Shown here piece by piece: positions 1 to 64,000 of a stretch of 64,000 nt of DNA. The stretch spans positions 320,001 through 384,000 of the forward strand of contig OY762428.1 in assembly GCA_963665665.1 (NCBI GenBank). The letters are read 5' to 3'. The notes under the pieces were generated by a model. That model ran no database searches, had not been told where the DNA came from, and saw only the letters and a list, made by a program, of their open reading frames with translations. Source of the DNA: Candidatus Kapaibacterium sp. (lineage in GTDB: Bacteria; Bacteroidota; Ignavibacteria; Kapaibacteriales; UBA2268). How positions within the stretch are numbered: position 1 is the first letter of the stretch; every line of letters begins with the position of its first letter. A program made the translations under genes and the position numbers.

Positions 1-303
1 TTCCTGGCTGAGTATATCAATTTAGCAACAGCTGCCGCAATGCTCTCGCTTCTTTATTTTGGCGGTTGGAATATTCCATTCGATACCGGCCTTGAACCCG
101 GAAGTATCGGGCTTGCAATCGGCCAGTTTGTATTTTTCCTTATGAAAGTTGTATTCTTTATTATCTTCTTCATCTGGGTAAGATGGACAGTTCCGAGATT
201 CCGCTATGACCAGCTTATGAATCTGGGCTGGAAAGTTCTTCTGCCACTTGCTATATTCAATGTAGTTGTTACTGCCGTGGGAGTTTACATTTTCAATAAT
301 TGA
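1..303 (+). CDS. nuoH: NADH-quinone oxidoreductase subunit H, 3' part (runs off window start)
   Basis: FLAEY...LYFGGW and FIWVRWTVPRFRYDQLMNLGWK motifs; frame open from base 1; directly upstream of nuoI. Confidence 0.95.
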   Translation, partial: FLAEYINLATAAAMLSLLYFGGWNIPFDTGLEPGSIGLAIGQFVFFLMKVVFFIIFFIWVRWTVPRFRYDQLMNLGWKVLLPLAIFNVVVTAVGVYIFNN

Positions 304-342
304 TATGCTGTTTAATTAAAAAAGCTATTAACGAGGATATAA

Positions 343-840
343 ATGAATAATAAAAATAACACCGAAGCAAAAAGATTATCATTCTGGGAAAAGCTTTATA
401 TCCCGGAAATAGCCCGCGGCCTCGGGTTAACTCTGAAACAGGCTTTCAAGCCGAAATTCACAAGGCAGTACCCAGAGGAAAAATGGGAACCCGAAGGCTC
501 ATACAGGGGGCGGCCCGTGCTGGTGCAGGAAGAAGAAGGCGAGCGTTGCGTAGCGTGCGGACTTTGCTCCAGGGTTTGTCCGGCACTTGCCATAGAAGTT
601 CAGGCTGCTGAAACAGACAGGGAAAAAGAACGTTACCCTGAAAAATTCGAAATAAATATGCTGCGTTGCATTTTCTGTGGCTTCTGCGAAGAGGTTTGCC
701 CAGAAGAAGCGATTGTAATGAGTAAAGAATACCACATGGTATTCGAATCACAGAAGGAAGCGATCCTTGGGAAGGACAGGCTGTTGATCCCTGCGGATGA
801 GCTTCGCGACAGGCTCGATTACCTGCGTGATTACAGATAA
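343..840 (+). CDS. nuoI: NADH-quinone oxidoreductase subunit I
   Basis: T.QYPEE, CVACGLCSRVCP and RCIFCGFCEEVCPEEAI two-[4Fe-4S] motifs. Confidence 0.95.
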   Translation: MNNKNNTEAKRLSFWEKLYIPEIARGLGLTLKQAFKPKFTRQYPEEKWEPEGSYRGRPVLVQEEEGERCVACGLCSRVCPALAIEVQAAETDREKERYPEKFEINMLRCIFCGFCEEVCPEEAIVMSKEYHMVFESQKEAILGKDRLLIPADELRDRLDYLRDYR

Positions 841-863
841 ATTTCATTTTGTAAAATTTTTAT

Positions 864-893
864 GGCTGTTCTGTTTCTGAACAGCCTTTTTTT
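864..893 (+). terminator. Intrinsic terminator after nuoI
   Basis: GGCTGTTC-loop-GAACAGCC followed by T7. Confidence 0.8.
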
Positions 894-1219
894 ATTACAA
901 AAAATTAGAAGGCTAATCATTTATTTCATTTTTTACAAAACTTAAAAATGACCGTTTTTTTATTTAGCGGTTTTATCTAAAATTCATATTTATTGCTAAA
1001 TAATTGATACTTAATATTATTATATTATTTTTGCTAATTCAGGTCCCGATTATTCACTTAGATATCAGAATATCTCCCTTGCTAATAATTAAGCATGTAT
1101 AATTATTATATTAGTTACGCCTTGCAATTATTTACACATTTTTTCTTAAAATTATACCATTTTCCTGAAATATTGCCCTTTGATAATATGTAATCTTAAT
1201 TATATTGGAAATACAGTAA

Positions 1220-1681
1220 TTGATATTTAAAAATACTAAGATCAAACCAATGGACAAAAACAATAACCCCAGGATGTACAGCATCAGCCAAGCCGCCGAT
1301 CTGGCAGGAATATCAGTCCATACAGTAAGATTGTATGAAAGAACATACCTTATCAGACCATTGAAAAAGAAAAACAGAAACAGGCTTTATTCGCAAAACG
1401 ATATAAACAGGATAAACTGGATTAGAAATGCAATCAAAGTAAAAAAATATACAATTCCTTCACTGAATGTGATATTCTCACTAATTCCCTGTTGGCATGT
1501 TACAAATTGCGATTTGGAGGTAAGAAATGAATGCCCGGCATACCATAATACAGAAAGGCCCTGCTGGTCTTATAAAAATATTTGTATTGAATGCGAGAAT
1601 GATTGCAGAACCTGCAAAGTTTACAACGAGTATATCGAAGCGGAAAAAATTAAATCTATAATAAGAGAAAACCTAAAATAA
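1220..1681 (+). CDS. MerR/HspR-like transcriptional regulator with Cys-rich two-CW C-terminal domain (true start probably a downstream ATG)
   Basis: YSISQAADLAGISVHTVRLYER...RLYSQND HTH; C-terminal CWHVTNC...CPAY...CWSY..C..C...C..C. Confidence 0.8.
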   Translation: MIFKNTKIKPMDKNNNPRMYSISQAADLAGISVHTVRLYERTYLIRPLKKKNRNRLYSQNDINRINWIRNAIKVKKYTIPSLNVIFSLIPCWHVTNCDLEVRNECPAYHNTERPCWSYKNICIECENDCRTCKVYNEYIEAEKIKSIIRENLK

Positions 1682-1695
1682 TTCTAAGGTGTTTC

Positions 1696-3273
1696 ATGAG
1701 GAAAGTAATTATTGCAGTTATCGTTATGTCAGTTCTATGGCTGATTTACTTTATCAATTTTGATAGCAAGAACATGAAGCTGGCAATATTGAAACAGGAA
1801 ACGGAAAAAATTGCTGAAAGGCCCCAAGTTGTGGATCATTCAAAATTTGCCGTCCTGCAAAAGGATTTCAAAAGTGGGCAGGAAGTTACTGAAGCCTGCC
1901 TATCCTGCCATACCGAAAGGCACAAAGAGCTACTGAATTCATCGCATTTCAAATGGGAACGCGAAGAATATATCAAGGGGAGGGGAATTGTCAGTATTGG
2001 CAAAAAGAATCTTATTAATAATTTTTGTATCGGAATAGCTGGCAGCGAGGGTATGTGTAATAAATGCCACGCAGGCTACGGATGGGCCGATACAACATTT
2101 AATTTCGACGAAGCACATAACATCGACTGCCTTGTATGCCATGATAATTCCGGCGATTATAAAAAGGGAAATATGCTGGCCGGCAACCCGGCTCCGGAGG
2201 TTGACCTTGCGCACGCTGCCACAAATGTCGGGCTTCCGAAGAAAGAAAATTGCGGTAGCTGTCATTTCCTTAGCGGGGGCGGGAATAACGTAAAGCATGG
2301 CGACCTGGAAATGGCATTAGTAAGTACTACAAAAAATATTGATGTCCACATGGGACAGGATGGTGCTGACATGGAGTGTATTGTTTGCCATACTGCCGAA
2401 AATCACAATATCAAGGGAAAGATGTACTCTGTATCTTCCATGAATGAAAACAGGGTGGAATGTGAATCATGCCATTCCGAATCGCCCCACTCGGAAAGCA
2501 TATTGAACGAACATACCGTGAAAGTGGGATGTCAAACATGCCACATTCCAAAATATGCAAAAGTTAATTCAACAAAAATGCACTGGGACTGGTCTAAAGC
2601 CTGTAAAACTATGGATCCGAATTATCACGAAACCGACAGTCTTGGCAATCACGTTTACCTTGGAAAAAAAGGACGATTTGTATGGCAGAGAAATGTTGTT
2701 CCCGAATATGTATTTTTCAACGGAACGGCTGATCACTACCTTATGGGTGATAAAATTCCGGAGGGGGCAAAAGTTGTAAATATTAATACCCTGAATGGCT
2801 CTTATGCCGATAAGGACTCAAAAATTATCCCGGTAAAAATTCACAGGACAAGCCAGCCTTATGATCCTGTTAACAGGTTGTTGATACAACCCAAATTATG
2901 GGATGCGGAATATGGTAATAAAGCTCTTTGGGTTGATTGTAAAACAACTCCTATAGTTGAAATGTGGGGAGTTGCTTCGAAAGCAGGAATGGACTATATC
3001 GGGCTTCCCTATTCGGGAAAATATGATTTTATAAATTCCGCAATGTACTGGCCAGTTAATCACATGGTATCAGAAGCGGACTCTTCGTTAACATGTAATG
3101 ATTGTCATGTCCGTGAAAACGGAAGGCTTGAGCAATTAAGTGGTTTTTATATGCCGGGCCGGGATTACAATTCTATTATTGATTTCCTGGGAATATTTAC
3201 ATTTATCGCTTCAATTGCCGGAATTGCTATCCATGCAATCATAAGGGTAATAACATATAACAGAAACAAATAA
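1696..3273 (+). CDS. otr: Octaheme c-type cytochrome, tetrathionate reductase (OTR) family
   Basis: Eight CxxCH motifs (CLSCH, CNKCH, CLVCH, CGSCH, CIVCH, CESCH, CQTCH, CNDCH); DHSKF, GKKNLINNFCI, VKHGDL, YWPVNHMV; N-terminal signal and C-terminal TM helix. Confidence 0.92.
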   Translation: MRKVIIAVIVMSVLWLIYFINFDSKNMKLAILKQETEKIAERPQVVDHSKFAVLQKDFKSGQEVTEACLSCHTERHKELLNSSHFKWEREEYIKGRGIVSIGKKNLINNFCIGIAGSEGMCNKCHAGYGWADTTFNFDEAHNIDCLVCHDNSGDYKKGNMLAGNPAPEVDLAHAATNVGLPKKENCGSCHFLSGGGNNVKHGDLEMALVSTTKNIDVHMGQDGADMECIVCHTAENHNIKGKMYSVSSMNENRVECESCHSESPHSESILNEHTVKVGCQTCHIPKYAKVNSTKMHWDWSKACKTMDPNYHETDSLGNHVYLGKKGRFVWQRNVVPEYVFFNGTADHYLMGDKIPEGAKVVNINTLNGSYADKDSKIIPVKIHRTSQPYDPVNRLLIQPKLWDAEYGNKALWVDCKTTPIVEMWGVASKAGMDYIGLPYSGKYDFINSAMYWPVNHMVSEADSSLTCNDCHVRENGRLEQLSGFYMPGRDYNSIIDFLGIFTFIASIAGIAIHAIIRVITYNRNK

Positions 3274-3285
3274 AGAGAATTACAA

Positions 3286-3957
3286 ATGAAAAAAGTTTAT
3301 ATATATGATACATTCAACAGGTTCTGGCACTGGCTACAGGCATTGTTAATATTCTTCCTGGGCCTGACAGGCTTTGAAATACACGGTTCATTCCGGTTGT
3401 TTGGATTCGAAACTGCGGTATACTGGCATAATATTTCAGCAATATCATTGATCCTTCTTGTTGTTCTGGCCATATTCTGGCATTTTACCAGCGGAACATG
3501 GAAGCAATATATCCCTACAACTAAAAACCTGATTGCCCAAATCAGATATTATACTGTGGATATATTCAAAAACGGCCCACACCCCGTTAAGAAAACAGTG
3601 CTCAGCAAGCTTAACCCGCTTCAGAAACTGGTTTACCTCGGGCTGAAATTGCTTGTGATACCTGTAATGGTAATTTCCGGGCTTTTTTACATGCTGTACC
3701 GATACCCGCAAAGTGGCGAAATAAAAAGCCTGAATATTGAAGGTCTTGAAATTATTGCATGGGTACATACTGCCGGAGCTTTCGTTCTGCTTTCCTTCGT
3801 TGTTGTCCATATTTATTTAATTACAACCGGACATACATTAAGTTCCAACCTGAAAGCAATGGTAACAGGTTACGAAGAACTGGAAGATGATGATGAAAAT
3901 GATAAGAATAAGAATAAAGATATTTCTGACAACAATCTTGCCGGGGAGTTAAAATGA
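3286..3957 (+). CDS. Cytochrome b/b6-domain membrane subunit (Ni/Fe-hydrogenase cyt b / PhsC-like)
   Basis: RFWHWLQA, LTGFEIH, KLNPLQKL.Y, H..GAF...HIYL; four TM helices with heme His ligands. Confidence 0.88.
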   Translation: MKKVYIYDTFNRFWHWLQALLIFFLGLTGFEIHGSFRLFGFETAVYWHNISAISLILLVVLAIFWHFTSGTWKQYIPTTKNLIAQIRYYTVDIFKNGPHPVKKTVLSKLNPLQKLVYLGLKLLVIPVMVISGLFYMLYRYPQSGEIKSLNIEGLEIIAWVHTAGAFVLLSFVVVHIYLITTGHTLSSNLKAMVTGYEELEDDDENDKNKNKDISDNNLAGELK

Positions 3958-4478
3958 AACAAACAGACAAAAACAAATATGCCAACCCTTATGTTGCAGG
4001 ATTTTTACTGGGGCTGGTATTGTTAGCAGCTTTCTATCTTACCGGCAGAGGCCTCGGGGCATCCGGTGCAGTCAAAAGCGTTGTGGTTACTGCCGTGAAA
4101 GGAGTGTCGGAAAGTCATGTTGAATCTAAAGAATTTTATGCCAAATACAACGAATCACACGATGGAATTCCAATTAAAGCCTGGCTTGTATTCCTTGCAG
4201 GCGGGGTTTTGCTCGGTGGAGCAGTTTCTGGTATCAGGGCCGGCAGGTTTGGATTTAAAATTGATAAAGGCCCGAATATAAGTGTAAAGCTAAGATTATT
4301 CCTGGCTTTGGCCGGAGGCGCCCTATTCGGGTTCGGAGCTCAACTTGGAAGGGGATGTACTTCCGGTTCAGCCCTGAGCGGCATGGCAGTTTTATCAACA
4401 GCGGGATTCGTATCAATGCTTTCAATATTCGGTGGTGCGTTCCTTTTCGCTTACTTTTTTAGAAAACTTTGGATTTAA
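3954..4478 (+). CDS. YeeE/YedE sulfur-transport family protein
   Basis: NPYVAG..LG, GLGASG, GRGCTSGSALSG; ATGA-type overlap with the cyt b gene. Confidence 0.88.
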   Translation: MKQTDKNKYANPYVAGFLLGLVLLAAFYLTGRGLGASGAVKSVVVTAVKGVSESHVESKEFYAKYNESHDGIPIKAWLVFLAGGVLLGGAVSGIRAGRFGFKIDKGPNISVKLRLFLALAGGALFGFGAQLGRGCTSGSALSGMAVLSTAGFVSMLSIFGGAFLFAYFFRKLWI

Positions 4479-4498
4479 AACAAACTTGGAAATAGATC

Positions 4499-5701
4499 AT
4501 GGGACCTTTAGTGCCTTTTGGAATTATTGGATCAGAATTTAACTACCTGATTGCAGCCCTTATTGGTTTTGCATTTGGATATATTCTGGAAAGGGCTGGT
4601 TTTTCTACGTCAAGAAAACTTGTCGGCGTATTTTATGGTTATGATTTTGTTGTTCTCAGGGTATTTTTTACTGCTGCCGCAACAGCAATGACGGGATTGA
4701 TTGTTCTTGATTATCTTGGCTTCATTGATTTTAGTTTTATATATATCAACCCACTGTTCACATGGCCGATGATAGTTGGTGGCATCATTATGGGATTTGG
4801 ATTCATTCTTGGTGGATTTTGTCCTGGAACAAGTATGGCTGCTGCTGCAATTGGAAAAATTGACGCAATGGTATTTTTACTTGGCAGTTTTATCGGAATA
4901 TTTTTCTTCGGGGAAATATTCAGCGGAATTAAAGATTTCTACCTGAGCGGCTCGATGGGGCCAATATTCGTTTATGATTCTCTCGGTATCTCAAGAAGCC
5001 TCTTTGCAGCTATTCTCGGAGTTATTTCAATAGTATCGTTCATAGTAACTTCTGTAATTGAGAAAAAAGTAAGTTATGGCATCGAACCTAATCACCCGAA
5101 ATATAAAATGGCCATTCCGGCTATAACGATTGGATTCGCGGCGGCAATTATTATTTTGATCTTACCCGACGAACGCGAGGGATTAATTGATAAACCGGCT
5201 GATCAAATTGCTGCCGAATATAGTGATGATCTTCGTTATATATCACCGGAAGAAGCTGCTTACGAGATATATTACAACACAGGAAAATTCAATTTTATTG
5301 ATGTTCGAAGCCCTGAAGAATACAAGAAAATGTGTATGCCAAAAGCATTTAATATTGAAACCCAAAATATGCAGAACAAAGCAAACAGCGCATACCTGAA
5401 CCAACCGGGAAAAACAGCCGTATTCTATTCAAAAAACGAGGATGAAGCCGCCAAAGCATTTATTATTGCCCAAAAAGAGGGGTTTTCAAATATTGCAATT
5501 CTAAAGGACGGATTCAGTAACTTCGCGGATAAGTATATTACCGGGAAAGCAAAGATTGGCAGAGCTGCATTTATTGGCGGAAACACAGAAAACTTTCAGG
5601 ACAAAGTTATCAGTTTATTCAAATCGGATTCAACTTTGACCAAACCCAGAAAGAAAAAAGAAATAGTTGTAAAAGCAGTTAAAGTTCAGGGTGGATGTTA
5701 G
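4499..5701 (+). CDS. YeeE/YedE domain fused to a degenerate rhodanese-like domain
   Basis: FGYILERAGF, GFCPGTS (YeeE); FIDVRSPEEY...LKDGF (rhodanese fold); ends KVQGGC. Confidence 0.85.
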   Translation: MGPLVPFGIIGSEFNYLIAALIGFAFGYILERAGFSTSRKLVGVFYGYDFVVLRVFFTAAATAMTGLIVLDYLGFIDFSFIYINPLFTWPMIVGGIIMGFGFILGGFCPGTSMAAAAIGKIDAMVFLLGSFIGIFFFGEIFSGIKDFYLSGSMGPIFVYDSLGISRSLFAAILGVISIVSFIVTSVIEKKVSYGIEPNHPKYKMAIPAITIGFAAAIIILILPDEREGLIDKPADQIAAEYSDDLRYISPEEAAYEIYYNTGKFNFIDVRSPEEYKKMCMPKAFNIETQNMQNKANSAYLNQPGKTAVFYSKNEDEAAKAFIIAQKEGFSNIAILKDGFSNFADKYITGKAKIGRAAFIGGNTENFQDKVISLFKSDSTLTKPRKKKEIVVKAVKVQGGC

Positions 5702-5733
5702 GCAAACAAACGTATTGTAACTATAGAAAAATA

Positions 5734-5766
5734 AAAGGGCTGTCAATTTGGCAGCCTTTCTTTTTT
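5734..5766 (+). terminator. Intrinsic terminator of the otr operon
   Basis: AAAGGGCTGTCA-loop-TGGCAGCCTTT then T-run. Confidence 0.75.
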
Positions 5767-5946
5767 GCAAAGTACCATCTCTTTTTTTAAAATTATTAGC
5801 GATATATTGAATATAAATATTTATTATCCGGCCTCTCCGCTCAGTATGACTTCATAAATTCAGAATAAAGAGACATTGCATCTAAAGAGGCGAACTGTTT
5901 TTTTCGCAAATAAAAGAAGTTTTATTTAAAATCGATATTAAAATTA

Positions 5947-5954
5947 TATATTTG
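5947..5954 (+). promoter_or_regulatory. Bacteroidota-type -7 promoter box (TAnnTTTG)
   Basis: TATATTTG about 45 bp upstream of the SRAP ATG. Confidence 0.45.
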
Positions 5955-5998
5955 AATATAATACTTTCTTTCAATAATTTATTTAACTGGAAATACAA

Positions 5999-6673
5999 AT
6001 GTGCGGAAGATTTGCTTTATCTGCAAAAACTGAAGATGTTGAAAAACTGGTAAAACCTTCGAGGTTTACCAAAGAATTGGTGTCAAGATATAATATAGCA
6101 CCTTCGCAGAAAATTCATATTCTCAGGAATAATTCTGATAATATTGCCGAGGAATTCCGATGGGGGCTGATACCTTCGTGGGCAAAGGATATTTCTATCG
6201 CTAATAAAATGATAAATGCCCGCTCGGAAAGTCTTTCAGAAAAACCTGCTTTCAGGAATCTTCTGAAATCAAAGAGATGCCTGATTTACGCTGACGGTTT
6301 CTATGAATGGAGAAAAGGCGGACGGTCGAAAATACCGTATTTTATTCATTTCAAAGATTCAAGGCCCTTTACATTTGCCGGCCTCTGGGATAAGTGGATC
6401 AGCCCGGATGGAGAGATAATCGAATCGGCTGTTATCATTACCACCGAACCCAATTCTGTAGTCGCACCGATACACAATCGTATGCCGGTAATTTTGAAAC
6501 CTGAATTCAGGAAATCATGGCTGTATGAAGATTTTTCAAACATCAACACAGAAGAATTATTAATTCCTTGTAATCCAGATGAGATGGAAGCATTCGAGGT
6601 TTCAACAATGGTTAACAGCCCTGTAAATGATTCGCCTGAATGTATTCAGGCTCCGGAGGGCCGCTTATTCTGA
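5999..6673 (+). CDS. yedK: SOS response-associated peptidase (SRAP/HMCES, abasic-site protecting protein)
   Basis: N-terminal MCGRF, YNIAP, WGLIPSW, INARSE, GFYEW, IHNRMP. Confidence 0.93.
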   Translation: MCGRFALSAKTEDVEKLVKPSRFTKELVSRYNIAPSQKIHILRNNSDNIAEEFRWGLIPSWAKDISIANKMINARSESLSEKPAFRNLLKSKRCLIYADGFYEWRKGGRSKIPYFIHFKDSRPFTFAGLWDKWISPDGEIIESAVIITTEPNSVVAPIHNRMPVILKPEFRKSWLYEDFSNINTEELLIPCNPDEMEAFEVSTMVNSPVNDSPECIQAPEGRLF

Positions 6674-6741
6674 CAGCAATAAAGAGAAAGTTTAATCGTG
6701 CAGAAAATGTATATTATTGAAATTATCGAAACAGGGATTTA

Positions 6742-7548
6742 ATGAAGATTGTTACATGGAATATAAACGGCTACAGATCGATCAGCGGCCAGAACCCAAG
6801 CAAGCGCTATGATAAAGTAACAAAAGAAAACAAGCTTTTTGAATATGTTGAAAATGAGAAACCCGACATCCTGATGATGCAGGAAACAAAGGCAAACGAA
6901 GACCAGATAAACGAAGAATTACGCTGTCCGCCGGGTTACCATGCCTATTACCATTCCTGCGAAGTAAAAAAAGGATATAGCGGAACAGCAATATTCACAA
7001 AGGAAGAACCAAAAGAAATAATCAGGAAATTCGGTATCGACAGGTTTGACGGCGAAGGGCGGGTTCTTGGGGCTGATTTCGGAGAATTCATCATTTTCAA
7101 TGTTTATTTCCCCAAAGGATATGCTGATTCCGAAAGGCTGACCTTTAAGCTCGATTTTTACGATGAATTTTTTGATTATGTCGAGAAATTAAGATCCGGA
7201 GGCAGAAAAATAATTGTTTCAGGCGATTACAATACTGCTCATAATGAGATCGACCTGGCACGTCCAAAACAAAATACAGGCACATCGGGATTTATGCCCG
7301 AGGAAAGAGTAAAACTTGACGAGTTGCAAAGCAGAGGGTGGGTTGACGCATTCCGGAAGTTCGAAAAGGAAAACGGACATTATACCTGGTGGAGCCAGCG
7401 CGGACGAGCACGTGAAAACAACGTTGGATGGCGTATTGATTACCATTGGCTGACTGAAGACCTGCTGCCTAATCTGAAAAATGCCTACCAGCAACCAGAA
7501 CAAACAGGCAGTGATCACTGTCCCGTTGTTGCTGAAATGGAATTTTAG
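6742..7548 (+). CDS. xth: Exodeoxyribonuclease III / AP endonuclease
   Basis: TWNING, QETK, GYSGT, GDYN.AH, YTWW, GWRIDY, SDHCPV. Confidence 0.95.
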   Translation: MKIVTWNINGYRSISGQNPSKRYDKVTKENKLFEYVENEKPDILMMQETKANEDQINEELRCPPGYHAYYHSCEVKKGYSGTAIFTKEEPKEIIRKFGIDRFDGEGRVLGADFGEFIIFNVYFPKGYADSERLTFKLDFYDEFFDYVEKLRSGGRKIIVSGDYNTAHNEIDLARPKQNTGTSGFMPEERVKLDELQSRGWVDAFRKFEKENGHYTWWSQRGRARENNVGWRIDYHWLTEDLLPNLKNAYQQPEQTGSDHCPVVAEMEF

Positions 7549-7680
7549 TATCTACCGAAAATATTTTGTACAATTCAAAATATTGAAAATAATTTCCTAC
7601 TTTGAAAATTAATTGAAATATTAATCGTTATAGATTTTGTGAATATTATTTTTGATTTCTTCATTGAAAATTAACCGGGT

Positions 7681-8352
7681 TTGTATATGAAAGTTTTGAT
7701 ACTGAATTGTCATAAAGAAGATAATGATGATATTAACCGGATTCTTGATCCTTTTATTAAGGGTATTGAAGAATCTGGAGCCGAAGTAGAGCAGATCGAT
7801 ACCCGATCGCTTGAAATCAGTCCCTGCCGGGGATGTACCTCATCGATTAGCTTCAAATCTGATGGGCATTGTTTCTGCGAAGATGATATGAATTCCTTAT
7901 ATCCAAAATTCAGAGAATCTGATATTTGGGTTTTCACATCTTCCGACGACGGGAATTGCAATAATCCCAAACTGATGAACATAATGGACAGAATGGAACC
8001 TCTTTTTCCGAAAACATTTGAAGATGATACTGATATGAAAGGAAAAATTGCTTTTATATCTACAACAAAATCAAATACCGGCGAAAAAATCCAAACTGTG
8101 GCCGATGAGTTTATGAGCATAAGTGCCCTGTTCAATAAAGAATATGCCGGTGCATTACTCAGGCCCCAGGCTTCGTCGATCAAAGTTGTGCAAAATCTTG
8201 GAGGAAATATCGATGATATTTTCCAGGCCGCCAAAGACGCTGGAAAGCAAATAATTTTAAACGGCAAAATTGAATCCAATACGATTAAAACATTTGAGAG
8301 AAGCCTTTTTGATGATAAAAAGCTTCTAGAAGTTCTTGCGTCAAAAGTATAA
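7681..8352 (+). CDS. Flavodoxin-fold protein related to iron-sulfur flavoprotein / NADPH-dependent FMN reductase
   Basis: MKVLILN start, GAEVE, PCRGC...HC.CEDDM, 'A..AGK' C-terminus; canonical FMN motifs degenerate. Confidence 0.7.
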   Translation: MYMKVLILNCHKEDNDDINRILDPFIKGIEESGAEVEQIDTRSLEISPCRGCTSSISFKSDGHCFCEDDMNSLYPKFRESDIWVFTSSDDGNCNNPKLMNIMDRMEPLFPKTFEDDTDMKGKIAFISTTKSNTGEKIQTVADEFMSISALFNKEYAGALLRPQASSIKVVQNLGGNIDDIFQAAKDAGKQIILNGKIESNTIKTFERSLFDDKKLLEVLASKV

Positions 8353-8373
8353 AATTAGCATTCAGAGCAATTT

Positions 8374-8402
8374 AAAAACCACCAGTTCTGGTGGTTTTTT
8401 TT
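8374..8402 (+). terminator. Intrinsic terminator
   Basis: AAAAACCACCAG-TT-CTGGTGGTTTTTTTT. Confidence 0.8.
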
Positions 8403-8647
8403 GTTAATCCTTTATTATCAACGATTACAATTGAAAACCCTCGGAAAATTTTAATGTAATATTCCTGAAAAGCAATATTTTTTCTAAAAACTTTAAACTT
8501 TTTCTTTTTCAATGTGTATATGAAACAAGAGTAATTTATCTTATTTTGAATTGTTATGATTTGTAACTATTTTTGAAATACACATATTGATTGCGAAATA
8601 TAGGTTTAAATGAAAGATTAACGAATATTAATGCAGAAGTCGGGAAA

Positions 8648-9990
8648 ATGAAAAAACAGTTTTGGATAGTATTGATTTTAATAATTGGTTCGGTAAATGT
8701 TTCCGCACAATGGGAATGCAGAAGTAAACTTGCAGCTCATCTTAGCCCTATAGCAGGATCTGATTTGCTATGGGCTGCCGAATTCACTCTTGGCGGCGGA
8801 GTTTTAAGCCATAATAATATATATAATTACCTTGGGCTTGTTGCTCTGGACTACAGCTTCGATAATAGTACTTTTTATATTGAAGGTGGCGGCAAATACT
8901 GGCAGAACAGACAGGAAAACCCGGATGTGATCTTCAAAAAAGGACGGCCCGGTTTACGTGAGGCATATTTTAAAAACAGATCAAAATTTGGCGATATTAC
9001 AATAGGCCTTCAATCAATTACACTTAATGATGACTACCTTTTGAATGAAAGAATACTCGGGCTGAATTACAAGCTAAATTCAGGTAAATGGATGATAAAT
9101 CTTACCGGAGGTACTGTTTCACAGGATTTTTCACGTCAGGGAACATTTTGCGGTACATGTTTCTTATACGACATTATACCCGGCAGACAAAGAAATTTAA
9201 TCAGCCACGAACTGGGCCGGTCAAATTTTACTGTAATTTCATTTAGTTATTCCCCGCGTTTAGAAGTTGATGAAGAATACGAAGAATTAGCGGACGATGA
9301 GTTTGCTGATGTTTCAGATGAGTTTTCTGACGCAGGGGATGAATTTGAAGATGTTTCAGACGTGTTTTCAGATGCATCTGATGAATTCGGAGAATTTGAC
9401 GAAACAGTAGCAAAATCTACCCCATTTGCGAAGATTGAAGAAACCGGAGCAGTTCTATATACAGAATTTGGAAGCATTTACAATAACCTTCCCATTTTGG
9501 GTGGATTATTCTTTGACTTGTCATTCTTTGAAGACTGGCATATCAAACCGGAATTATTATACCAGGCCCAGAATGAAAACAACGGAATTATATTTAACTT
9601 TTCTCTGAGAAGAGATATTATTTGGGAAAACACTCATAAAACAGGATTTGTACTTGAATATACGGGATTTTCCGCAATTGATGACAATGCTTTCGCGGCA
9701 AATTCATTTCAAATATTTTCGCCGGTGAAGTTTTAAGGCTGGATATTCCCGAATCTGACATTGTTTTGGTTGGTATAAGGCATATAATACCATCATCCAA
9801 ACTTCATTTCAAACTTCAGTACGCGGAACTGATAGATGAACCGGGTATGAGGGAAATTGACTTCCAGGCCGGTAAAACATTTTTTGACCACTTGCTGGTT
9901 AACGTTATATTTGGATATATTGAAAGTAATTTGATAATCAACAGGGATTCAGCGCTTCTTGCCAGGATGGAAATAAGGCTAAGTTTTTAA
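8648..9990 (+). pseudogene. Outer-membrane beta-barrel protein split by a single -1 frameshift (ORFs 8591..9736 and 9766..9990); mutation or assembly error
   Basis: Signal peptide MKKQFWIV...VSA-Q; alternating aromatic beta-strands; adding one T at 9707-9709 gives ...NSFSNIFAGEVLRLDIPESDIVLVGIRH... ending RMEIRLSF (C-terminal Phe). Confidence 0.7.
9296..9397 (+). repeat. Degenerate 21-bp tandem repeat (about 5 copies) encoding DEFxDxx heptads
   Basis: gatgagtttgctgatgtttca / gatgagttttctgacgcaggg / gatgaatttgaagatgtttca / gacgtgttttcagatgcatct / gatgaattcggagaattt. Confidence 0.85.
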
Positions 9991-10010
9991 TATTTTGTAA
10001 GGAAAAAACG

Positions 10011-10277
10011 ATGAAAAGAAGAGAATTCTGCAGAAGCTTCCTTGGTTTTGGAAGCACAATTGTACTGGCCGGAGCAATAAGTTCATGTGGTGTACTCGAA
10101 GCAGGAGTTTACACGATAAACCAGGAAAATTGCGATGGTTGCGGAGACTGTGTTAACTCATGTAGTTACGGTGCTATCGAATTGAAAGATGATAAAGCAG
10201 CCATTCTGACATCAAAATGCGAAGGCTGCGGTAAATGTAAAAGTAAATGTGATAACGGGGCGATCAGTGAAGAGTAA
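10011..10277 (+). CDS. 2[4Fe-4S] ferredoxin with Tat-lipoprotein signal
   Basis: MKRREF twin-Arg, lipobox ISSC; CDGCGDCVNSC and CEGCGKCKSKC. Confidence 0.85.
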   Translation: MKRREFCRSFLGFGSTIVLAGAISSCGVLEAGVYTINQENCDGCGDCVNSCSYGAIELKDDKAAILTSKCEGCGKCKSKCDNGAISEE

Positions 10278-10296
10278 CAATAATTCAAACAGTTGT

Positions 10297-11655
10297 ATGA
10301 ACAGGAGAAATTTCCTGTCAGGAATAGGAAAAGTAACAGCAGTTGCTGCTTTTATGCCAATAATAAACGCCTGCGAAAACCCGAGCATGTATTCTGCTCT
10401 TGCAGTAAATGAGGAGCTTTGTACCGGTTGCGGAGACTGTCTTCCACATTGCTTTTACGATGCCATTGACCTGCCGGCAAAAAGTAAATACACAATACTT
10501 ACAGATACTTGTACCAGGTGTGGGCTTTGCCTTGATGCCTGCCCTGACGATGCAATTACACTTGTTCCGAGTTTATATTCAATAGATAGGGAAAAATGTA
10601 TTGAATGCGGGGAATGCCTGCCATTCTGCAAGGATAATGCCCTGATAATTACTCCAAAAAATTATACTATTAATGAGGATAAATGTATAGAATGCGGTGA
10701 ATGTATCCCATCCTGCCCCGAGGATGCTTTTGAAATTGCCGTTAAAGAATACCGGATTGATGATGACGAATGTACTGATTGCGGAGATTGCTTGAAAGTA
10801 TGCGAACCTGATGCGATCAAACTTCATATCACTGATCTGAAATATACGATTAATGATTCTTGCATTGGTTGTGGCGACTGCGTTGAGGAATGCAAAGAAG
10901 AAGGAGATGCTATCTTCTACGTCAGGGAGCATTATAATATCAGAAATGGCCGCTGCCACGGATGTATCCAGAAATGTAGTTCTGTTTGCGAGGATGATGC
11001 AATTTTTCTTGAGAGCGGAAAAGTAAAAATTGATGAAGATAAATGCACAAAATGCGGAAAGTGCCTTGAACGCTGCCCTTATGCAGCTATCAATAAAGCC
11101 TATGTCGAGATTGACCAGAATAGATGCACTAAATGTGGCGAATGTTACGGAGAATGTGAATATGATGCCATAAACAAACTGGGAACAGTTAACAACTTCA
11201 ATTCCCACATCGATCAGGATAAATGTACAAGTTGTGGTGAATGCTATACAGCATGCACCCACGAAGCAATTGATATAAAGCAGGCTTCCGAACCGGAACA
11301 TCCGGGGATTAACCAGGATAAATGCACCAACTGCGGGAAATGTATATCCGAATGCCCTTATGAAGCAATCGAAGTTGATGGATCTGACGGTGATCCTCAT
11401 ATTGACCAGGATCTGTGTACTAATTGCGGCGATTGCGTTCCCGGTTGCCCCTATGATGCAATTAATGTGAATGAATCTGAGATATTACCAAATATAGATC
11501 AGGATAAATGTTCCAAATGCGGTGATTGTTATGATGTATGTGAGGATGAATCAATTAACGCAGTTATCAGCACAGCCAGAATAATTGATGAGAACTGTTA
11601 CAAATGCGGTAAATGCCTGGAGGTTTGCCCGGAGCATGCAATTAAGAATGTTTAA
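10297..11655 (+). CDS. Polyferredoxin (14 [4Fe-4S] motifs) with Tat-lipoprotein signal
   Basis: Start at ATG 10297 gives MNRRNFL...PIINAC; 13 CxxCxxCxxxC motifs plus one CxxCxxxCxxxC variant. Confidence 0.88.
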   Translation: MNRRNFLSGIGKVTAVAAFMPIINACENPSMYSALAVNEELCTGCGDCLPHCFYDAIDLPAKSKYTILTDTCTRCGLCLDACPDDAITLVPSLYSIDREKCIECGECLPFCKDNALIITPKNYTINEDKCIECGECIPSCPEDAFEIAVKEYRIDDDECTDCGDCLKVCEPDAIKLHITDLKYTINDSCIGCGDCVEECKEEGDAIFYVREHYNIRNGRCHGCIQKCSSVCEDDAIFLESGKVKIDEDKCTKCGKCLERCPYAAINKAYVEIDQNRCTKCGECYGECEYDAINKLGTVNNFNSHIDQDKCTSCGECYTACTHEAIDIKQASEPEHPGINQDKCTNCGKCISECPYEAIEVDGSDGDPHIDQDLCTNCGDCVPGCPYDAINVNESEILPNIDQDKCSKCGDCYDVCEDESINAVISTARIIDENCYKCGKCLEVCPEHAIKNV

Positions 11656-11656
11656 T

Positions 11657-12046
11657 ATGCGAAGGTCAATAATTATATTGTTGCTCCTTGTTCCCACATT
11701 TTTCATATCCGGAAAATTATTAGCCGGTTCCGGGAAAGCTGTTGCAAAAGTCAAAGTCATCTCTCCGGAAACTCATAAATATAACATCGGAGATACTCTT
11801 AATGTTATTATAATGATAAAACTGCCAAAAGAAATTTGCCTGGAAGGAATGAAGTTCACAAAAGTTTTTGCAAGTGGAATGGATATTATTAGCGAAAAAA
11901 ACTGGAAACCTGTAAAACCCGGTTTTTGGAAAAAGAAATTGAAACTGGTTTTTAATAATCACAATAACCAATTCGGACAACTTACAATATATAGAAAAGC
12001 TGATAAAGGCAGCCTTATTCATAAAGAAAAATTTTACCTGCAATAG
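11657..12046 (+). CDS. Small secreted basic protein of unknown function
   Basis: ATG 1 bp after the polyferredoxin stop; MRRSIIILLLL signal peptide; Lys-rich, beta-strand-like. Confidence 0.65.
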   Translation: MRRSIIILLLLVPTFFISGKLLAGSGKAVAKVKVISPETHKYNIGDTLNVIIMIKLPKEICLEGMKFTKVFASGMDIISEKNWKPVKPGFWKKKLKLVFNNHNNQFGQLTIYRKADKGSLIHKEKFYLQ

Positions 12047-13069
12047 ATGAATACTTTAGTTAACATATCGACAGGCAAAAAAAGCTTCAGGGAGTTACTT
12101 GCCCGCTGGATTGTCATTGGCGGAATAATATTAATGGCTGCCGATACAATATACATGGCTTACAACGGAATAAACGCTGCAAACCGGCAATTGTGTATTA
12201 TATACTGTTCGCTGCCGCGTTGGGCTTTTTTCACATGGGAATATATCATCGAACTTCTTCTTGTTGTCCTGGTAGGAGTTTTTGCAGGAGTTCTGATTGA
12301 GCACTATTCCAAAAAAATAAAAAGATTTTACCCCAAAAATCCGTTTCTAGCATTTGTTTACGCTTCAATTATTCCTGTATGTTCCTGTGGTGTCATTCCT
12401 GTTATTGATTCCCTGAAGGGCGATATTAAGTTGAAAACTATCATCACATTTGTGATTGCAGCACCTTTGCTAAACCCTTATATAATATTTATTTCATTCA
12501 GCGTTTTGGGTTGGGAATACGCTTTGATTCGAATTGCCGCCTCATTTGTGATTGCTGTTGGTGGAGGATTCCTGGCAGAAAGCGTTTTTAGAAAATTCAA
12601 CCTGAATATCCAGAACGGGAAAAAGCAATGCTCTTCAAGCTGCGCTGTCCATGAAAAAGACCTGTTCGTAAAGACACTCAAAATCATGCGCAAGCTTCTG
12701 CCCTATATAATAATTGCCGGAGCACTTACACTATCATTCGAATTTCTTACGCCAAAAAGATTTCTGGAAACACTGAATTTTTCTAATGAACCATTATCAA
12801 TGGCGCTTATGCTTGTTGTCGGTATTCCAATCTATGTTTGCAACGGAGCTGATGTATTATTTCTACGCCCGCTATTGGAATTCACTGATCTTTCCCTGGC
12901 ATCAGCCATGATCTTTTCCCTTGCTTCATCATCAGTATGTATTTCTTCAATCGTTATGCTTGCAAAATATCTTGGCCGAAAACAGACTGCTATTCTTATC
13001 GGAATATTGACCGTATTAATTTTCGGTGTAGCTTTTACAATAAATGTTGTAAGCGGTATCATGGGGTAA
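12047..13069 (+). CDS. DUF318/ArsP-family permease
   Basis: PVCSCGVIP, FVIAAPLLNP, GIPIYVCNG; about 9 TM segments; abuts upstream stop. Confidence 0.85.
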   Translation: MNTLVNISTGKKSFRELLARWIVIGGIILMAADTIYMAYNGINAANRQLCIIYCSLPRWAFFTWEYIIELLLVVLVGVFAGVLIEHYSKKIKRFYPKNPFLAFVYASIIPVCSCGVIPVIDSLKGDIKLKTIITFVIAAPLLNPYIIFISFSVLGWEYALIRIAASFVIAVGGGFLAESVFRKFNLNIQNGKKQCSSSCAVHEKDLFVKTLKIMRKLLPYIIIAGALTLSFEFLTPKRFLETLNFSNEPLSMALMLVVGIPIYVCNGADVLFLRPLLEFTDLSLASAMIFSLASSSVCISSIVMLAKYLGRKQTAILIGILTVLIFGVAFTINVVSGIMG

Positions 13070-13227
13070 AATGTTTAATTCAATATCTGAAAAAAATAAT
13101 TCTCATATAATTTTTAAACAACTAATTCATTAATATATATTCATAATAAAAGCCATATTCACATCAGATTTTTTTGTATTTTGATATTACTATAAAGTAA
13201 TACTATTTACAGAGAAACGCCTGTTCT

Positions 13228-14082
13228 ATGAAAAAAAACAATCCTGCAATTACCGAGATATACATAAAAACAATAAGAAAAAAAATTGACAAACAGGATG
13301 TTTCTATCCCCGTCCTTTCAAAAGTTGCCTCGCAGGTATTTACAATAACAAAAGATATTAATGCAGGTATGGCTAAAATTGCGGATCTTGTTCACCGTGA
13401 TCAGTCGCTGGCGGGACACCTTCTGAAAGCTGCGAATTCTTCTGCCGTTTCTTCAAGGGTTGAAATTCAGTCAATTCACCAGGCAGTTCAGTTGCTGGGA
13501 GCAAGAATGATAAGCCAGGTGGCGATGTCAATTATTGTCGGTAAAAATTTCTTTAGAACAAATAGTTATAAGGATATTGTACAAAGGCTTCGGCTTCTGT
13601 CATTGATCTCTTCACAGTATGCCCGTGAGATCAGTTCAAATATGAATCTGAATACTGAACAACTCTACCTTTGTGGATTGATTCACAATATTGGCAAGCC
13701 CGTTATTGTTCAGCTCGTAGCACAAATTGATGAAAGATCAGGTGGAACTTTGAATGAAGATCAGTTTGATTTACTTTTCGATAATTATCATATAGAAATT
13801 GAGGAACTTATTGCCGAAAAATGGAATTTACCCCAAATGATAACAAGTGTCGCGCTAAATTACCATCAATATGATAAAATTGATGAATTCCAAACGGAAG
13901 CAGCAGTTATCAATCTTGCAGATAAATTGGCCCGGCTTTCTATTTCCGAAGATGATACCCAAAGAGAATCATTAACGACAGACCCGGTGGTTGCTTTCCT
14001 GGGACTAAGTGAAAATGATATAATTGACCTGTTTGAAAAAAGGGAGGATATCAAAGAAATTGCAAACGGCCTCATGTTTTAG
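13228..14082 (+). CDS. HDOD domain protein
   Basis: PVLS.VA, DQSLAGHLLKAANS, SIHQAVQLLG, GLIHNIGK, WNLP. Confidence 0.88.
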   Translation: MKKNNPAITEIYIKTIRKKIDKQDVSIPVLSKVASQVFTITKDINAGMAKIADLVHRDQSLAGHLLKAANSSAVSSRVEIQSIHQAVQLLGARMISQVAMSIIVGKNFFRTNSYKDIVQRLRLLSLISSQYAREISSNMNLNTEQLYLCGLIHNIGKPVIVQLVAQIDERSGGTLNEDQFDLLFDNYHIEIEELIAEKWNLPQMITSVALNYHQYDKIDEFQTEAAVINLADKLARLSISEDDTQRESLTTDPVVAFLGLSENDIIDLFEKREDIKEIANGLMF

Positions 14083-14225
14083 TACCTGAAGATATTTGCT
14101 CAAAAAATATTTTTCCAAACCTGTAAATCAGCGTTTTATTAATCGGCTGAAATTATTAATTTTGTTTCTTGTAAATAATTCACATGTAATTGAATAGTTT
14201 ATCATATTAAAATGGGTCCAGGGTA

Positions 14226-15197
14226 ATGAAAAAAGAGATAAAAAAGATTTTAGTGATAGGCGCACTTGGCCAGATCGGTTCGGAATTAACCTTAGAGCTT
14301 AGAAAAATCTATGGAAATGACAATGTTATAGCATCGGATTGCAGGGCAACGCCCACTGCTGCAATAGCCGAATCCGGCGCTTTCGAGCAGATTGACGTGC
14401 TCGATCCTAAAGGAATGGAAGAAATAGTAAAAAAATATGAAATTGATACCATTGTTAATCTTGCTGCAATTTTATCGGGCATAGGCGAGCAAAACCCGAA
14501 CATGTGCTGGAATGTTAATATGAATGGATCTTTGAATGTACTGAACCTTGCCATGAAATATGATATGGCAAGAGTTATTATCCCGAGTTCAATAGCTGTA
14601 TGGGGACCGGATTGCCCAAAGGAAGCACCACAGGACACTGCCCTCCACCCTACTACAATGTATGGCGTAACAAAGGTCTCCGGCGAATTGCTAACTGATT
14701 ATTTTGTTCAGAAATTCGGCCTGGATGTACGAGGACTTCGCTATCCCGGTATTATCTCTGCTGAAACTTTCCCCGGTGGCGGCACAACTGACTATGCCGT
14801 AGCAATTTATTACGAGGCAGTTAAACAGAATCATTACAAATGCTTCGTAAAAGAAGATACACAGCTTCCTATGATGTATATGCCGGATTGTATCAAAGCT
14901 ACTATAGACCTGATGCAGGCTCCTTTTGAAAACCTGAACAGGCACAATGACTATAACGTCGGCTCCATGAGCTTTACAGTAAAAGAAATTGCTGATTCAA
15001 TCAGAAAATTCAAACCGGACTTCACGATAGAATACGAACCGGATTTCAGGCAGGCTATCGCCGATTCATGGCCGGATTCAGTTAACGATCAGCCGGCAAG
15101 AGACGACTGGGGCTGGAACCCGAAATACGACCTTGACGCAATGACAAAAGATATGCTGGAAATACTCGAGAAAAAACACGCCAAAGGTGAAATATAA
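14226..15197 (+). CDS. SDR-type L-threonine 3-dehydrogenase (NAD-dependent epimerase family)
   Basis: GALGQIG, PSSIA, PTTMYGVTK, PGGGTTDYAV, LPMMYMPD, RQAIADSWP. Confidence 0.88.
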   Translation: MKKEIKKILVIGALGQIGSELTLELRKIYGNDNVIASDCRATPTAAIAESGAFEQIDVLDPKGMEEIVKKYEIDTIVNLAAILSGIGEQNPNMCWNVNMNGSLNVLNLAMKYDMARVIIPSSIAVWGPDCPKEAPQDTALHPTTMYGVTKVSGELLTDYFVQKFGLDVRGLRYPGIISAETFPGGGTTDYAVAIYYEAVKQNHYKCFVKEDTQLPMMYMPDCIKATIDLMQAPFENLNRHNDYNVGSMSFTVKEIADSIRKFKPDFTIEYEPDFRQAIADSWPDSVNDQPARDDWGWNPKYDLDAMTKDMLEILEKKHAKGEI

Positions 15198-15220
15198 ATC
15201 GAATTTATTCGGCCTTTTTC

Positions 15221-15260
15221 AAACCTTCCGCCGGCAGCCTGCCTGCGGAAGGTTTTTTTT
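15221..15260 (+). terminator. Intrinsic terminator
   Basis: AAACCTTCCGC...GCGGAAGGTTTTTTTT. Confidence 0.8.
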
Positions 15261-15485
15261 CAGTGTTAGAGTTAAAATTATTTGATGTAAAAAACAGATA
15301 AAATATCTTACTACTTCAAAATTATCCATACCTAAACCGGAGATATGCTTCCCACAAACTTAACATCTAATAACTTGCCATTTTTATAAGTGGAACTACT
15401 TAATTTAATTATTAATTATACTAAATATCATTAGAATGCGTTTTCACGTTATATTACTATTTTTTCATCTATTGTGGGGACTTAT

Positions 15486-16664
15486 ATGTTTAAAAAATCT
15501 ATACTCCTTTTGCTTATAGCATTTATTTGTTGGCCTTCTGGTTTATCCTTTTCTCAGGAAAAAGATTTATATCTTGGAATCGGAGCCGGTTTGTCGCGAG
15601 GCATGAACGAAGGCAAAAGAGACGAAAGAACCATTGGCGCTGTATTCGGGGCCAACGCACTAATTACTAATGCCATCGGAAAGGGTTTGACTCCGGAATT
15701 CAATTTCAACTATTTTAAAAATGGTACGGACGAATTCGGGCTTTATTCCCAATACGAAACTACTCACATGACATTCGACTTGCGTATGAGGTTTTATCCT
15801 TTTGAGCAGAAAGGCTTGCAGCCTTATGCTTTTGCCGGACTCGGAGCAATAATGTTCAATGTTGATGAAATGCCTCCAAATCCCGATCCCGAATCCGAGG
15901 ACAGTGGTGTGGCATTGAATATCCCTGTTGGGGTTGGTATTTCATATTTCTTCAACGAAACTGTCGGGCTGGACTTTAATGCCGGAGCTTACATGACCAG
16001 TACTGATGATATAAACCCGGTTTGGGATGATGTGACTGATGCAAACTGGGTTGGGAAGCTTTCGGTCCTTTTCAGGGTTCACAGGTTTGAAAAGGACACA
16101 GATGGCGACGGCCTTTCAGATAAAGAAGAAATGAAACTTGGAACAGATCCGAATAATCCTGATTCTGACGGCGACGGTCTGATGGACGGAGAGGAAGTTA
16201 ATGAATACAAAACAGATCCTCTCAATCCGGATACAGACGGCGGAGGAATAAAAGACGGCGTTGAAGTACAAAACGGAGCCGATCCTCTTGACGGGGATGA
16301 CGACATTCTAAGTATCAAACCCGGTGAAAAACTTATCCTGAAAAACATCGAGTTCGAATTTGCCAAATCCAGAATAACTAATAAATCAGAGAGGATTCTT
16401 GGATTTGCAGTTAAAGCTTTGAAAGCCGCTGAAAACATGGAAATTGAAATTGTTGGCCATACTGACGATGTTGGTGATATTGAAACCAACCTGAAACTCT
16501 CTCAGGACCGTGCTGATGCTGTTAAGAAATGGCTTGTTGACAATGGAATTGACGAGTCAAGGTTATCGACCCGTGGCGAAGGGCCTAATCAGCCTCTTGT
16601 TCCGAATACAAATGCCACAAACAGGCAGAAAAACAGAAGAGTGGAATTTATCAGAACAAAATAA
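15486..16664 (+). CDS. OmpA-family protein: N-terminal beta-barrel, TSP3-like Ca-binding repeats, peptidoglycan-binding domain
   Basis: DTDGDGLSD / DSDGDGLMD / DTDGGG repeats; GHTD, NLKLSQDRA, NRRVEF. Confidence 0.9.
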   Translation: MFKKSILLLLIAFICWPSGLSFSQEKDLYLGIGAGLSRGMNEGKRDERTIGAVFGANALITNAIGKGLTPEFNFNYFKNGTDEFGLYSQYETTHMTFDLRMRFYPFEQKGLQPYAFAGLGAIMFNVDEMPPNPDPESEDSGVALNIPVGVGISYFFNETVGLDFNAGAYMTSTDDINPVWDDVTDANWVGKLSVLFRVHRFEKDTDGDGLSDKEEMKLGTDPNNPDSDGDGLMDGEEVNEYKTDPLNPDTDGGGIKDGVEVQNGADPLDGDDDILSIKPGEKLILKNIEFEFAKSRITNKSERILGFAVKALKAAENMEIEIVGHTDDVGDIETNLKLSQDRADAVKKWLVDNGIDESRLSTRGEGPNQPLVPNTNATNRQKNRRVEFIRTK

Positions 16665-16682
16665 GAAATATACTAATTAAGC

Positions 16683-16717
16683 AAAAGCCCTTTGATCTGA
16701 ATTTCAAAGGGCTTTTT
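16683..16717. terminator. Bidirectional terminator between convergent genes
   Basis: AAAAGCCCTTTGA-loop-TCAAAGGGCTTTTT. Confidence 0.8.
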
Positions 16718-16720
16718 CAA

Positions 16721-17734
16721 TTACTTTTTATCTTTCTTCTTCTTTCGCAGGTCTTTCCACTTTTTAATTATTTCAATTTCCTCATCACTTAAATTATCGG
16801 GCATATCAATATTCAGCTTAATGAACAAAGCTCCTTTTTTGTCCGGATCATTATAGTCAGGCATACCAAGGCCGTTAAGTTTCAATTTTTTTCCCTGCCC
16901 TGAACCTGGCGGGATAGTTATTTTCACTTTACCGGCAAAGGTAGATATCATAGTAGTGCCGCCAAGCAGAGCTTTGAAAAGATCGATATTAATATCAACA
17001 TACAGGTCATCCCCATTCCTTTCAACTCTCGGGTGTTCATTTACTTTAACCTTAATTATCAGGTCGCCCTTCGGCCCTCCTGTTTTGCCGGGCAATCCTT
17101 TTCCGCTGATTTTCTGGACATGTCCGTCTTTTATTCCCTGCTTAAATTTTATATCGAATTTATCTCCATTCACAGATAAAAGCCTGGATGTTCCCTTAAA
17201 AGCCTCCTCGAGAGAAATTTCAACTTCTGTTTTGTAATCCTCTCCCTTTTTGGCTTGCTTTTTAAATCCTGCTCCCGGGTTAAAACCTTTACCACCGCCA
17301 AATCCGCCAAATATCTTCTCAAAAAAGTCCGACATGCCTCCGGAATCGAATATATCACCGACAGTTTTACCTGACCTGCCAAATCCGCCTCCACCGCGAG
17401 GCCCGCCTGCATTTTTCTGGTTGAACCAGTCCTGCCAGTTGAAGTCAGAACTATTTCCTCCGGACTGACGAAAATTATTGAAAGAGGATCCCAGGTTGTC
17501 ATATTTGGCCCTTTTTTCAGGATCCTTCAATACCTGGTATGCTTCGCTTATATTTTTGAATTTCTCCTCAGCAGAAGCATCGCTTTTATTTTTATCGGGA
17601 TGATACTTCTGAGCAAGCTTGTGATATGCTTTTTTTATCTCCGCATCGCTTGCTTTCCTGTCAACCCCCAGTATTTTATAATAGTCCTTAAAATCCATAT
17701 CAAACCTGAAAAATTTATTTTTATCCCAATACAA
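16721..17734 (-). CDS. cbpA: DnaJ-class co-chaperone without Zn finger (CbpA-like)
   Basis: [14 protein letters not shown]-rich linker, DnaJ_C domain, no CxxCxGxG repeats. Confidence 0.8.
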
Positions 17735-17964
17735 ATTGCAAAATAATAAACGAAAATTGGCCTAAAAAATTGGTTTTCCAGTTTTCAAAAATATTCATTC
17801 CTTTCAACCTAATGGATTTTGATAAAAATTAACAAATTTTTTAATATTGTCTATAAGTCACTTTTAAATTACAATTCATATTATTATATTTCAGGAAGGG
17901 AATGTTACACATAACCTTTTGATACTGTTTCTGAAGTTATTACTTATCAATCAACGGTGAAAGT

Positions 17965-19461
17965 ATGCCAGGGAAAAAAATTATTATTATTGGTGCCGGA
18001 CCAGGTGGACTGTCTGCCGGGATGATATTAGCAAAAAAGGGTTTTGACGTAAATATCTACGAAAAACAAGAAATAATTGGCGGCCGTAACGGATTTATCA
18101 AGGCCGGTGATTTTAAATTTGACATCGGCCCCACATTTTTCCTTATGAAAGACGTACTTGAAGACATCTTCAACATTTGTTGGCGCCATCTTAGTGGTTA
18201 TGTTGATCTTGTTGAAGTTGATCCTATGTACAGGCTTGATTTCAAGGACAAGGTTCTGTTCCCTACAACCGATAAGCAAAGAATGGTAAAAGAACTTGAA
18301 AGGGTTTTTCCTGGTTCTTCTAACGGTTACTTACGTTTCAGAGATAATGAAGATAAAAAATATAAAAAACTTATACCCTGCCTTCAGGTTCCATACGGAA
18401 AGGTAAGTGATTACTTTTCGATGAGAATTTTAAAATCTCTTCCCTACCTTGATGCTCACATCAGCCTTTACGATGTTCTGGGAAGATATTTTGATAATGA
18501 AACGCAAAAAATATGCTTTACATTTCAGGCGAAATATATTGGCATGTCGCCTTGGGAAGCACCCGGGACTTTCAGTATTATTTCATATATCGAACACGGC
18601 GGAGGTATTTACCATGTGACAGGTGGCCTGAACAAACTTTCCGAAGCAATGGCAAAGGTGATTCAAGAGGAAAAGGGCCAGATCCACCTCGGCTGTGAAG
18701 TTGATGAAATTATTGTTGAAAATGGAGAAGCAAAGGGCGTTAAACTAAAAGACGGAACGATTGAAAAAGCTGATTACGTGATAGTTAATGCCGACTTCGC
18801 TAATGCAATGACCAAACTTGTCGGCCCGGAAAAAAGAAAAAAATATAACGACAGGAAACTTGAAAAAATGAAATATTCCTGCTCAACTTTCATGCTTTAT
18901 CTCGGATTGGATAAAGTGTACGATCATTTAGACCATCACAATATATTCTTTGCTGAAGATTACGCGAGAAATGTAAAGGAAATTTCCGAAAATAAAGTAA
19001 TTTCCGAGGATACATCATTTTATGTGCATAACCCCAGTAAAATTGATCCCACAATGGCTCCGGATGGAAAATCTGCTGTATATGTTCTTGTACCGGTAGG
19101 AAATCTCAGTAAGGGTATAGACTGGGAAGGCAATAAAGAAAAGTTCAGAGATAAAATTCTTGGACTTCTGGAAACAAGAGCAGGAATGAAAAATCTAAAA
19201 GAACATATTGAAGAATTAAGAGTAATTACGCCCGTAGACTGGCGGGATAAAATGGACGTCCACTACGGGGCAACTTTTAATCTCGGGCATAATATCGGGC
19301 AGATGCTTTACTTCAGGCCACATAATGAATTCGAAGAATTTAAAAACTGCTATCTTGTAGGAGGTGGTACTCATCCGGGCAGCGGACTCCCGACAATCTA
19401 TGAATCAGGAAGGATAAGCGCCGAAATGATTTTGAAAAATGAGGGAATGCAGTTAAAGTAG
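17965..19461 (+). CDS. Phytoene/diapophytoene desaturase family oxidoreductase (CrtI/CrtN-like)
   Basis: IIGAGPGGL FAD motif, FDIGPTF, SCSTFMLYLG, YLVGGGTHPGSGLP. Confidence 0.88.
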   Translation: MPGKKIIIIGAGPGGLSAGMILAKKGFDVNIYEKQEIIGGRNGFIKAGDFKFDIGPTFFLMKDVLEDIFNICWRHLSGYVDLVEVDPMYRLDFKDKVLFPTTDKQRMVKELERVFPGSSNGYLRFRDNEDKKYKKLIPCLQVPYGKVSDYFSMRILKSLPYLDAHISLYDVLGRYFDNETQKICFTFQAKYIGMSPWEAPGTFSIISYIEHGGGIYHVTGGLNKLSEAMAKVIQEEKGQIHLGCEVDEIIVENGEAKGVKLKDGTIEKADYVIVNADFANAMTKLVGPEKRKKYNDRKLEKMKYSCSTFMLYLGLDKVYDHLDHHNIFFAEDYARNVKEISENKVISEDTSFYVHNPSKIDPTMAPDGKSAVYVLVPVGNLSKGIDWEGNKEKFRDKILGLLETRAGMKNLKEHIEELRVITPVDWRDKMDVHYGATFNLGHNIGQMLYFRPHNEFEEFKNCYLVGGGTHPGSGLPTIYESGRISAEMILKNEGMQLK

Positions 19462-19633
19462 CTTTTTTCTAATTAATTATTTTTTACATAAGTTTATATA
19501 ATATACTTCGGCTAATCGATAACCGGATAGGAAAATATTTTTGCTTTGATTTTTCTATTTTGAATCCAAAGCTAAATATCGAATTTTATATAATGATTAT
19601 TTAAGATCACAAAAGACCGGAAAATTTGAGATT

Positions 19634-20770
19634 ATGACCCATTTAATACAAATCAGAAAAAAACTACACCAAATGGCTGAAATTTCGGGCAAAGAGAAAA
19701 ATACATCTAAATTTATTGCTGACTATCTGAAATCGACATCTCCGGCAAGAATTATTGAGAATATCGGAGGATATGGCGTAGCGGCAGAATATGGAACAGA
19801 TTCTCATTCACCTGTTATAATGCTGAGGGCAGATATCGACGCTCTGCCAATAACTGAAACTAATAATTTTGATTATATAAGCATTAACAAAGGAATATCC
19901 CATAAATGCGGACATGACGGCCATACAACTATACTTCTCGGGATTGCACAAAAAGCAAAATCTATTGCAGATAAATATTCCTGCCGAATAATTTTACTTT
20001 TCCAACCGGCAGAAGAAACTGCAACTGGCGCTAAGGCCATTCTGGAAGATGAGAAATTTGAAAGTATTCAGCCGGATTATATTTTCGGACTTCATAATCT
20101 TCCGGGCTATCCAAAAGGCAGTATTATTGTAAGGGACGGTGTATTTTCATCTGCCTCAAAAGGATTCAGTGTTCATTTTCAAGGCAGAACATCTCACGCA
20201 GCACATCCCGAGGAAGGAAAATCACCTGTTCTTGCTATGATTAATACAATCCAGGGATTAATGGCTTTGCCATCGCTTCACACCAAATTGGAAGATTCTG
20301 CTAATGTTACAATAATTCATGCCAGTCTCGGCGAGATTGCTTTCGGTACATCTCCGGGAAAAGCCGATGTTATGGCTACATTCAGATCATATAAAAACAG
20401 AGATATGGATAAAATAAGTACCGAAGCAGCAAAAATTTGTGATAATTTTGCAGCAGCCTATCATTTGAAGCATAATATCGAATGGCATGAGGAATTTCCT
20501 GCAAATGTAAATCATGAATTTTGTAATAGTATCATCAGGAAATCAGCAGAGGATCTCGGAATGGATATTGTTCAGCCTGAAATTCCCTTTCCCTGGTCTG
20601 AAGATTTTGCTTACTACACCGGGAAATATAAAGGTGCTTTTTTCGGGCTTGGTGCAGGACTTGAATGCCCGGGGCTGCACAATCCGGATTATGATTTTCA
20701 AGATGATATTATTGATAAGGGAATAGAAATATTTACCAGTATCATTACTAACATTCTGGAGAAAGGATAA
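19634..20770 (+). CDS. M20D amidohydrolase
   Basis: LRADIDALP, HKCGHDGH, FQPAEE, SHAAHP, SEDF, LHNPDYDF. Confidence 0.9.
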   Translation: MTHLIQIRKKLHQMAEISGKEKNTSKFIADYLKSTSPARIIENIGGYGVAAEYGTDSHSPVIMLRADIDALPITETNNFDYISINKGISHKCGHDGHTTILLGIAQKAKSIADKYSCRIILLFQPAEETATGAKAILEDEKFESIQPDYIFGLHNLPGYPKGSIIVRDGVFSSASKGFSVHFQGRTSHAAHPEEGKSPVLAMINTIQGLMALPSLHTKLEDSANVTIIHASLGEIAFGTSPGKADVMATFRSYKNRDMDKISTEAAKICDNFAAAYHLKHNIEWHEEFPANVNHEFCNSIIRKSAEDLGMDIVQPEIPFPWSEDFAYYTGKYKGAFFGLGAGLECPGLHNPDYDFQDDIIDKGIEIFTSIITNILEKG

Positions 20771-20777
20771 TTTTTTC

Positions 20778-21932
20778 ATGGTTCCTTGTTCTTATATTGA
20801 ATTGGATAAAAAAGCTTTAAAAAAAAATATACAATATTTAAAAAAGAGAATTGGTTCCGCGGAATTTGTTTCTGTAATTAAAGGTAACGCATACGGACAT
20901 GGAATTGAACCATACCTGCCCCTTGCTGAAGAATGCGGAGTGAAATATTTCGCTGTATCAGACAGCAATGAAGCAGAAAGAGCCTTCAGTGTTAAACGCC
21001 CTGAATCGCATATAATAATAATGAATATGGTTGACAACAGTGATTTAAAAGAAATAATTGAAAGTGGTATTTCTTTCTTTGTTTTCAATTTTGACAGGCT
21101 AAGGAAAACAATTGAAGTAGCAAAATCTATTGGAATACCTGCAAAGATCCATTTAGAGCTGGAAACTGGTTTAAACCGAACCGGGTTTAATGAAAAAGAA
21201 ATTCTGAAAGTAATTGATATTGTGAACGACAATAAGCAATGGCTTGAAATAATGGGTATATGTACTCATTATGCAGGAGCGGAAAGTATTGCAAATTATT
21301 ACAGAATCCAAAATCAGAAAACAAGTTTTGAAGAGTTAAAACTGCTTATTAGAAAGCGAGGCATTGTACCCGGATTTTATCATACCGCCTGTTCGGCAGC
21401 TGCTCTTACCTACCCGGATACAATAATGGGTATGGTGCGCTTTGGAATTGCTCAATATGGTTTTTGGCCCAGTAATGAAACCAGAATATATAACATGCTG
21501 TCTGATGAAGCACATTTTTCCAGCGATCCGCTAAAAAGAATTTTATCCTGGAAAAGTTCTGTAATTTCTGTTAAAGATATTCCTACAGGCGAATTTATTG
21601 GCTACGGAAATAATTATCTGGCAACCAAAGATATGAAAGTCGCAGTTATTCCTTTGGGATATTATCACGGTTATTCACGCAGCCTAAGCAACCTTGGATA
21701 TGTTCTTATTAATAAAAAGAAATCTCCGATAGTTGGAATGGTTAATATGAATATGATAATTACTGACGTAACTTGTATTTCAAATATTAAAATCGGAGAC
21801 GAAGTTGTGATAATCGGTAAGCAGGGAAAACATGTGATAACAGTTTCATCATTTTCCGACTTGTCGAATTATGTAAATTACGAAATGCTGGTCAGGCTTC
21901 CTTATGAAATACCAAGAAAGATTATTGGATAG
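20778..21932 (+). CDS. alr: Alanine racemase-family PLP amino-acid racemase
   Basis: VIKGNAYGHG (PLP Lys), ETGLNRTG, VRFGIAQYG, GY..GY, NYE. Confidence 0.85.
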   Translation: MVPCSYIELDKKALKKNIQYLKKRIGSAEFVSVIKGNAYGHGIEPYLPLAEECGVKYFAVSDSNEAERAFSVKRPESHIIIMNMVDNSDLKEIIESGISFFVFNFDRLRKTIEVAKSIGIPAKIHLELETGLNRTGFNEKEILKVIDIVNDNKQWLEIMGICTHYAGAESIANYYRIQNQKTSFEELKLLIRKRGIVPGFYHTACSAAALTYPDTIMGMVRFGIAQYGFWPSNETRIYNMLSDEAHFSSDPLKRILSWKSSVISVKDIPTGEFIGYGNNYLATKDMKVAVIPLGYYHGYSRSLSNLGYVLINKKKSPIVGMVNMNMIITDVTCISNIKIGDEVVIIGKQGKHVITVSSFSDLSNYVNYEMLVRLPYEIPRKIIG

Positions 21933-22216
21933 GGATATCAGCAAGATAGTGTTTATGATTATGCCCTTGCTGACTTTTTAGTTTGATTACTGCTATTAGC
22001 CCTAAAGCAATCTTTGATACAAATTCCAGAGCATACTGCCGGGTTTATTGAATCAGGTTTTGCCGTGCATTGTACACCTGGTAGATTTATTATCGTTTCG
22101 CTTATGAAATTTCATTAGCAGGAATAAATTCTTATATCTCAAAAATTTTTGTATATTTCCAGTATTAGAATTATATTCATTAGTTAGTATTAAAATCATT
22201 TCAGGAAGTTAACCAA

Positions 22217-23554
22217 ATGAAATTATTCAAGCCTTTTTACTTCGTTTTTTTATTTGTATTTTTTTTAGGAATTTCATGCAGCAAGCAGGAACCTGCTGAA
22301 AAATTTATCGATGAAAAGCCTTATCAAATTGGTAAATGGAATTCGTCAGATCAGAAACATTTAAATAAATGGCTGACAAATATTATTAATGAAAGTGGTA
22401 GAAACAAAAAAGATTTGCATCCCGTTATTCAGGAATTTAAGGAGATGATAGAGAACGATGCCCATCTGTTCATGCTTTTTACTCAAATGTTCGAACAGAT
22501 ACCGCAGGATTCAATTTTTCTGAGCGACCCAACAGGAAAACCACAGGTAAGGGATTACAAACACATGCTTGAATTACTCAACCATATAATAACCAGGGCA
22601 CCGGAATTCAATAAAACCGGGCTTGTCGGATTTCCGATTAATGCTATTCTTGACTGGCCAATGGGTACAAAAGCCGGTACAGAAGCATTTATGATAGAAA
22701 AAGTTAACCGGCAACTGAAAAAGATATTGAATACCTGGGCTGTATATCTGAACTCGGAAGACTCCCGTTATGTATTAAATGACGACCCGCGCAAAGGCTG
22801 GTTCGGAGAAGATGCACGCGAAGCTATGCCTACCTTTGTAGAAGATTTTGTTTGCGACCCCCAACTGCCATACTACGGATTTAGCTCATGGGATAATTTC
22901 TTCACCCGTGTTTTCCGCGATGGAAAAAGGCCCGTTGCCAGTCCCGACAATGATAATATTATTGCTAATGCCTGTGAATCCGCGCCATACCGCTTAGCTG
23001 AAAATGTAAAACTGACAGATAAATTCTGGATAAAATCACAGCCCTATTCACTTAAACACATGATGAACAGCGACCCTTTTACTGAAAAATTTATTGCCGG
23101 AACGATTTATCAGGCGTTTTTAAGTGCTGAAAGTTATCATCGCTGGCACTCACCTGTTAGCGGAAAAATAGTAAAAACTGAAATAATTGACGGCTCATAT
23201 TATGCAGAAACTCTCGCCGAGGGGTTCGACCCGGCCGGCCCAAATAATTCTCAGGGATATATCACTCATACCGCCGCAAGAGCATTAGTTTTTATCGAAG
23301 CAGACAATCCAAAAATCGGATTGATGGCTGCAATGTTTGTTGGAATGGCAGAAGTATCATCGAATGAATTTACTGTGGAAGCCGGGCAGCATATCAACAA
23401 AGGAGATCAGCTCGGAATGTTCCACTATGGTGGTTCAACTCATTGCCTGTTCTTCAGGCCGGAAGTAAAACTTGAGTTCAATCTTCGAGGACAAACTCCG
23501 GGGCTTGATACAAAGAATATTCTTGTCAGATCTGAATTGGCAGTGGTTAAGTAA
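22217..23554 (+). CDS. Phosphatidylserine decarboxylase-family proenzyme (PSDC-domain type) with lipoprotein signal
   Basis: Lipobox LGISC; GLVGFPINAILDW, FFTR.F, YHRWHSPV, GMAEVSS, FHYGGSTH cleavage motif. Confidence 0.85.
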   Translation: MKLFKPFYFVFLFVFFLGISCSKQEPAEKFIDEKPYQIGKWNSSDQKHLNKWLTNIINESGRNKKDLHPVIQEFKEMIENDAHLFMLFTQMFEQIPQDSIFLSDPTGKPQVRDYKHMLELLNHIITRAPEFNKTGLVGFPINAILDWPMGTKAGTEAFMIEKVNRQLKKILNTWAVYLNSEDSRYVLNDDPRKGWFGEDAREAMPTFVEDFVCDPQLPYYGFSSWDNFFTRVFRDGKRPVASPDNDNIIANACESAPYRLAENVKLTDKFWIKSQPYSLKHMMNSDPFTEKFIAGTIYQAFLSAESYHRWHSPVSGKIVKTEIIDGSYYAETLAEGFDPAGPNNSQGYITHTAARALVFIEADNPKIGLMAAMFVGMAEVSSNEFTVEAGQHINKGDQLGMFHYGGSTHCLFFRPEVKLEFNLRGQTPGLDTKNILVRSELAVVK

Positions 23555-23812
23555 TTAGTTTTCTTTGAATATATGTTTAAAAAATTAAAATACGAAGCTG
23601 CCATTTCATATCATATCGGTATATTTGATTGAGTAGCATATCCCGAGGGTATTATTCTCCCGCAAATCCAGTGGGAAATAAAGGCTGTCAAGACTTCCGA
23701 CAATTGCCGTTACATGAAATATAAGCGCAACCGCCCGGAAAGAAACTGCCATAAACTATAAATATTTCATGAAAAGAAAAAGGAAATTTGAGTTAGGGAG
23801 AGATTTAAATTA

Positions 23813-24238
23813 TTAATAAGGCTGTTTTTTTTCGTTGAATACGGCATAATTACCGGATTCAATTATTTCATATTGGTCAGGATTGAGATTAAGAAGATAG
23901 GCCCATGCGAATATTGTTTTCCTTCCGTCGCTAACACGTATTATTTTTCTCTCATATTCGTTTTCTGCCATATCATACTCAATAATTCCTTCATATTCAT
24001 CCATTAAATTCAAAATATTCTGCTTATTTTTTGTTATTCTAAACAAATCTGCACTAATATAATCTGATGAATCAGGGTCATAAATCGCACCGGGATATTC
24101 TCCGAGATCATACAACTTTCCCGGAAAAGATACTTCAGAAATAAAATCGGCATTTTCAGATAATAATTTCGAATATTTATTATCATTGCCTCTCATCAAT
24201 GTTCCGTAAACAACAATATAATCAGAATCATTTATCAT
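23813..24238 (-). CDS. Gamma-glutamylcyclotransferase family protein
   Basis: VYGTLMRG, LYDLGEYPG, MDEYEG, YER, AWAY, IESG. Confidence 0.88.
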   Translation of the reverse strand: MINDSDYIVVYGTLMRGNDNKYSKLLSENADFISEVSFPGKLYDLGEYPGAIYDPDSSDYISADLFRITKNKQNILNLMDEYEGIIEYDMAENEYERKIIRVSDGRKTIFAWAYLLNLNPDQYEIIESGNYAVFNEKKQPY

Positions 24239-24800
24239 TTAAAGCCATTTCCTTTGCCAAATTCAATGTTATATCAAACTGTTCTTCTTCCATATATTTA
24301 ATAACCCATTCATACTTTACTAACAGACGAAGATAGTAATCGAACATTTTTCTAATTTCATTGATTTTGAGCTGCTTCAAATCTTTAAATGTTGCAATAA
24401 GTTGGAAGAAATTCAGATAAATTGTTAAATATTCAACCAATTCCTTTTCTTCATCAAGAACGTTTTTATTATCCAGTACCTTTTCAACCGATAATTTCAG
24501 TTTCTCAAATTTACTATGCTGATCGCCCCAGTCAAGGATCTCACGTATTTCTTTGTATAGTATGTTTTCATAAAATTTTTCAAACATCTTGTTTAGCCAT
24601 TCTGCCTTCTTCAATTTTACCGTATGTCTGTAATTCAGAAATGTAAAAATTATTATCAACAGAGTACATGGATAAAATACAATCTCAAAAATTAGCTTTA
24701 TGACGTTAAGATATGATATTTCAGGCATAAAGAATTCTCCAAGGGTATGATTCGATAAAGTCTTATAAAATAAAAGATAAAAATAATTCCATGACTGCAA
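24228..24800 (-). CDS. Hypothetical protein with N-terminal TM helix, AT-rich
   Basis: 190-aa ORF overlapping the GGCT gene; TM helix then helical 'YLNFFQ.IA' region. Confidence 0.6.
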   Translation of the reverse strand: MQSWNYFYLLFYKTLSNHTLGEFFMPEISYLNVIKLIFEIVFYPCTLLIIIFTFLNYRHTVKLKKAEWLNKMFEKFYENILYKEIREILDWGDQHSKFEKLKLSVEKVLDNKNVLDEEKELVEYLTIYLNFFQLIATFKDLKQLKINEIRKMFDYYLRLLVKYEWVIKYMEEEQFDITLNLAKEMALNDK

Positions 24801-24909
24801 AATTTTTTTTTCATGTAAAGGTTTTTAGGCTTTAAAGAAATATTTTTAAAATTAGCTATGTGCAGATATTTCTAAAAGGTTCATGCGCAATATGCCCCGT
24901 ATAAATAAT

Positions 24910-24937
24910 ATGCCCAACACTAATTAATGTTGAGCAT
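24910..24937. promoter_or_regulatory. Inverted repeat, candidate enhancer-binding-protein site
   Basis: ATGCCCAACA-N8-TGTTGAGCAT, about 65-95 bp upstream of the sigma54-like box. Confidence 0.5.
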
Positions 24938-25003
24938 CTTTTATCATTAATTCAGGTTTTCGCTGAAAACATGAATAATTTCAAAATTGATAATTCGCAA
25001 TAA

Positions 25004-25018
25004 TGGCACATAATTTGA
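25004..25018 (+). promoter_or_regulatory. Sigma54-type -24/-12 promoter
   Basis: TGGCAC-ATAAT-TTGA; SD TAAGGAG before ATG 25055. Confidence 0.6.
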
Positions 25019-25054
25019 TTAATGAAAATTAAATATTAATTAAGGAGTTGAATT

Positions 25055-25693
25055 ATGTTTAAAACGTATTTTATACCAATTATAGCACTTTTTATAGGTT
25101 TTTTCGGCCTTGGCAGCGGTGCTGACAGCGATTCAGAGAACCTGCTTCACCCTGACGGGAACAATATTGACAGCATGATAACACGATTCGGGCAAAGTGC
25201 TTACAAATCTTTTTATTCTATTGAGGAATTAAGGCCGATCTCGATTATTCACTTAGACAAAACAAGCGAGATGTATGCTAATAAATGGATTTCCCCGGAT
25301 GAAATTATCCCACTTCTAAACAACGAGGAAAAAAAATCATTGAAATCACGCATCGGGGATATTATTGAAACTATGGAACCGGAAAGACGCAAAAACATGA
25401 CTTTGCAGATAAATAATTGGTGTATGGCCGACATTCAGTTCAGTGTTCTGCTAAATACAATGGGATTTGCCCCTTCTGAACTATTGAAAGCTGTTTATGA
25501 AAATGACAGAACAAGATATATATTTCATGAATTTGGTAAGCAGGGGAATACTGAAATTAACCTTATGGAACCAAATGATAAGGACAAGGCTCTGAATAAG
25601 GCAAAAAATGCAATATCATACATGACTAAAAAAGAGCAGATGGATTACTACTCAGATATATTTTCTAAGTTGGCCCTGATCGTTAAGAATTAG
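25055..25693 (+). CDS. Secreted hypothetical protein
   Basis: 212-aa ORF with strong SD, signal peptide and terminator. Confidence 0.7.
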   Translation: MFKTYFIPIIALFIGFFGLGSGADSDSENLLHPDGNNIDSMITRFGQSAYKSFYSIEELRPISIIHLDKTSEMYANKWISPDEIIPLLNNEEKKSLKSRIGDIIETMEPERRKNMTLQINNWCMADIQFSVLLNTMGFAPSELLKAVYENDRTRYIFHEFGKQGNTEINLMEPNDKDKALNKAKNAISYMTKKEQMDYYSDIFSKLALIVKN

Positions 25694-25712
25694 TTAGCCG
25701 ACAATTCACAAC

Positions 25713-25745
25713 AAAGCCCCGGAGTTATTCGGGGTTTTTATTTTT
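25713..25745 (+). terminator. Intrinsic terminator
   Basis: AAAGCCCCGGA-loop-TTCGGGGTTTTT. Confidence 0.7.
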
Positions 25746-25818
25746 AAACCAAAACTTTCAGAAAATTTTTACGTAAAGCCAAGTGAATAATTGACAAATA
25801 TTTTCCTTATATTGTAGT

Positions 25819-26520
25819 TTGTGTATTAACAAAAAAAAGATACGGAATATCATGGATATCAGAAAAATTGTTGGCATCATAATTATCATACTCGGAATAG
25901 GTTTTCTGCTGAATCGTTTTGATGTTATCGACTTTCCATTCAGCATATTTGAATGGTGGCCTACAATACTGATAATTATGGGCTTGCTGAAAATCAGCAA
26001 GAACAAAGAAAGTATGACAACCGGATTTGTTCTGATTGGGCTCGGTGTGATTTTTCAAGCTATTGAACTTGATATTCTGCCTGGCAACTTCTGGGATTAT
26101 TTCTGGCCTTTGCTACTGATTATTATCGGGTTAAGCCTGATCCGTGGCAGAAGGAAAAAAAAGCATGGTGCTTTTGAAGATAAGGAAAAACTTAACGAAT
26201 TTGTAGTTTTCGGTGGATCCGACCTCCGGGTAAATTCAACGGATTTTAAGGGTGGCAATCTTGGAGCAGTTTTCGGAGGACTTACAATAGATCTGAGAGA
26301 TGCAGAAATCTGTATGGGCCAGGCTGAACTTGATATATTCACTGCTTTTGGAAGTACCGAACTTTTCGTACCGGAGAACTGGAAAATAGTTACCAGCGGT
26401 ATGCCTATACTCGGGGCCATGGAAAATAAAACAAGGCCTTACTTCGGCGATAAAAATGATATCAGGCCGGTTCTTAACATTAAATACACTGTTCTTTTCG
26501 GAAGCATAGAAATTAAATAA
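25819..26520 (+). CDS. LiaF-like cell-envelope stress membrane protein (DUF5668 + DUF2154); start probably ATG 25852
   Basis: Four TM helices with WP motifs; VFGG..DLRDA, FGS.E..VP.NW. Confidence 0.82.
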   Translation: MCINKKKIRNIMDIRKIVGIIIIILGIGFLLNRFDVIDFPFSIFEWWPTILIIMGLLKISKNKESMTTGFVLIGLGVIFQAIELDILPGNFWDYFWPLLLIIIGLSLIRGRRKKKHGAFEDKEKLNEFVVFGGSDLRVNSTDFKGGNLGAVFGGLTIDLRDAEICMGQAELDIFTAFGSTELFVPENWKIVTSGMPILGAMENKTRPYFGDKNDIRPVLNIKYTVLFGSIEIK

Positions 26521-26551
26521 ATCAGTATTGGAAATTTAAGACGCATAAGTT

Positions 26552-27547
26552 ATGGAAGAGAAAAAAATTATTTTAAGCGGCATTCAGCCATCAGGAAAAC
26601 TTCATATAGGAAATTTATTCGGAGCTATTCAAAACTGGGTTAAAATGCAGGATGAGTTCAAATGCTTTTTTACTGTTGTTGACCTTCATGCAATTACTGT
26701 TCGCCAGGTTCCCGCAGATCTTAGAAAAAATACACTTGATCTGGCTGCATTATTACTGGCTTGCGGAATTGATCCTGAAAAGAGCTCACTTTTTGTTCAG
26801 TCGCACGTTACAGAGCATGCTCAGCTTGCCTGGGTGCTTGATACTTTTACCCAGATGGGTGAACTTAGCAGGATGACTCAGTTCAAGGAAAAATCCCGTC
26901 GCCATGAAGATAATATCAATGTCGGGCTTTTTGCCTATCCGGTACTTCAGGCTGCCGATATTTTGTTATACCAGGCTGACGCTGTTCCTGTTGGTGAAGA
27001 CCAGAAACAACACCTGGAGATTACAAGAGACATTGCAAACAGGTTCAATAATGCGTACTCGCCTACATTCAAACTACCCGAGCCATATATTCCGCCAGTT
27101 GGAGCAAGGATTATGAACCTGCAGGAACCGACAAAGAAAATGTCTAAATCAGACGACAATGAGAAAGCAACTGTATATGTTACTGACTCTGATAAAGAGA
27201 TCATAAATAAAATAAAAAGAGCAGTTACCGACTCCGGCGAGGGGATAACATTTTCAGACGACAAACCCGGAGTAAAAAATCTAATTTCGATTATGAATGC
27301 TGCAACAGGAATGAGCATTCAGCAAATTGAAGAAAAATACGGAAGCTATGGCTACGGAGATTTTAAACTTGCTGTTGGCGAGGCTCTGGCAGAGCATATT
27401 AACCCGATCAGAACCAGATATGAAGAAATAAGAAAAGACAAAAAACGTCTTCAGGAAGTGCTGGCCGGTGGTGCCGAGCAAGCTCGCAGGACAGCGTTCA
27501 AAACCCTAAGGAAAGTATATAAGAAAATAGGGTTCGTTCAGTTTTAA
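26552..27547 (+). CDS. trpS: Tryptophan--tRNA ligase
   Basis: SGIQPSG.LHIGN, YPVLQAADIL, VPVGEDQ.QH, KMSKS. Confidence 0.97.
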   Translation: MEEKKIILSGIQPSGKLHIGNLFGAIQNWVKMQDEFKCFFTVVDLHAITVRQVPADLRKNTLDLAALLLACGIDPEKSSLFVQSHVTEHAQLAWVLDTFTQMGELSRMTQFKEKSRRHEDNINVGLFAYPVLQAADILLYQADAVPVGEDQKQHLEITRDIANRFNNAYSPTFKLPEPYIPPVGARIMNLQEPTKKMSKSDDNEKATVYVTDSDKEIINKIKRAVTDSGEGITFSDDKPGVKNLISIMNAATGMSIQQIEEKYGSYGYGDFKLAVGEALAEHINPIRTRYEEIRKDKKRLQEVLAGGAEQARRTAFKTLRKVYKKIGFVQF

Positions 27548-27579
27548 ATTATAGATTTGGACAATAGGAGTGATAAAAG

Positions 27580-27915
27580 ATGCCGACATATCTGTACAAA
27601 TGCAGGAAATGTGAAAGAGAATTTCAGGTTGAACAAAGAATAACAGAGGATGCTCTGACAGAGTGTATCCTTGAGGATGAAAACGGTAATAAATGTGGAG
27701 GCGAAGTTTTCCGCAAGATCAGCCGGAATGTTGGTTTGATATTTAACGGAAGCGGATTTTACCTGACTGATTATGCCAATAAAAAAGGCTCGACTGCTTC
27801 GAACGGAACAAACGGACATAATGGGAACAGCAGCTCTAAGAAAAACGGAAGTACAGAAAAAACCGAAACAAAAGCAAAAACCGAGACAAAATCCCCTGCT
27901 AAATCAGAAGCATAA
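27580..27915 (+). CDS. FmdB-family zinc-ribbon protein
   Basis: MPTYLYKCRKC, FNGSGFY.TDY, low-complexity tail. Confidence 0.88.
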   Translation: MPTYLYKCRKCEREFQVEQRITEDALTECILEDENGNKCGGEVFRKISRNVGLIFNGSGFYLTDYANKKGSTASNGTNGHNGNSSSKKNGSTEKTETKAKTETKSPAKSEA

Positions 27916-27933
27916 AAATTATTTATAATAAAC

Positions 27934-27964
27934 AACCTTCCAGATTTTCATATCATGGAAGGTT
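27934..27964. terminator. Hairpin between convergent genes
   Basis: AACCTTCCA-loop-TGGAAGGTT. Confidence 0.6.
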
Positions 27965-27986
27965 ATTTGTTTAATATATTAAGTGA

Positions 27987-28631
27987 TCAATAAATCGCAT
28001 CTTCAAGGAAATCAACTTTTCCACTGTCCATATCATACATCGCTCCTACAACTGCCAGCTTTTTTTCTTTAACGAATTTTGCTAAAAGCTCGCTTCTTTC
28101 AACAGATCTTTTCATTTGAAAAAGGGTATTTTCCTTTACAACTGTATTAACATCAACTTCTTTGCCGCCATTTTTCTTAATTGCTATTTTCATAGCCGGC
28201 TTAATGGAATCAATTATCCTGTTCAGGAAATGAGATCCTGTAGCTCCGGCAAGAGTATCAGTTACAGCTCCGCAGCTTGTATGGCCGAGCACTACAAACA
28301 GGGGAGCGCCAAGGTGCTCTGCTGCGTATTCAATACTTCCGATAGCAGTTGTTCCTATTACATTTCCGGCTTTTCTGATGATGAAGCATTCGCCTATCTC
28401 TTCGTCAAAAATATAATGCGGAACAACTCTCGAATCCGAACATGTGAGTACAATAATATCCGGATTCTGGCCTTTTAGCAAAGCTTTTCTTTGAAGCTGA
28501 AAGTCCTGGTTAATTCTTGTGTTGGCAACAAATCTGGCATTTCCTTCTTTCAGGTGGGCAATTAGTTCGCCCTGTCTGCCGCCAAGATCTTTAATGTTTT
28601 TGAATTCCATAATTATTCCTATTTTTATCAA
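27987..28631 (-). CDS. Beta-class carbonic anhydrase
   Basis: EGNARF, CSDSRV, GSIEYA, GHTSCGAV. Confidence 0.93.
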   Translation of the reverse strand: MIKIGIIMEFKNIKDLGGRQGELIAHLKEGNARFVANTRINQDFQLQRKALLKGQNPDIIVLTCSDSRVVPHYIFDEEIGECFIIRKAGNVIGTTAIGSIEYAAEHLGAPLFVVLGHTSCGAVTDTLAGATGSHFLNRIIDSIKPAMKIAIKKNGGKEVDVNTVVKENTLFQMKRSVERSELLAKFVKEKKLAVVGAMYDMDSGKVDFLEDAIY

Positions 28632-28646
28632 CGTAAAAAATTAATA

Positions 28647-29960
28647 TTATCTTCCTAAAGTGCCGGAAAGGTTATTCCAGGCAATTCCAATCAGCGAGTA
28701 GTATCCGCCGAAGTCAATTTCTTTGTAATACACAAATCCCAGCCATGTATGGCGTGTCGTAACAGTGTTTCCTTCATATTCATCGGTCGATAATCTTTCT
28801 ACCCTGTTGTTTCTTTCGTTGTATCTTCCTGTAAAATACAAATAATTATGCCTTGCCCTTCTTACCCATTGCCGCAATATATAAAGCCTGCTTTCCTCAT
28901 CATAGAACATTCGCCAGTTTCTGTCAGGTTTCCAGTTGTTGAAAGATCCGCTAACGTAAACATCATCCCTTGAAACAAGTCCGTCAGGATCCAGAACAAA
29001 CTCAACGTAAACATATTCGTCATACGAATGAGTAATCATTCCCGAGTACATTGCGCCGTCGTCATCTGATTCAAGAAAGGATCCGGTACGCCTGAGGTCA
29101 GAGAAAGGTATTCTAACCGGATCCGAAATTCTCGGAAATTCAGCCAGATTAGCCATATCGAGGATTCTGTAACCGTTTTCAGCCGGAATCTGTCGTATAT
29201 TAAAACGCTTTTCCATTCCCGAAAAACCTCCTATATTTCTATCAAACCGGTAACGATAAAGTTTTTCATTAATGTCCGCGTCATATTCCGAAGAAACAAC
29301 ATAGGGTTCGTTCCATCTGTTATTCCTGTAGAATGTAACTGTACTGAGCCGGTTGTCGATTATACCGTGGGTACTGGCTGTAATAAGTTCAAGGTTGAAT
29401 GCTGAAGATGTAACATTCATGTCAGGTTCGTACATATCCGAATAGATTGCCAGGCGCGATTCTATTTTCGGGCTGAAAACAAAAAATCTTCCTTCGGCAA
29501 GCGGTGTTTCACTGTCGTAATCCTCATAGATCAATACTTTCCAATTTCCCGGATATTTAAATTGCACAGTTGAATTAGGGACTTGCAGATGTCCCCGGTA
29601 AGTATAATTCCTGGCAGAAACCGGCGCTGAAACCCAGTCAATATTTGAAGTACTGGAAAATGCCTGATTGTTTATAAAAGCATTTTCGGTTTTATTCCAA
29701 TTAATGTCGCAGTGTATGAATTTTGCGTATAATCCGGGTAAAGATCGTGAATCGACATCAATTTCAATAGTGATGTATTCGCTTCCGATATCAGTTTCAA
29801 TATTGCTGTCATTACTTAATAAAACAACCGGAGGCAAGAGTTCGTTATCACCGCCATATATTCTAAGAAACTTCACGGAAGGAGATACTTCCGGTATTTC
29901 CTGCCCAAATCCCTGAATGAATTGAAAAAATAATATTATGATAGCAAGAACGAATTTCAA
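28647..29960 (-). CDS. DUF5103 protein (T9SS plug-like)
   Basis: Signal peptide; HCD.NW, YTY, DVYV.GSFNNW, EGN motifs typical of DUF5103. Confidence 0.7.
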   Translation of the reverse strand: MKFVLAIIILFFQFIQGFGQEIPEVSPSVKFLRIYGGDNELLPPVVLLSNDSNIETDIGSEYITIEIDVDSRSLPGLYAKFIHCDINWNKTENAFINNQAFSSTSNIDWVSAPVSARNYTYRGHLQVPNSTVQFKYPGNWKVLIYEDYDSETPLAEGRFFVFSPKIESRLAIYSDMYEPDMNVTSSAFNLELITASTHGIIDNRLSTVTFYRNNRWNEPYVVSSEYDADINEKLYRYRFDRNIGGFSGMEKRFNIRQIPAENGYRILDMANLAEFPRISDPVRIPFSDLRRTGSFLESDDDGAMYSGMITHSYDEYVYVEFVLDPDGLVSRDDVYVSGSFNNWKPDRNWRMFYDEESRLYILRQWVRRARHNYLYFTGRYNERNNRVERLSTDEYEGNTVTTRHTWLGFVYYKEIDFGGYYSLIGIAWNNLSGTLGR

Positions 29961-30003
29961 TTTTTATCTCCAATTATTGTCATAAATTGAAGATAAGAAT
30001 TTT

Positions 30004-30753
30004 TTACCGGATATTGAAGAGATAAATAAATCCCAACTGAACAGAAGCCGCCCTCGGATTAAAATCATCAGTTATCGGATCGGATTGTTCCGGTATTATT
30101 TCTGCCAGTGGGTCATTTTCTCTGTAATTATCGTAAATACCATTCAACATATACCCGGCTTTCAGAAAAATATGAAGGGCTCCGGTTTCATCCTCGAAGA
30201 GAGGATAGTGACCGCCAATTCTGAATTCAGCCAGCATATTAAGTGTTTCAGTGTCAATTTCACGGTCAAAATCAGCTGCCATAGGCAAACCGAAGTTAAA
30301 ACCGAAACTAAAATATCCAAAAATAAATTCCGGGGCGAAAGTCAGATACGAATAGGAGTGTTTGAATGCTTCGTCGTCAATATGGCGTATAATATTGTAA
30401 GAGTAAGTGCTGTACCCCAGGCTGAATGAAAGCTTAAGATCACTCTCGGCAGAAAGTGAAGACTGTACGGTCATTCCAAAATCAGGTAGTGAATTTATGG
30501 TAAAACCATTCCTGCGCCCCGATGGGGTATCAACTCCGTTCACACCGGCTTTCAGAGACAAATAAGGGCCTGTTTCGAGAAATATATCATTATCCGCCGA
30601 AAATAGATTTATCTGCAGGCAGAAAAATAAAATCAGTGTCAAAATTTTCAGATAGATATTTTTCATTGCAATTACCCAATAATTTTCAATTTGTTGATAT
30701 TCAGCCAATATTCGATTAAAAATTTCAATATTTCTTTTACCGAAAAAAATCAA
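30004..30753 (-). CDS. Outer-membrane beta-barrel protein
   Basis: Signal peptide from MKNIYLK; amphipathic strands; ends QLGFIYLFNIR. Confidence 0.65.
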   Translation of the reverse strand: MIFFGKRNIEIFNRILAEYQQIENYWVIAMKNIYLKILTLILFFCLQINLFSADNDIFLETGPYLSLKAGVNGVDTPSGRRNGFTINSLPDFGMTVQSSLSAESDLKLSFSLGYSTYSYNIIRHIDDEAFKHSYSYLTFAPEFIFGYFSFGFNFGLPMAADFDREIDTETLNMLAEFRIGGHYPLFEDETGALHIFLKAGYMLNGIYDNYRENDPLAEIIPEQSDPITDDFNPRAASVQLGFIYLFNIR

Positions 30754-30882
30754 TCCGGATGTAAAATATTTTATATCATATATTTATAAAAAATAAAAAA
30801 ATCATATAACTACCAAAATTAAAGGCTGTTATCAACCTTTTACTTCAGTAGAAAAGAGAATCAAAAACCGTGCTAAATATTA

Positions 30883-31659
30883 TTAATTATTTTGGGGTAA
30901 AGATAATTTTATCGTTTCAATTTGCCCCGACAAAGATCCGGCTTTTTCTGAAAATTCGCTGCCGGGAAACCTTTTCTGATAAATATCAATAAGTCCTTCC
31001 GCCTCATCTAATCTGCGTAATCTGATTAAGATATCAATCTTGCCATAGAATGCAGGCTCAAAATACTCTGTGTCAGGGTAGTCATCAATCACCGAATCAA
31101 AATAAATCAAAGATGAATGATAAGAATAAAGCTTTGTATATAAAATTGCAGTGGAATATTCCCTGTGAGCAAGTTTATTTCTTAGTTCAGAAATATATTT
31201 GTCCGCTCCGTTTGCAAGTGAGTCGCTCGGGTAAAGCCTTTGGAACAGGTTGAAAGCATCAATAGCTTTATGTGTATATTCCTGGTCACGTTCGTATGAA
31301 GGGGATAATTCGTAAAAACTGATAGCTGCTTTGTACAAACTGGGTTTTACGTATTCACTGCTCGGATAAATAGACCGCAACCTGCTGTAATTAAATGCTG
31401 CAAGAATAAATTGCTCCATTTTGAAATTAATCTCTGCTAAGTAATATTGAGCGTCATCTGCATACTGACTGGCCGGATATTGCAATTTGATAACATCAAA
31501 AAGTTTTCTGGCTTCCAGGAATTCTTCCTCGTTAAAAAGGTCTACGGCTTTCAGGTAAACTTCCTGGGCAGTTTTTGGTACCTGTGTTCCTGATGACCCG
31601 CAAGATTGAAAAAAACATGTGCTCACAAATAATAAAGCCAGAAATAGCTTGAATCTCAT
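30883..31659 (-). CDS. bamD: Outer membrane protein assembly factor BamD
   Basis: Lipobox FQSC; TPRs with YP.S, RDQ.YT..AI..F, LRNKLA. Confidence 0.9.
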   Translation of the reverse strand: MRFKLFLALLFVSTCFFQSCGSSGTQVPKTAQEVYLKAVDLFNEEEFLEARKLFDVIKLQYPASQYADDAQYYLAEINFKMEQFILAAFNYSRLRSIYPSSEYVKPSLYKAAISFYELSPSYERDQEYTHKAIDAFNLFQRLYPSDSLANGADKYISELRNKLAHREYSTAILYTKLYSYHSSLIYFDSVIDDYPDTEYFEPAFYGKIDILIRLRRLDEAEGLIDIYQKRFPGSEFSEKAGSLSGQIETIKLSLPQNN

Positions 31660-31862
31660 ATCAAATCCCGATTATTCATTTTCAATGTGTCAATATCATA
31701 AAATCCGGATATTCCGGAAAATATATCTACAAATTTACATTTTAATTAAATAAGTTTAAAAAAAATGTACTCCATATAGACAAATAGATGAGGAAAAAAT
31801 TTGATTTAGATGAAAATTACTCTTATTTTCAATAAAAATTTTAAACTTTTAAAGATAATACA

Positions 31863-32600
31863 ATGAGCAGCGAACAATTTTTAGTATTTGATATTGAAAC
31901 AATCCCGCAGGATTACGATTCTTTTTCGGAATCCCAGCAGGAATATATATTGCGCCGCGCCGAAACCGAAGAGGAAAAAGAAAAAAAACTCGGTGAAATG
32001 GCTTTAGCGCCTTTAACGGCAAGGGTTATCTGTATCGGACTTCAACTAATGGAAAGTGAAGGCAATGATGAATGGAAAATGCTGAACGCAAAAGCATTTT
32101 CTGTTGATGACAGCCTGAGCGGTGATGAAACAAAAACGGAAACCCTGGAATCAGGCAAGGAATGTATTCTTTCCACAGAAGAAAAAATGCTTGACTTCTT
32201 CTGGAAAATTCTAATCCGTTACCCGCAGGCAAAGCTGATATCTTTTAACGGCAGAAATTTCGACGCCCCATTCCTTATGCTGCGTTCTGCCCTGCTGAAG
32301 ATCAGGCCGAGCAGGAACCTGATGCAGGGAACAAAGTTTAATTATCAAAATCATATCGACCTGATTGACGAGCTGACTTTCTTTTCTCCCTCGTCTTATG
32401 GAGCTACAAGGCGCTTCAATTTTGATTTCTACACCAGGGCTTTCGGGATAACTTCTCCTAAGTCCGAAGGAATTGACGGATCGAAAGTTGCCGACTTTTT
32501 TGCCGAGGGCCGTATTGATGAAATTTCCGAATACTGCCTGCGGGACGTGAAAGCAACATGGGAGCTTTACCTTGAATGGAGGAAATTCCTTAGGTTTTGA
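31863..32600 (+). CDS. Stand-alone PolB-type 3'-5' exonuclease (RNase H-like)
   Basis: ExoI FDIETIP, ExoII FNGRNFDAPF, ExoIII YCLRDV. Confidence 0.87.
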   Translation: MSSEQFLVFDIETIPQDYDSFSESQQEYILRRAETEEEKEKKLGEMALAPLTARVICIGLQLMESEGNDEWKMLNAKAFSVDDSLSGDETKTETLESGKECILSTEEKMLDFFWKILIRYPQAKLISFNGRNFDAPFLMLRSALLKIRPSRNLMQGTKFNYQNHIDLIDELTFFSPSSYGATRRFNFDFYTRAFGITSPKSEGIDGSKVADFFAEGRIDEISEYCLRDVKATWELYLEWRKFLRF

Positions 32601-32662
32601 CAGGAATGTTAATGAAATGTGAAGATGTTGTATTATAGATAATAATCAAATACTTACTTATT

Positions 32663-33415
32663 ATGAAAAATACAAGGTTATGGAGTAGAGAAGAACTATT
32701 ATTAGCAATAAACCTTTATTGTAAAACTCCATTTGGTAAATTGCATAAAGGAAATCCTGATATTATTGAGTTATCCAAAATTATTGGGAGAACTCCGTCC
32801 GCTCTATCATGGAAATTGGTAAACTTTGCAAGTTTAGACCCAAGTTTGAAAGCCAGAGGAATCAAAGGAGCGAAGAATTCTAGTAAATTGGACAAAGCGA
32901 TTTGGGAAGAATTTTATAATAATTGGGAGCAATTGGCTTATGAAAGTGAATTGCTCTTGCTTTATAAATTCAAAAAATATTTATTTAGTAAAGATGATGA
33001 CGTTAAACTAGGAAAGGAAAAAGAAAGAATTGTTAAAACAAGAATAAATCAATCATTTTTTCGTTCTACTTTATTAGCTTCATATAATTGTAAATGTTGT
33101 ATTACAGGCTTGAATAATCCGGATTTCTTGATTGCTAGTCATATTATTCCTTGGTCTGTTGACAAAAAAAATAGCTTGAATCCAAGAAATGGTCTTCTTA
33201 TCAATGCACTTCACGATAAAGCTTTTGAGTTTGGATATATAACCATATCAACTGATTATAAAGTTATTGTGTGTAACGACATCCTTAATTCTGAAAATTC
33301 TACTGATGAAAAGTATTTCAAAAAAATTCACAATAAAGATTTAATATTGCCTTCGAGATTTTTACCGGATATAGAGTTTTTAAAGTATCATAACAATGAA
33401 AAGTTTTTAAAATGA
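32663..33415 (+). CDS. HNH endonuclease (putative restriction endonuclease, HNH_2 type)
   Basis: R.NQSFFR, CCITG, LIASHIIPW, NGLL.NALHDKAF; markedly AT-richer than neighbours. Confidence 0.88.
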   Translation: MKNTRLWSREELLLAINLYCKTPFGKLHKGNPDIIELSKIIGRTPSALSWKLVNFASLDPSLKARGIKGAKNSSKLDKAIWEEFYNNWEQLAYESELLLLYKFKKYLFSKDDDVKLGKEKERIVKTRINQSFFRSTLLASYNCKCCITGLNNPDFLIASHIIPWSVDKKNSLNPRNGLLINALHDKAFEFGYITISTDYKVIVCNDILNSENSTDEKYFKKIHNKDLILPSRFLPDIEFLKYHNNEKFLK

Positions 33416-33492
33416 TATAGCTGTAGATTTTGATTAATTGCCAGTATTGAATACTTACTTCAGGTAATTCCTTAGGTTTTGACGGGAAAAAA

Positions 33493-35382
33493 CTACCCCT
33501 TCAGCATCTCTGCTTTTTCATCCAATTCCAACCAGCGGAGAGTTTTTTCATCCAGTTCGTCGCTGATTTCGTCTAACTGGTTGCTGAGTTGTTCCATTTG
33601 CTGGTATTTTTCCGGGGGACAGTTTGCCAGTTCTTTTTCAATTCCTGCTTTTCTTTCTTCAAGTGCGGGTAATTCTTTTTCAAGCATTTCCAGTTCGCGC
33701 TTTTCCTTATAAGTCAATTTTTTACTGACTGAATTTTTTTCTCTTTGTTTCTTCTCAGGTTTAAATTCAGCTTTCAATCTGGCTGCTTCCCTTTTCTCAA
33801 TCTCCTTTTTTTCAAGATAGGCCGAATAATTTCCGGGGTATTCCTTTATGTTGCCGTTACCGTCGAATGCGAAAATGAATTCCACTGTACGGTCCAGAAA
33901 AGACCTGTCATGGGATACAATGATCAAAGTACCGTAAAAGTCATCAAGATAGTTTTCAAGTGCATTGAGGGTTTGAATATCAAAGTCATTAGTCGGTTCG
34001 TCCAAAAGAAGTACGTTGGGGTTGGCCATCAGAACCCTGAGCAATGCAAGCCTTCGTTTCTCGCCTCCTGATAATGTTTCAATCAGCGCCGACTGCTGTT
34101 TTGCGGGGAATAAAAACTTTTCCAGAAGGTCTTTTGTTGTCAGGTAACGGTCTCGTCCCACTCCAACGTCAATATAATCGGCTACCTGCCTGAGCGATCC
34201 AATAACGCTGTCCCTCGGGCGCAGGTCCCGGACTTCCTGCTCGAAGAAACCGAAATTAATGGAAGCTCCGAGTTTCACGGTTCCGTCATCGGCTTTATCC
34301 CGGCCACACAGAACGTTCAGCAATGTTGTTTTTCCACTTCCGTTGGGACCTATTATTCCTATTCTGTCCTTTGGCTTGGCAATGTATGTAAAATCATTAA
34401 AAAGCAGCTTGCCGCCGATTGATTTGGTGATAGAGTGGGCGTCGATTATCCTGCTGCCGAGAAAAGTTTTCCCCAATTCAATTTTTATCTTTTTCTCTTT
34501 TGTTCGTTTAGCTGATTTCCGCAATTCTTCAATCCAGTCAATTCTGCTTTTTTGCTTGGACCTTCTTGCTTTAGCGCCTTTTTGCAGCCAGGCAAGTTCG
34601 GTTCTAAGCCTTGTCAGCTTATGAGTAACTGTTGCTTCTTCAGCTTTTGTGAATGCTTCTTTCTGTTCAAGATAAGTCTGGTAATTGCCTGGGTAGTTGA
34701 ATATTCTCTGCTTGTCAATTTCAACAATTCTTGTTGTGATTGAATCAAGAAAATAACGATCGTGGGTTACAAACATAATTGACTGTGAGGAATTCATTAA
34801 ATAGTCCTGAAGCCATTGTACCGAATCAGCATCTAAGTGATTGGTCGGTTCGTCAAGAATCAGAAGTGTCGGCTTTGAAAGCAATGCCCTAGCCAGAGCT
34901 ACACGTTTTCGCAGCCCTCCGGAAAGCGTCGTAACATCCTGGTATAGGTCTTTTATTCCAAGCATAGTCAGAATTTTTTTTGCTTCCGGTTCGAGGTTCC
35001 ATCCGTCGCCGGTATCGATTTTATTCATAAGCCACTGAATTCTGTCCTGATCGGAACCCTTCAAAGAGCATAGCTCCCTGTATTCGTTCAGGTAGTCGAA
35101 CATTTCCTGGCGGGCCTTCATCACAGCATCAAGTACTACTTCATTACGGTCAAATTCAGGAAGCTGGTCAAGAAATTCAAGTGAAGCGCTATTGTTGAAA
35201 ATTACTTCACCCTCATCAGGCTCGACAAGCCCGGCGATAATTTTCATCAGAGTAGTTTTACCGGCGCCATTTTTACCGATAATACCAACTCTTTCCCCTT
35301 CCTCCATACCGAATGATACAGATGTAAATAATAGTCTGTCGTTATAAGTTTTTGCCAGTCCTGTACTTGAGAATATTGTCAT
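33493..35382 (-). CDS. uup: ABC-F family ATPase (Uup-like)
   Basis: Two ABC domains (GKNGAGKT, LSGG, LDEPTN), KARRSKQK linker, KLTYKE..E C-terminal coiled coil. Confidence 0.85.
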   Translation of the reverse strand: MTIFSSTGLAKTYNDRLLFTSVSFGMEEGERVGIIGKNGAGKTTLMKIIAGLVEPDEGEVIFNNSASLEFLDQLPEFDRNEVVLDAVMKARQEMFDYLNEYRELCSLKGSDQDRIQWLMNKIDTGDGWNLEPEAKKILTMLGIKDLYQDVTTLSGGLRKRVALARALLSKPTLLILDEPTNHLDADSVQWLQDYLMNSSQSIMFVTHDRYFLDSITTRIVEIDKQRIFNYPGNYQTYLEQKEAFTKAEEATVTHKLTRLRTELAWLQKGAKARRSKQKSRIDWIEELRKSAKRTKEKKIKIELGKTFLGSRIIDAHSITKSIGGKLLFNDFTYIAKPKDRIGIIGPNGSGKTTLLNVLCGRDKADDGTVKLGASINFGFFEQEVRDLRPRDSVIGSLRQVADYIDVGVGRDRYLTTKDLLEKFLFPAKQQSALIETLSGGEKRRLALLRVLMANPNVLLLDEPTNDFDIQTLNALENYLDDFYGTLIIVSHDRSFLDRTVEFIFAFDGNGNIKEYPGNYSAYLEKKEIEKREAARLKAEFKPEKKQREKNSVSKKLTYKEKRELEMLEKELPALEERKAGIEKELANCPPEKYQQMEQLSNQLDEISDELDEKTLRWLELDEKAEMLKG

Positions 35383-35476
35383 ATATTTATATTTTTAATT
35401 ATATTTATCATTATTATTTTTATCATAAATTCAGACTGCAAAATAATACAAAGAGTTTCAGGGAAAAAGGATTAAG

Positions 35477-36280
35477 ATGAAAAAAAATAATAATATCGCC
35501 CTTATCACCGATTTCGGTATTGATGATATTTATGTAGGAGTTATGAAAGGAGTGATTCTGACGATCAATCCCGAGGCGAGTTTTATCGATCTGACTCACT
35601 CCGTTATGCCACAGAATATCCGGCAGGCTTCTTTTCTGTTGAAATCATCATATAAGTATTTTCCTAAGGGAACAATTTTCCTATGTGTTGTTGATCCCGG
35701 TGTCGGTTCTGCCAGAAAAGGATTGATTATCGAAGCCGAAGGCTATTATTTTGTTGGCCCTGATAACGGAATTTTTTCATTTCTGTTCAATATAGCAAAT
35801 AATCAATTCATTTACGAACTGAAAAATAACAGATATATTTCGCAAAATATCTCGAACACATTTCATGGAAGAGATATTTTTGCACCAGCAGCTGCATATC
35901 TTTCCAATGGGACTGATGCAAATAAATTCGGGAATAAATTGGAAAAAAAGGGATTAGTTTCATCTGGCAGCCCAATATTTGAGGCTAATAATAACGCCTG
36001 TGAATTTGAAATTCAACACATCGACCGCTATGGAAATATAATTACCTCGATACCAGAAAGTTATTCATTCCTAAATACTGAATTTGTAGAAATATTTAAT
36101 CAATCAGGAAAGTTAATTAATAAATTCAGAATTGTCAATAATTACTCAGAAGCCAAATCAGGAGAAACAATTATCTATAAAGGTAGTTATGGCTTTTACG
36201 AACTTGCTGTTTCAATGGGAAGTTTATTGAAGGAATGGAATAATGATGTAGATTTTAAAAAGTTTTATATTGCAAAATAA
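35477..36280 (+). CDS. SAM hydroxide adenosyltransferase (DUF62; chlorinase/fluorinase family)
   Basis: ITDFG, YVGVMKG, VVDPGVGS.R, GPDNG, TFHGRDIFAP, IDRYGN. Confidence 0.92.
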   Translation: MKKNNNIALITDFGIDDIYVGVMKGVILTINPEASFIDLTHSVMPQNIRQASFLLKSSYKYFPKGTIFLCVVDPGVGSARKGLIIEAEGYYFVGPDNGIFSFLFNIANNQFIYELKNNRYISQNISNTFHGRDIFAPAAAYLSNGTDANKFGNKLEKKGLVSSGSPIFEANNNACEFEIQHIDRYGNIITSIPESYSFLNTEFVEIFNQSGKLINKFRIVNNYSEAKSGETIIYKGSYGFYELAVSMGSLLKEWNNDVDFKKFYIAK

Positions 36281-36469
36281 TAACATTATTTAAAATTATA
36301 ATTTAATATTTGATATATATGTAATATTTATTATCTTTGTTTCGATCACTTAGCAAGGCAAATCGATTAATCTGACGGGAATAACAATAAAAAAAAACTG
36401 ACAATTTTATTTTAGAATACAATGTTCTTTAAATAAATAAACTATTCCTACATCTTACAGGAGGTCGGT

Positions 36470-37144
36470 ATGAAAAGAATTATATTAACTATCCTAAGTT
36501 TATTTCTTTTCACAACAATTGCGATCATGGCACAGCCGAAGCTGAGTTTTGACTGTGGCAAGCGGATTGACCTGGGCGAATTATCAAAAGGAGCAACAAC
36601 TTCTACCGTTGTTACTCTTATAAACAGTGGCAATAAAACACTTGAAATTGATGATATTCGCTATGACAAAAAGTATATTACATTGAATTTCGAGAATATG
36701 ATTCTCGAACCCGGGGAATCAAGGCATATTGATATCAGTGTTAATACAGGCGATTTATCCGGAAAAATTCTTAAGAGCATTTCCTTTAGAACCAACGGCA
36801 CAAAAAAAGTAAGGCCGTTTTTCAACATTTATTTCATGGTTCCCGAACCATTGGAAATTGATCATACGCCGGTAATTCTTGTCGGTGAAGCAGACAATCC
36901 TGCAACAGGCAGTTTCAAAATGATTAACAACAGTAAATCGGATGTTCAGATTAAATCAGTGAAAACGACCGATGGCCTGTTTGTAAGAAATGAAACTCCG
37001 GCTTCATTAAGCTCCGGTACAAAATTTGAATTTGAATTGCTATTGCTTGAACAATCAGCAACGAATCAATTCATAACAATCGAAACGTCCCATCCGGATT
37101 ATCCGGAGATCAGGATTCCAGTTCATGCAAGGTTCAAGAAATAA
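36470..37144 (+). CDS. DUF1573 Ig-like secreted protein
   Basis: Signal peptide; DLG, NSGNKTLEI, LEPGES; SD AGGAGG. Confidence 0.75.
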   Translation: MKRIILTILSLFLFTTIAIMAQPKLSFDCGKRIDLGELSKGATTSTVVTLINSGNKTLEIDDIRYDKKYITLNFENMILEPGESRHIDISVNTGDLSGKILKSISFRTNGTKKVRPFFNIYFMVPEPLEIDHTPVILVGEADNPATGSFKMINNSKSDVQIKSVKTTDGLFVRNETPASLSSGTKFEFELLLLEQSATNQFITIETSHPDYPEIRIPVHARFKK

Positions 37145-37152
37145 TAAAGGAA

Positions 37153-40100
37153 ATGAAGATGAAAAAGTTTTTACTGCTATTTTTAGTATCAGCATTATTG
37201 ATATTTTCCAATAGTGCCTACGCGGATATATTGGAAGTGGACGGATATACTTATGATCCGGACGAACTGGTTGAAGACGTTCTTCTTGGCGGAGGTATTT
37301 CCGTTACCAGCGTAACTTTTTTTGGCCTTGATAATTCATGGCTGTATCCTTCTGTCGGAACATTTGACGGCGAAGGAACGGACATAGGACTTGATGAAGG
37401 TATATTCCTTTCTTCAGGATTTGTATCAAATGCTTCGATGACAAATACTTATCCCAATATGACCGGCGAAATTTATACAGACGGTGACGATGACCTGGAT
37501 ATATTGATTGATCCTTATGTCACAATGGATAAGACAATATTGGAATTCGAATTTGTTCCAATTTTTGAAACTGTTGAATTCCGCTATGTTTTTGCATCCG
37601 AGGAATACCGGGAATGGGTTTGTAGCCAATTCAATGATGTTTTTGGATTTTTCGTTAGCGGCCCGGGTATTGACGGAGAGGACGGATTTGAAAATGATGC
37701 AATAAATATTGCAATTGTTCCGAATACAACCGACGTTGAAGTGGCAATCAATTCTGTTAATGACGGTTGTCATGATACGGAAGACGGAACAGACCCGATA
37801 TGTCCTTCTGTGTGCACGCCATCAAATACTATGTATTTTAATTGTAATGTTCCCGAATCCTGTGATCTTGATGGAGAGACAGTTGAATTCGACGGTTATA
37901 CAGATGTTTTCACTGCTCGTATCACAAATCTGGAACCATGTGAAACCTACAGGATTAAACTTGCTGTTGCTGATGCCGGTGACCGCTTGTATGATTCAGG
38001 TGTGTTCCTGGAGGCCGGATCGTTTACTTCAGTTGGTGAATACGGTGGTACTGAGGTAACTGTATGCTCGGGTGAAGATATTCAGATTGGCCCTGATGAA
38101 GTTTCAGGATTAACATATACCTGGACAGACCCGAACGGATACCTGAGTTCAACCAGCGCAGCTAACCCTGTTGTAAATATTACAAATACAAGCGGCGAAC
38201 CGGTTGATTATACATTTCCTCTGGAAATATCCGATTGTATTTCAACAACTTTTACAGTTACTGTAAATCCCGAACCGACACCTGATATTACCGGCGACGA
38301 AGAAGTTTGCCCTAATTCAGAGGGTGTTGAATATTATATTGATGCAATAAGCGATGCTTCCTACACATGGACTGTTGCTGGAAATATTTCAATTGCCAGC
38401 GGAACAAGTTCATCAACAGCTACAATGAATTTCACATCGGCAGGAAGTGCTACTATAACTGTTGCCGTAACAAATGCAGACGGATGCGTTGGTGAAGATA
38501 CTTTTGAAGTAACAATCAATGAAGATCCACCGGATCCGACAGTATATGGTTATTACCAGTGTGAAGAAGAAACCGTAACCTATACTCCTGTTTACGGCGA
38601 CGACTCAGCTTACGATTACGAATGGTCAGTAACCGGAGGTACAATAGTTGGCGACAACACAAACGCGCAATTTACCATAGCCTGGGGAACTGTTCCCGGA
38701 GACTATGAGATAAGCGTGCTGGTAACTGATAAAGAAACCGGATGCGAGGCAACTTATGAATACCCGGTCAGCCTGAATTATAAACCTACTGCTGAATTTA
38801 CTGGTGACATCAGTGTTTGTGCCGGAGGCCAGACTAGTTATAGCGCTACTGATGTTATCGATGATGGTGGCGAAGGCGGCTATGAAAGTGAGATGTTCTA
38901 TTCATGGTCAGTTACCGGCGGAACTATTGTTGTTCAAACCTTGGATGGCGAACATATACTGGTTGAATGGCCAACAACAGGAGGCTCTGCTACCGTTTCG
39001 CTTATCCAGACATCCTATGATGTTGGCGTAATGTGTACAAACGAGACAGAGCAGGTTATAACTATTGTTGAGCTAAGTCCGGAAATATATTGCGGCGATG
39101 ACGAAACAGACTGTAGTGCCTGTGCAAATGAAGAAGGCCAGATATTTTATACTGATGCTGATGAAGACCTGACTTACGAATGGTCAATCTCGGGAGGTAC
39201 AATTGTAAGTAATTTGATGCCTTATCAGATTGAAGTTGACTGGGGAGATGTTAGCCCCGGATCAATATCATTAACAGTAACCGAGATTGAATCGGGCTGT
39301 ACCGGTACTGCTGTAATGGAAGTAACACTAAACGAGAATCCTGATCCGATTATAATGGGAGACTGGGAAGCCTGTGAAGATGGAACGGGATCGCAGTTCC
39401 TGGTAATTAATCCTGAAGAAGGTGATACATATAGCTGGACAGTTGACTCTCCGGGAACAATCGTGGGTTCCGCTACAAGCAGTTCCATATCAGTTGACTG
39501 GGATGGCGCAGGTAGCGGTTATGTAACCTGCGAAGTTACCAACAGCAGCGGCTGTACAGCAACTGAAGAATTTGAATTCTATGTTTATCCCAACCCTGAT
39601 CCTGAAATTACAGGCGATAATAGTGTTTGTGCCGGAGAATCAATGGTAGAATATTCATGTCCATTGGTTGTACGCAGATATTATGATTGGAGTGTTACAG
39701 GTGGTACAATAGTAGGATCATCGACAGGAAACAGCATTACTGTTGACTGGGGTGATGCCGGTAGCGGAACTGTTTCTGTTATTGCCACAGAACGCCACAT
39801 GGAAGGCTTACTTGAATGTACCGGAACTGACGAACTTACCGTTACAATCAATCCTTTACCGGAGCCTGTAATAGCTGGAAATGCTGATGTTTGTGACAAT
39901 GCAACCGGAGAAATTTATGAAACTACAAACAATACAGGTAGTAGTTTTATATGGTTTATACATGGAAACGGATCAATAACAAATGGCGAATACACTAACC
40001 GTGTAACAGTTAACCTTTCAGTAGGTTCTGCTACACTGACAGTATACGAAACCGACGTGAACGGTTGTGAAAACTCAGATGATTTTGTTGTTACAACTCA

Positions 40101-43100
40101 TGAATATCCCGAGCCTTCAATCATTGGTACAAATGCACTTTGCGAAGGCAGCAGGAGTTCACAATATTATACAGAATACGACTCTGATAATACTTATTCC
40201 TGGACTGTTGTTGGCGGTACTATGACTGCCGGATCTGATCCTGCAAGAATTTTAGTTGACTGGGCCGGTTCTGGTACTGGAAGTGTTGAAGTAACAGAAA
40301 CAACCCCTTACGGTTGTGAATCAACAGATTTCATGACAATAGAATTATATGCAAATCCTGAACCTGAAATAACAGGAACTGAGACACTTTGTGAACTCAG
40401 CGAAGGAGAAATGTATTCTACTCCTGCAACTGAAGGCAGTACTTTCAGTTGGACAGTTAGCGGCGGTACTATCGTTGGTTCTGCTACAGGTAATTCAATT
40501 ACTGTTAACTGGGGCGATGCCGGTAGCGGTGTTGTTCAGGTTACAGAAACAAGTGCAGATGGTTGCGTTGGAATGGATGCAATGGGTATTACACTATATC
40601 CGAATCCGGAACCATCAATCAGCGGTTCCATTGAAACCTGCCAAAATGGAGAAACCCTGTCTTATTCAACGCCTTCAGTTAGTGGGCATGAATACTCATG
40701 GAGTATTACAGGCGGCAGTTTTGTTGGCGTATCAAATACATCAAGTGTAAGTGTTATCTGGGGCAGCCCCGGAACCGGAACTCTTATGGTTACTGAAACA
40801 ACCGAATACGGTTGCGAAGAAACAGATGAAATTCAGGTGACAATACTTGAGAATCCGGAACCTGTTATCAGCGGGCTTGATGAAATTTGTGAATACGAAA
40901 GCTCTGTTGTTTATACAGTTGCTGTTGACAATTCAGGCCGTGAATTCACCTATTTATGGGAAGTTACCGGTGGTACTATTGCCGGTTTAAATACAGGGCC
41001 CGGAGTAACTGTTAACTGGGGTGGCGCCGGAACAGGTACCGTAAAAGTTACTGAAACATCACAATACGGATGTGTTGGCGAATATGAAATGAGTGTTACA
41101 ATTCTAAGAAGCCCGACACCAGCTATAAGTGGCAAAATCAATGTTTGTGATGGCGAGGAAGCAGTTGCTTACCAGACAAATGCAGTAACCGGTGATACTT
41201 ATGCCTGGACTGTTAGTGGTGGTACGATTGTTAGCGGCCAGGGAACCAATACTATACTTGTTAATTGGGGAACTGCCGGTGCAGGTAATGTTTCGATAAC
41301 ACAGACTTCACAGGATGGCTGTGTTGGAGAGGATGATCTGGATGTTATGGTCAATCCTAATCCTGAGCCTATGATAACCGGTACAACAGGCCTCTGTGAA
41401 GGTGATGAAGGTCTGGTTTACCAGACTGAGAACATAGCAGGATATGACTATGAGTGGTCGGTTTCCGGCGGTACATTAGTCAGCGGCCAGGGAACAAACT
41501 CGATTACTGTCGACTGGGGTGGAGTCGGAACCGGAATGGTAGAAGTTCTTGTTACATCTGAATACGGATGTGAAGGTTCTGATGAACTTTATGTTGATAT
41601 TTATCCATATCCTACACCTGAGATAATGGGTGAAACAGAAGTATGTGCTCGTGAAACAGGTGCTGTATATTATACTTATGAAAATTCACCTGATAACAAT
41701 TATTTGTGGACTGTTACAGGCGGCAATATTTCCACCGGACAGGGAACATCGAGAATTGTTGTTACCTGGGGCGAAGCCGGAACCGGCACAGTTTCTCTTG
41801 TTGAATCTAATGATTATGGATGTAGTAGTTCAGATGAGCTTGATGTAACTATTCATCCTCTACCCGATGTTTATATTGAAGGTGAAACTATTGTTTGTGC
41901 CGACGAAGAAGCTGAATACAGAACTAATGTTGAACGTGGTACAACTGTTCTCTGGTCTGTAAGCGGAGGTACGATTATCGGCAACAATAGCGGCATTACA
42001 TGCAATGTGAAATGGGGCAGTGCAGGAACCGGTACAGTTACTCTTACAAGAACTAACAGCGAAACCGGCTGTAGTAATTCAAACGAAATTACTGTTACGG
42101 TTTACCCGATTCCTCAGCCACGCATTTCAGGCGATCAAGTTGTTTGTGGTAAATCCAGAGTTACCTATACAGCCAATAATGAACCCGGAACAAGTAATGA
42201 ATGGCTTGTTCTCAGAGGTGAGATAATTGGTGAAAATGACGGAAACAGTATTCTTGTAGAATGGGATGCTCTTGGTTCAGGCCTGGTAAGATTGACAAGA
42301 ACATCACCTGAAGGCTGTTCGAATTCAGACGAAATTGAAGTTACAATTAACCGTATGCCGCAGGCTCAGATTACCGGCGACACGGATCCCTGCTCAGGAG
42401 AAATTGCTACTTACGAGACATCCAACACCCCGGGAGCAGATTATCAATGGTCAGTTACCGGTGGTACGATTGTTGGACCTGATGACGAATACATGGTTGA
42501 TGTTGAATGGGGTAACCCTGGAAGCGGAGTTGTATATTTAACTAAAACGTCTGCCGAAGGCTGTGAAGATTCACGTTCACGCCAGGTGGATATTAAAGCT
42601 TCTCCATCAGCAAATATAACAGGCGAGATCATAGTTTGCGTTGGCCAGACCACTACTTATGACTCATTTATTGAAAATGGATCGGGTATTACAAGTAAAT
42701 GGACGCTGAGTGGCGGCGGAACAATTGACGGCCCGGATGACAGAAGCGCTGTTGATATTAACTGGACTACTGTCGGAACTTATAAAGTTCAGGTTACAAA
42801 AACAAACCAATGGGGCTGCAGCGAAACATCTGATATCGAAGTTTCAGTTGTGAATGGTCCCGAGCCGGAGATCAACGGAACAACATCAGTTTGCCTTGGT
42901 GATGACGAGATATATTCAACACCTGATGTTGCCAATATGACAAATGAATGGACTGTTGAAGGAGCAACTCTGCAATCTGGTAATACAGGAAACTCTATTG
43001 ATGTCCTGTTTGATCAGGTCGGAAATGTTACTATTACAGTTAAGCAGACAAATACTCTGAACGGTTGTGAAGGTATAGCAGAGATTGAAATAATTGTTAA

Positions 43101-43809
43101 TCCGCTGCCTGACGTTCAACTTTCATCTCTTGAGAGATGTTTGAATGACGCACCTGTTACATTAACTCAGGGAACTCCCGAGGGTGGAACTTACGATGGC
43201 CCGGGCATAACCGGTAACAACTTCGATCCGGCTGCAGCTGGTGTAGGAACTCATACCGTTACTTATACCTACACAGATGAAAACGGATGTACCGGAACAG
43301 CAGAAGCAACGTTTACTGTTCATCCGGTACCTGATAAACCGACAATAACAATCGAGGAAGATATTGCTACTTCCAGCGCAGACGAAGGGAATCAGTGGTA
43401 TAAAGATGGCTCCATGATCAGCGGGGCTACTGATAAAACACTGAAACTTACCGAAGAAGGTACCTACAGCGTGGTAGTAACTAACGAGTTTGGTTGCGAA
43501 TCGGAAGCATCAGACGGATTGTTCTTCGATCCTACAGGTGTTGAAGACCTTGCAAAGCATGGTATCAATATATTCCCGAACCCGACCGACGGACAGTTGA
43601 GAATTGAATTTGTTTCAGAAATACCGCAAAGGATAGAACTCAGGCTTACCAACCTGGTTGGAAATCTGATGCTTGAAAACGGATTTGATAATTTCAGCGG
43701 AAAATTCGTTCACAATCTTGATCTTCAGGACTACCGAAGCGGAGTTTATATTCTTGAACTTAGGATTGGTTCCAAAGTTTATCACCAGAAGATTGTTCTG
43801 AACAGGTAA
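37153..43809 (+). CDS. Giant T9SS-secreted surface protein: choice-of-anchor L-like domain, about 19 PKD-like repeats, T9SS type A CTD
   Basis: FRYVFASEEY...FNDVFGFF.SGPG...DSGVF; about 85-aa repeats (I.G...C...Y.W.V.GG.I...V.WG..G.G...GC); IFPNP...SGVY...KIV tail. Confidence 0.9.
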   Translation: MKMKKFLLLFLVSALLIFSNSAYADILEVDGYTYDPDELVEDVLLGGGISVTSVTFFGLDNSWLYPSVGTFDGEGTDIGLDEGIFLSSGFVSNASMTNTYPNMTGEIYTDGDDDLDILIDPYVTMDKTILEFEFVPIFETVEFRYVFASEEYREWVCSQFNDVFGFFVSGPGIDGEDGFENDAINIAIVPNTTDVEVAINSVNDGCHDTEDGTDPICPSVCTPSNTMYFNCNVPESCDLDGETVEFDGYTDVFTARITNLEPCETYRIKLAVADAGDRLYDSGVFLEAGSFTSVGEYGGTEVTVCSGEDIQIGPDEVSGLTYTWTDPNGYLSSTSAANPVVNITNTSGEPVDYTFPLEISDCISTTFTVTVNPEPTPDITGDEEVCPNSEGVEYYIDAISDASYTWTVAGNISIASGTSSSTATMNFTSAGSATITVAVTNADGCVGEDTFEVTINEDPPDPTVYGYYQCEEETVTYTPVYGDDSAYDYEWSVTGGTIVGDNTNAQFTIAWGTVPGDYEISVLVTDKETGCEATYEYPVSLNYKPTAEFTGDISVCAGGQTSYSATDVIDDGGEGGYESEMFYSWSVTGGTIVVQTLDGEHILVEWPTTGGSATVSLIQTSYDVGVMCTNETEQVITIVELSPEIYCGDDETDCSACANEEGQIFYTDADEDLTYEWSISGGTIVSNLMPYQIEVDWGDVSPGSISLTVTEIESGCTGTAVMEVTLNENPDPIIMGDWEACEDGTGSQFLVINPEEGDTYSWTVDSPGTIVGSATSSSISVDWDGAGSGYVTCEVTNSSGCTATEEFEFYVYPNPDPEITGDNSVCAGESMVEYSCPLVVRRYYDWSVTGGTIVGSSTGNSITVDWGDAGSGTVSVIATERHMEGLLECTGTDELTVTINPLPEPVIAGNADVCDNATGEIYETTNNTGSSFIWFIHGNGSITNGEYTNRVTVNLSVGSATLTVYETDVNGCENSDDFVVTTHEYPEPSIIGTNALCEGSRSSQYYTEYDSDNTYSWTVVGGTMTAGSDPARILVDWAGSGTGSVEVTETTPYGCESTDFMTIELYANPEPEITGTETLCELSEGEMYSTPATEGSTFSWTVSGGTIVGSATGNSITVNWGDAGSGVVQVTETSADGCVGMDAMGITLYPNPEPSISGSIETCQNGETLSYSTPSVSGHEYSWSITGGSFVGVSNTSSVSVIWGSPGTGTLMVTETTEYGCEETDEIQVTILENPEPVISGLDEICEYESSVVYTVAVDNSGREFTYLWEVTGGTIAGLNTGPGVTVNWGGAGTGTVKVTETSQYGCVGEYEMSVTILRSPTPAISGKINVCDGEEAVAYQTNAVTGDTYAWTVSGGTIVSGQGTNTILVNWGTAGAGNVSITQTSQDGCVGEDDLDVMVNPNPEPMITGTTGLCEGDEGLVYQTENIAGYDYEWSVSGGTLVSGQGTNSITVDWGGVGTGMVEVLVTSEYGCEGSDELYVDIYPYPTPEIMGETEVCARETGAVYYTYENSPDNNYLWTVTGGNISTGQGTSRIVVTWGEAGTGTVSLVESNDYGCSSSDELDVTIHPLPDVYIEGETIVCADEEAEYRTNVERGTTVLWSVSGGTIIGNNSGITCNVKWGSAGTGTVTLTRTNSETGCSNSNEITVTVYPIPQPRISGDQVVCGKSRVTYTANNEPGTSNEWLVLRGEIIGENDGNSILVEWDALGSGLVRLTRTSPEGCSNSDEIEVTINRMPQAQITGDTDPCSGEIATYETSNTPGADYQWSVTGGTIVGPDDEYMVDVEWGNPGSGVVYLTKTSAEGCEDSRSRQVDIKASPSANITGEIIVCVGQTTTYDSFIENGSGITSKWTLSGGGTIDGPDDRSAVDINWTTVGTYKVQVTKTNQWGCSETSDIEVSVVNGPEPEINGTTSVCLGDDEIYSTPDVANMTNEWTVEGATLQSGNTGNSIDVLFDQVGNVTITVKQTNTLNGCEGIAEIEIIVNPLPDVQLSSLERCLNDAPVTLTQGTPEGGTYDGPGITGNNFDPAAAGVGTHTVTYTYTDENGCTGTAEATFTVHPVPDKPTITIEEDIATSSADEGNQWYKDGSMISGATDKTLKLTEEGTYSVVVTNEFGCESEASDGLFFDPTGVEDLAKHGINIFPNPTDGQLRIEFVSEIPQRIELRLTNLVGNLMLENGFDNFSGKFVHNLDLQDYRSGVYILELRIGSKVYHQKIVLNR

Positions 43810-43837
43810 ACTGAAATATATTTTATTTGAAATTTCT

Positions 43838-43865
43838 TGTAGGGGCAATAAAAATTGTCCCTACA
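43838..43865. repeat. GTAG-type palindrome (REP-like or terminator)
   Basis: TGTAGGGGCAA-loop-TTGTCCCTACA. Confidence 0.5.
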
Positions 43866-43915
43866 TGTTTTTAAAGTAAAATTATGATTGTCTTCAATTT
43901 TTATGAAAGGTAATA

Positions 43916-44698
43916 ATGGAATATTCAACTTTAATATTTGAGAAAAAAGAAAATTACGCGATAGTAATCTTAAACCGTCCTGATAAATTGAACGCTCTTA
44001 ACACCAAACTATTTAACGAACTGAATGATGTTGTGGAAAAAGTGGAACTTGACAGAGATATCCGGGCTTTGATCCTGACCGGTACAGGGGAAAAGGCATT
44101 TGCTGCAGGTGCTGATATAAAAGAATTACATGAATCAGATGACCGCTCCGGAAAACTATTCTCCGAGCACGGATCTAAAGTAATGGCAAGATTAGAACAG
44201 CTACGGATTCCGGTTATTGCCGCCGTAAACGGTTTTGCTCTTGGAGGTGGATGTGAACTTGCAATGTCCTGCCATATACGCTTTGCTTCAGAAAAAGCTA
44301 AAATGGGCCAGCCTGAAGTTAATCTTGGTATAATTCCCGGTTATGGGGGAACTCAAAGACTTCCCAGGCTTGTTGGGATGCCCAAAGCGATTGAACTTAT
44401 TATTTCTGGCGATATGGTTGATGCGCAGGAAGCAAAAAATATCGGATTGGTTAACCAGGTTTTCCAGCATGATGAGCTGATGCCAAAAACAATTGAATTT
44501 GTTCAAAAAGTTTTGACAAAAGGCCCATTATCTGTTTCGGCAGCTATTGAAACTATTCAGGCATCAGGAAGTTTATCATTATATGAAGGCCTTGCCTTTG
44601 AATCAAAAGTTTTTGGAGCTACATGCGGTACTGATGATTTCAAAGAAGGAACTCTTGCATTCCTCGAAAAACGTAAGGCTGAATTCAAAGGGAATTAA
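43916..44698 (+). CDS. Enoyl-CoA hydratase (crotonase)
   Basis: LNRP.KLNAL, AGADI, ALGGGCEL, GQPE..LG..PG.GGTQRL. Confidence 0.92.
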   Translation: MEYSTLIFEKKENYAIVILNRPDKLNALNTKLFNELNDVVEKVELDRDIRALILTGTGEKAFAAGADIKELHESDDRSGKLFSEHGSKVMARLEQLRIPVIAAVNGFALGGGCELAMSCHIRFASEKAKMGQPEVNLGIIPGYGGTQRLPRLVGMPKAIELIISGDMVDAQEAKNIGLVNQVFQHDELMPKTIEFVQKVLTKGPLSVSAAIETIQASGSLSLYEGLAFESKVFGATCGTDDFKEGTLAFLEKRKAEFKGN

Positions 44699-44738
44699 CA
44701 ATTATTCAGAATTCCTTGTTTAAGCCTCATTTTTTCCT

Positions 44739-44794
44739 TATATTTGTATATGCGAAGTGTTTGAAATTATTTATTTTCTGCGCTTCGCATTTTT
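44739..44794 (+). promoter_or_regulatory. TAnnTTTG promoter box followed by a hairpin with T-tail upstream of ablA
   Basis: TATATTTG at 44739-44746; ATGCGAAGTG(44750)...CGCTTCGCAT(44790)TTTT. Confidence 0.45.
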
Positions 44795-44820
44795 AGTATG
44801 TACCAGAATACGGCAGGCAA

Positions 44821-46140
44821 ATGTTTGATAATCAAACGATTACAGCAAAAGAAAAACGCATTGCAACCCATATTGAGACAAAAGACTTTGATAGAAACTG
44901 GAGAGACTGGAAGTGGCAGATAAAAAACTCAATAAGAGATATCTCTACTTTTGAAAAATTAACCGGAATACGGTTTCCTCCGAAACAGAGAAATGAAATT
45001 GAAAAAACCCTTGACAAATTTCCTCTTTCAATTACACCTTACTACTTATCATTAATCGACTTTGAAAATTACGAGCTGGATCCTGTTTTCAGGCAGTCCT
45101 TCCCGGTACCGGATGAATTGAAGAACAGTGATTATGATATGGCAGATCCTCTTGCAGAAGACAAAGATTCTCCGGTAGCAAATATTACACACAGATATCC
45201 TGACAGAGTACTTTTCACAGTAAGTAACACATGCTCTATGTATTGCAGGCATTGTACACGAAAAAGAAAAGTAGGAGATAAAGATTTTATTCCTGTAAGA
45301 AATGAAATTAAGGATGGTATTGATTATATAAGGGATCATCCGGAAGTAAGGGACGTTCTTCTTTCCGGGGGCGACCCACTGATGCTTTCTGACGAATATC
45401 TTGACTGGCTTCTTGGCGAAATTTCAGCAATTAAACATGTTGAGCTTATCAGAATAGGTACACGCATGCCGGTTGTTCTGCCTTACAGGATAACAGATAA
45501 ACTGGTAAATATTATTAAGAAGCATCATCCGGTTTGGGTTAATACTCATTTTAACCACCCAAGAGAAATTACTGCTTCTTCAAAATTCGCACTCAGGAAA
45601 CTTGCTGATGCGGGAATTCCTCTCGGAAACCAGACGGTTCTGCTTTCCGGCGTAAATGATTGTCCGAAGATTATGAAAAAACTTGTTCATAAACTTGTTC
45701 AGAACCGTGTCAGGCCTTATTATCTTTATCAATGCGATCTTTCAGAAGGTTTAACCCACTTCCGTACGCCGGTTGGAAAAGGTATTGAAATAATTGAAAA
45801 TCTTATAGGCCATACAAGCGGATTTTCCGTCCCTACTTATGTGATTGATGCTCCCGGTGGCGGTGGTAAAATTCCTGTTATGCCTAATTATCTCATATCC
45901 TGGTCAACCAATAAAGTTGTACTAAGGAATTATGAAGGCGTAATCACAACATATAAGGAACCTGATTCTTATGAGCCTGTTTTTTGCGACCGGAATTGTG
46001 ATAAATGTGAATTACCATTGAATTTATCCGAAGGCGACGAAGTTAAATCCATTGGAATTTCTCAACTTCTTTCTGATGAAGATGATACTATTTCGCTCGT
46101 CCCCTCGAGTAATGACAGGATGGAAAGAAGAAATAATTAA
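44821..46140 (+). CDS. ablA: Lysine 2,3-aminomutase
   Basis: [35 protein letters not shown]; clustered with ablB. Confidence 0.93.
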
Positions 46141-46142
46141 GC

Positions 46143-47564
46143 ATGTCTTTAATTGATTTTCTAATACTAATTATATATCTGACGGCTGTTTTTCTGGTAG
46201 GAGTTTACTTCTACCGGAAAAATAGTACTAACGAGGACTATTTTGTCGGGAACCGATCTATTGGTGCCTGGCATATAGGATTGTCTGTTGTTGCAACTGA
46301 TGTTGGCGGCGGATTTTCAATAGGACTGGGCGGCCTGGGTTTTGTAATGGGATTATCTGGCAGCTGGCTTTTATTTACCGGGCTTGTAGGTGCATGGATG
46401 GCGGCAGTATTAATAATTCCAATTATCAAGAAAATAGATAAAAAGAATTCCTTCATGACATTTCCTGATTTTCTCAGGCATACTTACGGGAACAGGGTAG
46501 CACTTGTTGCGGCTATCATTTCAGCCATCGGATACACAGGCTTTACCGGGGGGCAGATATCCGCAGGAGCAAAATTATCTGCATCTACTCTTTTCAGCGA
46601 TTTGCCCTTGGATATCGATCCAATGGTATTTTCCATAGTTGTGATAGCTCTTGTTATATTGATCTATACGGTATTAGGCGGTTTAAAAGCAGTTATTTAT
46701 ACTGATACAATCCAGTGGATTGTGTTAATGGCCGGGCTTTTATTTTTCGCAGTTCCTTTTACAATTATGGAAGTTGGCGGAATGGACAAGTTCATGGCCT
46801 CCCTGCCTGCTGAATTTTTTACCCTTACAAATCTGTCAATTTCAGATATACTAAACTGGTCCGTAACTATTATTCCGATCTGGTTTATAGCGATGACTCT
46901 TTATCAGAGGATATATGCTGCTCCAAATAAAAAAGAAGCACAAAAGGCATGGTTCATAGCTGGTATTTTTGAGTATCCTATTATGGCTTTTTCAGGCGTT
47001 TTCCTTGGTATGGCATCGAGAATATTCTTCGAGAATGCCGAACCTGAAACCGGATTGCCCTTGTTGCTCGGAACAGTGTTGCCGATTGGTATAAAGGGAC
47101 TGGTTATTTCTGCTTATTTTTCAGCTATTATGTCTACTGCTGACAGTTGCCTGATAGCAGCTTCCGGAACAATAACCGGGGATATAATTGGCAGGATAGG
47201 TTTCTTTAAAAAATATAATTCCAATCCTATCAAGACTTCTCAGATTATTACTCTGATAATTGGATTAACAACAATATTCATTGCCGTATCATTCGAGTCA
47301 GTTCTTGAAATTATTCTTCATTCCTATTCTGTAATGGTCTCAGGTTTGTTCTTCCCTACAATAGCCGCATATTTCTTCAGGAACAAATCAGAGAAGGCTG
47401 CTTTGGCTTCAATGATTGCCGGGGGATTATCTGTTTTAATATTAATTTTTTCAGGTGTAAAGTTGCCACTTGGCCTGGATCCGGTTTTCGGCGGGTTAGT
47501 GTTTTCTCTGGCAGCATATTTAATTGTATTGGCAATTTCTAAAAAGGTAGTAAATGATGTATGA
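46143..47564 (+). CDS. Sodium:solute symporter family protein
   Basis: DYFVG.R, ATDVGGG, GGLKAVIYTD.IQ, SAIMST.DS; about 13 TM segments. Confidence 0.9.
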   Translation: MSLIDFLILIIYLTAVFLVGVYFYRKNSTNEDYFVGNRSIGAWHIGLSVVATDVGGGFSIGLGGLGFVMGLSGSWLLFTGLVGAWMAAVLIIPIIKKIDKKNSFMTFPDFLRHTYGNRVALVAAIISAIGYTGFTGGQISAGAKLSASTLFSDLPLDIDPMVFSIVVIALVILIYTVLGGLKAVIYTDTIQWIVLMAGLLFFAVPFTIMEVGGMDKFMASLPAEFFTLTNLSISDILNWSVTIIPIWFIAMTLYQRIYAAPNKKEAQKAWFIAGIFEYPIMAFSGVFLGMASRIFFENAEPETGLPLLLGTVLPIGIKGLVISAYFSAIMSTADSCLIAASGTITGDIIGRIGFFKKYNSNPIKTSQIITLIIGLTTIFIAVSFESVLEIILHSYSVMVSGLFFPTIAAYFFRNKSEKAALASMIAGGLSVLILIFSGVKLPLGLDPVFGGLVFSLAAYLIVLAISKKVVNDV

Positions 47565-48399
47565 TATAATAGAAAAAATTGGCAAGTCACAAATTCAGCA
47601 CGGAAAAAACAACGACAGAATTTACCTGATGAAAATTCATGAAAACGATGCTGACAGTATTATTGAAAAAGTAGAAAATAAAGCCAGCGAAAATGATTAT
47701 TCAAAAATATTTGCGAAAATTCCTGAAAGATTTGTAGAAAAGTTTATTAATAATGGATACAGTATAGAGGCGTGGGTAAAAAAATTCTATTATGGAAATG
47801 AAAACGGATATTTCCTTGCTAAATACCTAAAGGCTGATCGAAGGGTATTAGCTTCTGCTGATAAAGAAGAAATTGATACAATACTTTCCACAGCTAATGC
47901 AAAAGCCCTGCCTGAATTCGATTACAACCTTCCCGACGGTTTTTCTATGAGGCCGCTTGACAGAGTAGATGCCGATAGCCTTGCCGCGCTTTACAAAATT
48001 GTATTTGAAACATATCCTTTCCCGATTCACAATCCGGAGTTTATCCTTGAAACAATGGATTCTAACGTTGAATATTTTGGTGTTTTCAATTCGGATAATG
48101 AGCTAATCGCTGCTTCATCGGCTGAAAAATACACAGAGTACGGAAATGTGGAAATGACTGATTTCGCCACCAATCCGGAATATCTCGGCCATGGATTTGC
48201 TATTGGGCTTCTGAAGCTGATGGAAACAGAAATGAAAAAGCAAAGAATGACAAACTTATACACAATAGCCCGTTCCCATTCATTCGGAATGAATATTACT
48301 TTCTCAAAAAACGGCTATCTGTTTGCCGGCACTCTTATTAATAATACGGATATATTTGGCCGGATAGAAAGCATGAATGTCTGGTATAAGAATATCTGA
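47554..48399 (+). CDS. ablB: Beta-lysine N-acetyltransferase
   Basis: QHGK.NDRIYLMK, YPFPI, EMTDFAT, YTIAR..S.GMN, NNT.I.G..ESMNVWYK. Confidence 0.92.
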   Translation: MMYDIIEKIGKSQIQHGKNNDRIYLMKIHENDADSIIEKVENKASENDYSKIFAKIPERFVEKFINNGYSIEAWVKKFYYGNENGYFLAKYLKADRRVLASADKEEIDTILSTANAKALPEFDYNLPDGFSMRPLDRVDADSLAALYKIVFETYPFPIHNPEFILETMDSNVEYFGVFNSDNELIAASSAEKYTEYGNVEMTDFATNPEYLGHGFAIGLLKLMETEMKKQRMTNLYTIARSHSFGMNITFSKNGYLFAGTLINNTDIFGRIESMNVWYKNI

Positions 48400-48426
48400 T
48401 AATTATTTTAAAAATCAGGAAAATTG

Positions 48427-48466
48427 AAAATCGTTGCGAATTTATTCCTTTGCAACGATTTTTTTT
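48427..48466 (+). terminator. Intrinsic terminator of the abl operon
   Basis: AAAATCGTTGC-loop-GCAACGATTTTTTTT. Confidence 0.8.
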
Positions 48467-48559
48467 ATAGAGAATAATTGAAAATTTCATTGAAGAAATC
48501 TATATCCCCCAAAAAAATATTTTTTAATGCAACAAATTATTATTATTTTCGTTTTGCAA

Positions 48560-48575
48560 GTAAGTGATTACTCAC
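48560..48575. promoter_or_regulatory. Putative TetR operator 1
   Basis: GTAAGT-GATT-ACTCAC; near-identical copy at 49146. Confidence 0.7.
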
Positions 48576-48587
48576 ATAGGTATCAAA

Positions 48588-49124
48588 ATGACAGAAAAAC
48601 AGGAAAATATTCTTAATACAGCATTGAAATTATTCGCTACAAAAGGCTATACCAATACATCAACAAGCCTTATAGCAAGGGAGGCCGGAGTATCAGAGGG
48701 ACTTATATTCAGGCACTTCGGTTCAAAGGACAAACTCCTGGACGAGCTGGTTAACCTGGGAATTTGTGATATGGAAAAGGCCATTGCGCCTTTGATTGAG
48801 GAAGTTGATCCAAATAAAATTTTATCGGACATTCTTGATTTCATACTTCACGTAGTAAGAAATGATTTAGAAAAATGGCAATTACAAATGACTTTGAAAT
48901 ATCAAAGTCCTGAAATTGCAAAGAAATATCACAGCAGTAAAGTAATTATGCAAATGAATGAAATTATTGAAAACGCTTTTAGAAAATTAAATTATCCAAA
49001 CCCGAAAGCTGAAACAAAATTATTTATGTTGATAATCGGAGCCCTGTTTACAATACTACCAAATGAAGATGAAATTGATCAGGAATCCTTCATAAACTTT
49101 ATAAAATCAAAGTATAATATTTAA
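48588..49124 (+). CDS. TetR/AcrR family regulator
   Basis: ILNTALKLFA..GY..TST..IAREAGVSEGLIFRHF.SK. Confidence 0.92.
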   Translation: MTEKQENILNTALKLFATKGYTNTSTSLIAREAGVSEGLIFRHFGSKDKLLDELVNLGICDMEKAIAPLIEEVDPNKILSDILDFILHVVRNDLEKWQLQMTLKYQSPEIAKKYHSSKVIMQMNEIIENAFRKLNYPNPKAETKLFMLIIGALFTILPNEDEIDQESFINFIKSKYNI

Positions 49125-49145
49125 TTTTTTTTATAGAATTAGAAA

Positions 49146-49161
49146 ATAAGTGATTACTTAC
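49146..49161. promoter_or_regulatory. Putative TetR operator 2
   Basis: ATAAGT-GATT-ACTTAC upstream of the SDR gene. Confidence 0.7.
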
Positions 49162-49182
49162 TTATAAAAGGAAAAAGAAAAA

Positions 49183-50085
49183 ATGAAAAAATGGAATAGC
49201 TCTCAAATATCTAATCAGGATGGAAAAACAGTAATTGTAACAGGATCAAGCAGTGGAATCGGGTTTGAGGCAGCGAGAGTCCTGGCTTCCAAAGGTGCAG
49301 AAGTAATTATTGCAGTCAGGAATCTGCAAAAAGGTGAAAATGCAGTTGCAAAGATATTGATGGAAAACCCAAAAGTAAAACCTATTCTTATGCAGCTCGA
49401 TCTGGCCAACCTGAAATCTGTAAGGGATTTCGCCGAAAAATTTAAATCTAAATATAAATACCTTGATTTACTTATTAATAATGCCGGCGTTATGGTTCCC
49501 CCCTACACAAAAACTACTGACGGTTTCGAATTGCAGTTTGGCACGAACCATCTTGGACATTTCGCCCTTACAGCACAGCTTTTTGCTCATTTGAAAGCTA
49601 CACCCGGAAGCAGAATTGTAAATGTTAGTTCTGTAGCTCATAATATGGGCAACCTTGATTTCAGTGACCTGAACTGGGAGAAAAGAAAGTATAAAAAATG
49701 GAAAGCTTATGGTGATAGTAAAATAGCTAATCTATATTTCACTCTTAATCTATCAGAAAGGTTAAGCAATAATGGTAACAACCCCATGGTAGTTTCAGCG
49801 CACCCGGGATGGACAGCCACTGAATTGATGAGAAATACAGGTTTCCTTGATTTTTTCAAATCATTGTTTGCACAATCCATCAAAATGGGTACCCTGCCAA
49901 CTCTGTACGCGGCGCTGGCTGAGGATATTAACACTGGAGACTTCATCGGACCCGATGGTTTCAGGGAAATGAAGGGCTATCCGGTTAAGGTTAAATCTAA
50001 CGATAGAGCAAAAAACAAACAAATAGCTCAAAAATTATGGAAGAAATCCGAAGAAATGACCAATATTAAATTCGATCCGGCGTGA
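49183..50085 (+). CDS. Short-chain dehydrogenase/reductase (WWOX/retinol-DH-like)
   Basis: TGSSSGIG, NNAGVM, FGTNHLGHF, YGDSK, HPG. Confidence 0.92.
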   Translation: MKKWNSSQISNQDGKTVIVTGSSSGIGFEAARVLASKGAEVIIAVRNLQKGENAVAKILMENPKVKPILMQLDLANLKSVRDFAEKFKSKYKYLDLLINNAGVMVPPYTKTTDGFELQFGTNHLGHFALTAQLFAHLKATPGSRIVNVSSVAHNMGNLDFSDLNWEKRKYKKWKAYGDSKIANLYFTLNLSERLSNNGNNPMVVSAHPGWTATELMRNTGFLDFFKSLFAQSIKMGTLPTLYAALAEDINTGDFIGPDGFREMKGYPVKVKSNDRAKNKQIAQKLWKKSEEMTNIKFDPA

Positions 50086-51186
50086 TAATAAACTATTAGA
50101 AATTATTCGAATAAAGAAAAACATGGCTTCGAAAAAAATAAGGACAATAATGAAAATAACACTTATATTAATTGCCGCCTTCGCGGCAGGAGGTTTCATG
50201 ATGACAAGCTGCTCAAGCTTTGGCAGTTCCCCCGGAATAAAAGAACTTGGAAACATAGCTGATTCGCCAAATTACGATAAAGAAAATGAAAGATTTATAA
50301 ACAGAAGGCAGGATGATATAGACAGCGCCTGGAAAGAGGTTCAGACATTTGGAATGGCTAAGGAATTTCTTTTTGGCGGTGAAGATTTGAGAACTCCGGA
50401 TGAATACCTGCCTCAGGTGAAACCGGATATACTGGAATTTACAAAGGATAATGACAAACTGAAATTTATCTGGTTCGGCCATTCCAGCCTGATGGTTAGA
50501 ATTGGAGATAAAAATATTTTACTGGATCCTGTTTTTTCTAAATATGCTTCCCCGGTATATCTCGTGAACGGAAGATTTCAGCCCCCGGCGCTGGAACTTG
50601 AAGAACTACCTGAAATTGATTATATAGTTATATCCCACGATCACTATGATCACCTGGATATGCCAACAATAAAATTTTTCAAGGATAAAAGAACAAAATT
50701 CCTTACCCCGCTTGCAGTGGGCAGCCACCTTAGAGGCTGGGGTATCGACAGCAGCAGGATTACAGAACTAAATTGGTGGCAGGATATAAAATTCGGGGAT
50801 ATTAATTTTACCTGTACACCGTCTCAACACTTTTCCGGGCGAGGCTTTAAAAGAAATCCAACACTATGGGCATCATGGGTAATAAGTAACGGCCAATACA
50901 ATATATATTTCAGCGGAGATTCAGGTTATGATACCCATTTCAAAGAAATTGGAGACAAATTGGGGCCTTTCGACGTAGCCTTTATTGAAAACGGGCAGTA
51001 CAACGAGCGCTGGAAACTTATCCACATGATCCCGGAACACAGTGCACAGGCAGCAATCGATCTTAAAGCCCGGCAGATGATGCCAATTCACTGGGGAATG
51101 TTCAACCTGGCTCTTCACAGCTGGTATCGCCCGGCAGTGGATATTCGCGAACAGGCAGATAAATTTAACATTGATCTACTTACTCC

Positions 51187-52542
51187 CATATGCGCTAACT
51201 TAGTGAAAATAAGTAATTCATACTACTTTGCCTTTTTCGATGTCCTTCTTTTAGGCAATTAGAAACATCATCCCAGTTGTTAATACATTGATACAAAGTA
51301 ATACCGGGACTGATGATTTTCAATAAAATATCTTTAACAAATACATTTTCACGCCATTGTGATGTACTCCTTTTATCATTCTCTTTTATTAAACCTGTAG
51401 CCCCAGGGGGAAAAACGCTCACCTTCATCGATAATAGCCTGAGTAAGGAGAGCTGTGATCATCTTAGCATAAAGCCACGCTCGTGCAGAGTTTTTATCTT
51501 TTTTTGGTAAATGCCCCAAGCCAAATTGACTTTTTAGTTTTTTAAATGAAATTTCAACCTGCCATCTCATTCTATATAATTCTAAGATATTATTAGAAGA
51601 TATATCATTAATCAAAGAAGTCACCAAAACAATATAATCATTAAGTCCTAAAGCTGTAGAACTGATTGTCTGTTGTTTTCTAGCAAAATTCTTTTTTGCT
51701 TTCTTTCTGGATAACTCAGCTTGCTCCTTGCTTTTTTTGATAGCACATATACGTACAGGAATCTTTTTATTTTTTGAGGAGGAGGAGGAAATATAAAATA
51801 TTTTGTCAAATATTTGATCTAACTTTAAACTTTTTAATTCTTTAATAATATCAACTTTATCATTTTTACTATTATATAGTGTAAAACCTTTATGCTTATA
51901 TCTGACAACAAAATTTGCTTTCTTTCCGAGAATTTCTGAAATACCCTTATAACTGCAATATGCTCTGTCAATTAAAAAAAGATCAGAAGAGTTAATTTTG
52001 AAATTAGATATAGACTCACCGACTTTTGGGCTGGTAATAATAAATTCGTCACACTTGAGGTTGAACAGATTATGGCTGTAATGAAGTCTCCAGTCAGTAC
52101 CTGTTGACCCCGGCTCAGTAACAACAGACGCATCGATACATCTTACATTGAAATCCGACAGCCATTCTGGGGAATCTAATGATATCCCCCTATTATGAAT
52201 CAATCCTAATGCAATCCAGCGAAGCCAATCAGCAGACGTCCTCATTTTTTTTAATAACGCAACATCTGATATATCTATATTTCTTTCATATTTAAGCTTA
52301 GTAGCAACCACCCTCATAGAATGCCCCGTTGCTACATGCATAAGTATTGCTCGAAGTTGCTCAGAAGGTGAATCAAATGCCCTGCGACGTTGGAAAGCCT
52401 GGAGTTCTTTAGCCTTTAATTCCCATCCCAAAGGAAGTAAGGTTGTAACTACATCCCATTCTTCTATATGCTTGTTGTACTTTTCCATTTACAAATATAA
52501 AAAAATTATATATAAAAATCAAACACTAAGTTAGCGCTTATG
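51187..52542 (-). mobile_element. Complete IS4-family insertion sequence (IS186/IS231-like), 1356 bp
   Basis: 19-bp TIRs CATATGCGCTAACTTAGTG (51187-51205) / CACTAAGTTAGCGCTTATG (52524-52542), 1 mismatch; 11-bp TSD CTACTTACTCC (51176-51186, 52543-52553). Confidence 0.95.
51376..52488 (-). CDS. IS4-family DDE transposase
   Basis: IDAS, DRAY, and YREK signature YRMRWQVEISFKKLK. Confidence 0.93.
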   Translation of the reverse strand: MEKYNKHIEEWDVVTTLLPLGWELKAKELQAFQRRRAFDSPSEQLRAILMHVATGHSMRVVATKLKYERNIDISDVALLKKMRTSADWLRWIALGLIHNRGISLDSPEWLSDFNVRCIDASVVTEPGSTGTDWRLHYSHNLFNLKCDEFIITSPKVGESISNFKINSSDLFLIDRAYCSYKGISEILGKKANFVVRYKHKGFTLYNSKNDKVDIIKELKSLKLDQIFDKIFYISSSSSKNKKIPVRICAIKKSKEQAELSRKKAKKNFARKQQTISSTALGLNDYIVLVTSLINDISSNNILELYRMRWQVEISFKKLKSQFGLGHLPKKDKNSARAWLYAKMITALLTQAIIDEGERFSPWGYRFNKRE

Positions 52543-52656
52543 CTACTTACTCCCCTGCTCGGCGAGATAGTAACAATTGATAATAACGCCTTGTCGAATT
52601 ACTGGTGGGAAAAAGAGATAAAAGCGGAAAGCAAATAAAATTGATATGATTCAATC

Positions 52657-52689
52657 AGATGTCCAACACATTAAAGGTGCTGGACATCT
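52657..52689. terminator. Hairpin between convergent genes
   Basis: AGATGTCCA(ACAC)-loop-(GTGC)TGGACATCT. Confidence 0.6.
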
Positions 52690-52704
52690 AAAATAATTAT
52701 TCAC

Positions 52705-54825
52705 TTACATTTTTTTCCTTACAATCCTGAATCCTACATAATGCTGGTACACTTTTGGGCCGAGGCCGCCGCGATACCATGATGTGCATTTACCCGGAGA
52801 GTCCATGTATGATCCGCCCCTCAGAACAACTTCCTGGTATTCATAATCTGCGTTTTTAACTGGGTCGTTTTCCGGTGACTCCTCGTAGAAATAAGAATCA
52901 AAACCATCATGACACCATTCTGCCACATTACCATGCATATCGTATAACCCCCAACTGTTTGCTTCTTTCTGCCTTACAGCCTGAGTATGATCGACATAGT
53001 CTTCAGTTGTCCAGCCCATATCAGAAATATTGCCGTCATAATCTCCGGTACTACCCGCTCGGCAGGCATATTCCCATTCTGCTTCAGTTGGCAGGCGGTA
53101 TCCGTTAGCATCAAAATTGCAGGTTACTTCCTTGGCATGTTCCTCACCGCTTATTGTATAGCATGGCGTAAGGCCTTCGATAGTTGATAGTTCATTGCAG
53201 AATTTCACAGCTCTGAACCAATTTACCTGGTCAACCGGATTCTGATCTCCCGGATGTTTGCTGGGGTTGGATACATCTCCGAACACTTCCTTCCACTGTG
53301 TTTGTGTTATTTCTGTTTCGGACATGAAGAAATCATAAGAAATATTCACTTTATGAACAGGTTTGGACCAATCACCAGATTCCGAGCCCATCATAAATGA
53401 GCCTTTGCTTATAGGAATCATTTTTACAATATTTGTATAAATATTATATTCATAATCATTACTGAACTTACCGCCGGCAAAAACATTTATAAAACCGTTA
53501 TTTTCCACGTGAGGGAATTTGAATTCTATTCGCGTATCTTCCCATGAAACATAGTTGGCTTCAGTTAGAATATCTTCATTTATTTTAATGTAGCCGTCAT
53601 TTCTTATCGGCCCGAAATTTTTTCCATAAAGTACAATTGTCTCGCCAATCGAAGGAGTTGCAGGCTGCATATCAATAATTTCCGGATTAACATTCTCGAC
53701 GGTATAATCCATTTTGTTGCTGAATTTTTCCCATATCACAACCTGTAGTTTACCATCCCTTATTCCTGAGGGAACAACGAAAACAATTTTAGTTGAAGTT
53801 TTTTCGATAATTGATTCAATTGGAACAACTATTTCATTCATATAAATAATTATGGGAGCATGTGTATCGCCAAAATTGAAACCCTCAATTATAAAAGTAT
53901 ATCCGGGCCTTGCAATAGTTGTAGGCAAATAATCGATAACCGGAACGTCATCGCCAACGGCAAAATCAACCGAATTGCTTTCCTTGCTGCCAAGAACAAC
54001 CCTGAGAAGGCCGCTTTCGGCACCTTCAGGAATTTTAAAACGAATTTTGTAATCAGACCAGGAAACAATATCGGAAGAAGAAGTTTCAGTTTCATGGATT
54101 TTAACTTTTCCGGCTGTTGAACCGAAAAACTTACCATATATTTCAATCTCATCCCCGGTGGCTCCGCCCCTAACCGATAATGAATCAATTTCTGGTTTAC
54201 TATCCAGAATTGTGAAATCAATCGAATTGGACTCATCTCCGTCAACTCTTAGGAACAATTTCCCGGAAACAGCAGTTTCAGGAACATTAACAACTATCTC
54301 GGTATCAGACCATTTACTATAATCCGATGATTCAGGCTTTTCACCATTAAAACTTACATAATTATCTCCTCTCGAATCACCGAAATTTACACCTTCAATC
54401 ATCATTTCCCCGCCGGGATAAACCTCATCGGGATTAATTGTTGTTATTGTCGGTTTATCTTCAGAAAGAACTACAAATGGAACCGCGTTTGTTTTTACTC
54501 CGTTAATATTAACAGTTACATCCCCGGTTAAAGCATTTTGCGGAACTTTTAATTTGATTTTTGTATTGGTCCAACTAATATAATCAGATTCAGCTGCCAC
54601 ATTAATTTTAAATCTGACATAGCTTTCTCCTCTTTCATCGCCGAAATAATTACCGATAATGTTTACGGTTTCTCCTTTGTAGGCAGATTCCGGATCGATT
54701 TTTACGATACAAAGAGAATCCGGAAGTTCAATATTTTCATAAGGATCTGTTGCGCTGTCGTCGTCTCCGCAAGAAATAAAGTAAAAAGCTGTTACTAAAA
54801 TTAGGCTAAAAATCCTGAATTTCAT
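52705..54825 (-). CDS. Surface lipoprotein with five IPT/TIG repeats and a C-terminal FGE-sulfatase (SUMF1/C-type-lectin fold) domain
   Basis: Lipobox FISC followed by acidic GDDD; five I..I.P....G....I.G..FG repeats; RLPTEAEWEYACRAG, LYDMHGNVAEW, RGGS, GFRIVR. Confidence 0.9.
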   Translation of the reverse strand: MKFRIFSLILVTAFYFISCGDDDSATDPYENIELPDSLCIVKIDPESAYKGETVNIIGNYFGDERGESYVRFKINVAAESDYISWTNTKIKLKVPQNALTGDVTVNINGVKTNAVPFVVLSEDKPTITTINPDEVYPGGEMMIEGVNFGDSRGDNYVSFNGEKPESSDYSKWSDTEIVVNVPETAVSGKLFLRVDGDESNSIDFTILDSKPEIDSLSVRGGATGDEIEIYGKFFGSTAGKVKIHETETSSSDIVSWSDYKIRFKIPEGAESGLLRVVLGSKESNSVDFAVGDDVPVIDYLPTTIARPGYTFIIEGFNFGDTHAPIIIYMNEIVVPIESIIEKTSTKIVFVVPSGIRDGKLQVVIWEKFSNKMDYTVENVNPEIIDMQPATPSIGETIVLYGKNFGPIRNDGYIKINEDILTEANYVSWEDTRIEFKFPHVENNGFINVFAGGKFSNDYEYNIYTNIVKMIPISKGSFMMGSESGDWSKPVHKVNISYDFFMSETEITQTQWKEVFGDVSNPSKHPGDQNPVDQVNWFRAVKFCNELSTIEGLTPCYTISGEEHAKEVTCNFDANGYRLPTEAEWEYACRAGSTGDYDGNISDMGWTTEDYVDHTQAVRQKEANSWGLYDMHGNVAEWCHDGFDSYFYEESPENDPVKNADYEYQEVVLRGGSYMDSPGKCTSWYRGGLGPKVYQHYVGFRIVRKKM

Positions 54826-54974
54826 AATGTCTCCGATTATGTTACATATATTAAATTTTTCATTTAACCATATAATTTGTAAAAAATCGGAATAAGAATC
54901 AAGATAAAAAATTAAAATTTTCTTTTTTTTATCAATAATTGTTTAAAAACCAATATAATCACTTGCTACTGTAA

Positions 54975-57900
54975 CTATTTTACAACCCTGAAAGAGAACT
55001 TTCTGATACCATCAATCACAATAAAATATATCCCGCTGCTTAAATCTCCGAATTCAAGCTTATAATCGAAATCAGATACTTTATATTTCAATGCATCTAT
55101 TGTTCTACCTCTTATATCGCTAATGTATATTTCATCAATATCCCGGACAGTTTTTATCTTAATGTAACTGTATGCCGGATTGGGATATACAGAATAATCA
55201 AAGTTGATTTCTGATTGATTTTCAATATAGAACCATTCCGGATTTGTTGCAATTTTACCCGATCCTTCCGGGCTACAGCCGTATTTAGCGCTTATGAAAT
55301 TGCAAATCTGCATCATTTCTGAGTTATTCAGGTCTCTGTTATAAAATAGTATATCGGCCATTTTTCCTGAAAAACAGGCTGAATATGACTCTCCGGTATT
55401 ATAATCATGAAAGGCCGTGCGGCAGGCACCACCAATTGCAGACAAATCTGCATCACCTGTTGAATTATCAATACTCAACCCTGCAAAACTAAGCGGAGAG
55501 GAAAATTCTATCAGTGGAAAATTGCAGGTATAAAAGCCGGCAGTATAAGTTTTGCCGTTATAATTAATTATTGCTATAAGTGGATTGTCCGATTCCTGAT
55601 AAACGCTTAGATTTGTCAGTATGCAATATGAATTTTGGAACCTGTTCCACATTCCAAAGCAAAGACAGGTATTCTCAATATAAATATTATAACCCGATTC
55701 CGGACCTCCGGCTTCAAATAATACTTCTCTTTCATCAGAATAATAAGTTGAAGCATTCAGCTTATCGGGATAAAATGCAAGGAATAAGGTTTTTGGAGAA
55801 TTATCCGGATCCCATTTATTAGTTTCCGCAGTTGTGATCCCGTCTGAATATGGAAGTGAAAATATATCCGACTGTCCATATTCGGTATTTCCTGTTTTCT
55901 TTTCATAGTTTACCAAAGGGACACCACTTACTGATCCGGAAATTGTAGGTGTTTTCAAATAGTCCGGTGCAGTAGCCATAATCGATCCTGATTTTGAATT
56001 CCAAGCAACTATCCTGTCGCCTATTGCAGCAGATATATCCAGAGGGTCAAGCCAAAAGTTAAAATCGGGAACTGGAAGACAATTCTCATTATCCAGTATC
56101 ATTACTCCCCCACCCGATCCGGAAATATGGGAAGTTATCAGCAAGCAGTCAGTTATAACTGTGCCGTCAAGCATAAAAGTACAATTCCGACATACAACAT
56201 TTCCACCGGCGTTGAATTCCGCAAAAACATTCGGGCTGAAGGCATTGAAAACAAAATTTTCTAAGACTACTGCCTCATCAGAATTTTGAATTATACACGG
56301 CGACGAGGATTGCAGAGTCTCGCCGTTGCCATTTATATTTATCCCCGATGGAGTGGTTTCTGGCAGACTTGTTCCTTCGTAAGGCCCTGATCCGGGATTA
56401 ATCTCTATCTGATCACCAAATGTAGCAGTTCTCAGTGCGGATTCAATAGTTTCTTTCGGGCCGTCATTGCCGGACGAGCTCGGATCCTCTCCGCTGTTGC
56501 CGTCATCACCACCGCTGCCCCCAACATATATAAACTCATGATTGGAACTGGCAAAATAGATATCAATATCATGGCTGTCTGTAATATTTGCCAAAGAGTA
56601 TGTAACGTCAGGATCGTTAATAGTAGTTCCGTTATCAATAATATAATCATTTTCATAATCCGGGCCTGAAGTGATATTTATCGTCAGATCCGAGTTGTGT
56701 TCAGCAATTATGCTGCCGGACGGATCGGCATTTCCACCCGTATGCGCAAGAATGTCAATTTCATAGCCATGCAAAATTATAATTTTATTCGACTGGAAAT
56801 CAATATGGTTAACACTTGTTGAATAATTGACGCCGTTATCAACAGTGGTTTGTTCATAATAGTCAGCAGCATCATTGAATGCGGCAATACATTCGGATGT
56901 GGCAATCAAAGAGGGTGCTGCATATTCTAAATCGATACTGTATTCGTTACCACGGTTATTTATACTCCATGCAGTATTAGTTAGTGAAGTATTATCATTT
57001 GTCAATGAAAAATCAAAATATGCATTTGCACCATGGTTGGTCAGATTTACGGGACAATAATTCCCATTTGAAATTAAGGGGATTTCAACAGTAGCAAAGC
57101 CCGGTATTTGAGTTGAAAACAAGGCATTATTTTTAGTTACAATTTCGGAAGAAGAAGAAAAAGCCACATCACCGGTTCTAAAAAAGCAGTTGTTCAGCTC
57201 AAGCCTTATATCCGAGCACGTTAATATACTTGTTTCGAAATTACCACCTATAAACACACAGGATTCATTCAGTTCCAGGGTATTTACACGGACATTAGCG
57301 CCAGGAACAACATTGATTTCTGAATTAATTGCAACATTTTCCGAAAATGTGCCGGCTGATATATTTAAAGTACCCCCGTCAGTCAGGGCATTAAGCCCGT
57401 TGGATATGGTAGCAAAAGCATCAATACCCCAACTGTGACCGTCGTTCGCGCATGTTTCGCAATAAGCAGAGTTCACCCATACCTCATCAATTGGCTTGAA
57501 GTTTTCTATAATGTTAACAACTCCATAATAAGTGTTACCCTCTTTATATTTATAACCACCAAAAATCAGCTTATTAGCATAAATTTTGCAGGAATATGCT
57601 GAATTCAGAAATTTTCTGGATAGCAATGGTACAAAGCATTCAATTAAGTCAACATTATCACCCTTAATTTTATACAGATATGCAGAGCCAACATCTTCTT
57701 TTTCTGAACCATTTATATCCGGGTTGGTTTTATACCCACAAGCAATTATGTATTCCTCGTCAAGATCAATTGAAATTGCAAAGAAATCATTACTTTCAGG
57801 ATCGCTCAGTTTCACTTTTTGCTTTTGTATCCAGTTGCCGGATTCGTATCTATAGTAATAAAAAGCACCTTCCTTGTATGCAGTTCCGGCATCCCCCTTA

Positions 57901-58709
57901 CAGCCAATTATCATGATATCATCCTGCAATGCTATTGAATTCCCGAACAATTCCGGATAATATGTCGGATCGGGATTATTTAGATTGGGATTAATATCAC
58001 CGCTTGGTGTTGAAATATCCAATATGTAGCAAAAACCATTATTCGAACCATAACATGCCTGCGGACAACCAATAACAACATTATCACCATCGATTGCAAG
58101 GCCCTCGCCAAAACCTCTTGCAGCCGGCAGATTATAATCATACCACAAACGTGATAAATCCCACTCATTAGTATTTTCATTGAATTGGTAAAGCCTTACA
58201 GCACCAATTTCCGTATATAAATTGTTAACTGATTCTTTTTTTGAGCTGATCAGCAAATTATGGCCATCAATATCCAATCGTGCCCCAAAATACGATTCCG
58301 ACTGGCCGGAAGGATCGGTAATATAATAGTTATCATCAATATCGTCCCAGTCAGACCCTTTTTTCATAATCCTTACCTGGTTCTGATTTGATGCACTTTT
58401 CCATGGAATAATGATCAATTCATCAGTTATTTCAATATCAATCATCTTGGATGCCTGTATCGAAGATGGAAAATTGATAGTGTTGATCACTGACCAGCTG
58501 CCAGATTCATTTTTCAGTATTTCCAGGTATTTATTGCCCGATATTACGTTGGATTTGCAGGCATAGTCACCATAAATTGCCAATAATTTCCCTGCAAATG
58601 ACTGATTATCCACATCGTGAACATATTCAGTCTGCTCATAAGCATAACATGAAATTGAAATTAACATTGCTATAATATATATTATTGTTGTTCTCATCTC
58701 TAACTCCAT
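54975..58709 (-). CDS. Multidomain T9SS-secreted protein (FG-GAP-like propeller, DUF1565-like segments, LamG-like domain, CTD)
   Basis: Repeated FG...I.G...G repeats; IYVG..G.D.NSG...P.ETI..A; VYPNPA...LSSGIY tail. Confidence 0.78.
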   Translation of the reverse strand: MELEMRTTIIYIIAMLISISCYAYEQTEYVHDVDNQSFAGKLLAIYGDYACKSNVISGNKYLEILKNESGSWSVINTINFPSSIQASKMIDIEITDELIIIPWKSASNQNQVRIMKKGSDWDDIDDNYYITDPSGQSESYFGARLDIDGHNLLISSKKESVNNLYTEIGAVRLYQFNENTNEWDLSRLWYDYNLPAARGFGEGLAIDGDNVVIGCPQACYGSNNGFCYILDISTPSGDINPNLNNPDPTYYPELFGNSIALQDDIMIIGCKGDAGTAYKEGAFYYYRYESGNWIQKQKVKLSDPESNDFFAISIDLDEEYIIACGYKTNPDINGSEKEDVGSAYLYKIKGDNVDLIECFVPLLSRKFLNSAYSCKIYANKLIFGGYKYKEGNTYYGVVNIIENFKPIDEVWVNSAYCETCANDGHSWGIDAFATISNGLNALTDGGTLNISAGTFSENVAINSEINVVPGANVRVNTLELNESCVFIGGNFETSILTCSDIRLELNNCFFRTGDVAFSSSSEIVTKNNALFSTQIPGFATVEIPLISNGNYCPVNLTNHGANAYFDFSLTNDNTSLTNTAWSINNRGNEYSIDLEYAAPSLIATSECIAAFNDAADYYEQTTVDNGVNYSTSVNHIDFQSNKIIILHGYEIDILAHTGGNADPSGSIIAEHNSDLTINITSGPDYENDYIIDNGTTINDPDVTYSLANITDSHDIDIYFASSNHEFIYVGGSGGDDGNSGEDPSSSGNDGPKETIESALRTATFGDQIEINPGSGPYEGTSLPETTPSGININGNGETLQSSSPCIIQNSDEAVVLENFVFNAFSPNVFAEFNAGGNVVCRNCTFMLDGTVITDCLLITSHISGSGGGVMILDNENCLPVPDFNFWLDPLDISAAIGDRIVAWNSKSGSIMATAPDYLKTPTISGSVSGVPLVNYEKKTGNTEYGQSDIFSLPYSDGITTAETNKWDPDNSPKTLFLAFYPDKLNASTYYSDEREVLFEAGGPESGYNIYIENTCLCFGMWNRFQNSYCILTNLSVYQESDNPLIAIINYNGKTYTAGFYTCNFPLIEFSSPLSFAGLSIDNSTGDADLSAIGGACRTAFHDYNTGESYSACFSGKMADILFYNRDLNNSEMMQICNFISAKYGCSPEGSGKIATNPEWFYIENQSEINFDYSVYPNPAYSYIKIKTVRDIDEIYISDIRGRTIDALKYKVSDFDYKLEFGDLSSGIYFIVIDGIRKFSFRVVK

Positions 58710-58861
58710 AGGAAAAATAAACTTTATTTAAATCAATAATATGTTAATTGTTCGAGAAAATCAATACCTATAAATATATACTCTAATAAAATACCATGTA
58801 ATACGTATGGGTAATAAGTATTTATACGTATTAGTATTAACTAAATATATCAGGAGCTTAT

Positions 58862-59503
58862 ATGAAAAAAATAATTTTAACTACATTTCTCATGTTTGGG
58901 TTTATTTTCATCCAGAATGCAGATGCAAAATCATTCAGGGTTAGTCAGATACCTAATGGAAGCAAATTTTCCTGTATGACATGCCATACATCCCCTAACG
59001 GAGGAGCCAGAAATGCATTTGGCAAAGCAATTGAAGATGATTTTCTATCAGGTGGTAATGTTGTCTGGAACGAAGTCTTGGCAGCTCTTGATTCTGATAA
59101 TGACGGATTCACTAACGGGGAGGAATTACAGGATCCTGATGGTGAATGGTCATCAGGTAGTGCAAATCCCGGAGATATGGATATGGTAACCAATCCCGGT
59201 GATGCAACAAGCCATCCAGATCCTAATTCTGTGAACGAATTAATTGCCAATCCTGTAAATGTATTTCCAAATCCGGTAGCAGACAATATTAACTTCGATT
59301 TTAAAAATTATGCCGGTGATAAAATCGAAATTTTTCTATACGATAATCTTGGAAATAAAATTGCTGATCTATATAATGGAACCAATCATTCTATTATTAA
59401 TGTTGATATTCGATCTCTTGGATTAAACCTTAGCTCAGGAATATACTATTATAAAGCCGTAATAAATCGAAAAACACTTAGTGGAAAAATTGTAATCAAT
59501 TGA
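58862..59503 (+). CDS. T9SS-secreted temptin-like protein with one CxxCH heme motif
   Basis: Signal peptide; QIPNG...CMTCH...GG.RN.FG...DSDNDGFTNGEELQDP.G.W; VFPNP...SGIY...K CTD. Confidence 0.75.
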   Translation: MKKIILTTFLMFGFIFIQNADAKSFRVSQIPNGSKFSCMTCHTSPNGGARNAFGKAIEDDFLSGGNVVWNEVLAALDSDNDGFTNGEELQDPDGEWSSGSANPGDMDMVTNPGDATSHPDPNSVNELIANPVNVFPNPVADNINFDFKNYAGDKIEIFLYDNLGNKIADLYNGTNHSIINVDIRSLGLNLSSGIYYYKAVINRKTLSGKIVIN

Positions 59504-59529
59504 TAATTATTGTCATATTGGAAATAATA

Positions 59530-59556
59530 GCCCTGCATATAAACTGCAGGGTTTTT
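59530..59556 (+). terminator. Intrinsic terminator
   Basis: GCCCTGCA-loop-TGCAGGGTTTTT. Confidence 0.75.
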
Positions 59557-59730
59557 ATTTTAAGTTGTGAAATTTTAACCATAAAATGATTTCTGTACAT
59601 AATAAAAATCTCTTTGTTGAAATCTCAACTTTTATGGTTATGGCTAAATACTATTGTGTTATATTGCGTTTCTTAATTTGGCAGCATATTTGATTTGCTG
59701 AAATATGACAATACAGGAAGTATTATATAA

Positions 59731-60564
59731 ATGTTTAAGTTCTTAAGAAAACCATACCCTTTTAGCGACGACCTGGCACATAACACCAAGGTAATATTCT
59801 TTCTTAGCCTTGGCGTTTTACTCTTTATGTTTATGTATCAGCCCTATGATTTCAGTATGACCGATAATATCGAGACTGCTAAATTAATATTTGGCCTTAC
59901 AGTAGTGATATTTCTTGTTATGAGTATAAACCTTTTACTATTGCCAATTTTTTTTAAAAAGCTTTTTCAGAAATCATCATGGAACATCGGCCGTGAAATA
60001 ATATGGAACCTTTGGCTGATACTAACTCTTGGTTTCGGTAATTTACTATACACTCAGTATATGGGTGTTCTTGATTTTAGTTTCTCGCTTGTTCTGAAAA
60101 TGATGGCATTTGCAATAGTGCCTGTTTCTGTTTTAATAACAATTAATCAGGACAGACAACTAAGGAAGAATCTGAAAACAGCTACTGAATTAAATATGAA
60201 ATTGCAGGAAAAGAAACAGAAAATTCAGACAATAAAATTTACATCTGATTATTCAAAGGATGACCTTCAGATTTCTCCCGATTCTATATTATATATTCAA
60301 TCTGCAGGAAATTATATTGAAATTATTTGGCAGGAAGGTGACGAACAAATAAAATCAATGATCAGAAGCAGCCTGAAAAAAGCCAAGGAGATAGTTCAGG
60401 ATTTCAGGTTTATTTATCAGTGCCATCGTTCATACATTGTAAATATCAATTATATTGATAAAATTGACGGCAATTATCAGGGATACAAACTCTACCTTAG
60501 GGGTATTGATAATCCGGTTCCTGTTTCACAGAATTATATAGCAGAATTACAAAATCTGATTTGA
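59731..60564 (+). CDS. Membrane-anchored LytTR DNA-binding regulator
   Basis: Four N-terminal TM helices; YIQSAGNYIEI, CHRSYIVN, PVSQNY. Confidence 0.9.
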   Translation: MFKFLRKPYPFSDDLAHNTKVIFFLSLGVLLFMFMYQPYDFSMTDNIETAKLIFGLTVVIFLVMSINLLLLPIFFKKLFQKSSWNIGREIIWNLWLILTLGFGNLLYTQYMGVLDFSFSLVLKMMAFAIVPVSVLITINQDRQLRKNLKTATELNMKLQEKKQKIQTIKFTSDYSKDDLQISPDSILYIQSAGNYIEIIWQEGDEQIKSMIRSSLKKAKEIVQDFRFIYQCHRSYIVNINYIDKIDGNYQGYKLYLRGIDNPVPVSQNYIAELQNLI

Positions 60565-60599
60565 TATTTTTATAGATTTATTTGCAAATTTTAACTATA

Positions 60600-60635
60600 A
60601 TTTCGTCCCTAAAATCAGGTATTTCGTCCCTAAAA
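60600..60635 (+). promoter_or_regulatory. LytTR-type direct repeat operator
   Basis: ATTTCGTCCCTAAAA at 60600 and 60621 (perfect 15-mers, 21-bp period). Confidence 0.75.
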
Positions 60636-60743
60636 CCTGAATTAATCACAATTTAAGCATTCTTTGTCACGAGTATTTGTTTTATCATCAAAATCTTAAT
60701 ATGTTTGCGCGTACTTTTGATTTAAAGATATTTTGGAACGATA

Positions 60744-61832
60744 ATGAATGATTTTAAAATTGGAGATTTGCACGTAAGAAGGCCAATAATTCAGGGTGGT
60801 ATGGGGGTTGCAATTTCACTGTCTGGTTTGGCTTCAGCAGTAGCTAATCAAGGTGGCATAGGTGTAATATCTGCCGTTGGAATCGGAATGACGGAACCTG
60901 ATTATGTTAAGAATTTTAAAAAAGCCAATCTTAGAGCTTTGAAAAAAGAGATTCAAAAGGCAAGATCGAAAACTGATGGCGTAATTGGTGTTAATATTAT
61001 GATGGCAGTTACCGATTTTGAGGATTTATTAAATATTTCTATTGATGAAAAAGTTGATGTAATTTTTATTGGTGCCGGCCTGCCCCTGCATCTTCCCGGA
61101 TGCCTGACAGAAGATTGCAGACAGAATTTGAAAAGTAAAATAATCCCAAAAGTTTCCTCTGCAAAAGCTGTAGGTTTGATACTTAAATACTGGGACAGAA
61201 AATACAATCACGTTCCCGACGGTTTTGTTATTGAAGGGCCTCTTGCCGGCGGGCATCTCGGATTTTCAAAAACTGAACTTGAAGGCGGAATCGACAATCT
61301 TGAAAACATGATAGCAAATGCTGTTGAACTGGTGAAACCCTACGAAGATAAGTTTGGAAGAAATATACCAATTATCGCTGCCGGTGGTATTTACAATGGC
61401 AAAGACATATATAATATTATGAATACCGGGGCTAGCGCTGTAAAAATGGGGACACGTTTCGTAACTACATACGAATGTGATGCATCTATAAAATTCAAAG
61501 AATCCTATATTAATAGTGTAAAAGAAGATATTACGATAATAAAAAGTCCGGTTGGGCTCCCGGGCAGGGCTATCAGAAACCAGTATTTAAATGAAGTTGA
61601 AGCTGGTGACCAAAAGCCATTCCGCTGCAACTGGCGTTGCCTTAAAACATGCGATTATACAAAAGTACCATATTGCATAGCCGGAGCTTTGTTCAGCGCT
61701 GCTCAGGGCAAAATGACAGAAGGGTTTTCATTTGCCGGAGCAAAGGCATATCTTGCCGATAGACTAATTTCTGTTTCGGATCTCTTCGACGAACTTGTAT
61801 CGGAATATGATTTGGCAGCTTTGGAAAGTTAG
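60744..61832 (+). CDS. Nitronate monooxygenase/FabK-family flavoenzyme, FabX-like
   Basis: PIIQGGMG, EGPLAGGHLG, AAGGI, MGTRF, C-terminal CNWRCLKTC...YCI. Confidence 0.85.
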   Translation: MNDFKIGDLHVRRPIIQGGMGVAISLSGLASAVANQGGIGVISAVGIGMTEPDYVKNFKKANLRALKKEIQKARSKTDGVIGVNIMMAVTDFEDLLNISIDEKVDVIFIGAGLPLHLPGCLTEDCRQNLKSKIIPKVSSAKAVGLILKYWDRKYNHVPDGFVIEGPLAGGHLGFSKTELEGGIDNLENMIANAVELVKPYEDKFGRNIPIIAAGGIYNGKDIYNIMNTGASAVKMGTRFVTTYECDASIKFKESYINSVKEDITIIKSPVGLPGRAIRNQYLNEVEAGDQKPFRCNWRCLKTCDYTKVPYCIAGALFSAAQGKMTEGFSFAGAKAYLADRLISVSDLFDELVSEYDLAALES

Positions 61833-61859
61833 AAGAAAAAATTATTTTACTCACTTTTT

Positions 61860-61903
61860 AAAAATTGGCAGATATGATGAACTGAATTATCTGCCAATTT
61901 TTT
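61860..61903 (+). terminator. Intrinsic terminator
   Basis: AAAAATTGGCAGATA-loop-TATCTGCCAATTTTTT. Confidence 0.75.
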
Positions 61904-61972
61904 CTTATTTTTGCCTTAGCTAATAATTTGAAAATGAAAACGTTTATAGGTTATATTGAACAATTAATCGGA

Positions 61973-62548
61973 ATGAATATGGCTATTTTACCAATATACA
62001 ATTGCTTTCACGAGGTTATGAAAAAACCTACCGAAGAAATTAAAGAATTTAACCAGGAGATTAAAGACCTTGTTGACAACATGTTTGAAACACTTTACAA
62101 TATATCGAATGGCGTTGGACTGGCAGGCAATCAGGTTGGAGAATCTAAATCGCTTTTGATTATTGATACAACTGTTGGTACCGATAATCCCAGAACTAAT
62201 CCAATTCACATGATAAACCCTGTTATTGTTGCAAAATCTGATGAAACACTTGTCGACCAGGAAGGATGCCTTTCAATACCAACATACTTCGATAAAGTTG
62301 AAAGGGCAAAATCAGTTCAGGTAAAATATTATGATGTTAATATGAAAGAGCATAATCTGGAAGCCACTGATTTCTTCGCCCGGGTTATTCAACACGAAAC
62401 TGATCATTTGACAGGCAAATGTATTTACGACAGAATCACGCCTATCAGGCGTACTTTAGCAAAGAACAAACTGAAGAAGATAGAAAGAGGGTCTATTCTT
62501 GGAGATTACCAGATGGTGATGGCAAACGGCAAACTAATCGACCCATAG
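61973..62548 (+). CDS. def: Peptide deformylase
   Basis: GVGLAGNQ, EGCLS, QHETDHL. Confidence 0.95.
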   Translation: MNMAILPIYNCFHEVMKKPTEEIKEFNQEIKDLVDNMFETLYNISNGVGLAGNQVGESKSLLIIDTTVGTDNPRTNPIHMINPVIVAKSDETLVDQEGCLSIPTYFDKVERAKSVQVKYYDVNMKEHNLEATDFFARVIQHETDHLTGKCIYDRITPIRRTLAKNKLKKIERGSILGDYQMVMANGKLIDP

Positions 62549-62699
62549 TTATTCGTCAAATAGATTATTAAGCGAATATACCAATAGAAAGAAGGGAACA
62601 GATAGTTTTTATAACAAGTAATTCTGGATTAAGAAAAATGCTGAATTTTAAAAATTATCAACCATACTGATTTGAACCCTGATCAGAACAAATAAAAAG

Positions 62700-62736
62700 A
62701 AATTCCCTGAAATATTTAATCTTTCAGGGAATTTTT
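62700..62736. terminator. Bidirectional terminator
   Basis: AAATTCCCTGAAA-loop-TTTCAGGGAATTTTTT. Confidence 0.75.
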
Positions 62737-62754
62737 TATCTTTTTTAAAAAGAA

Positions 62755-64000
62755 TTACGATCTTTCATCAAGAATTACAAGAATTTCATCACATTTTGCT
62801 TTTGCTCTTGCTACCATATCCTCAGCTATTTTTATCGTTTCTTTTTTGTATTCTTCATCATCAATTCCGGGCATATTTATCATAACGTTCCTGTAAGCAC
62901 CCCATATACCCGTTTCAAGTGCTCTCGCGCCAACTTCCACATCAGACTTGGAGTTGATATTGCCATACCTGGCACATTCAATCATGGATTCCCATGCTTC
63001 ATTGGCAGCCTGCATTGTTCCCAGAGGAACCATTATGGCTTTTTTCAGTCCATCCTGCATTGCTGCATGGCGCTTTGCTTTCTCTTCATCAGTTTTTTTC
63101 GGCATACGGATGGCTTGCATGTAATCATTGAATGCATTAGTATCAGCATCGATCATCGGTATAAGTTTATGGGTAACATCATAAAGTGGTGGAATAATTG
63201 ATCTCATCTGTCCGTCCACATTTTCAAATTTTCGAACGCCATAAGTAAGCCTGGAAACCATTGTACCGAGTCCGGCACCAATTGCTGCAATAGCCGCCGA
63301 TGCAGAACCGCCGCCCGGGGCCGATGTTCTGGCTGCAATTTCCTGAACAAATCCCCTGACACTAAGGCTTGCCAATGGTTCGTTCTGTTCTTCCTCTATC
63401 ATGTATTCAATAATTTTTTCTTTCGGGTTGAACGGAGCAACTGAATTTAGCCCGAGACGCTCAATCACAAGGCGTATTTTCTGGTCTTCTTCAAGTATAA
63501 AAAGCCCTTCCTTTTCAATATAATAATCTGCTGCCATCAGCATGGCTTCAAGTGGTATCAGGCCAACAATTTCTGATCCTGCCACACCCACGTTCAATTC
63601 TTCAGCTTCTGCTTTTACTTCTTCGAAAAGAATATGGGGTGCAGTTTCCATATAATTGGTCAGGTTCACAGTTACCTGCGCCACATTATACTCATCAACA
63701 AACCAGCCCATACCTTTAACTTCTTTTAACTTGCCGGGCTGTTCTGGCCCTCTGCCTGCTTCACGAAGGTCAAGTGCAATCCTGTGAGCCTGATTAGATG
63801 TTCCGAGAATATTCACATTGTATGCCACCAGGAAGAATCTTGCTCCGGTTGCCGTACATCCCCATTCGGGAATAAATTCCGCGGGGCCGAAATCAGGTTT
63901 CCATTCAGGCTTTGTAATTTTGTCAGGAATGGCTTCATACTCGCCTTTTCTTATCTGTGGAAGTTTCTTCCTGTAGTCCTGAGTGGCAGCATCTTCATAA
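62755..64000 (-). CDS. ftcd: Bifunctional glutamate formimidoyltransferase/cyclodeaminase, 3' part (runs off window end)
   Basis: R.GEYE, PDFGP, GAR.FLVAYN, GSEIVGL.P, APGGGSASA, NV.IN. Confidence 0.92.
   Translation of the reverse strand, partial: YEDAATQDYRKKLPQIRKGEYEAIPDKITKPEWKPDFGPAEFIPEWGCTATGARFFLVAYNVNILGTSNQAHRIALDLREAGRGPEQPGKLKEVKGMGWFVDEYNVAQVTVNLTNYMETAPHILFEEVKAEAEELNVGVAGSEIVGLIPLEAMLMAADYYIEKEGLFILEEDQKIRLVIERLGLNSVAPFNPKEKIIEYMIEEEQNEPLASLSVRGFVQEIAARTSAPGGGSASAAIAAIGAGLGTMVSRLTYGVRKFENVDGQMRSIIPPLYDVTHKLIPMIDADTNAFNDYMQAIRMPKKTDEEKAKRHAAMQDGLKKAIMVPLGTMQAANEAWESMIECARYGNINSKSDVEVGARALETGIWGAYRNVMINMPGIDDEEYKKETIKIAEDMVARAKAKCDEILVILDERS

Follow-up and report, generated by a model that had tools for sequence, protein, structure and literature searches.

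A rare, conserved iron–sulfur envelope gene set of sediment Bacteroidota with a putative haem-free role in metal(loid) movement

Close known counterparts of the gene set described here are NapGH and the NosGH of clade II nos clusters. Among systems that resemble it in part, the barrels of porin–cytochrome conduits have 26 strands in MtrB and about 20 in Pcc porins, and FtrD of the FtrABCD system is a membrane polyferredoxin. NapGH consists of the membrane protein NapH and the Tat-exported NapG; NapH-type proteins are described as quinol dehydrogenases, periplasmic NapG-type proteins as carrying four clusters, and a NapH–NapG fusion as Tat-translocated (eLife 2017, PMC5449189). CcoG, a related membrane protein that carries 2 x [4Fe-4S] and an Ig-like domain in the periplasm, is presented in a review as a specific cupric reductase that reduces Cu(II) (PMC7558416), and FtrABCD is described as periplasmic FtrA and FtrB with the permease FtrC and FtrD (PMC11966278). 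Among permeases, SO_0444 is a named Cu/Zn efflux family and SaoE has only a proposed exporter role (Haft 2022, bioRxiv 10.1101/2022.07.06.499078; NCBIfam names); the same preprint gives CSC as the motif most conserved between the two, reports selenoproteins among SO_0444 family members, and cites ArsP as the Organo-Arsenical Exporter family of TCDB.

Here we describe a gene cluster in a 64,000-nucleotide stretch of Candidatus Kapaibacterium sp. DNA (the window). It comprises five closely packed genes, all on the plus strand and separated by gaps of 20, 19, 1 and 0 nt, but the set in the window is incomplete: a NapH-like membrane Fe–S protein and a second small secreted protein (small1) are encoded 3.1 Mb away in the same genome.

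8374-8399, plus strand: terminator-like hairpin closing the upstream FMN_red-like gene (11-pair stem followed by a T run)
8400-8647: AT-rich stretch, likely operon promoter region
8648-9990, plus strand: outer-membrane barrel gene, in two frames in the window (8648-9736 plus 9685/9766-9990)
10011-10277, plus strand: small ferredoxin gene, 88 aa (Fer4, 5.3e-12)
10297-11655, plus strand: polyferredoxin gene, 452 aa (Fer4, 3.5e-74, 12 stretches)
11657-12046, plus strand: small2 gene, 129 aa, Sec-secreted and basic
12047-13069, plus strand: ArsP/DUF318-type permease gene, 340 aa (PF03773, 6.6e-28)
G000:C1:3417563-3419225, same genome: small1 (142 aa) and the NapH-like protein (406 aa)

The positions and spacing of the five genes are those given in a first-pass annotation made from the letters of the DNA. 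As it had also stated, the operon encodes no catalytic subunit: Pfam and NCBIfam models detect no molybdo-, hydrogenase or flavin subunit among the five genes, and the haem-binding motif is absent from them (0 CxxCH). The FMN_red-like gene (7681-8352) is set apart from the operon by the hairpin at 8374-8399 and has a homologue in none of the 32 related loci (L004 and L005-L035).

Comparison of these loci showed the same gene order at 31 loci in other genomes, which is more than chance, and the synteny that the first-pass annotation had proposed to look for is thus conserved. The NapH-like gene lies directly upstream of the barrel gene, or is fused to it, in 30 of the 32 loci, and is usually preceded by small1, with which it pairs. 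The polyferredoxin gene follows the barrel in 27 loci, with three more cut by contig ends, whereas the permease occurs in 20 and the small ferredoxin is optional (three loci; L015, L022 and L030). The NapH-like–barrel fusions, which recur as three representatives (856-904 aa), retain the signal peptide and cleavage motif of the barrel at the junction, as would fit an exported barrel that works together with a NapH protein whose C-terminus is cytoplasmic. In one related locus (G131) a CusA/CzcA-family RND pump (1169 bits, cut-off 701) with a CzcB-like adaptor is encoded immediately next to the module, and genes for an ECF sigma factor and a zf-HC2 anti-sigma factor lie nearby; flanking genes are otherwise not conserved. 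A search of 401 genomes of the phylum returned a single convincing match besides the genome of the window, and this sparseness leaves little comparative signal on function. By their record titles, the carriers come from sediment, vent and sulfidic habitats. Cultured carriers include Draconibacterium, Saccharicrinis and Mangrovibacterium. The gene set is both rare and conserved, and belongs to sediment Bacteroidota.

The NapH-like protein contains Fer4_5 in two stretches and, at its C-terminus, a dicluster domain. Among NCBIfam models it matches NapH best (1e-21), at 77.7 against a cut-off of 213. As in NapGH, a polytopic membrane protein is accompanied by a [4Fe-4S] ferredoxin, here putatively Tat-exported to the periplasm. 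In contrast to NapGH, acidic DEF repeats form an extra periplasmic tail on the membrane protein, its exported partner carries 10-14 clusters rather than four and a lipobox cysteine, NapA/NapB and NosZ are absent, and an outer-membrane barrel, two β-sandwich proteins and a permease are added. The first-pass annotation had proposed low-potential electrons; since the missing input subunit is NapH-like, and thus of a quinol dehydrogenase type (PMC5449189), the electrons need not be of low potential.

The window polyferredoxin has 57 cysteines, one in the lipobox and the others in 14 four-cysteine motifs for 14 [4Fe-4S] clusters, and the small ferredoxin has two such motifs, in agreement with the earlier counts. 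Most polyferredoxin homologues have 4n+1 cysteines, and the wire across the family has 10-14 clusters, plus two where the small ferredoxin occurs, a length that could span the periplasm. Both N-termini combine a twin-arginine motif with a lipobox or lipobox-like cysteine (MNRRNFL...IINAC in the polyferredoxin, whose mature form has a pI of 4.3, and MKRREF...AISSC in the small ferredoxin). The annotated Tat-lipoprotein signals hold as motifs, and all 19 polyferredoxins aligned have R8, R9 and F11 (RRxF) and the post-signal C31, but the Tat profiles score under their cut-offs (PF10518, 14.4 on the polyferredoxin against 22.7; TIGR01409, 13.6 and, for the small ferredoxin, 12.7 against 16.7). The short ferredoxins of L030 and L031 have lipoprotein signals without RR, so export of a folded Fe–S protein is hard to reconcile there.

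Archaeal polyferredoxins of the MvhB/VhuB and FwdF kind share the long tandem CxxCxxCxxxC(P) arrays, and FwdF and VhuB are among the NCBIfam matches of the window protein, which scores below their cut-offs (131 against 375 and 126.4 against 600, respectively). The window protein differs in being bacterial, in its N-terminal twin-arginine motif and lipobox, and in lacking a hydrogenase or formylmethanofuran dehydrogenase partner in its module. The earlier statement that characterised polyferredoxins are cytoplasmic archaeal wires leaves out the NapG class, whose members are Tat-exported, and the tested Sec/Tat NapH–NapG fusion (PMC5449189).

The first gene of the operon encodes an outer-membrane barrel, as annotated. 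A model of the 100% identical-family member P0003 has 18 strands (pLDDT 87.4, pTM 0.82), and Foldseek matches it in the PDB to Campylobacter jejuni MOMP (4.8e-11), AlgE (TM up to 0.59) and OprD/Occ, at sequence identities of 7-13%. The predicted fold and strand number are those of these monomeric outer-membrane channels; unlike them, the family (53 clusters, 400-460 aa) has no detectable family membership (0 matches in Pfam and NCBIfam, and no Pfam entry of its own), two conserved cysteines and an acidic DEF-repeat insert, at about 9290-9400, that strand parity places on a periplasmic turn. The protein begins with a Sec signal ending in ...VSA|QWEC. The CxxC reported earlier is present in the window barrel but is confined to a sub-clade: of the 17 barrel sequences in alignment A1, five have it, counting that of the window (an 18th row, the C-terminal piece of the window barrel, is outside the 17). 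Single cysteines are kept instead, C23 invariantly and C167 at a conservation of at least 90%. The lumen of the modelled barrel is probably occupied by two long loops that are highly conserved.

Co-folding of the barrel with the polyferredoxin, a check proposed in the first-pass annotation, gave a score of 0.47, against 0.01 for the best of three controls, with at least 87% of contacts agreeing between runs and a partner pLDDT of at least 81. When the score was calibrated, 58 of 80 solved complexes and 2 of 110 mismatched pairs reached the mark, but scores of 0.60 or under comprised only 7 of the 80 solved complexes and both mismatched pairs, and the result weakly supports a possible docking of a periplasm-crossing polyferredoxin wire on the barrel. 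An MtrAB-like sheath across the outer membrane is unlikely because the barrel, with 18 strands rather than 20-26 and its long conserved loops, looks too narrow for an MtrB–MtrA-like enclosure.

The small secreted basic protein of the earlier annotation, small2, has a pI of 10.3, an invariant cysteine in a C-x-D/E-G-M context and a modelled β-sandwich fold (pLDDT 86.3) with 0 matches in the PDB at E <= 0.001, and hence no significant metallochaperone match. It always adjoins the permease in related loci. Small1 has a cysteine at the signal-peptide junction and the motifs THRxC and RxCDKEGG, and neither small protein matches a Pfam family. The permease, correctly assigned before as a Cys-rich DUF318/ArsP protein, has eight cysteines in the window and scores 98.1 bits against PF03773 (cut-off 32.3). 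Seven cysteines are conserved: all 21 homologues have C50, C112-S-C114, C199, C265 and C298, and 20 have C195. It thus shares the family and the CSC motif with ArsP, SO_0444 and SaoE, but lies below the equivalog cut-offs (SO_0444 family, 74.4 against 300; SaoE, 54.6 against 325), has four further invariant cysteines, and is always found with small2 and usually among redox proteins.

In CcoG/FixG and in FtrABCD, a NapH-type membrane Fe–S protein and a periplasmic Ig-like or cupredoxin-like part serve together in metal redox handling. The module differs from CcoG in that the CcoG model scores 30.8 (cut-off 316.7), from FtrABCD in that its permease is of PF03773 and not Ftr1, and from both in having a long exported polyferredoxin, a dedicated barrel and small proteins outside Pfam families.

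From this gene content, its conservation, the fold class and the motifs, we infer localisation, direction of electron flow, substrate and direction of transport, and tentatively favour, at a little under an even chance of being right, a seven-part haem-free envelope module that combines a NapH-like input, an Fe–S wire, a channel and the movement of a thiophilic metal(loid). The NapH-like inner-membrane protein would draw electrons from the quinol pool or a cytoplasmic donor and pass them to the Tat-exported, lipid-anchored ferredoxins (14 and 2 clusters), which would form an elongated NapG-like wire of periplasm-crossing length ending at or near the 18-strand outer-membrane channel. A thiophilic, redox-active metal(loid), with Cu(II) to Cu(I) as the most likely case, would enter through the channel, be reduced at the end of the wire, be taken over by the two Cys-bearing β-sandwich proteins and cross the inner membrane through the Cys-lined ArsP/SO_0444-type permease. 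Acidic DEF repeats occur both in the periplasmic tail of the NapH-like protein and in the periplasmic turn of the barrel, where they probably serve as docking sites for the basic small proteins or attract cations. On this reading, a sulfur-loving metal, perhaps copper, would be reduced and carried over the envelope with no haem involved. A metal(loid) reduction or uptake unit coupled to the permease was one of two readings offered by the first-pass annotation and fits best, given the conserved permease cysteines with CSC and the CusA/CzcA neighbour in one locus; overall, the observations of that annotation are confirmed and its interpretation is partly supported.

The wire length speaks against the favoured reading, as 10-14 clusters are far beyond the need of NapG and a simple periplasmic reductase leaves them unexplained. 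So do the low scores of the Tat profiles and of the permease against the SO_0444 and SaoE models, the short ferredoxins that lack RR, the small2 fold with its 0 PDB matches and the occurrence of the CusA/CzcA neighbour in a single locus. The module might instead be a true Fe–S trans-envelope electron conduit analogous to MtrCAB or Pcc, with the permease and small proteins as accessories and electrons running from the NapH-like protein through the polyferredoxin and barrel to a mineral, electrode or partner cell, or inwards from a donor such as Fe(0); we consider this unlikely. Like MtrCAB, Pcc and Cyc2, the operon combines a barrel, a multi-centre periplasmic carrier and a lipid-anchored redox protein, and the periplasm-spanning potential of the wire, the lipid anchors, the weakly supportive barrel–carrier co-fold, the constant position of the barrel beside electron-transfer genes (sometimes in fusion with the NapH-like protein) and the sediment and vent origins of the carriers all speak for such a conduit. 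However, Fe–S clusters stand in place of haems, no surface-exposed redox partner is encoded, and extracellular [4Fe-4S] clusters would be fragile. From known sizes, a 2 x [4Fe-4S] domain would be too large for an 18-strand pore, whose lumen is probably filled by the two loops. The conduit also leaves unexplained the Cys-rich permease and the two small proteins with cysteines, whose conservation equals that of the wire.

It is likewise improbable that the module serves detoxification, with the permease expelling a toxic soft metal(loid) (Cu(I), Zn, Cd, Hg, As(III) or an organometal), the small proteins chaperoning it through the periplasm, the barrel as exit, and the wire making the metal less harmful or volatile or keeping carrier thiols reduced. 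The characterised relatives of the permease are exporters (ArsP and SO_0444, with SaoE only proposed; Haft 2022) and therefore match the uptake model poorly; the efflux pump and sigma/anti-sigma pair in line with the G131 module, and a patchy, accessory distribution typical of resistance determinants, point the same way. Against export, known metal efflux systems need no electron input. Reduction of Cu(II) in the periplasm raises toxicity rather than lowering it. Moreover, no ArsR, MerR or CsoR-type regulator adjoins the cluster in the window, and no arsenic or mercury genes appear in the window or in the gene maps of the 32 loci, where a minority of flanking genes were family-scanned.

A non-metal role, in periplasmic reduction or transport of polysulfide, elemental sulfur, selenite or tellurite or as a reductant for periplasmic thiols, is the least probable: persulfides too travel on Cys-based relays, carriers occur in sulfidic habitats, SO_0444 members include selenoproteins (Haft 2022) and a Sulf_transp–rhodanese fusion gene lies 3 kb upstream (4499-5701), but between that gene and the cluster lie four unrelated genes and a terminator-like hairpin, it has no apparent homologue in the viewed gene maps of related loci, the module contains no rhodanese, thioredoxin-fold or DsbD-like part, and the data hold no specific pointer to sulfur or selenium.

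The reading frame of the barrel gene is broken in the window, with the shift falling within 9685-9736. The likeliest cause is an assembly error that dropped one T near 9706, because contigs of four of four public runs aligned to the window (three from one sample that may be the source, at depths of 25-50, and one from another study, at a depth of 3.4) carry an extra T behind 9706. The family consensus NSFSNIFAGEVLRLD spans the break.

The window carries five co-directional genes on the + strand, separated by gaps of 20, 19, 1 and 0 nt, as the first-pass annotation had claimed and as the open reading frame (ORF) listing and family scans bear out.

Layout of the five-gene operon and its upstream element

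8374–8399, terminator-like hairpin upstream of the operon
8648–9990, + strand, barrel; Sec signal, with QWEC as the mature N-terminus
10011–10277, + strand, small ferredoxin; 88 aa, two four-Cys motifs
10297–11655, + strand, polyferredoxin; 452 aa, 57 Cys
11657–12046, + strand, small2, a small basic secreted protein; 129 aa, pI 10.3
12047–13069, + strand, permease; 340 aa, PF03773 score 98.1 bits (cut-off 32.3)

Cysteine-motif counts gave the 14 and 2 clusters previously assigned to the polyferredoxin and the small ferredoxin, and small2 is basic, as described. The operon also lacks a catalytic subunit, as proposed, with no match to a molybdoenzyme, hydrogenase or flavin family in Pfam or NCBIfam among the five proteins. 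The haem motif CxxCH occurs neither in these five proteins (the barrel being taken as two pieces) nor in their NapH-like partner, a membrane Fe–S protein encoded elsewhere in the genome. Just upstream of the operon lies a gene for an FMN_red-like protein (7681–8352; PF03358, 3.1e-07), with a stretch containing CxxC. We considered it as the missing flavin subunit and rejected it, as the hairpin follows this gene and no homologue was found in 32 related loci.

Three of 401 genomes of the phylum match the barrel: the window's own, one with a marginal partial match, and one other convincing carrier (G131). A scan of species-representative genomes with a 10-row alignment yielded 31 loci, most of which bear the names of Draconibacterium, Saccharicrinis, Prolixibacteraceae or further Bacteroidales, with Lentimicrobiaceae and Kapaibacterium also represented; other members of the barrel family are named Zixibacteria. 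An ORF-by-ORF comparison revealed the canonical order small1–NapH-like–barrel–(small ferredoxin)–polyferredoxin–small2–permease, in which small1 comprises ~125 aa, the NapH-like protein ~330–510 aa and the polyferredoxin 334–397 aa with 9–12 clusters. Across the G131 locus and the 31 others (L004 and L005–L035; n = 32), the NapH-like gene lies directly upstream of the barrel or is fused to it in 30, the exceptions being L028, which begins within the barrel, and L034, which lacks the gene. The polyferredoxin follows the barrel in 27 of the 32 (contig ends truncate three more, and the gene is absent from L025 and L029) and the permease is present in 20, so that the synteny envisaged in the first-pass annotation is indeed conserved. 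In five of the six Draconibacterium loci, small2 and the permease are found side by side at the upstream rather than the downstream end, and thus behave as one unit; the sixth, L009, lacks both, and small1 stays beside the NapH-like gene in these loci. The genes on either side differ from clade to clade, indicating that the module is self-contained. Two Prolixibacteraceae loci carry two extra genes (~80–121 aa and 410 aa) between the barrel and the polyferredoxin (L012, 9224–10950; L016, same position), of which the smaller has no Pfam match.

The two genes missing from the window operon, small1 and the NapH-like gene, form a two-gene unit in the same genome (G000:C1:3417563-3419225; 7563–9225 of locus L042). 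As this unit sits ~3.1 Mb from the window, the module is split over two loci in this genome. The NapH-like protein (L042, 8005–9225) shares 50% identity with the query (E 4e-90) and carries acidic DEF repeats; PF12801 (Fer4_5) matches it in two stretches (8.6e-14), together with a dicluster domain (Fer4_7, Fer4_9) and the motifs GGCPC, WCGWVC and CRAACP. Two Fer4_5 units and a C-terminal 2 × [4Fe–4S] domain are the architecture of the NapH/MauN family, and NapH is the best NCBIfam match, below the cut-offs (TIGR02163, 77.7 versus 213.05; NF007013, 72.6 versus 234). Across the loci, the chain opens with an N-terminal signal or anchor, continues through a stretch that contains Cys and 1–10 [D/E/N]EF repeats into conserved helices bearing the motifs GxCPC, WCGWxC and CxxxCP, and closes at the C-terminus with the dicluster domain. 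The protein also scores below the cut-off of the CcoG/FixG model (TIGR02745, 30.8 versus 316.7, over the Fer4 region only); CcoG/FixG carries an Ig-like domain on the same chain, whereas the Ig-like protein of the module is a separate gene product without a Pfam match. The NapH-like protein is fused to the barrel in L030 (6630–9308) and L031 (6600–9296), giving chains of 892 and 898 aa, and in three more representatives of 856–904 aa. The L030 and L031 junctions retain a basic stretch, the hydrophobic signal of the barrel and the ...A\|QWEC site, which fits a cytoplasmic Fe–S domain ahead of a barrel that is exported and probably cleaved.

The window barrel is read in two frames that overlap at 9685–9736. 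Aligned homologues of 400–460 aa are continuous across this break, with the consensus NSFSNIFAGEVLRLD there, and a T missing from the T-run at 9700–9712 splits the gene into a called 362-aa product (P0001) and an uncalled tail. Public contigs covering 9200–10200 from four of four runs carry one T inserted behind 9706; three of these runs share a single sample, which may be the source of the assembly itself (depth 25–50), and one belongs to another study (depth 3.4). The frameshift thus most likely reflects a homopolymer error in the assembly, and further such errors may exist in this genome. We ruled out a pseudogene on the same extra T in all four runs, the fourth having a depth of only 3.4. 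The first-pass annotation had also noted a CxxC in the barrel. The alignment rules this out as a conserved redox motif: only the first Cys is kept, the second Cys of the window's CxxC not being conserved. C23 of the barrel is invariant and C167 is conserved in at least 90% of sequences. The family is small: a set of 5.8 billion proteins holds 53 of its clusters, all lacking a Pfam domain, and in a set of 1.84 billion 172 representatives match at E ≤ 1e-3 (113 of them at E ≤ 1e-30); the window and L015 barrels match no family in Pfam or NCBIfam.

Leaving the frames of the window barrel unjoined, we built an AlphaFold2 model of an intact homologue (P0003; 100% identical to the L015 barrel and 40% to the window barrel) from 51 homologues. 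The barrel fold assigned to the first gene was recovered, with 18 strands (pLDDT 87.4, pTM 0.82). A Foldseek search of the PDB retrieved 18-strand monomeric channels, namely Campylobacter jejuni MOMP (4.8e-11), AlgE (TM up to 0.59) and OprD/Occ, which share the fold class alone with the window barrel and not sequence-family membership. Connections from even to odd strands span 2–5 residues in the model, except between strands 8 and 9, where acidic DEF repeats are inserted. By the usual parity rule, under which termini and short turns are periplasmic, this insert would face the periplasm. The long connections 7–8 and 13–14 hold the most conserved sequences of the family, DFARNGxFC..GYLYDI and NSFSNIFAGEVLRLD, and probably line the barrel lumen.

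The 57 cysteines of the polyferredoxin resolve into one lipobox Cys and 14 motifs (13 CxxCxxCxxxC and one CxxCxxxCxxxC), and most homologues follow the same 4n + 1 count. R8, R9, F11 and C31 are invariant in all 19 aligned polyferredoxins. Tat profiles scored below their cut-offs (PF10518, 14.4 versus 22.7; TIGR01409, 13.6 and 12.7 versus 16.7), and we tentatively assign the signal to the Tat pathway because RRxF is conserved and Fe–S proteins are, as a general rule, exported folded. L030 and L031 are exceptions, encoding short ferredoxins (84–247 aa) with lipoprotein signals lacking RR. The archaeal FwdF and VhuB/MvhB polyferredoxins are cytoplasmic and have no signal peptide, whereas the window protein has an N-terminal RRxF, a hydrophobic stretch and a Cys, and scores below the archaeal cut-offs (FwdF, 131 versus 375; VhuB, 126.4 versus 600). 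The article texts searched described no periplasmic, extracellular, secreted, Tat-dependent or lipoprotein polyferredoxin, and contained nothing on this module under NapH, polyferredoxin, outer membrane and Bacteroidetes or under Fe–S extracellular electron transfer.

The two small proteins are paralogues in which C61, G74, W83 and R113 are invariant. In small1, a Cys directly follows the signal peptide and the motifs THRxC and RxCDKEGG are present; in small2, the shared Cys lies in a C-x-D-G-M context. A model of small2 is a β-sandwich (pLDDT 86.3) with no match in the PDB at E ≤ 0.001; the best, the β-sandwich domain of ammonia monooxygenase (1.5e-3), and a likeness to GAE 'ear' domains, which bind acidic-Phe peptides (TM only 0.30–0.32), are too weak to count. 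Neither protein belongs to a named family in Pfam, NCBIfam or the ESM Atlas, where small1 finds only unnamed Bacteroidota clusters. The permease exceeds the PF03773 (ArsP_1/DUF318) gathering score over residues 69–331 and falls below the SO_0444 and SaoE equivalogs (74.4 versus 300 and 54.6 versus 325). Of its seven conserved cysteines, C195 is found in 20 of 21 homologues and the other six in every one. C112-S-C114 and C195xxxC199 are among them, and all 21 homologues have the CSC motif. According to excerpts of Haft (bioRxiv 2022), no motif is better conserved between the SO_0444 Cu/Zn efflux family and SaoE than CSC, and some SO_0444 members have Sec-Ser-Cys in its place.

Together, these features suggest a haem-free envelope module, whose localisation, substrate and direction we infer throughout. 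An excerpt of PMC5449189 offers NapH–NapG as a precedent for electron transfer from a membrane protein to an exported ferredoxin. By analogy with NapGH, the membrane NapH-like protein would pass electrons to the exported ferredoxins. There are also differences, in that NapG is a Tat-exported protein of four clusters with the Nap catalytic subunit encoded nearby, whereas the twin-arginine ferredoxin of the module has 14 clusters and a lipobox, and the operon lacks NapA and NapB. Such [4Fe–4S] clusters have low potentials, so that outward flow from a quinol or cytoplasmic donor appears more plausible than inward flow from a metal donor. Since clusters within ferredoxin domains lie ~10–12 Å apart, 14 of them could span roughly 150 Å, on the scale of the periplasm. 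The far end of this wire is probably at the barrel, given the strict gene adjacency, the NapH–barrel fusions and a weak pass in complex prediction. On both membrane anchors, the acidic DEF repeats would face the periplasm, where they might serve as docking sites for the small proteins, which are strongly basic, or gather cations.

In that prediction, the barrel and polyferredoxin scored 0.47 against 0.01 for the best control, with at least 87% of contacts agreeing between runs and a partner pLDDT of at least 81. In calibration, 58 of 80 solved complexes passed the mark, as did two of 110 mismatched pairs; passes at 0.60 or under comprise seven of the 80 solved complexes and both mismatches, and are wrong more often than not unless the pairing is likely beforehand. 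This pass, with the length of the wire, would also favour an Fe–S counterpart of MtrAB that conducts electrons through the outer membrane. However, the barrel of MtrCAB/Pcc has 20–26 strands, wide enough for a carrier, whereas that of the module has 18 and conserved lumen loops; the MtrCAB/Pcc carriers are multihaem c-type cytochromes, whereas the module has no CxxCH; moreover, there is no surface redox protein and the permease is left unexplained, and we regard such a conduit as unlikely.

The many conserved cysteines of the barrel, the small proteins and the permease suggest that the substrate is thiophilic. Copper would be the leading candidate, because the module requires redox chemistry, no named family is nearer to the permease than SO_0444, the related membrane protein CcoG, which has 2 × [4Fe–4S] and an Ig-like domain in the periplasm, acts specifically as a cupric reductase according to an excerpt of PMC7558416, and a CusA/CzcA pump and an ECF sigma/anti-sigma pair adjoin the module in G131. 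There, the module flanks (1832–7290 and 11356–13038 of L004) encode, on one side, an RND pump of the CusA/CzcA family in fusion with an outer-membrane factor, with a CzcB-like adaptor, and, on the other, a weakly matching CpxP/LTXXQ-like protein, a zf-HC2 anti-sigma factor and an ECF sigma factor. This neighbourhood, and the known direction of ArsP and SO_0444 transport, are also consistent with a unit for detoxification and export, but that account leaves the electron input unexplained and has a low probability. A chalcogen or thiol-reductant role has no specific support and is less probable still.

The most far-reaching reading is a haem-free Fe–S trans-periplasmic conduit, which would be the first of its kind and which we put forward tentatively and consider rather doubtful as a whole. 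A NapH-like protein would feed a lipid-anchored, Tat-exported wire of 10–16 [4Fe–4S] clusters, which would span the periplasm and dock on a dedicated channel; the substrate would be reduced on entering the cell or at its surface, and the DEF tails on both anchors, with two basic β-sandwich proteins, would hold the assembly. Should the wire indeed cross the periplasm and act at the barrel, the module would stand beside the porin–cytochrome systems as a new class of envelope redox machinery.

Each part is of a kind already described (NapH-type proteins, Fer4 arrays, 18-strand channels or PF03773 permeases), but no membership test at the equivalog level was passed, and the barrel and small-protein families are unnamed and in no Pfam family. 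We regard the module as a variation on the NapGH-type electron-export theme, with a metal-type permease and a dedicated channel added. To our knowledge, every characterised route by which electrons cross the periplasm of Gram-negative cells to reach the outer membrane relies on multihaem cytochromes, and known exported ferredoxins have about four clusters and are subunits of periplasmic reductases. A conserved, lipid-anchored, exported wire of 10–14 clusters, genetically tied to an outer-membrane channel, would show that Fe–S chains can take on this role in anoxic habitats. The module would also connect redox chemistry with soft-metal transport in sediment Bacteroidota, whose metal physiology is, as far as we know, almost unstudied. 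It gives the unnamed barrel and small1/small2 families a testable functional setting. Several carriers bear the names of cultured strains (Draconibacterium, Saccharicrinis, Carboxylicivirga and Mangrovibacterium), so that the module is open to testing.

An operator search upstream of 25 operons found no inverted repeat or palindrome common to two or more loci. In Draconibacterium (L005–L008 and L010), GCAAGTTTT..N..CGTGTCC occurs ~110–130 nt upstream of the first module gene and resembles a promoter of the ECF-sigma type; in the window's genome, small1 is preceded by a similar AAC..CGTGTG.

Other features were observed in passing. In G131, a multihaem cytochrome c (344 aa) is encoded ~4 kb beyond the module flank. 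In the window, 4499–5701, 3 kb upstream of the operon and outside it, encodes a YeeE/YedE-type Sulf_transp domain fused to a C-terminal rhodanese. The secreted product of 15474–16664 appears, by eye, to have an N-terminal small barrel, thrombospondin type 3-like Asp-rich repeats and a C-terminal OmpA-like domain, and a very long ORF of 2218 aa occupies 37153–43809 on the + strand.

Follow-up and report, generated by a model that had tools for sequence, protein, structure and literature searches.

The window (the whole 64,000-nt stretch of DNA analysed here) carries on its + strand five closely spaced genes encoding, in this order, a porin-like barrel, a mini paralogue, a polyferredoxin, a small basic secreted protein and an ArsP_1 permease, with intergenic gaps of 20, 19, 1 and 0 nt (Table 1). 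The hairpin preceding the barrel gene is likely the upstream boundary of this operon, and no further terminator-like site was detected by consensus scan on the + strand between it and position 13069. The mini paralogue aligns best to the N-terminal part of the polyferredoxin, covering its signal and motifs 1 and 2 (36% identity, E 1e-12). The small basic protein, whose gene starts 1 nt past the polyferredoxin stop codon, has diverged from its paralogue, the small protein whose gene precedes those of NapH-like proteins (25% identity and E 7e-10 with the copy found elsewhere in the same genome; E 1.4e-4 with the copy of the related genome G017). The permease gene, whose start abuts the stop codon of the small basic protein, encodes a product scoring 74 bits against the NCBIfam SO_0444 Cu/Zn efflux family (cut-off 300). 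An octaheme cytochrome and a cytochrome b are encoded 4.7 kb upstream in the window.

Table 1. Coordinates of the features of the locus, as positions in the window.
Feature	Position	Strand	Remarks
Terminator-like hairpin	8374..8399	+	3' of FMN-reductase-like gene; consensus scan
Porin-like outer-membrane beta-barrel gene	8648..9990	+	Signal peptide MKKQFWIVLILIIGSVNVSAQ, acidic DEF-repeat insertion, C-terminal RLSF
Mini paralogue, 88 aa	10011..10277	+	MKRREF twin-arginine signal, lipobox-type ISSC, two ferredoxin motifs
Predicted polyferredoxin lipoprotein precursor	10297..11655	+	452 aa, 14 four-Cys motifs; mature 427 aa, pI 4.3
Predicted Tat signal peptide (residues 1-25, NRRNFL) and lipobox-type Cys26 codon (10372-10374)	10297..10374	+	
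Variant landmark motif CHGCIQKCSSVC, motif 7 of 14	10954..10989	+	Conserved array centre
Small secreted basic protein, 129 aa, mature pI 9.9	11657..12046	+	No Pfam family
ArsP_1-type permease, 340 aa	12047..13069	+	Pfam ArsP_1 E 6.6e-28

Ferredoxin motifs and export signals of the polyferredoxin

The polyferredoxin contains 57 cysteines, corresponding to 14 motifs of four and the additional Cys26. Thirteen motifs read CxxCxxCxxxC and one, at residues 220-231, reads CxxCxxxCxxxC; their starts are 27-33 aa apart and six of them are directly followed by a proline, while the CxxCH heme motif is absent from the protein. The Pfam model Fer4 matched in 12 separate stretches (E 3.5e-74) and Fer4_6 in 13, and the dicluster model Fer4_21 was matched with E 5e-59, the protein thus combining the paired CX2CX2CX3C(P) motifs and the Fer4 model matches that characterize the Fer4 clan. 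An earlier note on this DNA had counted 14 ferredoxin motifs and assigned them to the [4Fe-4S] type: the count was confirmed (13 canonical motifs and one variant) and the assignment is supported by the motif pattern together with the matches to Fer4 and to polyferredoxin models. Together, the motifs are predicted to accommodate about 14 iron-sulfur clusters. The same note had described near-identical units in the C-terminal half and read them as a sign of repeat expansion; the near-identity did not hold, and a recent expansion is not supported. Pairwise identity between the units is only 25-55% at the protein and at most 69% at the DNA level, Tandem Repeats Finder detected no tandem array in the gene, and the sole DNA repeat is a 37-nt motif-coding core with 61-78% identity. 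The recurring string IDQDKCTxCGxC corresponds to the ferredoxin consensus with a few flanking residues. As judged from these identities, the units are old and diverged.

The N-terminus of the polyferredoxin reads MNRRNFLSGIGKVTAVAAFMPIINAC. R3, R4 and C26 are invariant in all 32 aligned family members and the RR pair, which precedes a hydrophobic stretch as in Tat motifs of the S/T-R-R-x-F-L-K type, is present in all 48 family sequences examined; since the genome also encodes Tat machinery (TatC, 211 bits), export through this pathway is predicted. The Tat signal and lipobox cysteine proposed in the earlier note are borne out by the invariance of these residues and the presence of TatC. The lipobox-type site is INAC in this protein, and throughout the family position -1 is occupied by A, S, G or N, position -3 by a hydrophobic residue and position -2 often by a polar one. 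Because the N at -2 is atypical when compared to the classical consensus [LVI][ASTVI][GAS]C, we consider lipidation at Cys26 as likely rather than certain.

A start elsewhere that would deprive the protein of its Tat signal, a possibility raised in the earlier note, was not borne out, as the homologues align from the RR onward. With the in-frame GTG at 10249 as start, the protein would be 16 residues longer; this start is disfavoured because several homologues begin 1-4 residues upstream of the RR, like the ATG at 10297. This GTG, together with the existence in databases of signal-less 14-motif polyferredoxins of 445-463 aa (P0277, P0278 and P0280), would speak for a cytoplasmic protein of the methanogen polyferredoxin kind, misread through a wrong start or left with a dead signal, or for a decaying gene. 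We regard this as extremely improbable: RR and Cys are invariant, the signal-less archaeal proteins are at best 26-29% identical to the query, the reading frame is intact, and in a close relative from an independent study the gene differs by substitutions only, with no indel listed. Since signal-less 14-motif proteins exist, the novelty lies not in the 14 motifs as such but in their occurrence in a predicted exported lipoprotein.

An AF2 model of the 14-motif protein (mean pLDDT 61.8, pTM 0.41) was confident only at about residues 190-330, and Foldseek searches with this model returned only local ferredoxin-level matches (TM 0.1-0.15 to FwdF), the weaker ones including ArrB (6cz7_B) and PsrB (2vpw_B). 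By sequence, the PDB entries closest to the protein were MvhB (9sw6_G, E 7e-25) and FwdF (5t5i_F, E 5e-19). Taking the cluster spacing of clostridial ferredoxins, which is about 12 Å, a linear chain of 14 clusters would measure roughly 150 Å.

Family, motif numbers and the central landmark

A search of 5.8 billion proteins returned 720 matches, the best 31 of which form a distinct family of 271-395 aa with 36-44% identity to the query over the aligned parts, and 48 proteins at E<=1e-30 emerged when 1.84 billion representatives were searched exhaustively with a profile. Of the 41 best matches that were retrieved, 19 carry the RR and 17 of these also a lipobox-type Cys; none of the retrieved RR members exceeds 412 aa, and the 14-motif protein of the window is the longest family member seen. 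A contig scan with the single polyferredoxin protein returned only generic ferredoxin-motif loci. The polyferredoxin belongs to a rare Bacteroidota-type family, the size of which we estimate at roughly 20-30 clusters at 50% identity.

The comparison of motif numbers among homologues, which the earlier note had suggested, revealed that they vary in steps of two: members carry 8, 10, 12 or 14 motif slots, and mini versions with 2 to 6 motifs also exist. All larger members share a landmark in which an EG.AI.Y....Y.V block precedes the variant motif Cx2-4Cx3Cx3C. This landmark is found at slot N/2 in 45 of the 48 members (4 of 8, 5 of 10, 6 of 12 and 7 of 14), 39 of which were identified by one detection method and six by motif regex. 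The exceptions are two 6-slot proteins that lack the landmark and P0271, which has seven slots and carries it at slot 4. When the proteins were matched at the unit level, units 6-8 of the query always found a counterpart, and its unmatched units were split equally between units 1-5 and units 9-14 in 32 of 33 comparisons. Unit-by-unit orthology was also considered and rejected, as the 'extra' query units were inconsistent across homologues and the balance between N-arm and C-arm alone was robust.

As the landmark moves by one slot per step, each step adds a single unit to either side of the centre. An intact two-motif domain inserted at one site would displace the landmark by 0 or 2 slots, and the observed shift of 1 argues against such an event. 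The addition of one unit per side suggests in turn that the two arms are paired, unit i with unit N+1-i. On the basis of this counting rule, we propose that the protein might fold as a hairpin of stacked two-cluster domains, the N- and C-terminus lying together at the anchor and the conserved core forming the tip. A non-sequential arrangement has a precedent in the solved structure of MvhB (PMC13580544), where Fd2 and Fd6 form insertions between domains Fd1 and Fd5, and where duplication is the proposed means of elongation.

The 8-cluster relatives, the G017 protein among them, have the same gene context as the longer members, so that a fixed length spanning the periplasm is not required. This free variation from 8 to 14 motifs under the same gene context, along with the mini versions of 2 to 6 motifs, would agree with a periplasmic redox buffer or sink, acting as an electron capacitor or as an oxygen/ROS scavenger, for which the number of motifs would set capacity and not length. 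Such a role appears very unlikely to us, since so strict and symmetric a rule of insertion speaks for a defined architecture, and the conserved association with partners in the membrane and the outer membrane for directed transfer.

Conserved neighbours and the porin-like barrel

The polyferredoxin was detected in one of 400 other genomes of a phylum sample (G168), in two of the 400 genomes of a class sample (G017 and G640) and, using a single-protein query, in G017 only among 40 relatives. G017 and G168 share the gene order small secreted protein, NapH-like membrane Fe-S protein, barrel and polyferredoxin. G005 displays the same order up to the contig end, G020 has a barrel remnant only, and in G640 the NapH-like and barrel genes are located on one contig and a 12-motif polyferredoxin gene alone on another. 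In the genome from which the window originates, the small protein and NapH-like pair is found at C1:3417563-3419225, which places the NapH-like gene about 3.09 Mb from the polyferredoxin. Barrel and polyferredoxin occur in exactly the same three of 401 class-sample genomes; these carriers are not independent, because all three belong to one family, and both genes also occur together in G168, a member of a different family. Directly downstream of the module, G168 encodes a CusA/CzcA RND pump fused to an outer-membrane factor domain (1167 bits, cut-off 701) and also a CzcB-like adaptor. A multiheme cytochrome and a cytochrome b are likewise found near the G168 module. Longest contigs of equal size were recorded for the polyferredoxin and the NapH-like protein (6340, 24712 and 296186 bp) and for the barrel and the NapH-like protein (15756, 5330 and 188954 bp), a hint of shared contigs and not evidence of them.

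The NapH-like protein of the window's own genome (C1:3418005-3419225) scores 74.4 bits against the NapH model TIGR02163, below the cut-off of 213, and it is for this reason that we call it NapH-like and not NapH, a designation that also entails four TM helices, two CX3CP motifs and two cytoplasmic clusters. Pfam Fer4_5 matches it in two stretches (E 8.6e-14), and its N-terminus has acidic DEF repeats in common with the barrel. NapH-like proteins are far commoner than the polyferredoxin (366 matches at E<=1e-20 versus about 20-30 clusters), which implies that most of them work without it. A complex prediction combining a NapH-like protein (residues 23-395) and the G017 polyferredoxin (residues 31-297) gave a score of 0.03 (mark 0.32) and is neutral on binding. 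The small proteins are basic (pI 9.2-9.9) and three of the four polyferredoxins acidic (pI 4.3-4.8), that of G640 having a pI of 7.9. Because of these opposite charges one might speculate that the small protein bridges acidic partners.

Alignment of the G017 and G168 barrel orthologues to the window by tblastn showed that the barrel gene is split at 9706-9709, where a single T missing after 9706 results in two reading frames. The extra T is present behind 9706 in the contigs of all four public runs (three originating from one sample, possibly the source of the window, and the fourth, of depth 3.4, from another study), from which we conclude that the barrel gene is intact and that the window carries a homopolymer error. 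The barrel matches no Pfam family and has only 9 homologues at E<=1e-5. An AF2 model of the G017 orthologue (pLDDT 73, pTM 0.72) is all-beta with about 18 strands, as counted in DSSP, and its best Foldseek matches are MOMP (E 8e-12), OprD/Occ porins and chitoporin, all of which are 18-stranded. The acidic DEF-repeat insertion, which is disordered, separates strands 8 and 9, and strand parity in the model would place it on the periplasmic side.

The adjacency of barrel and lipoprotein genes in three of the four carrier genomes and their strict co-occurrence raise the question of a porin-ferredoxin conduit for extracellular electron transfer, in which the polyferredoxin would be flipped to the cell surface or plug the barrel and deliver electrons to insoluble or extracellular acceptors. 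Many Bacteroidota lipoproteins are flipped to the cell surface, and the acidic residues found just past the lipidated Cys in several members (CEN, CSD and CQEE) resemble the surface-export signals of such lipoproteins. The cytochromes encoded upstream in the window (the octaheme cytochrome and cytochrome b at 4.7 kb) and near the G168 module (multiheme cytochrome and cytochrome b) could be taken in the same sense. Against this stands the barrel itself, porin-like with about 18 strands and much smaller than MtrB. The latter has 26 strands, and an 18-strand barrel is too narrow for a ferredoxin domain. As surface-exposed [4Fe-4S] clusters would moreover be oxygen-labile, we consider a conduit of this type quite improbable.

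Proposed function and comparison with known systems

We lean, by a modest degree, towards a Tat-exported, lipid-anchored hairpin polyferredoxin that would serve as periplasmic electron carrier for the NapH-like protein, toward a porin-dependent reaction. Up to 14 [4Fe-4S] clusters would be loaded in the cytoplasm, and the folded protein would then be exported by Tat and lipid-anchored at Cys26. One N-arm unit and one C-arm unit might together form a clostridial-type two-cluster domain, and 4 to 7 such domains could stack into a stalk that has its N- and C-terminus at the lipid anchor and the conserved core at its far end. The protein would most likely act as the periplasmic partner of the NapH-like membrane Fe-S protein, in the manner of an elongated NapG, and electrons would pass between the inner-membrane quinone pool and a porin-dependent reaction near the outer membrane. 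The role of electron carrier from the NapH-like protein is suggested by the NapG/NapH analogy; counting against this partnership are the distance of about 3.09 Mb to the NapH-like gene in the window's own genome and the separate location of the polyferredoxin in G640. The co-inherited porin suggests that an acceptor or cation enters through the outer membrane, and a metal cation is our leading guess for the terminal acceptor because of the neighbouring metal transporters and the acidic repeats.

The same neighbours could also indicate metal handling in place of respiration: the acidic porin would admit metal cations, the polyferredoxin, supplied with electrons by the NapH-like protein (a relative of the cupric reductase CcoG), would reduce them in the periplasm, and the small basic protein and the ArsP-type or CzcA-type transporters would move the product. 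The CusA/CzcA pump and CzcB-like adaptor directly downstream in G168 fit this scheme, as do the translationally coupled ArsP_1 permease of the window with its weak resemblance to SO_0444 Cu/Zn exporters, the DEF-rich acidic segments of the barrel and of the NapH-like protein and the Cys and His residues in the small proteins encoded before NapH-like genes (G017 and own-genome translations). We nevertheless judge it unlikely, because transporter neighbours are present in only two of the four loci and belong to different families, most of the Cys residues in question are absent from the window's small protein, no metal-binding family was matched by these proteins, and 8-14 clusters are excessive for a simple metal reductase. 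Returning to the lipid-anchored carrier, a bolder version can be envisaged in which hairpin stalk, barrel, NapH-like protein and small adaptor make up a cytochrome-free envelope nanowire, its length adjusted during evolution by the insertion of one unit per arm, that would take respiratory electrons across the periplasm to a substrate at or beyond the outer membrane in anaerobic Bacteroidota; we put it forward tentatively, as possible though rather doubtful.

Among the papers listed by our literature searches, we found neither an exported lipoprotein polyferredoxin nor this gene set described. The components find their closest counterparts in several known systems. NrfC, HybA, PsrB, DmsB and ArrB resemble the window protein, a predicted Tat substrate, in being Tat-exported ferredoxin-fold proteins of electron transfer, but they have four clusters and serve within catalytic molybdo- or heme enzymes, and no catalytic partner gene was found in the four loci examined. 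Among the Nap proteins, NapG and NapH are described in Tooke et al. 2017 (PMC5449189) as a Tat-exported ferredoxin and a NapH-type membrane protein constituting a quinol dehydrogenase, the two being fused in the polyferredoxin PFD of the delta proteobacterium MLMS-1. The present family resembles this pair in comprising a predicted Tat-dependent periplasmic multi-[4Fe-4S] ferredoxin that is encoded, in the relatives, with a Fer4_5 membrane protein. It differs from NapG in having 8-14 predicted clusters instead of four, a probable lipid anchor, a porin-like barrel and no nap genes nearby; a search of the window's entire own genome with the NapG/MauM model TIGR00397 (cut-off 178.85 bits) gave nothing at E<=0.001. 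The membrane partner, for its part, differs from NapH by an extra acidic N-terminal segment and by its score below the NapH cut-off.

The long tandem arrays of CX2CX2CX3C(P) motifs are shared with the methanogen polyferredoxins MvhB (12 clusters), FwdF/FmdF and the VhuB/EhbK type. These are archaeal, cytoplasmic and devoid of a signal peptide, whereas the window protein has one, and its scores lie below the cut-offs of the corresponding models (126.4 bits for VhuB/MvhB NF045874, cut-off 600; 131 bits for FwdF NF042909, cut-off 375). The operon contains no hydrogenase or Fwd genes. Methanogen polyferredoxins act as intracellular 'nanowires', and the insertion of domains into others is described in PMC13580544. 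The family described here is small and sharply defined, so that a few constructs could suffice to test export, cluster content and shape, and its symmetric insertion rule would provide a simple and testable principle for lengthening such wires. We know of no description of a symmetric N/2 landmark rule for the methanogen proteins and, to our knowledge, long polyferredoxin 'nanowires' have been known only inside methanogen and acetogen cells.

Finally, the locus is reminiscent of the MtrCAB and DmsEFAB conduits in that a barrel gene adjoins the gene of a periplasmic or lipoprotein multi-centre redox protein, and the extracellular DmsAB of Shewanella reportedly illustrates that Fe-S proteins exported by Tat can function outside the inner membrane. 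In contrast to MtrCAB, the redox protein carries Fe-S motifs in place of CxxCH and the barrel is porin-like with about 18 strands; the combination of a 26-strand barrel and a multiheme protein that defines MtrAB-type conduits was not found here. As far as we know, multiheme cytochromes are nearly the only established route for long-range electron transfer across the bacterial envelope. If our proposal is true, this exported, lipid-anchored family of 8-14 clusters with an outer-membrane channel of its own would represent a second, heme-free solution for envelope electron transfer and, in the bolder version, the Fe-S counterpart of the multiheme Mtr-type conduits.

State of the barrel gene in the window and in relatives

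The T run at window position 9706 is short by one T, so that the porin-like barrel gene of the operon is divided between two reading frames. Because the extra T was present at this position in the contigs of all four public runs compared, the one-T deficit is an assembly error and a barrel pseudogene is ruled out. In the relative G020, all that is left of the barrel gene is a short fragment with stop codons, which follows an intact pair of genes for the small protein and the NapH-like protein; a single-protein query of that genome did not find the polyferredoxin. G020 thus looks to have lost the half of the module that comprises the barrel and the polyferredoxin. In another relative, G168, the gene directly downstream of the polyferredoxin encodes a single 1439-aa protein, in which a CusA/CzcA-family RND transporter is fused with an outer-membrane efflux (OEP) domain.

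Coordinates of the features discussed
Feature	Sequence	Position
MerR-type regulator	window	1220-1681
Octaheme cytochrome, then cytochrome b (family-model matches)	window	1696-3957
FMN_red-type flavoprotein	window	7681-8352
Acidic (D/E)(D/E)F repeat, barrel residues about 236-266	window	9290-9390
Second small secreted Cys/His protein and NapH-like pair	L067 (own genome)	8563-10225 (C1:3417563-3419225)
Acidic (D/E)(D/E)F repeat, NapH-like N-terminus	L067	about 9170-9290
Acidic (D/E)(D/E)F repeats	L057 (another locus)	7220-7345 and 8895-8985
RND-OEP fusion	L062 (G168)	4971-9290
Multiheme cytochrome and cytochrome b	L062	16035-17708
Barrel remnant	L082 (G020)	about 5594-5722

Genes upstream of the operon

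Two cytochrome genes stand in succession 4.7 kb upstream of the operon. The first encodes an octaheme cytochrome of the tetrathionate-reductase family, scoring 547 bits against a cut-off of 375; the second encodes a thiosulfate-reductase-type cytochrome b, whose match falls under its cut-off. A multiheme cytochrome and a cytochrome b of the same type are likewise found about 3 kb from the G168 module; the association of cytochrome pair and module in the two genomes may be real or coincidental. Immediately ahead of the octaheme cytochrome gene stands a MerR-type regulator with a Cys-rich C-terminal tail, for which every NCBIfam match is under cut-off. Directly upstream of the operon, with a terminator-like hairpin in between, is a gene for an FMN_red-type flavoprotein (Pfam E 3e-7) containing a Cys-rich insert, CRGC...HCFC.

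A second gene pair and the charge of the module proteins

Apart from the operon, the window's own genome carries a second, separate pair, made up of a small secreted Cys/His protein and a NapH-like protein. Such pairs occur widely, with 366 homologues of the NapH-like protein at E<=1e-20, and no named function was found for them. The NapH-like protein of this second pair bears a DEF-rich acidic segment at its N-terminus. The porin-like barrel, another envelope protein of the module but unrelated to the NapH-like one, has the same kind of acidic (D/E)(D/E)F repeat. The module also encodes small secreted proteins, which are strongly basic (pI 9.2-9.9).
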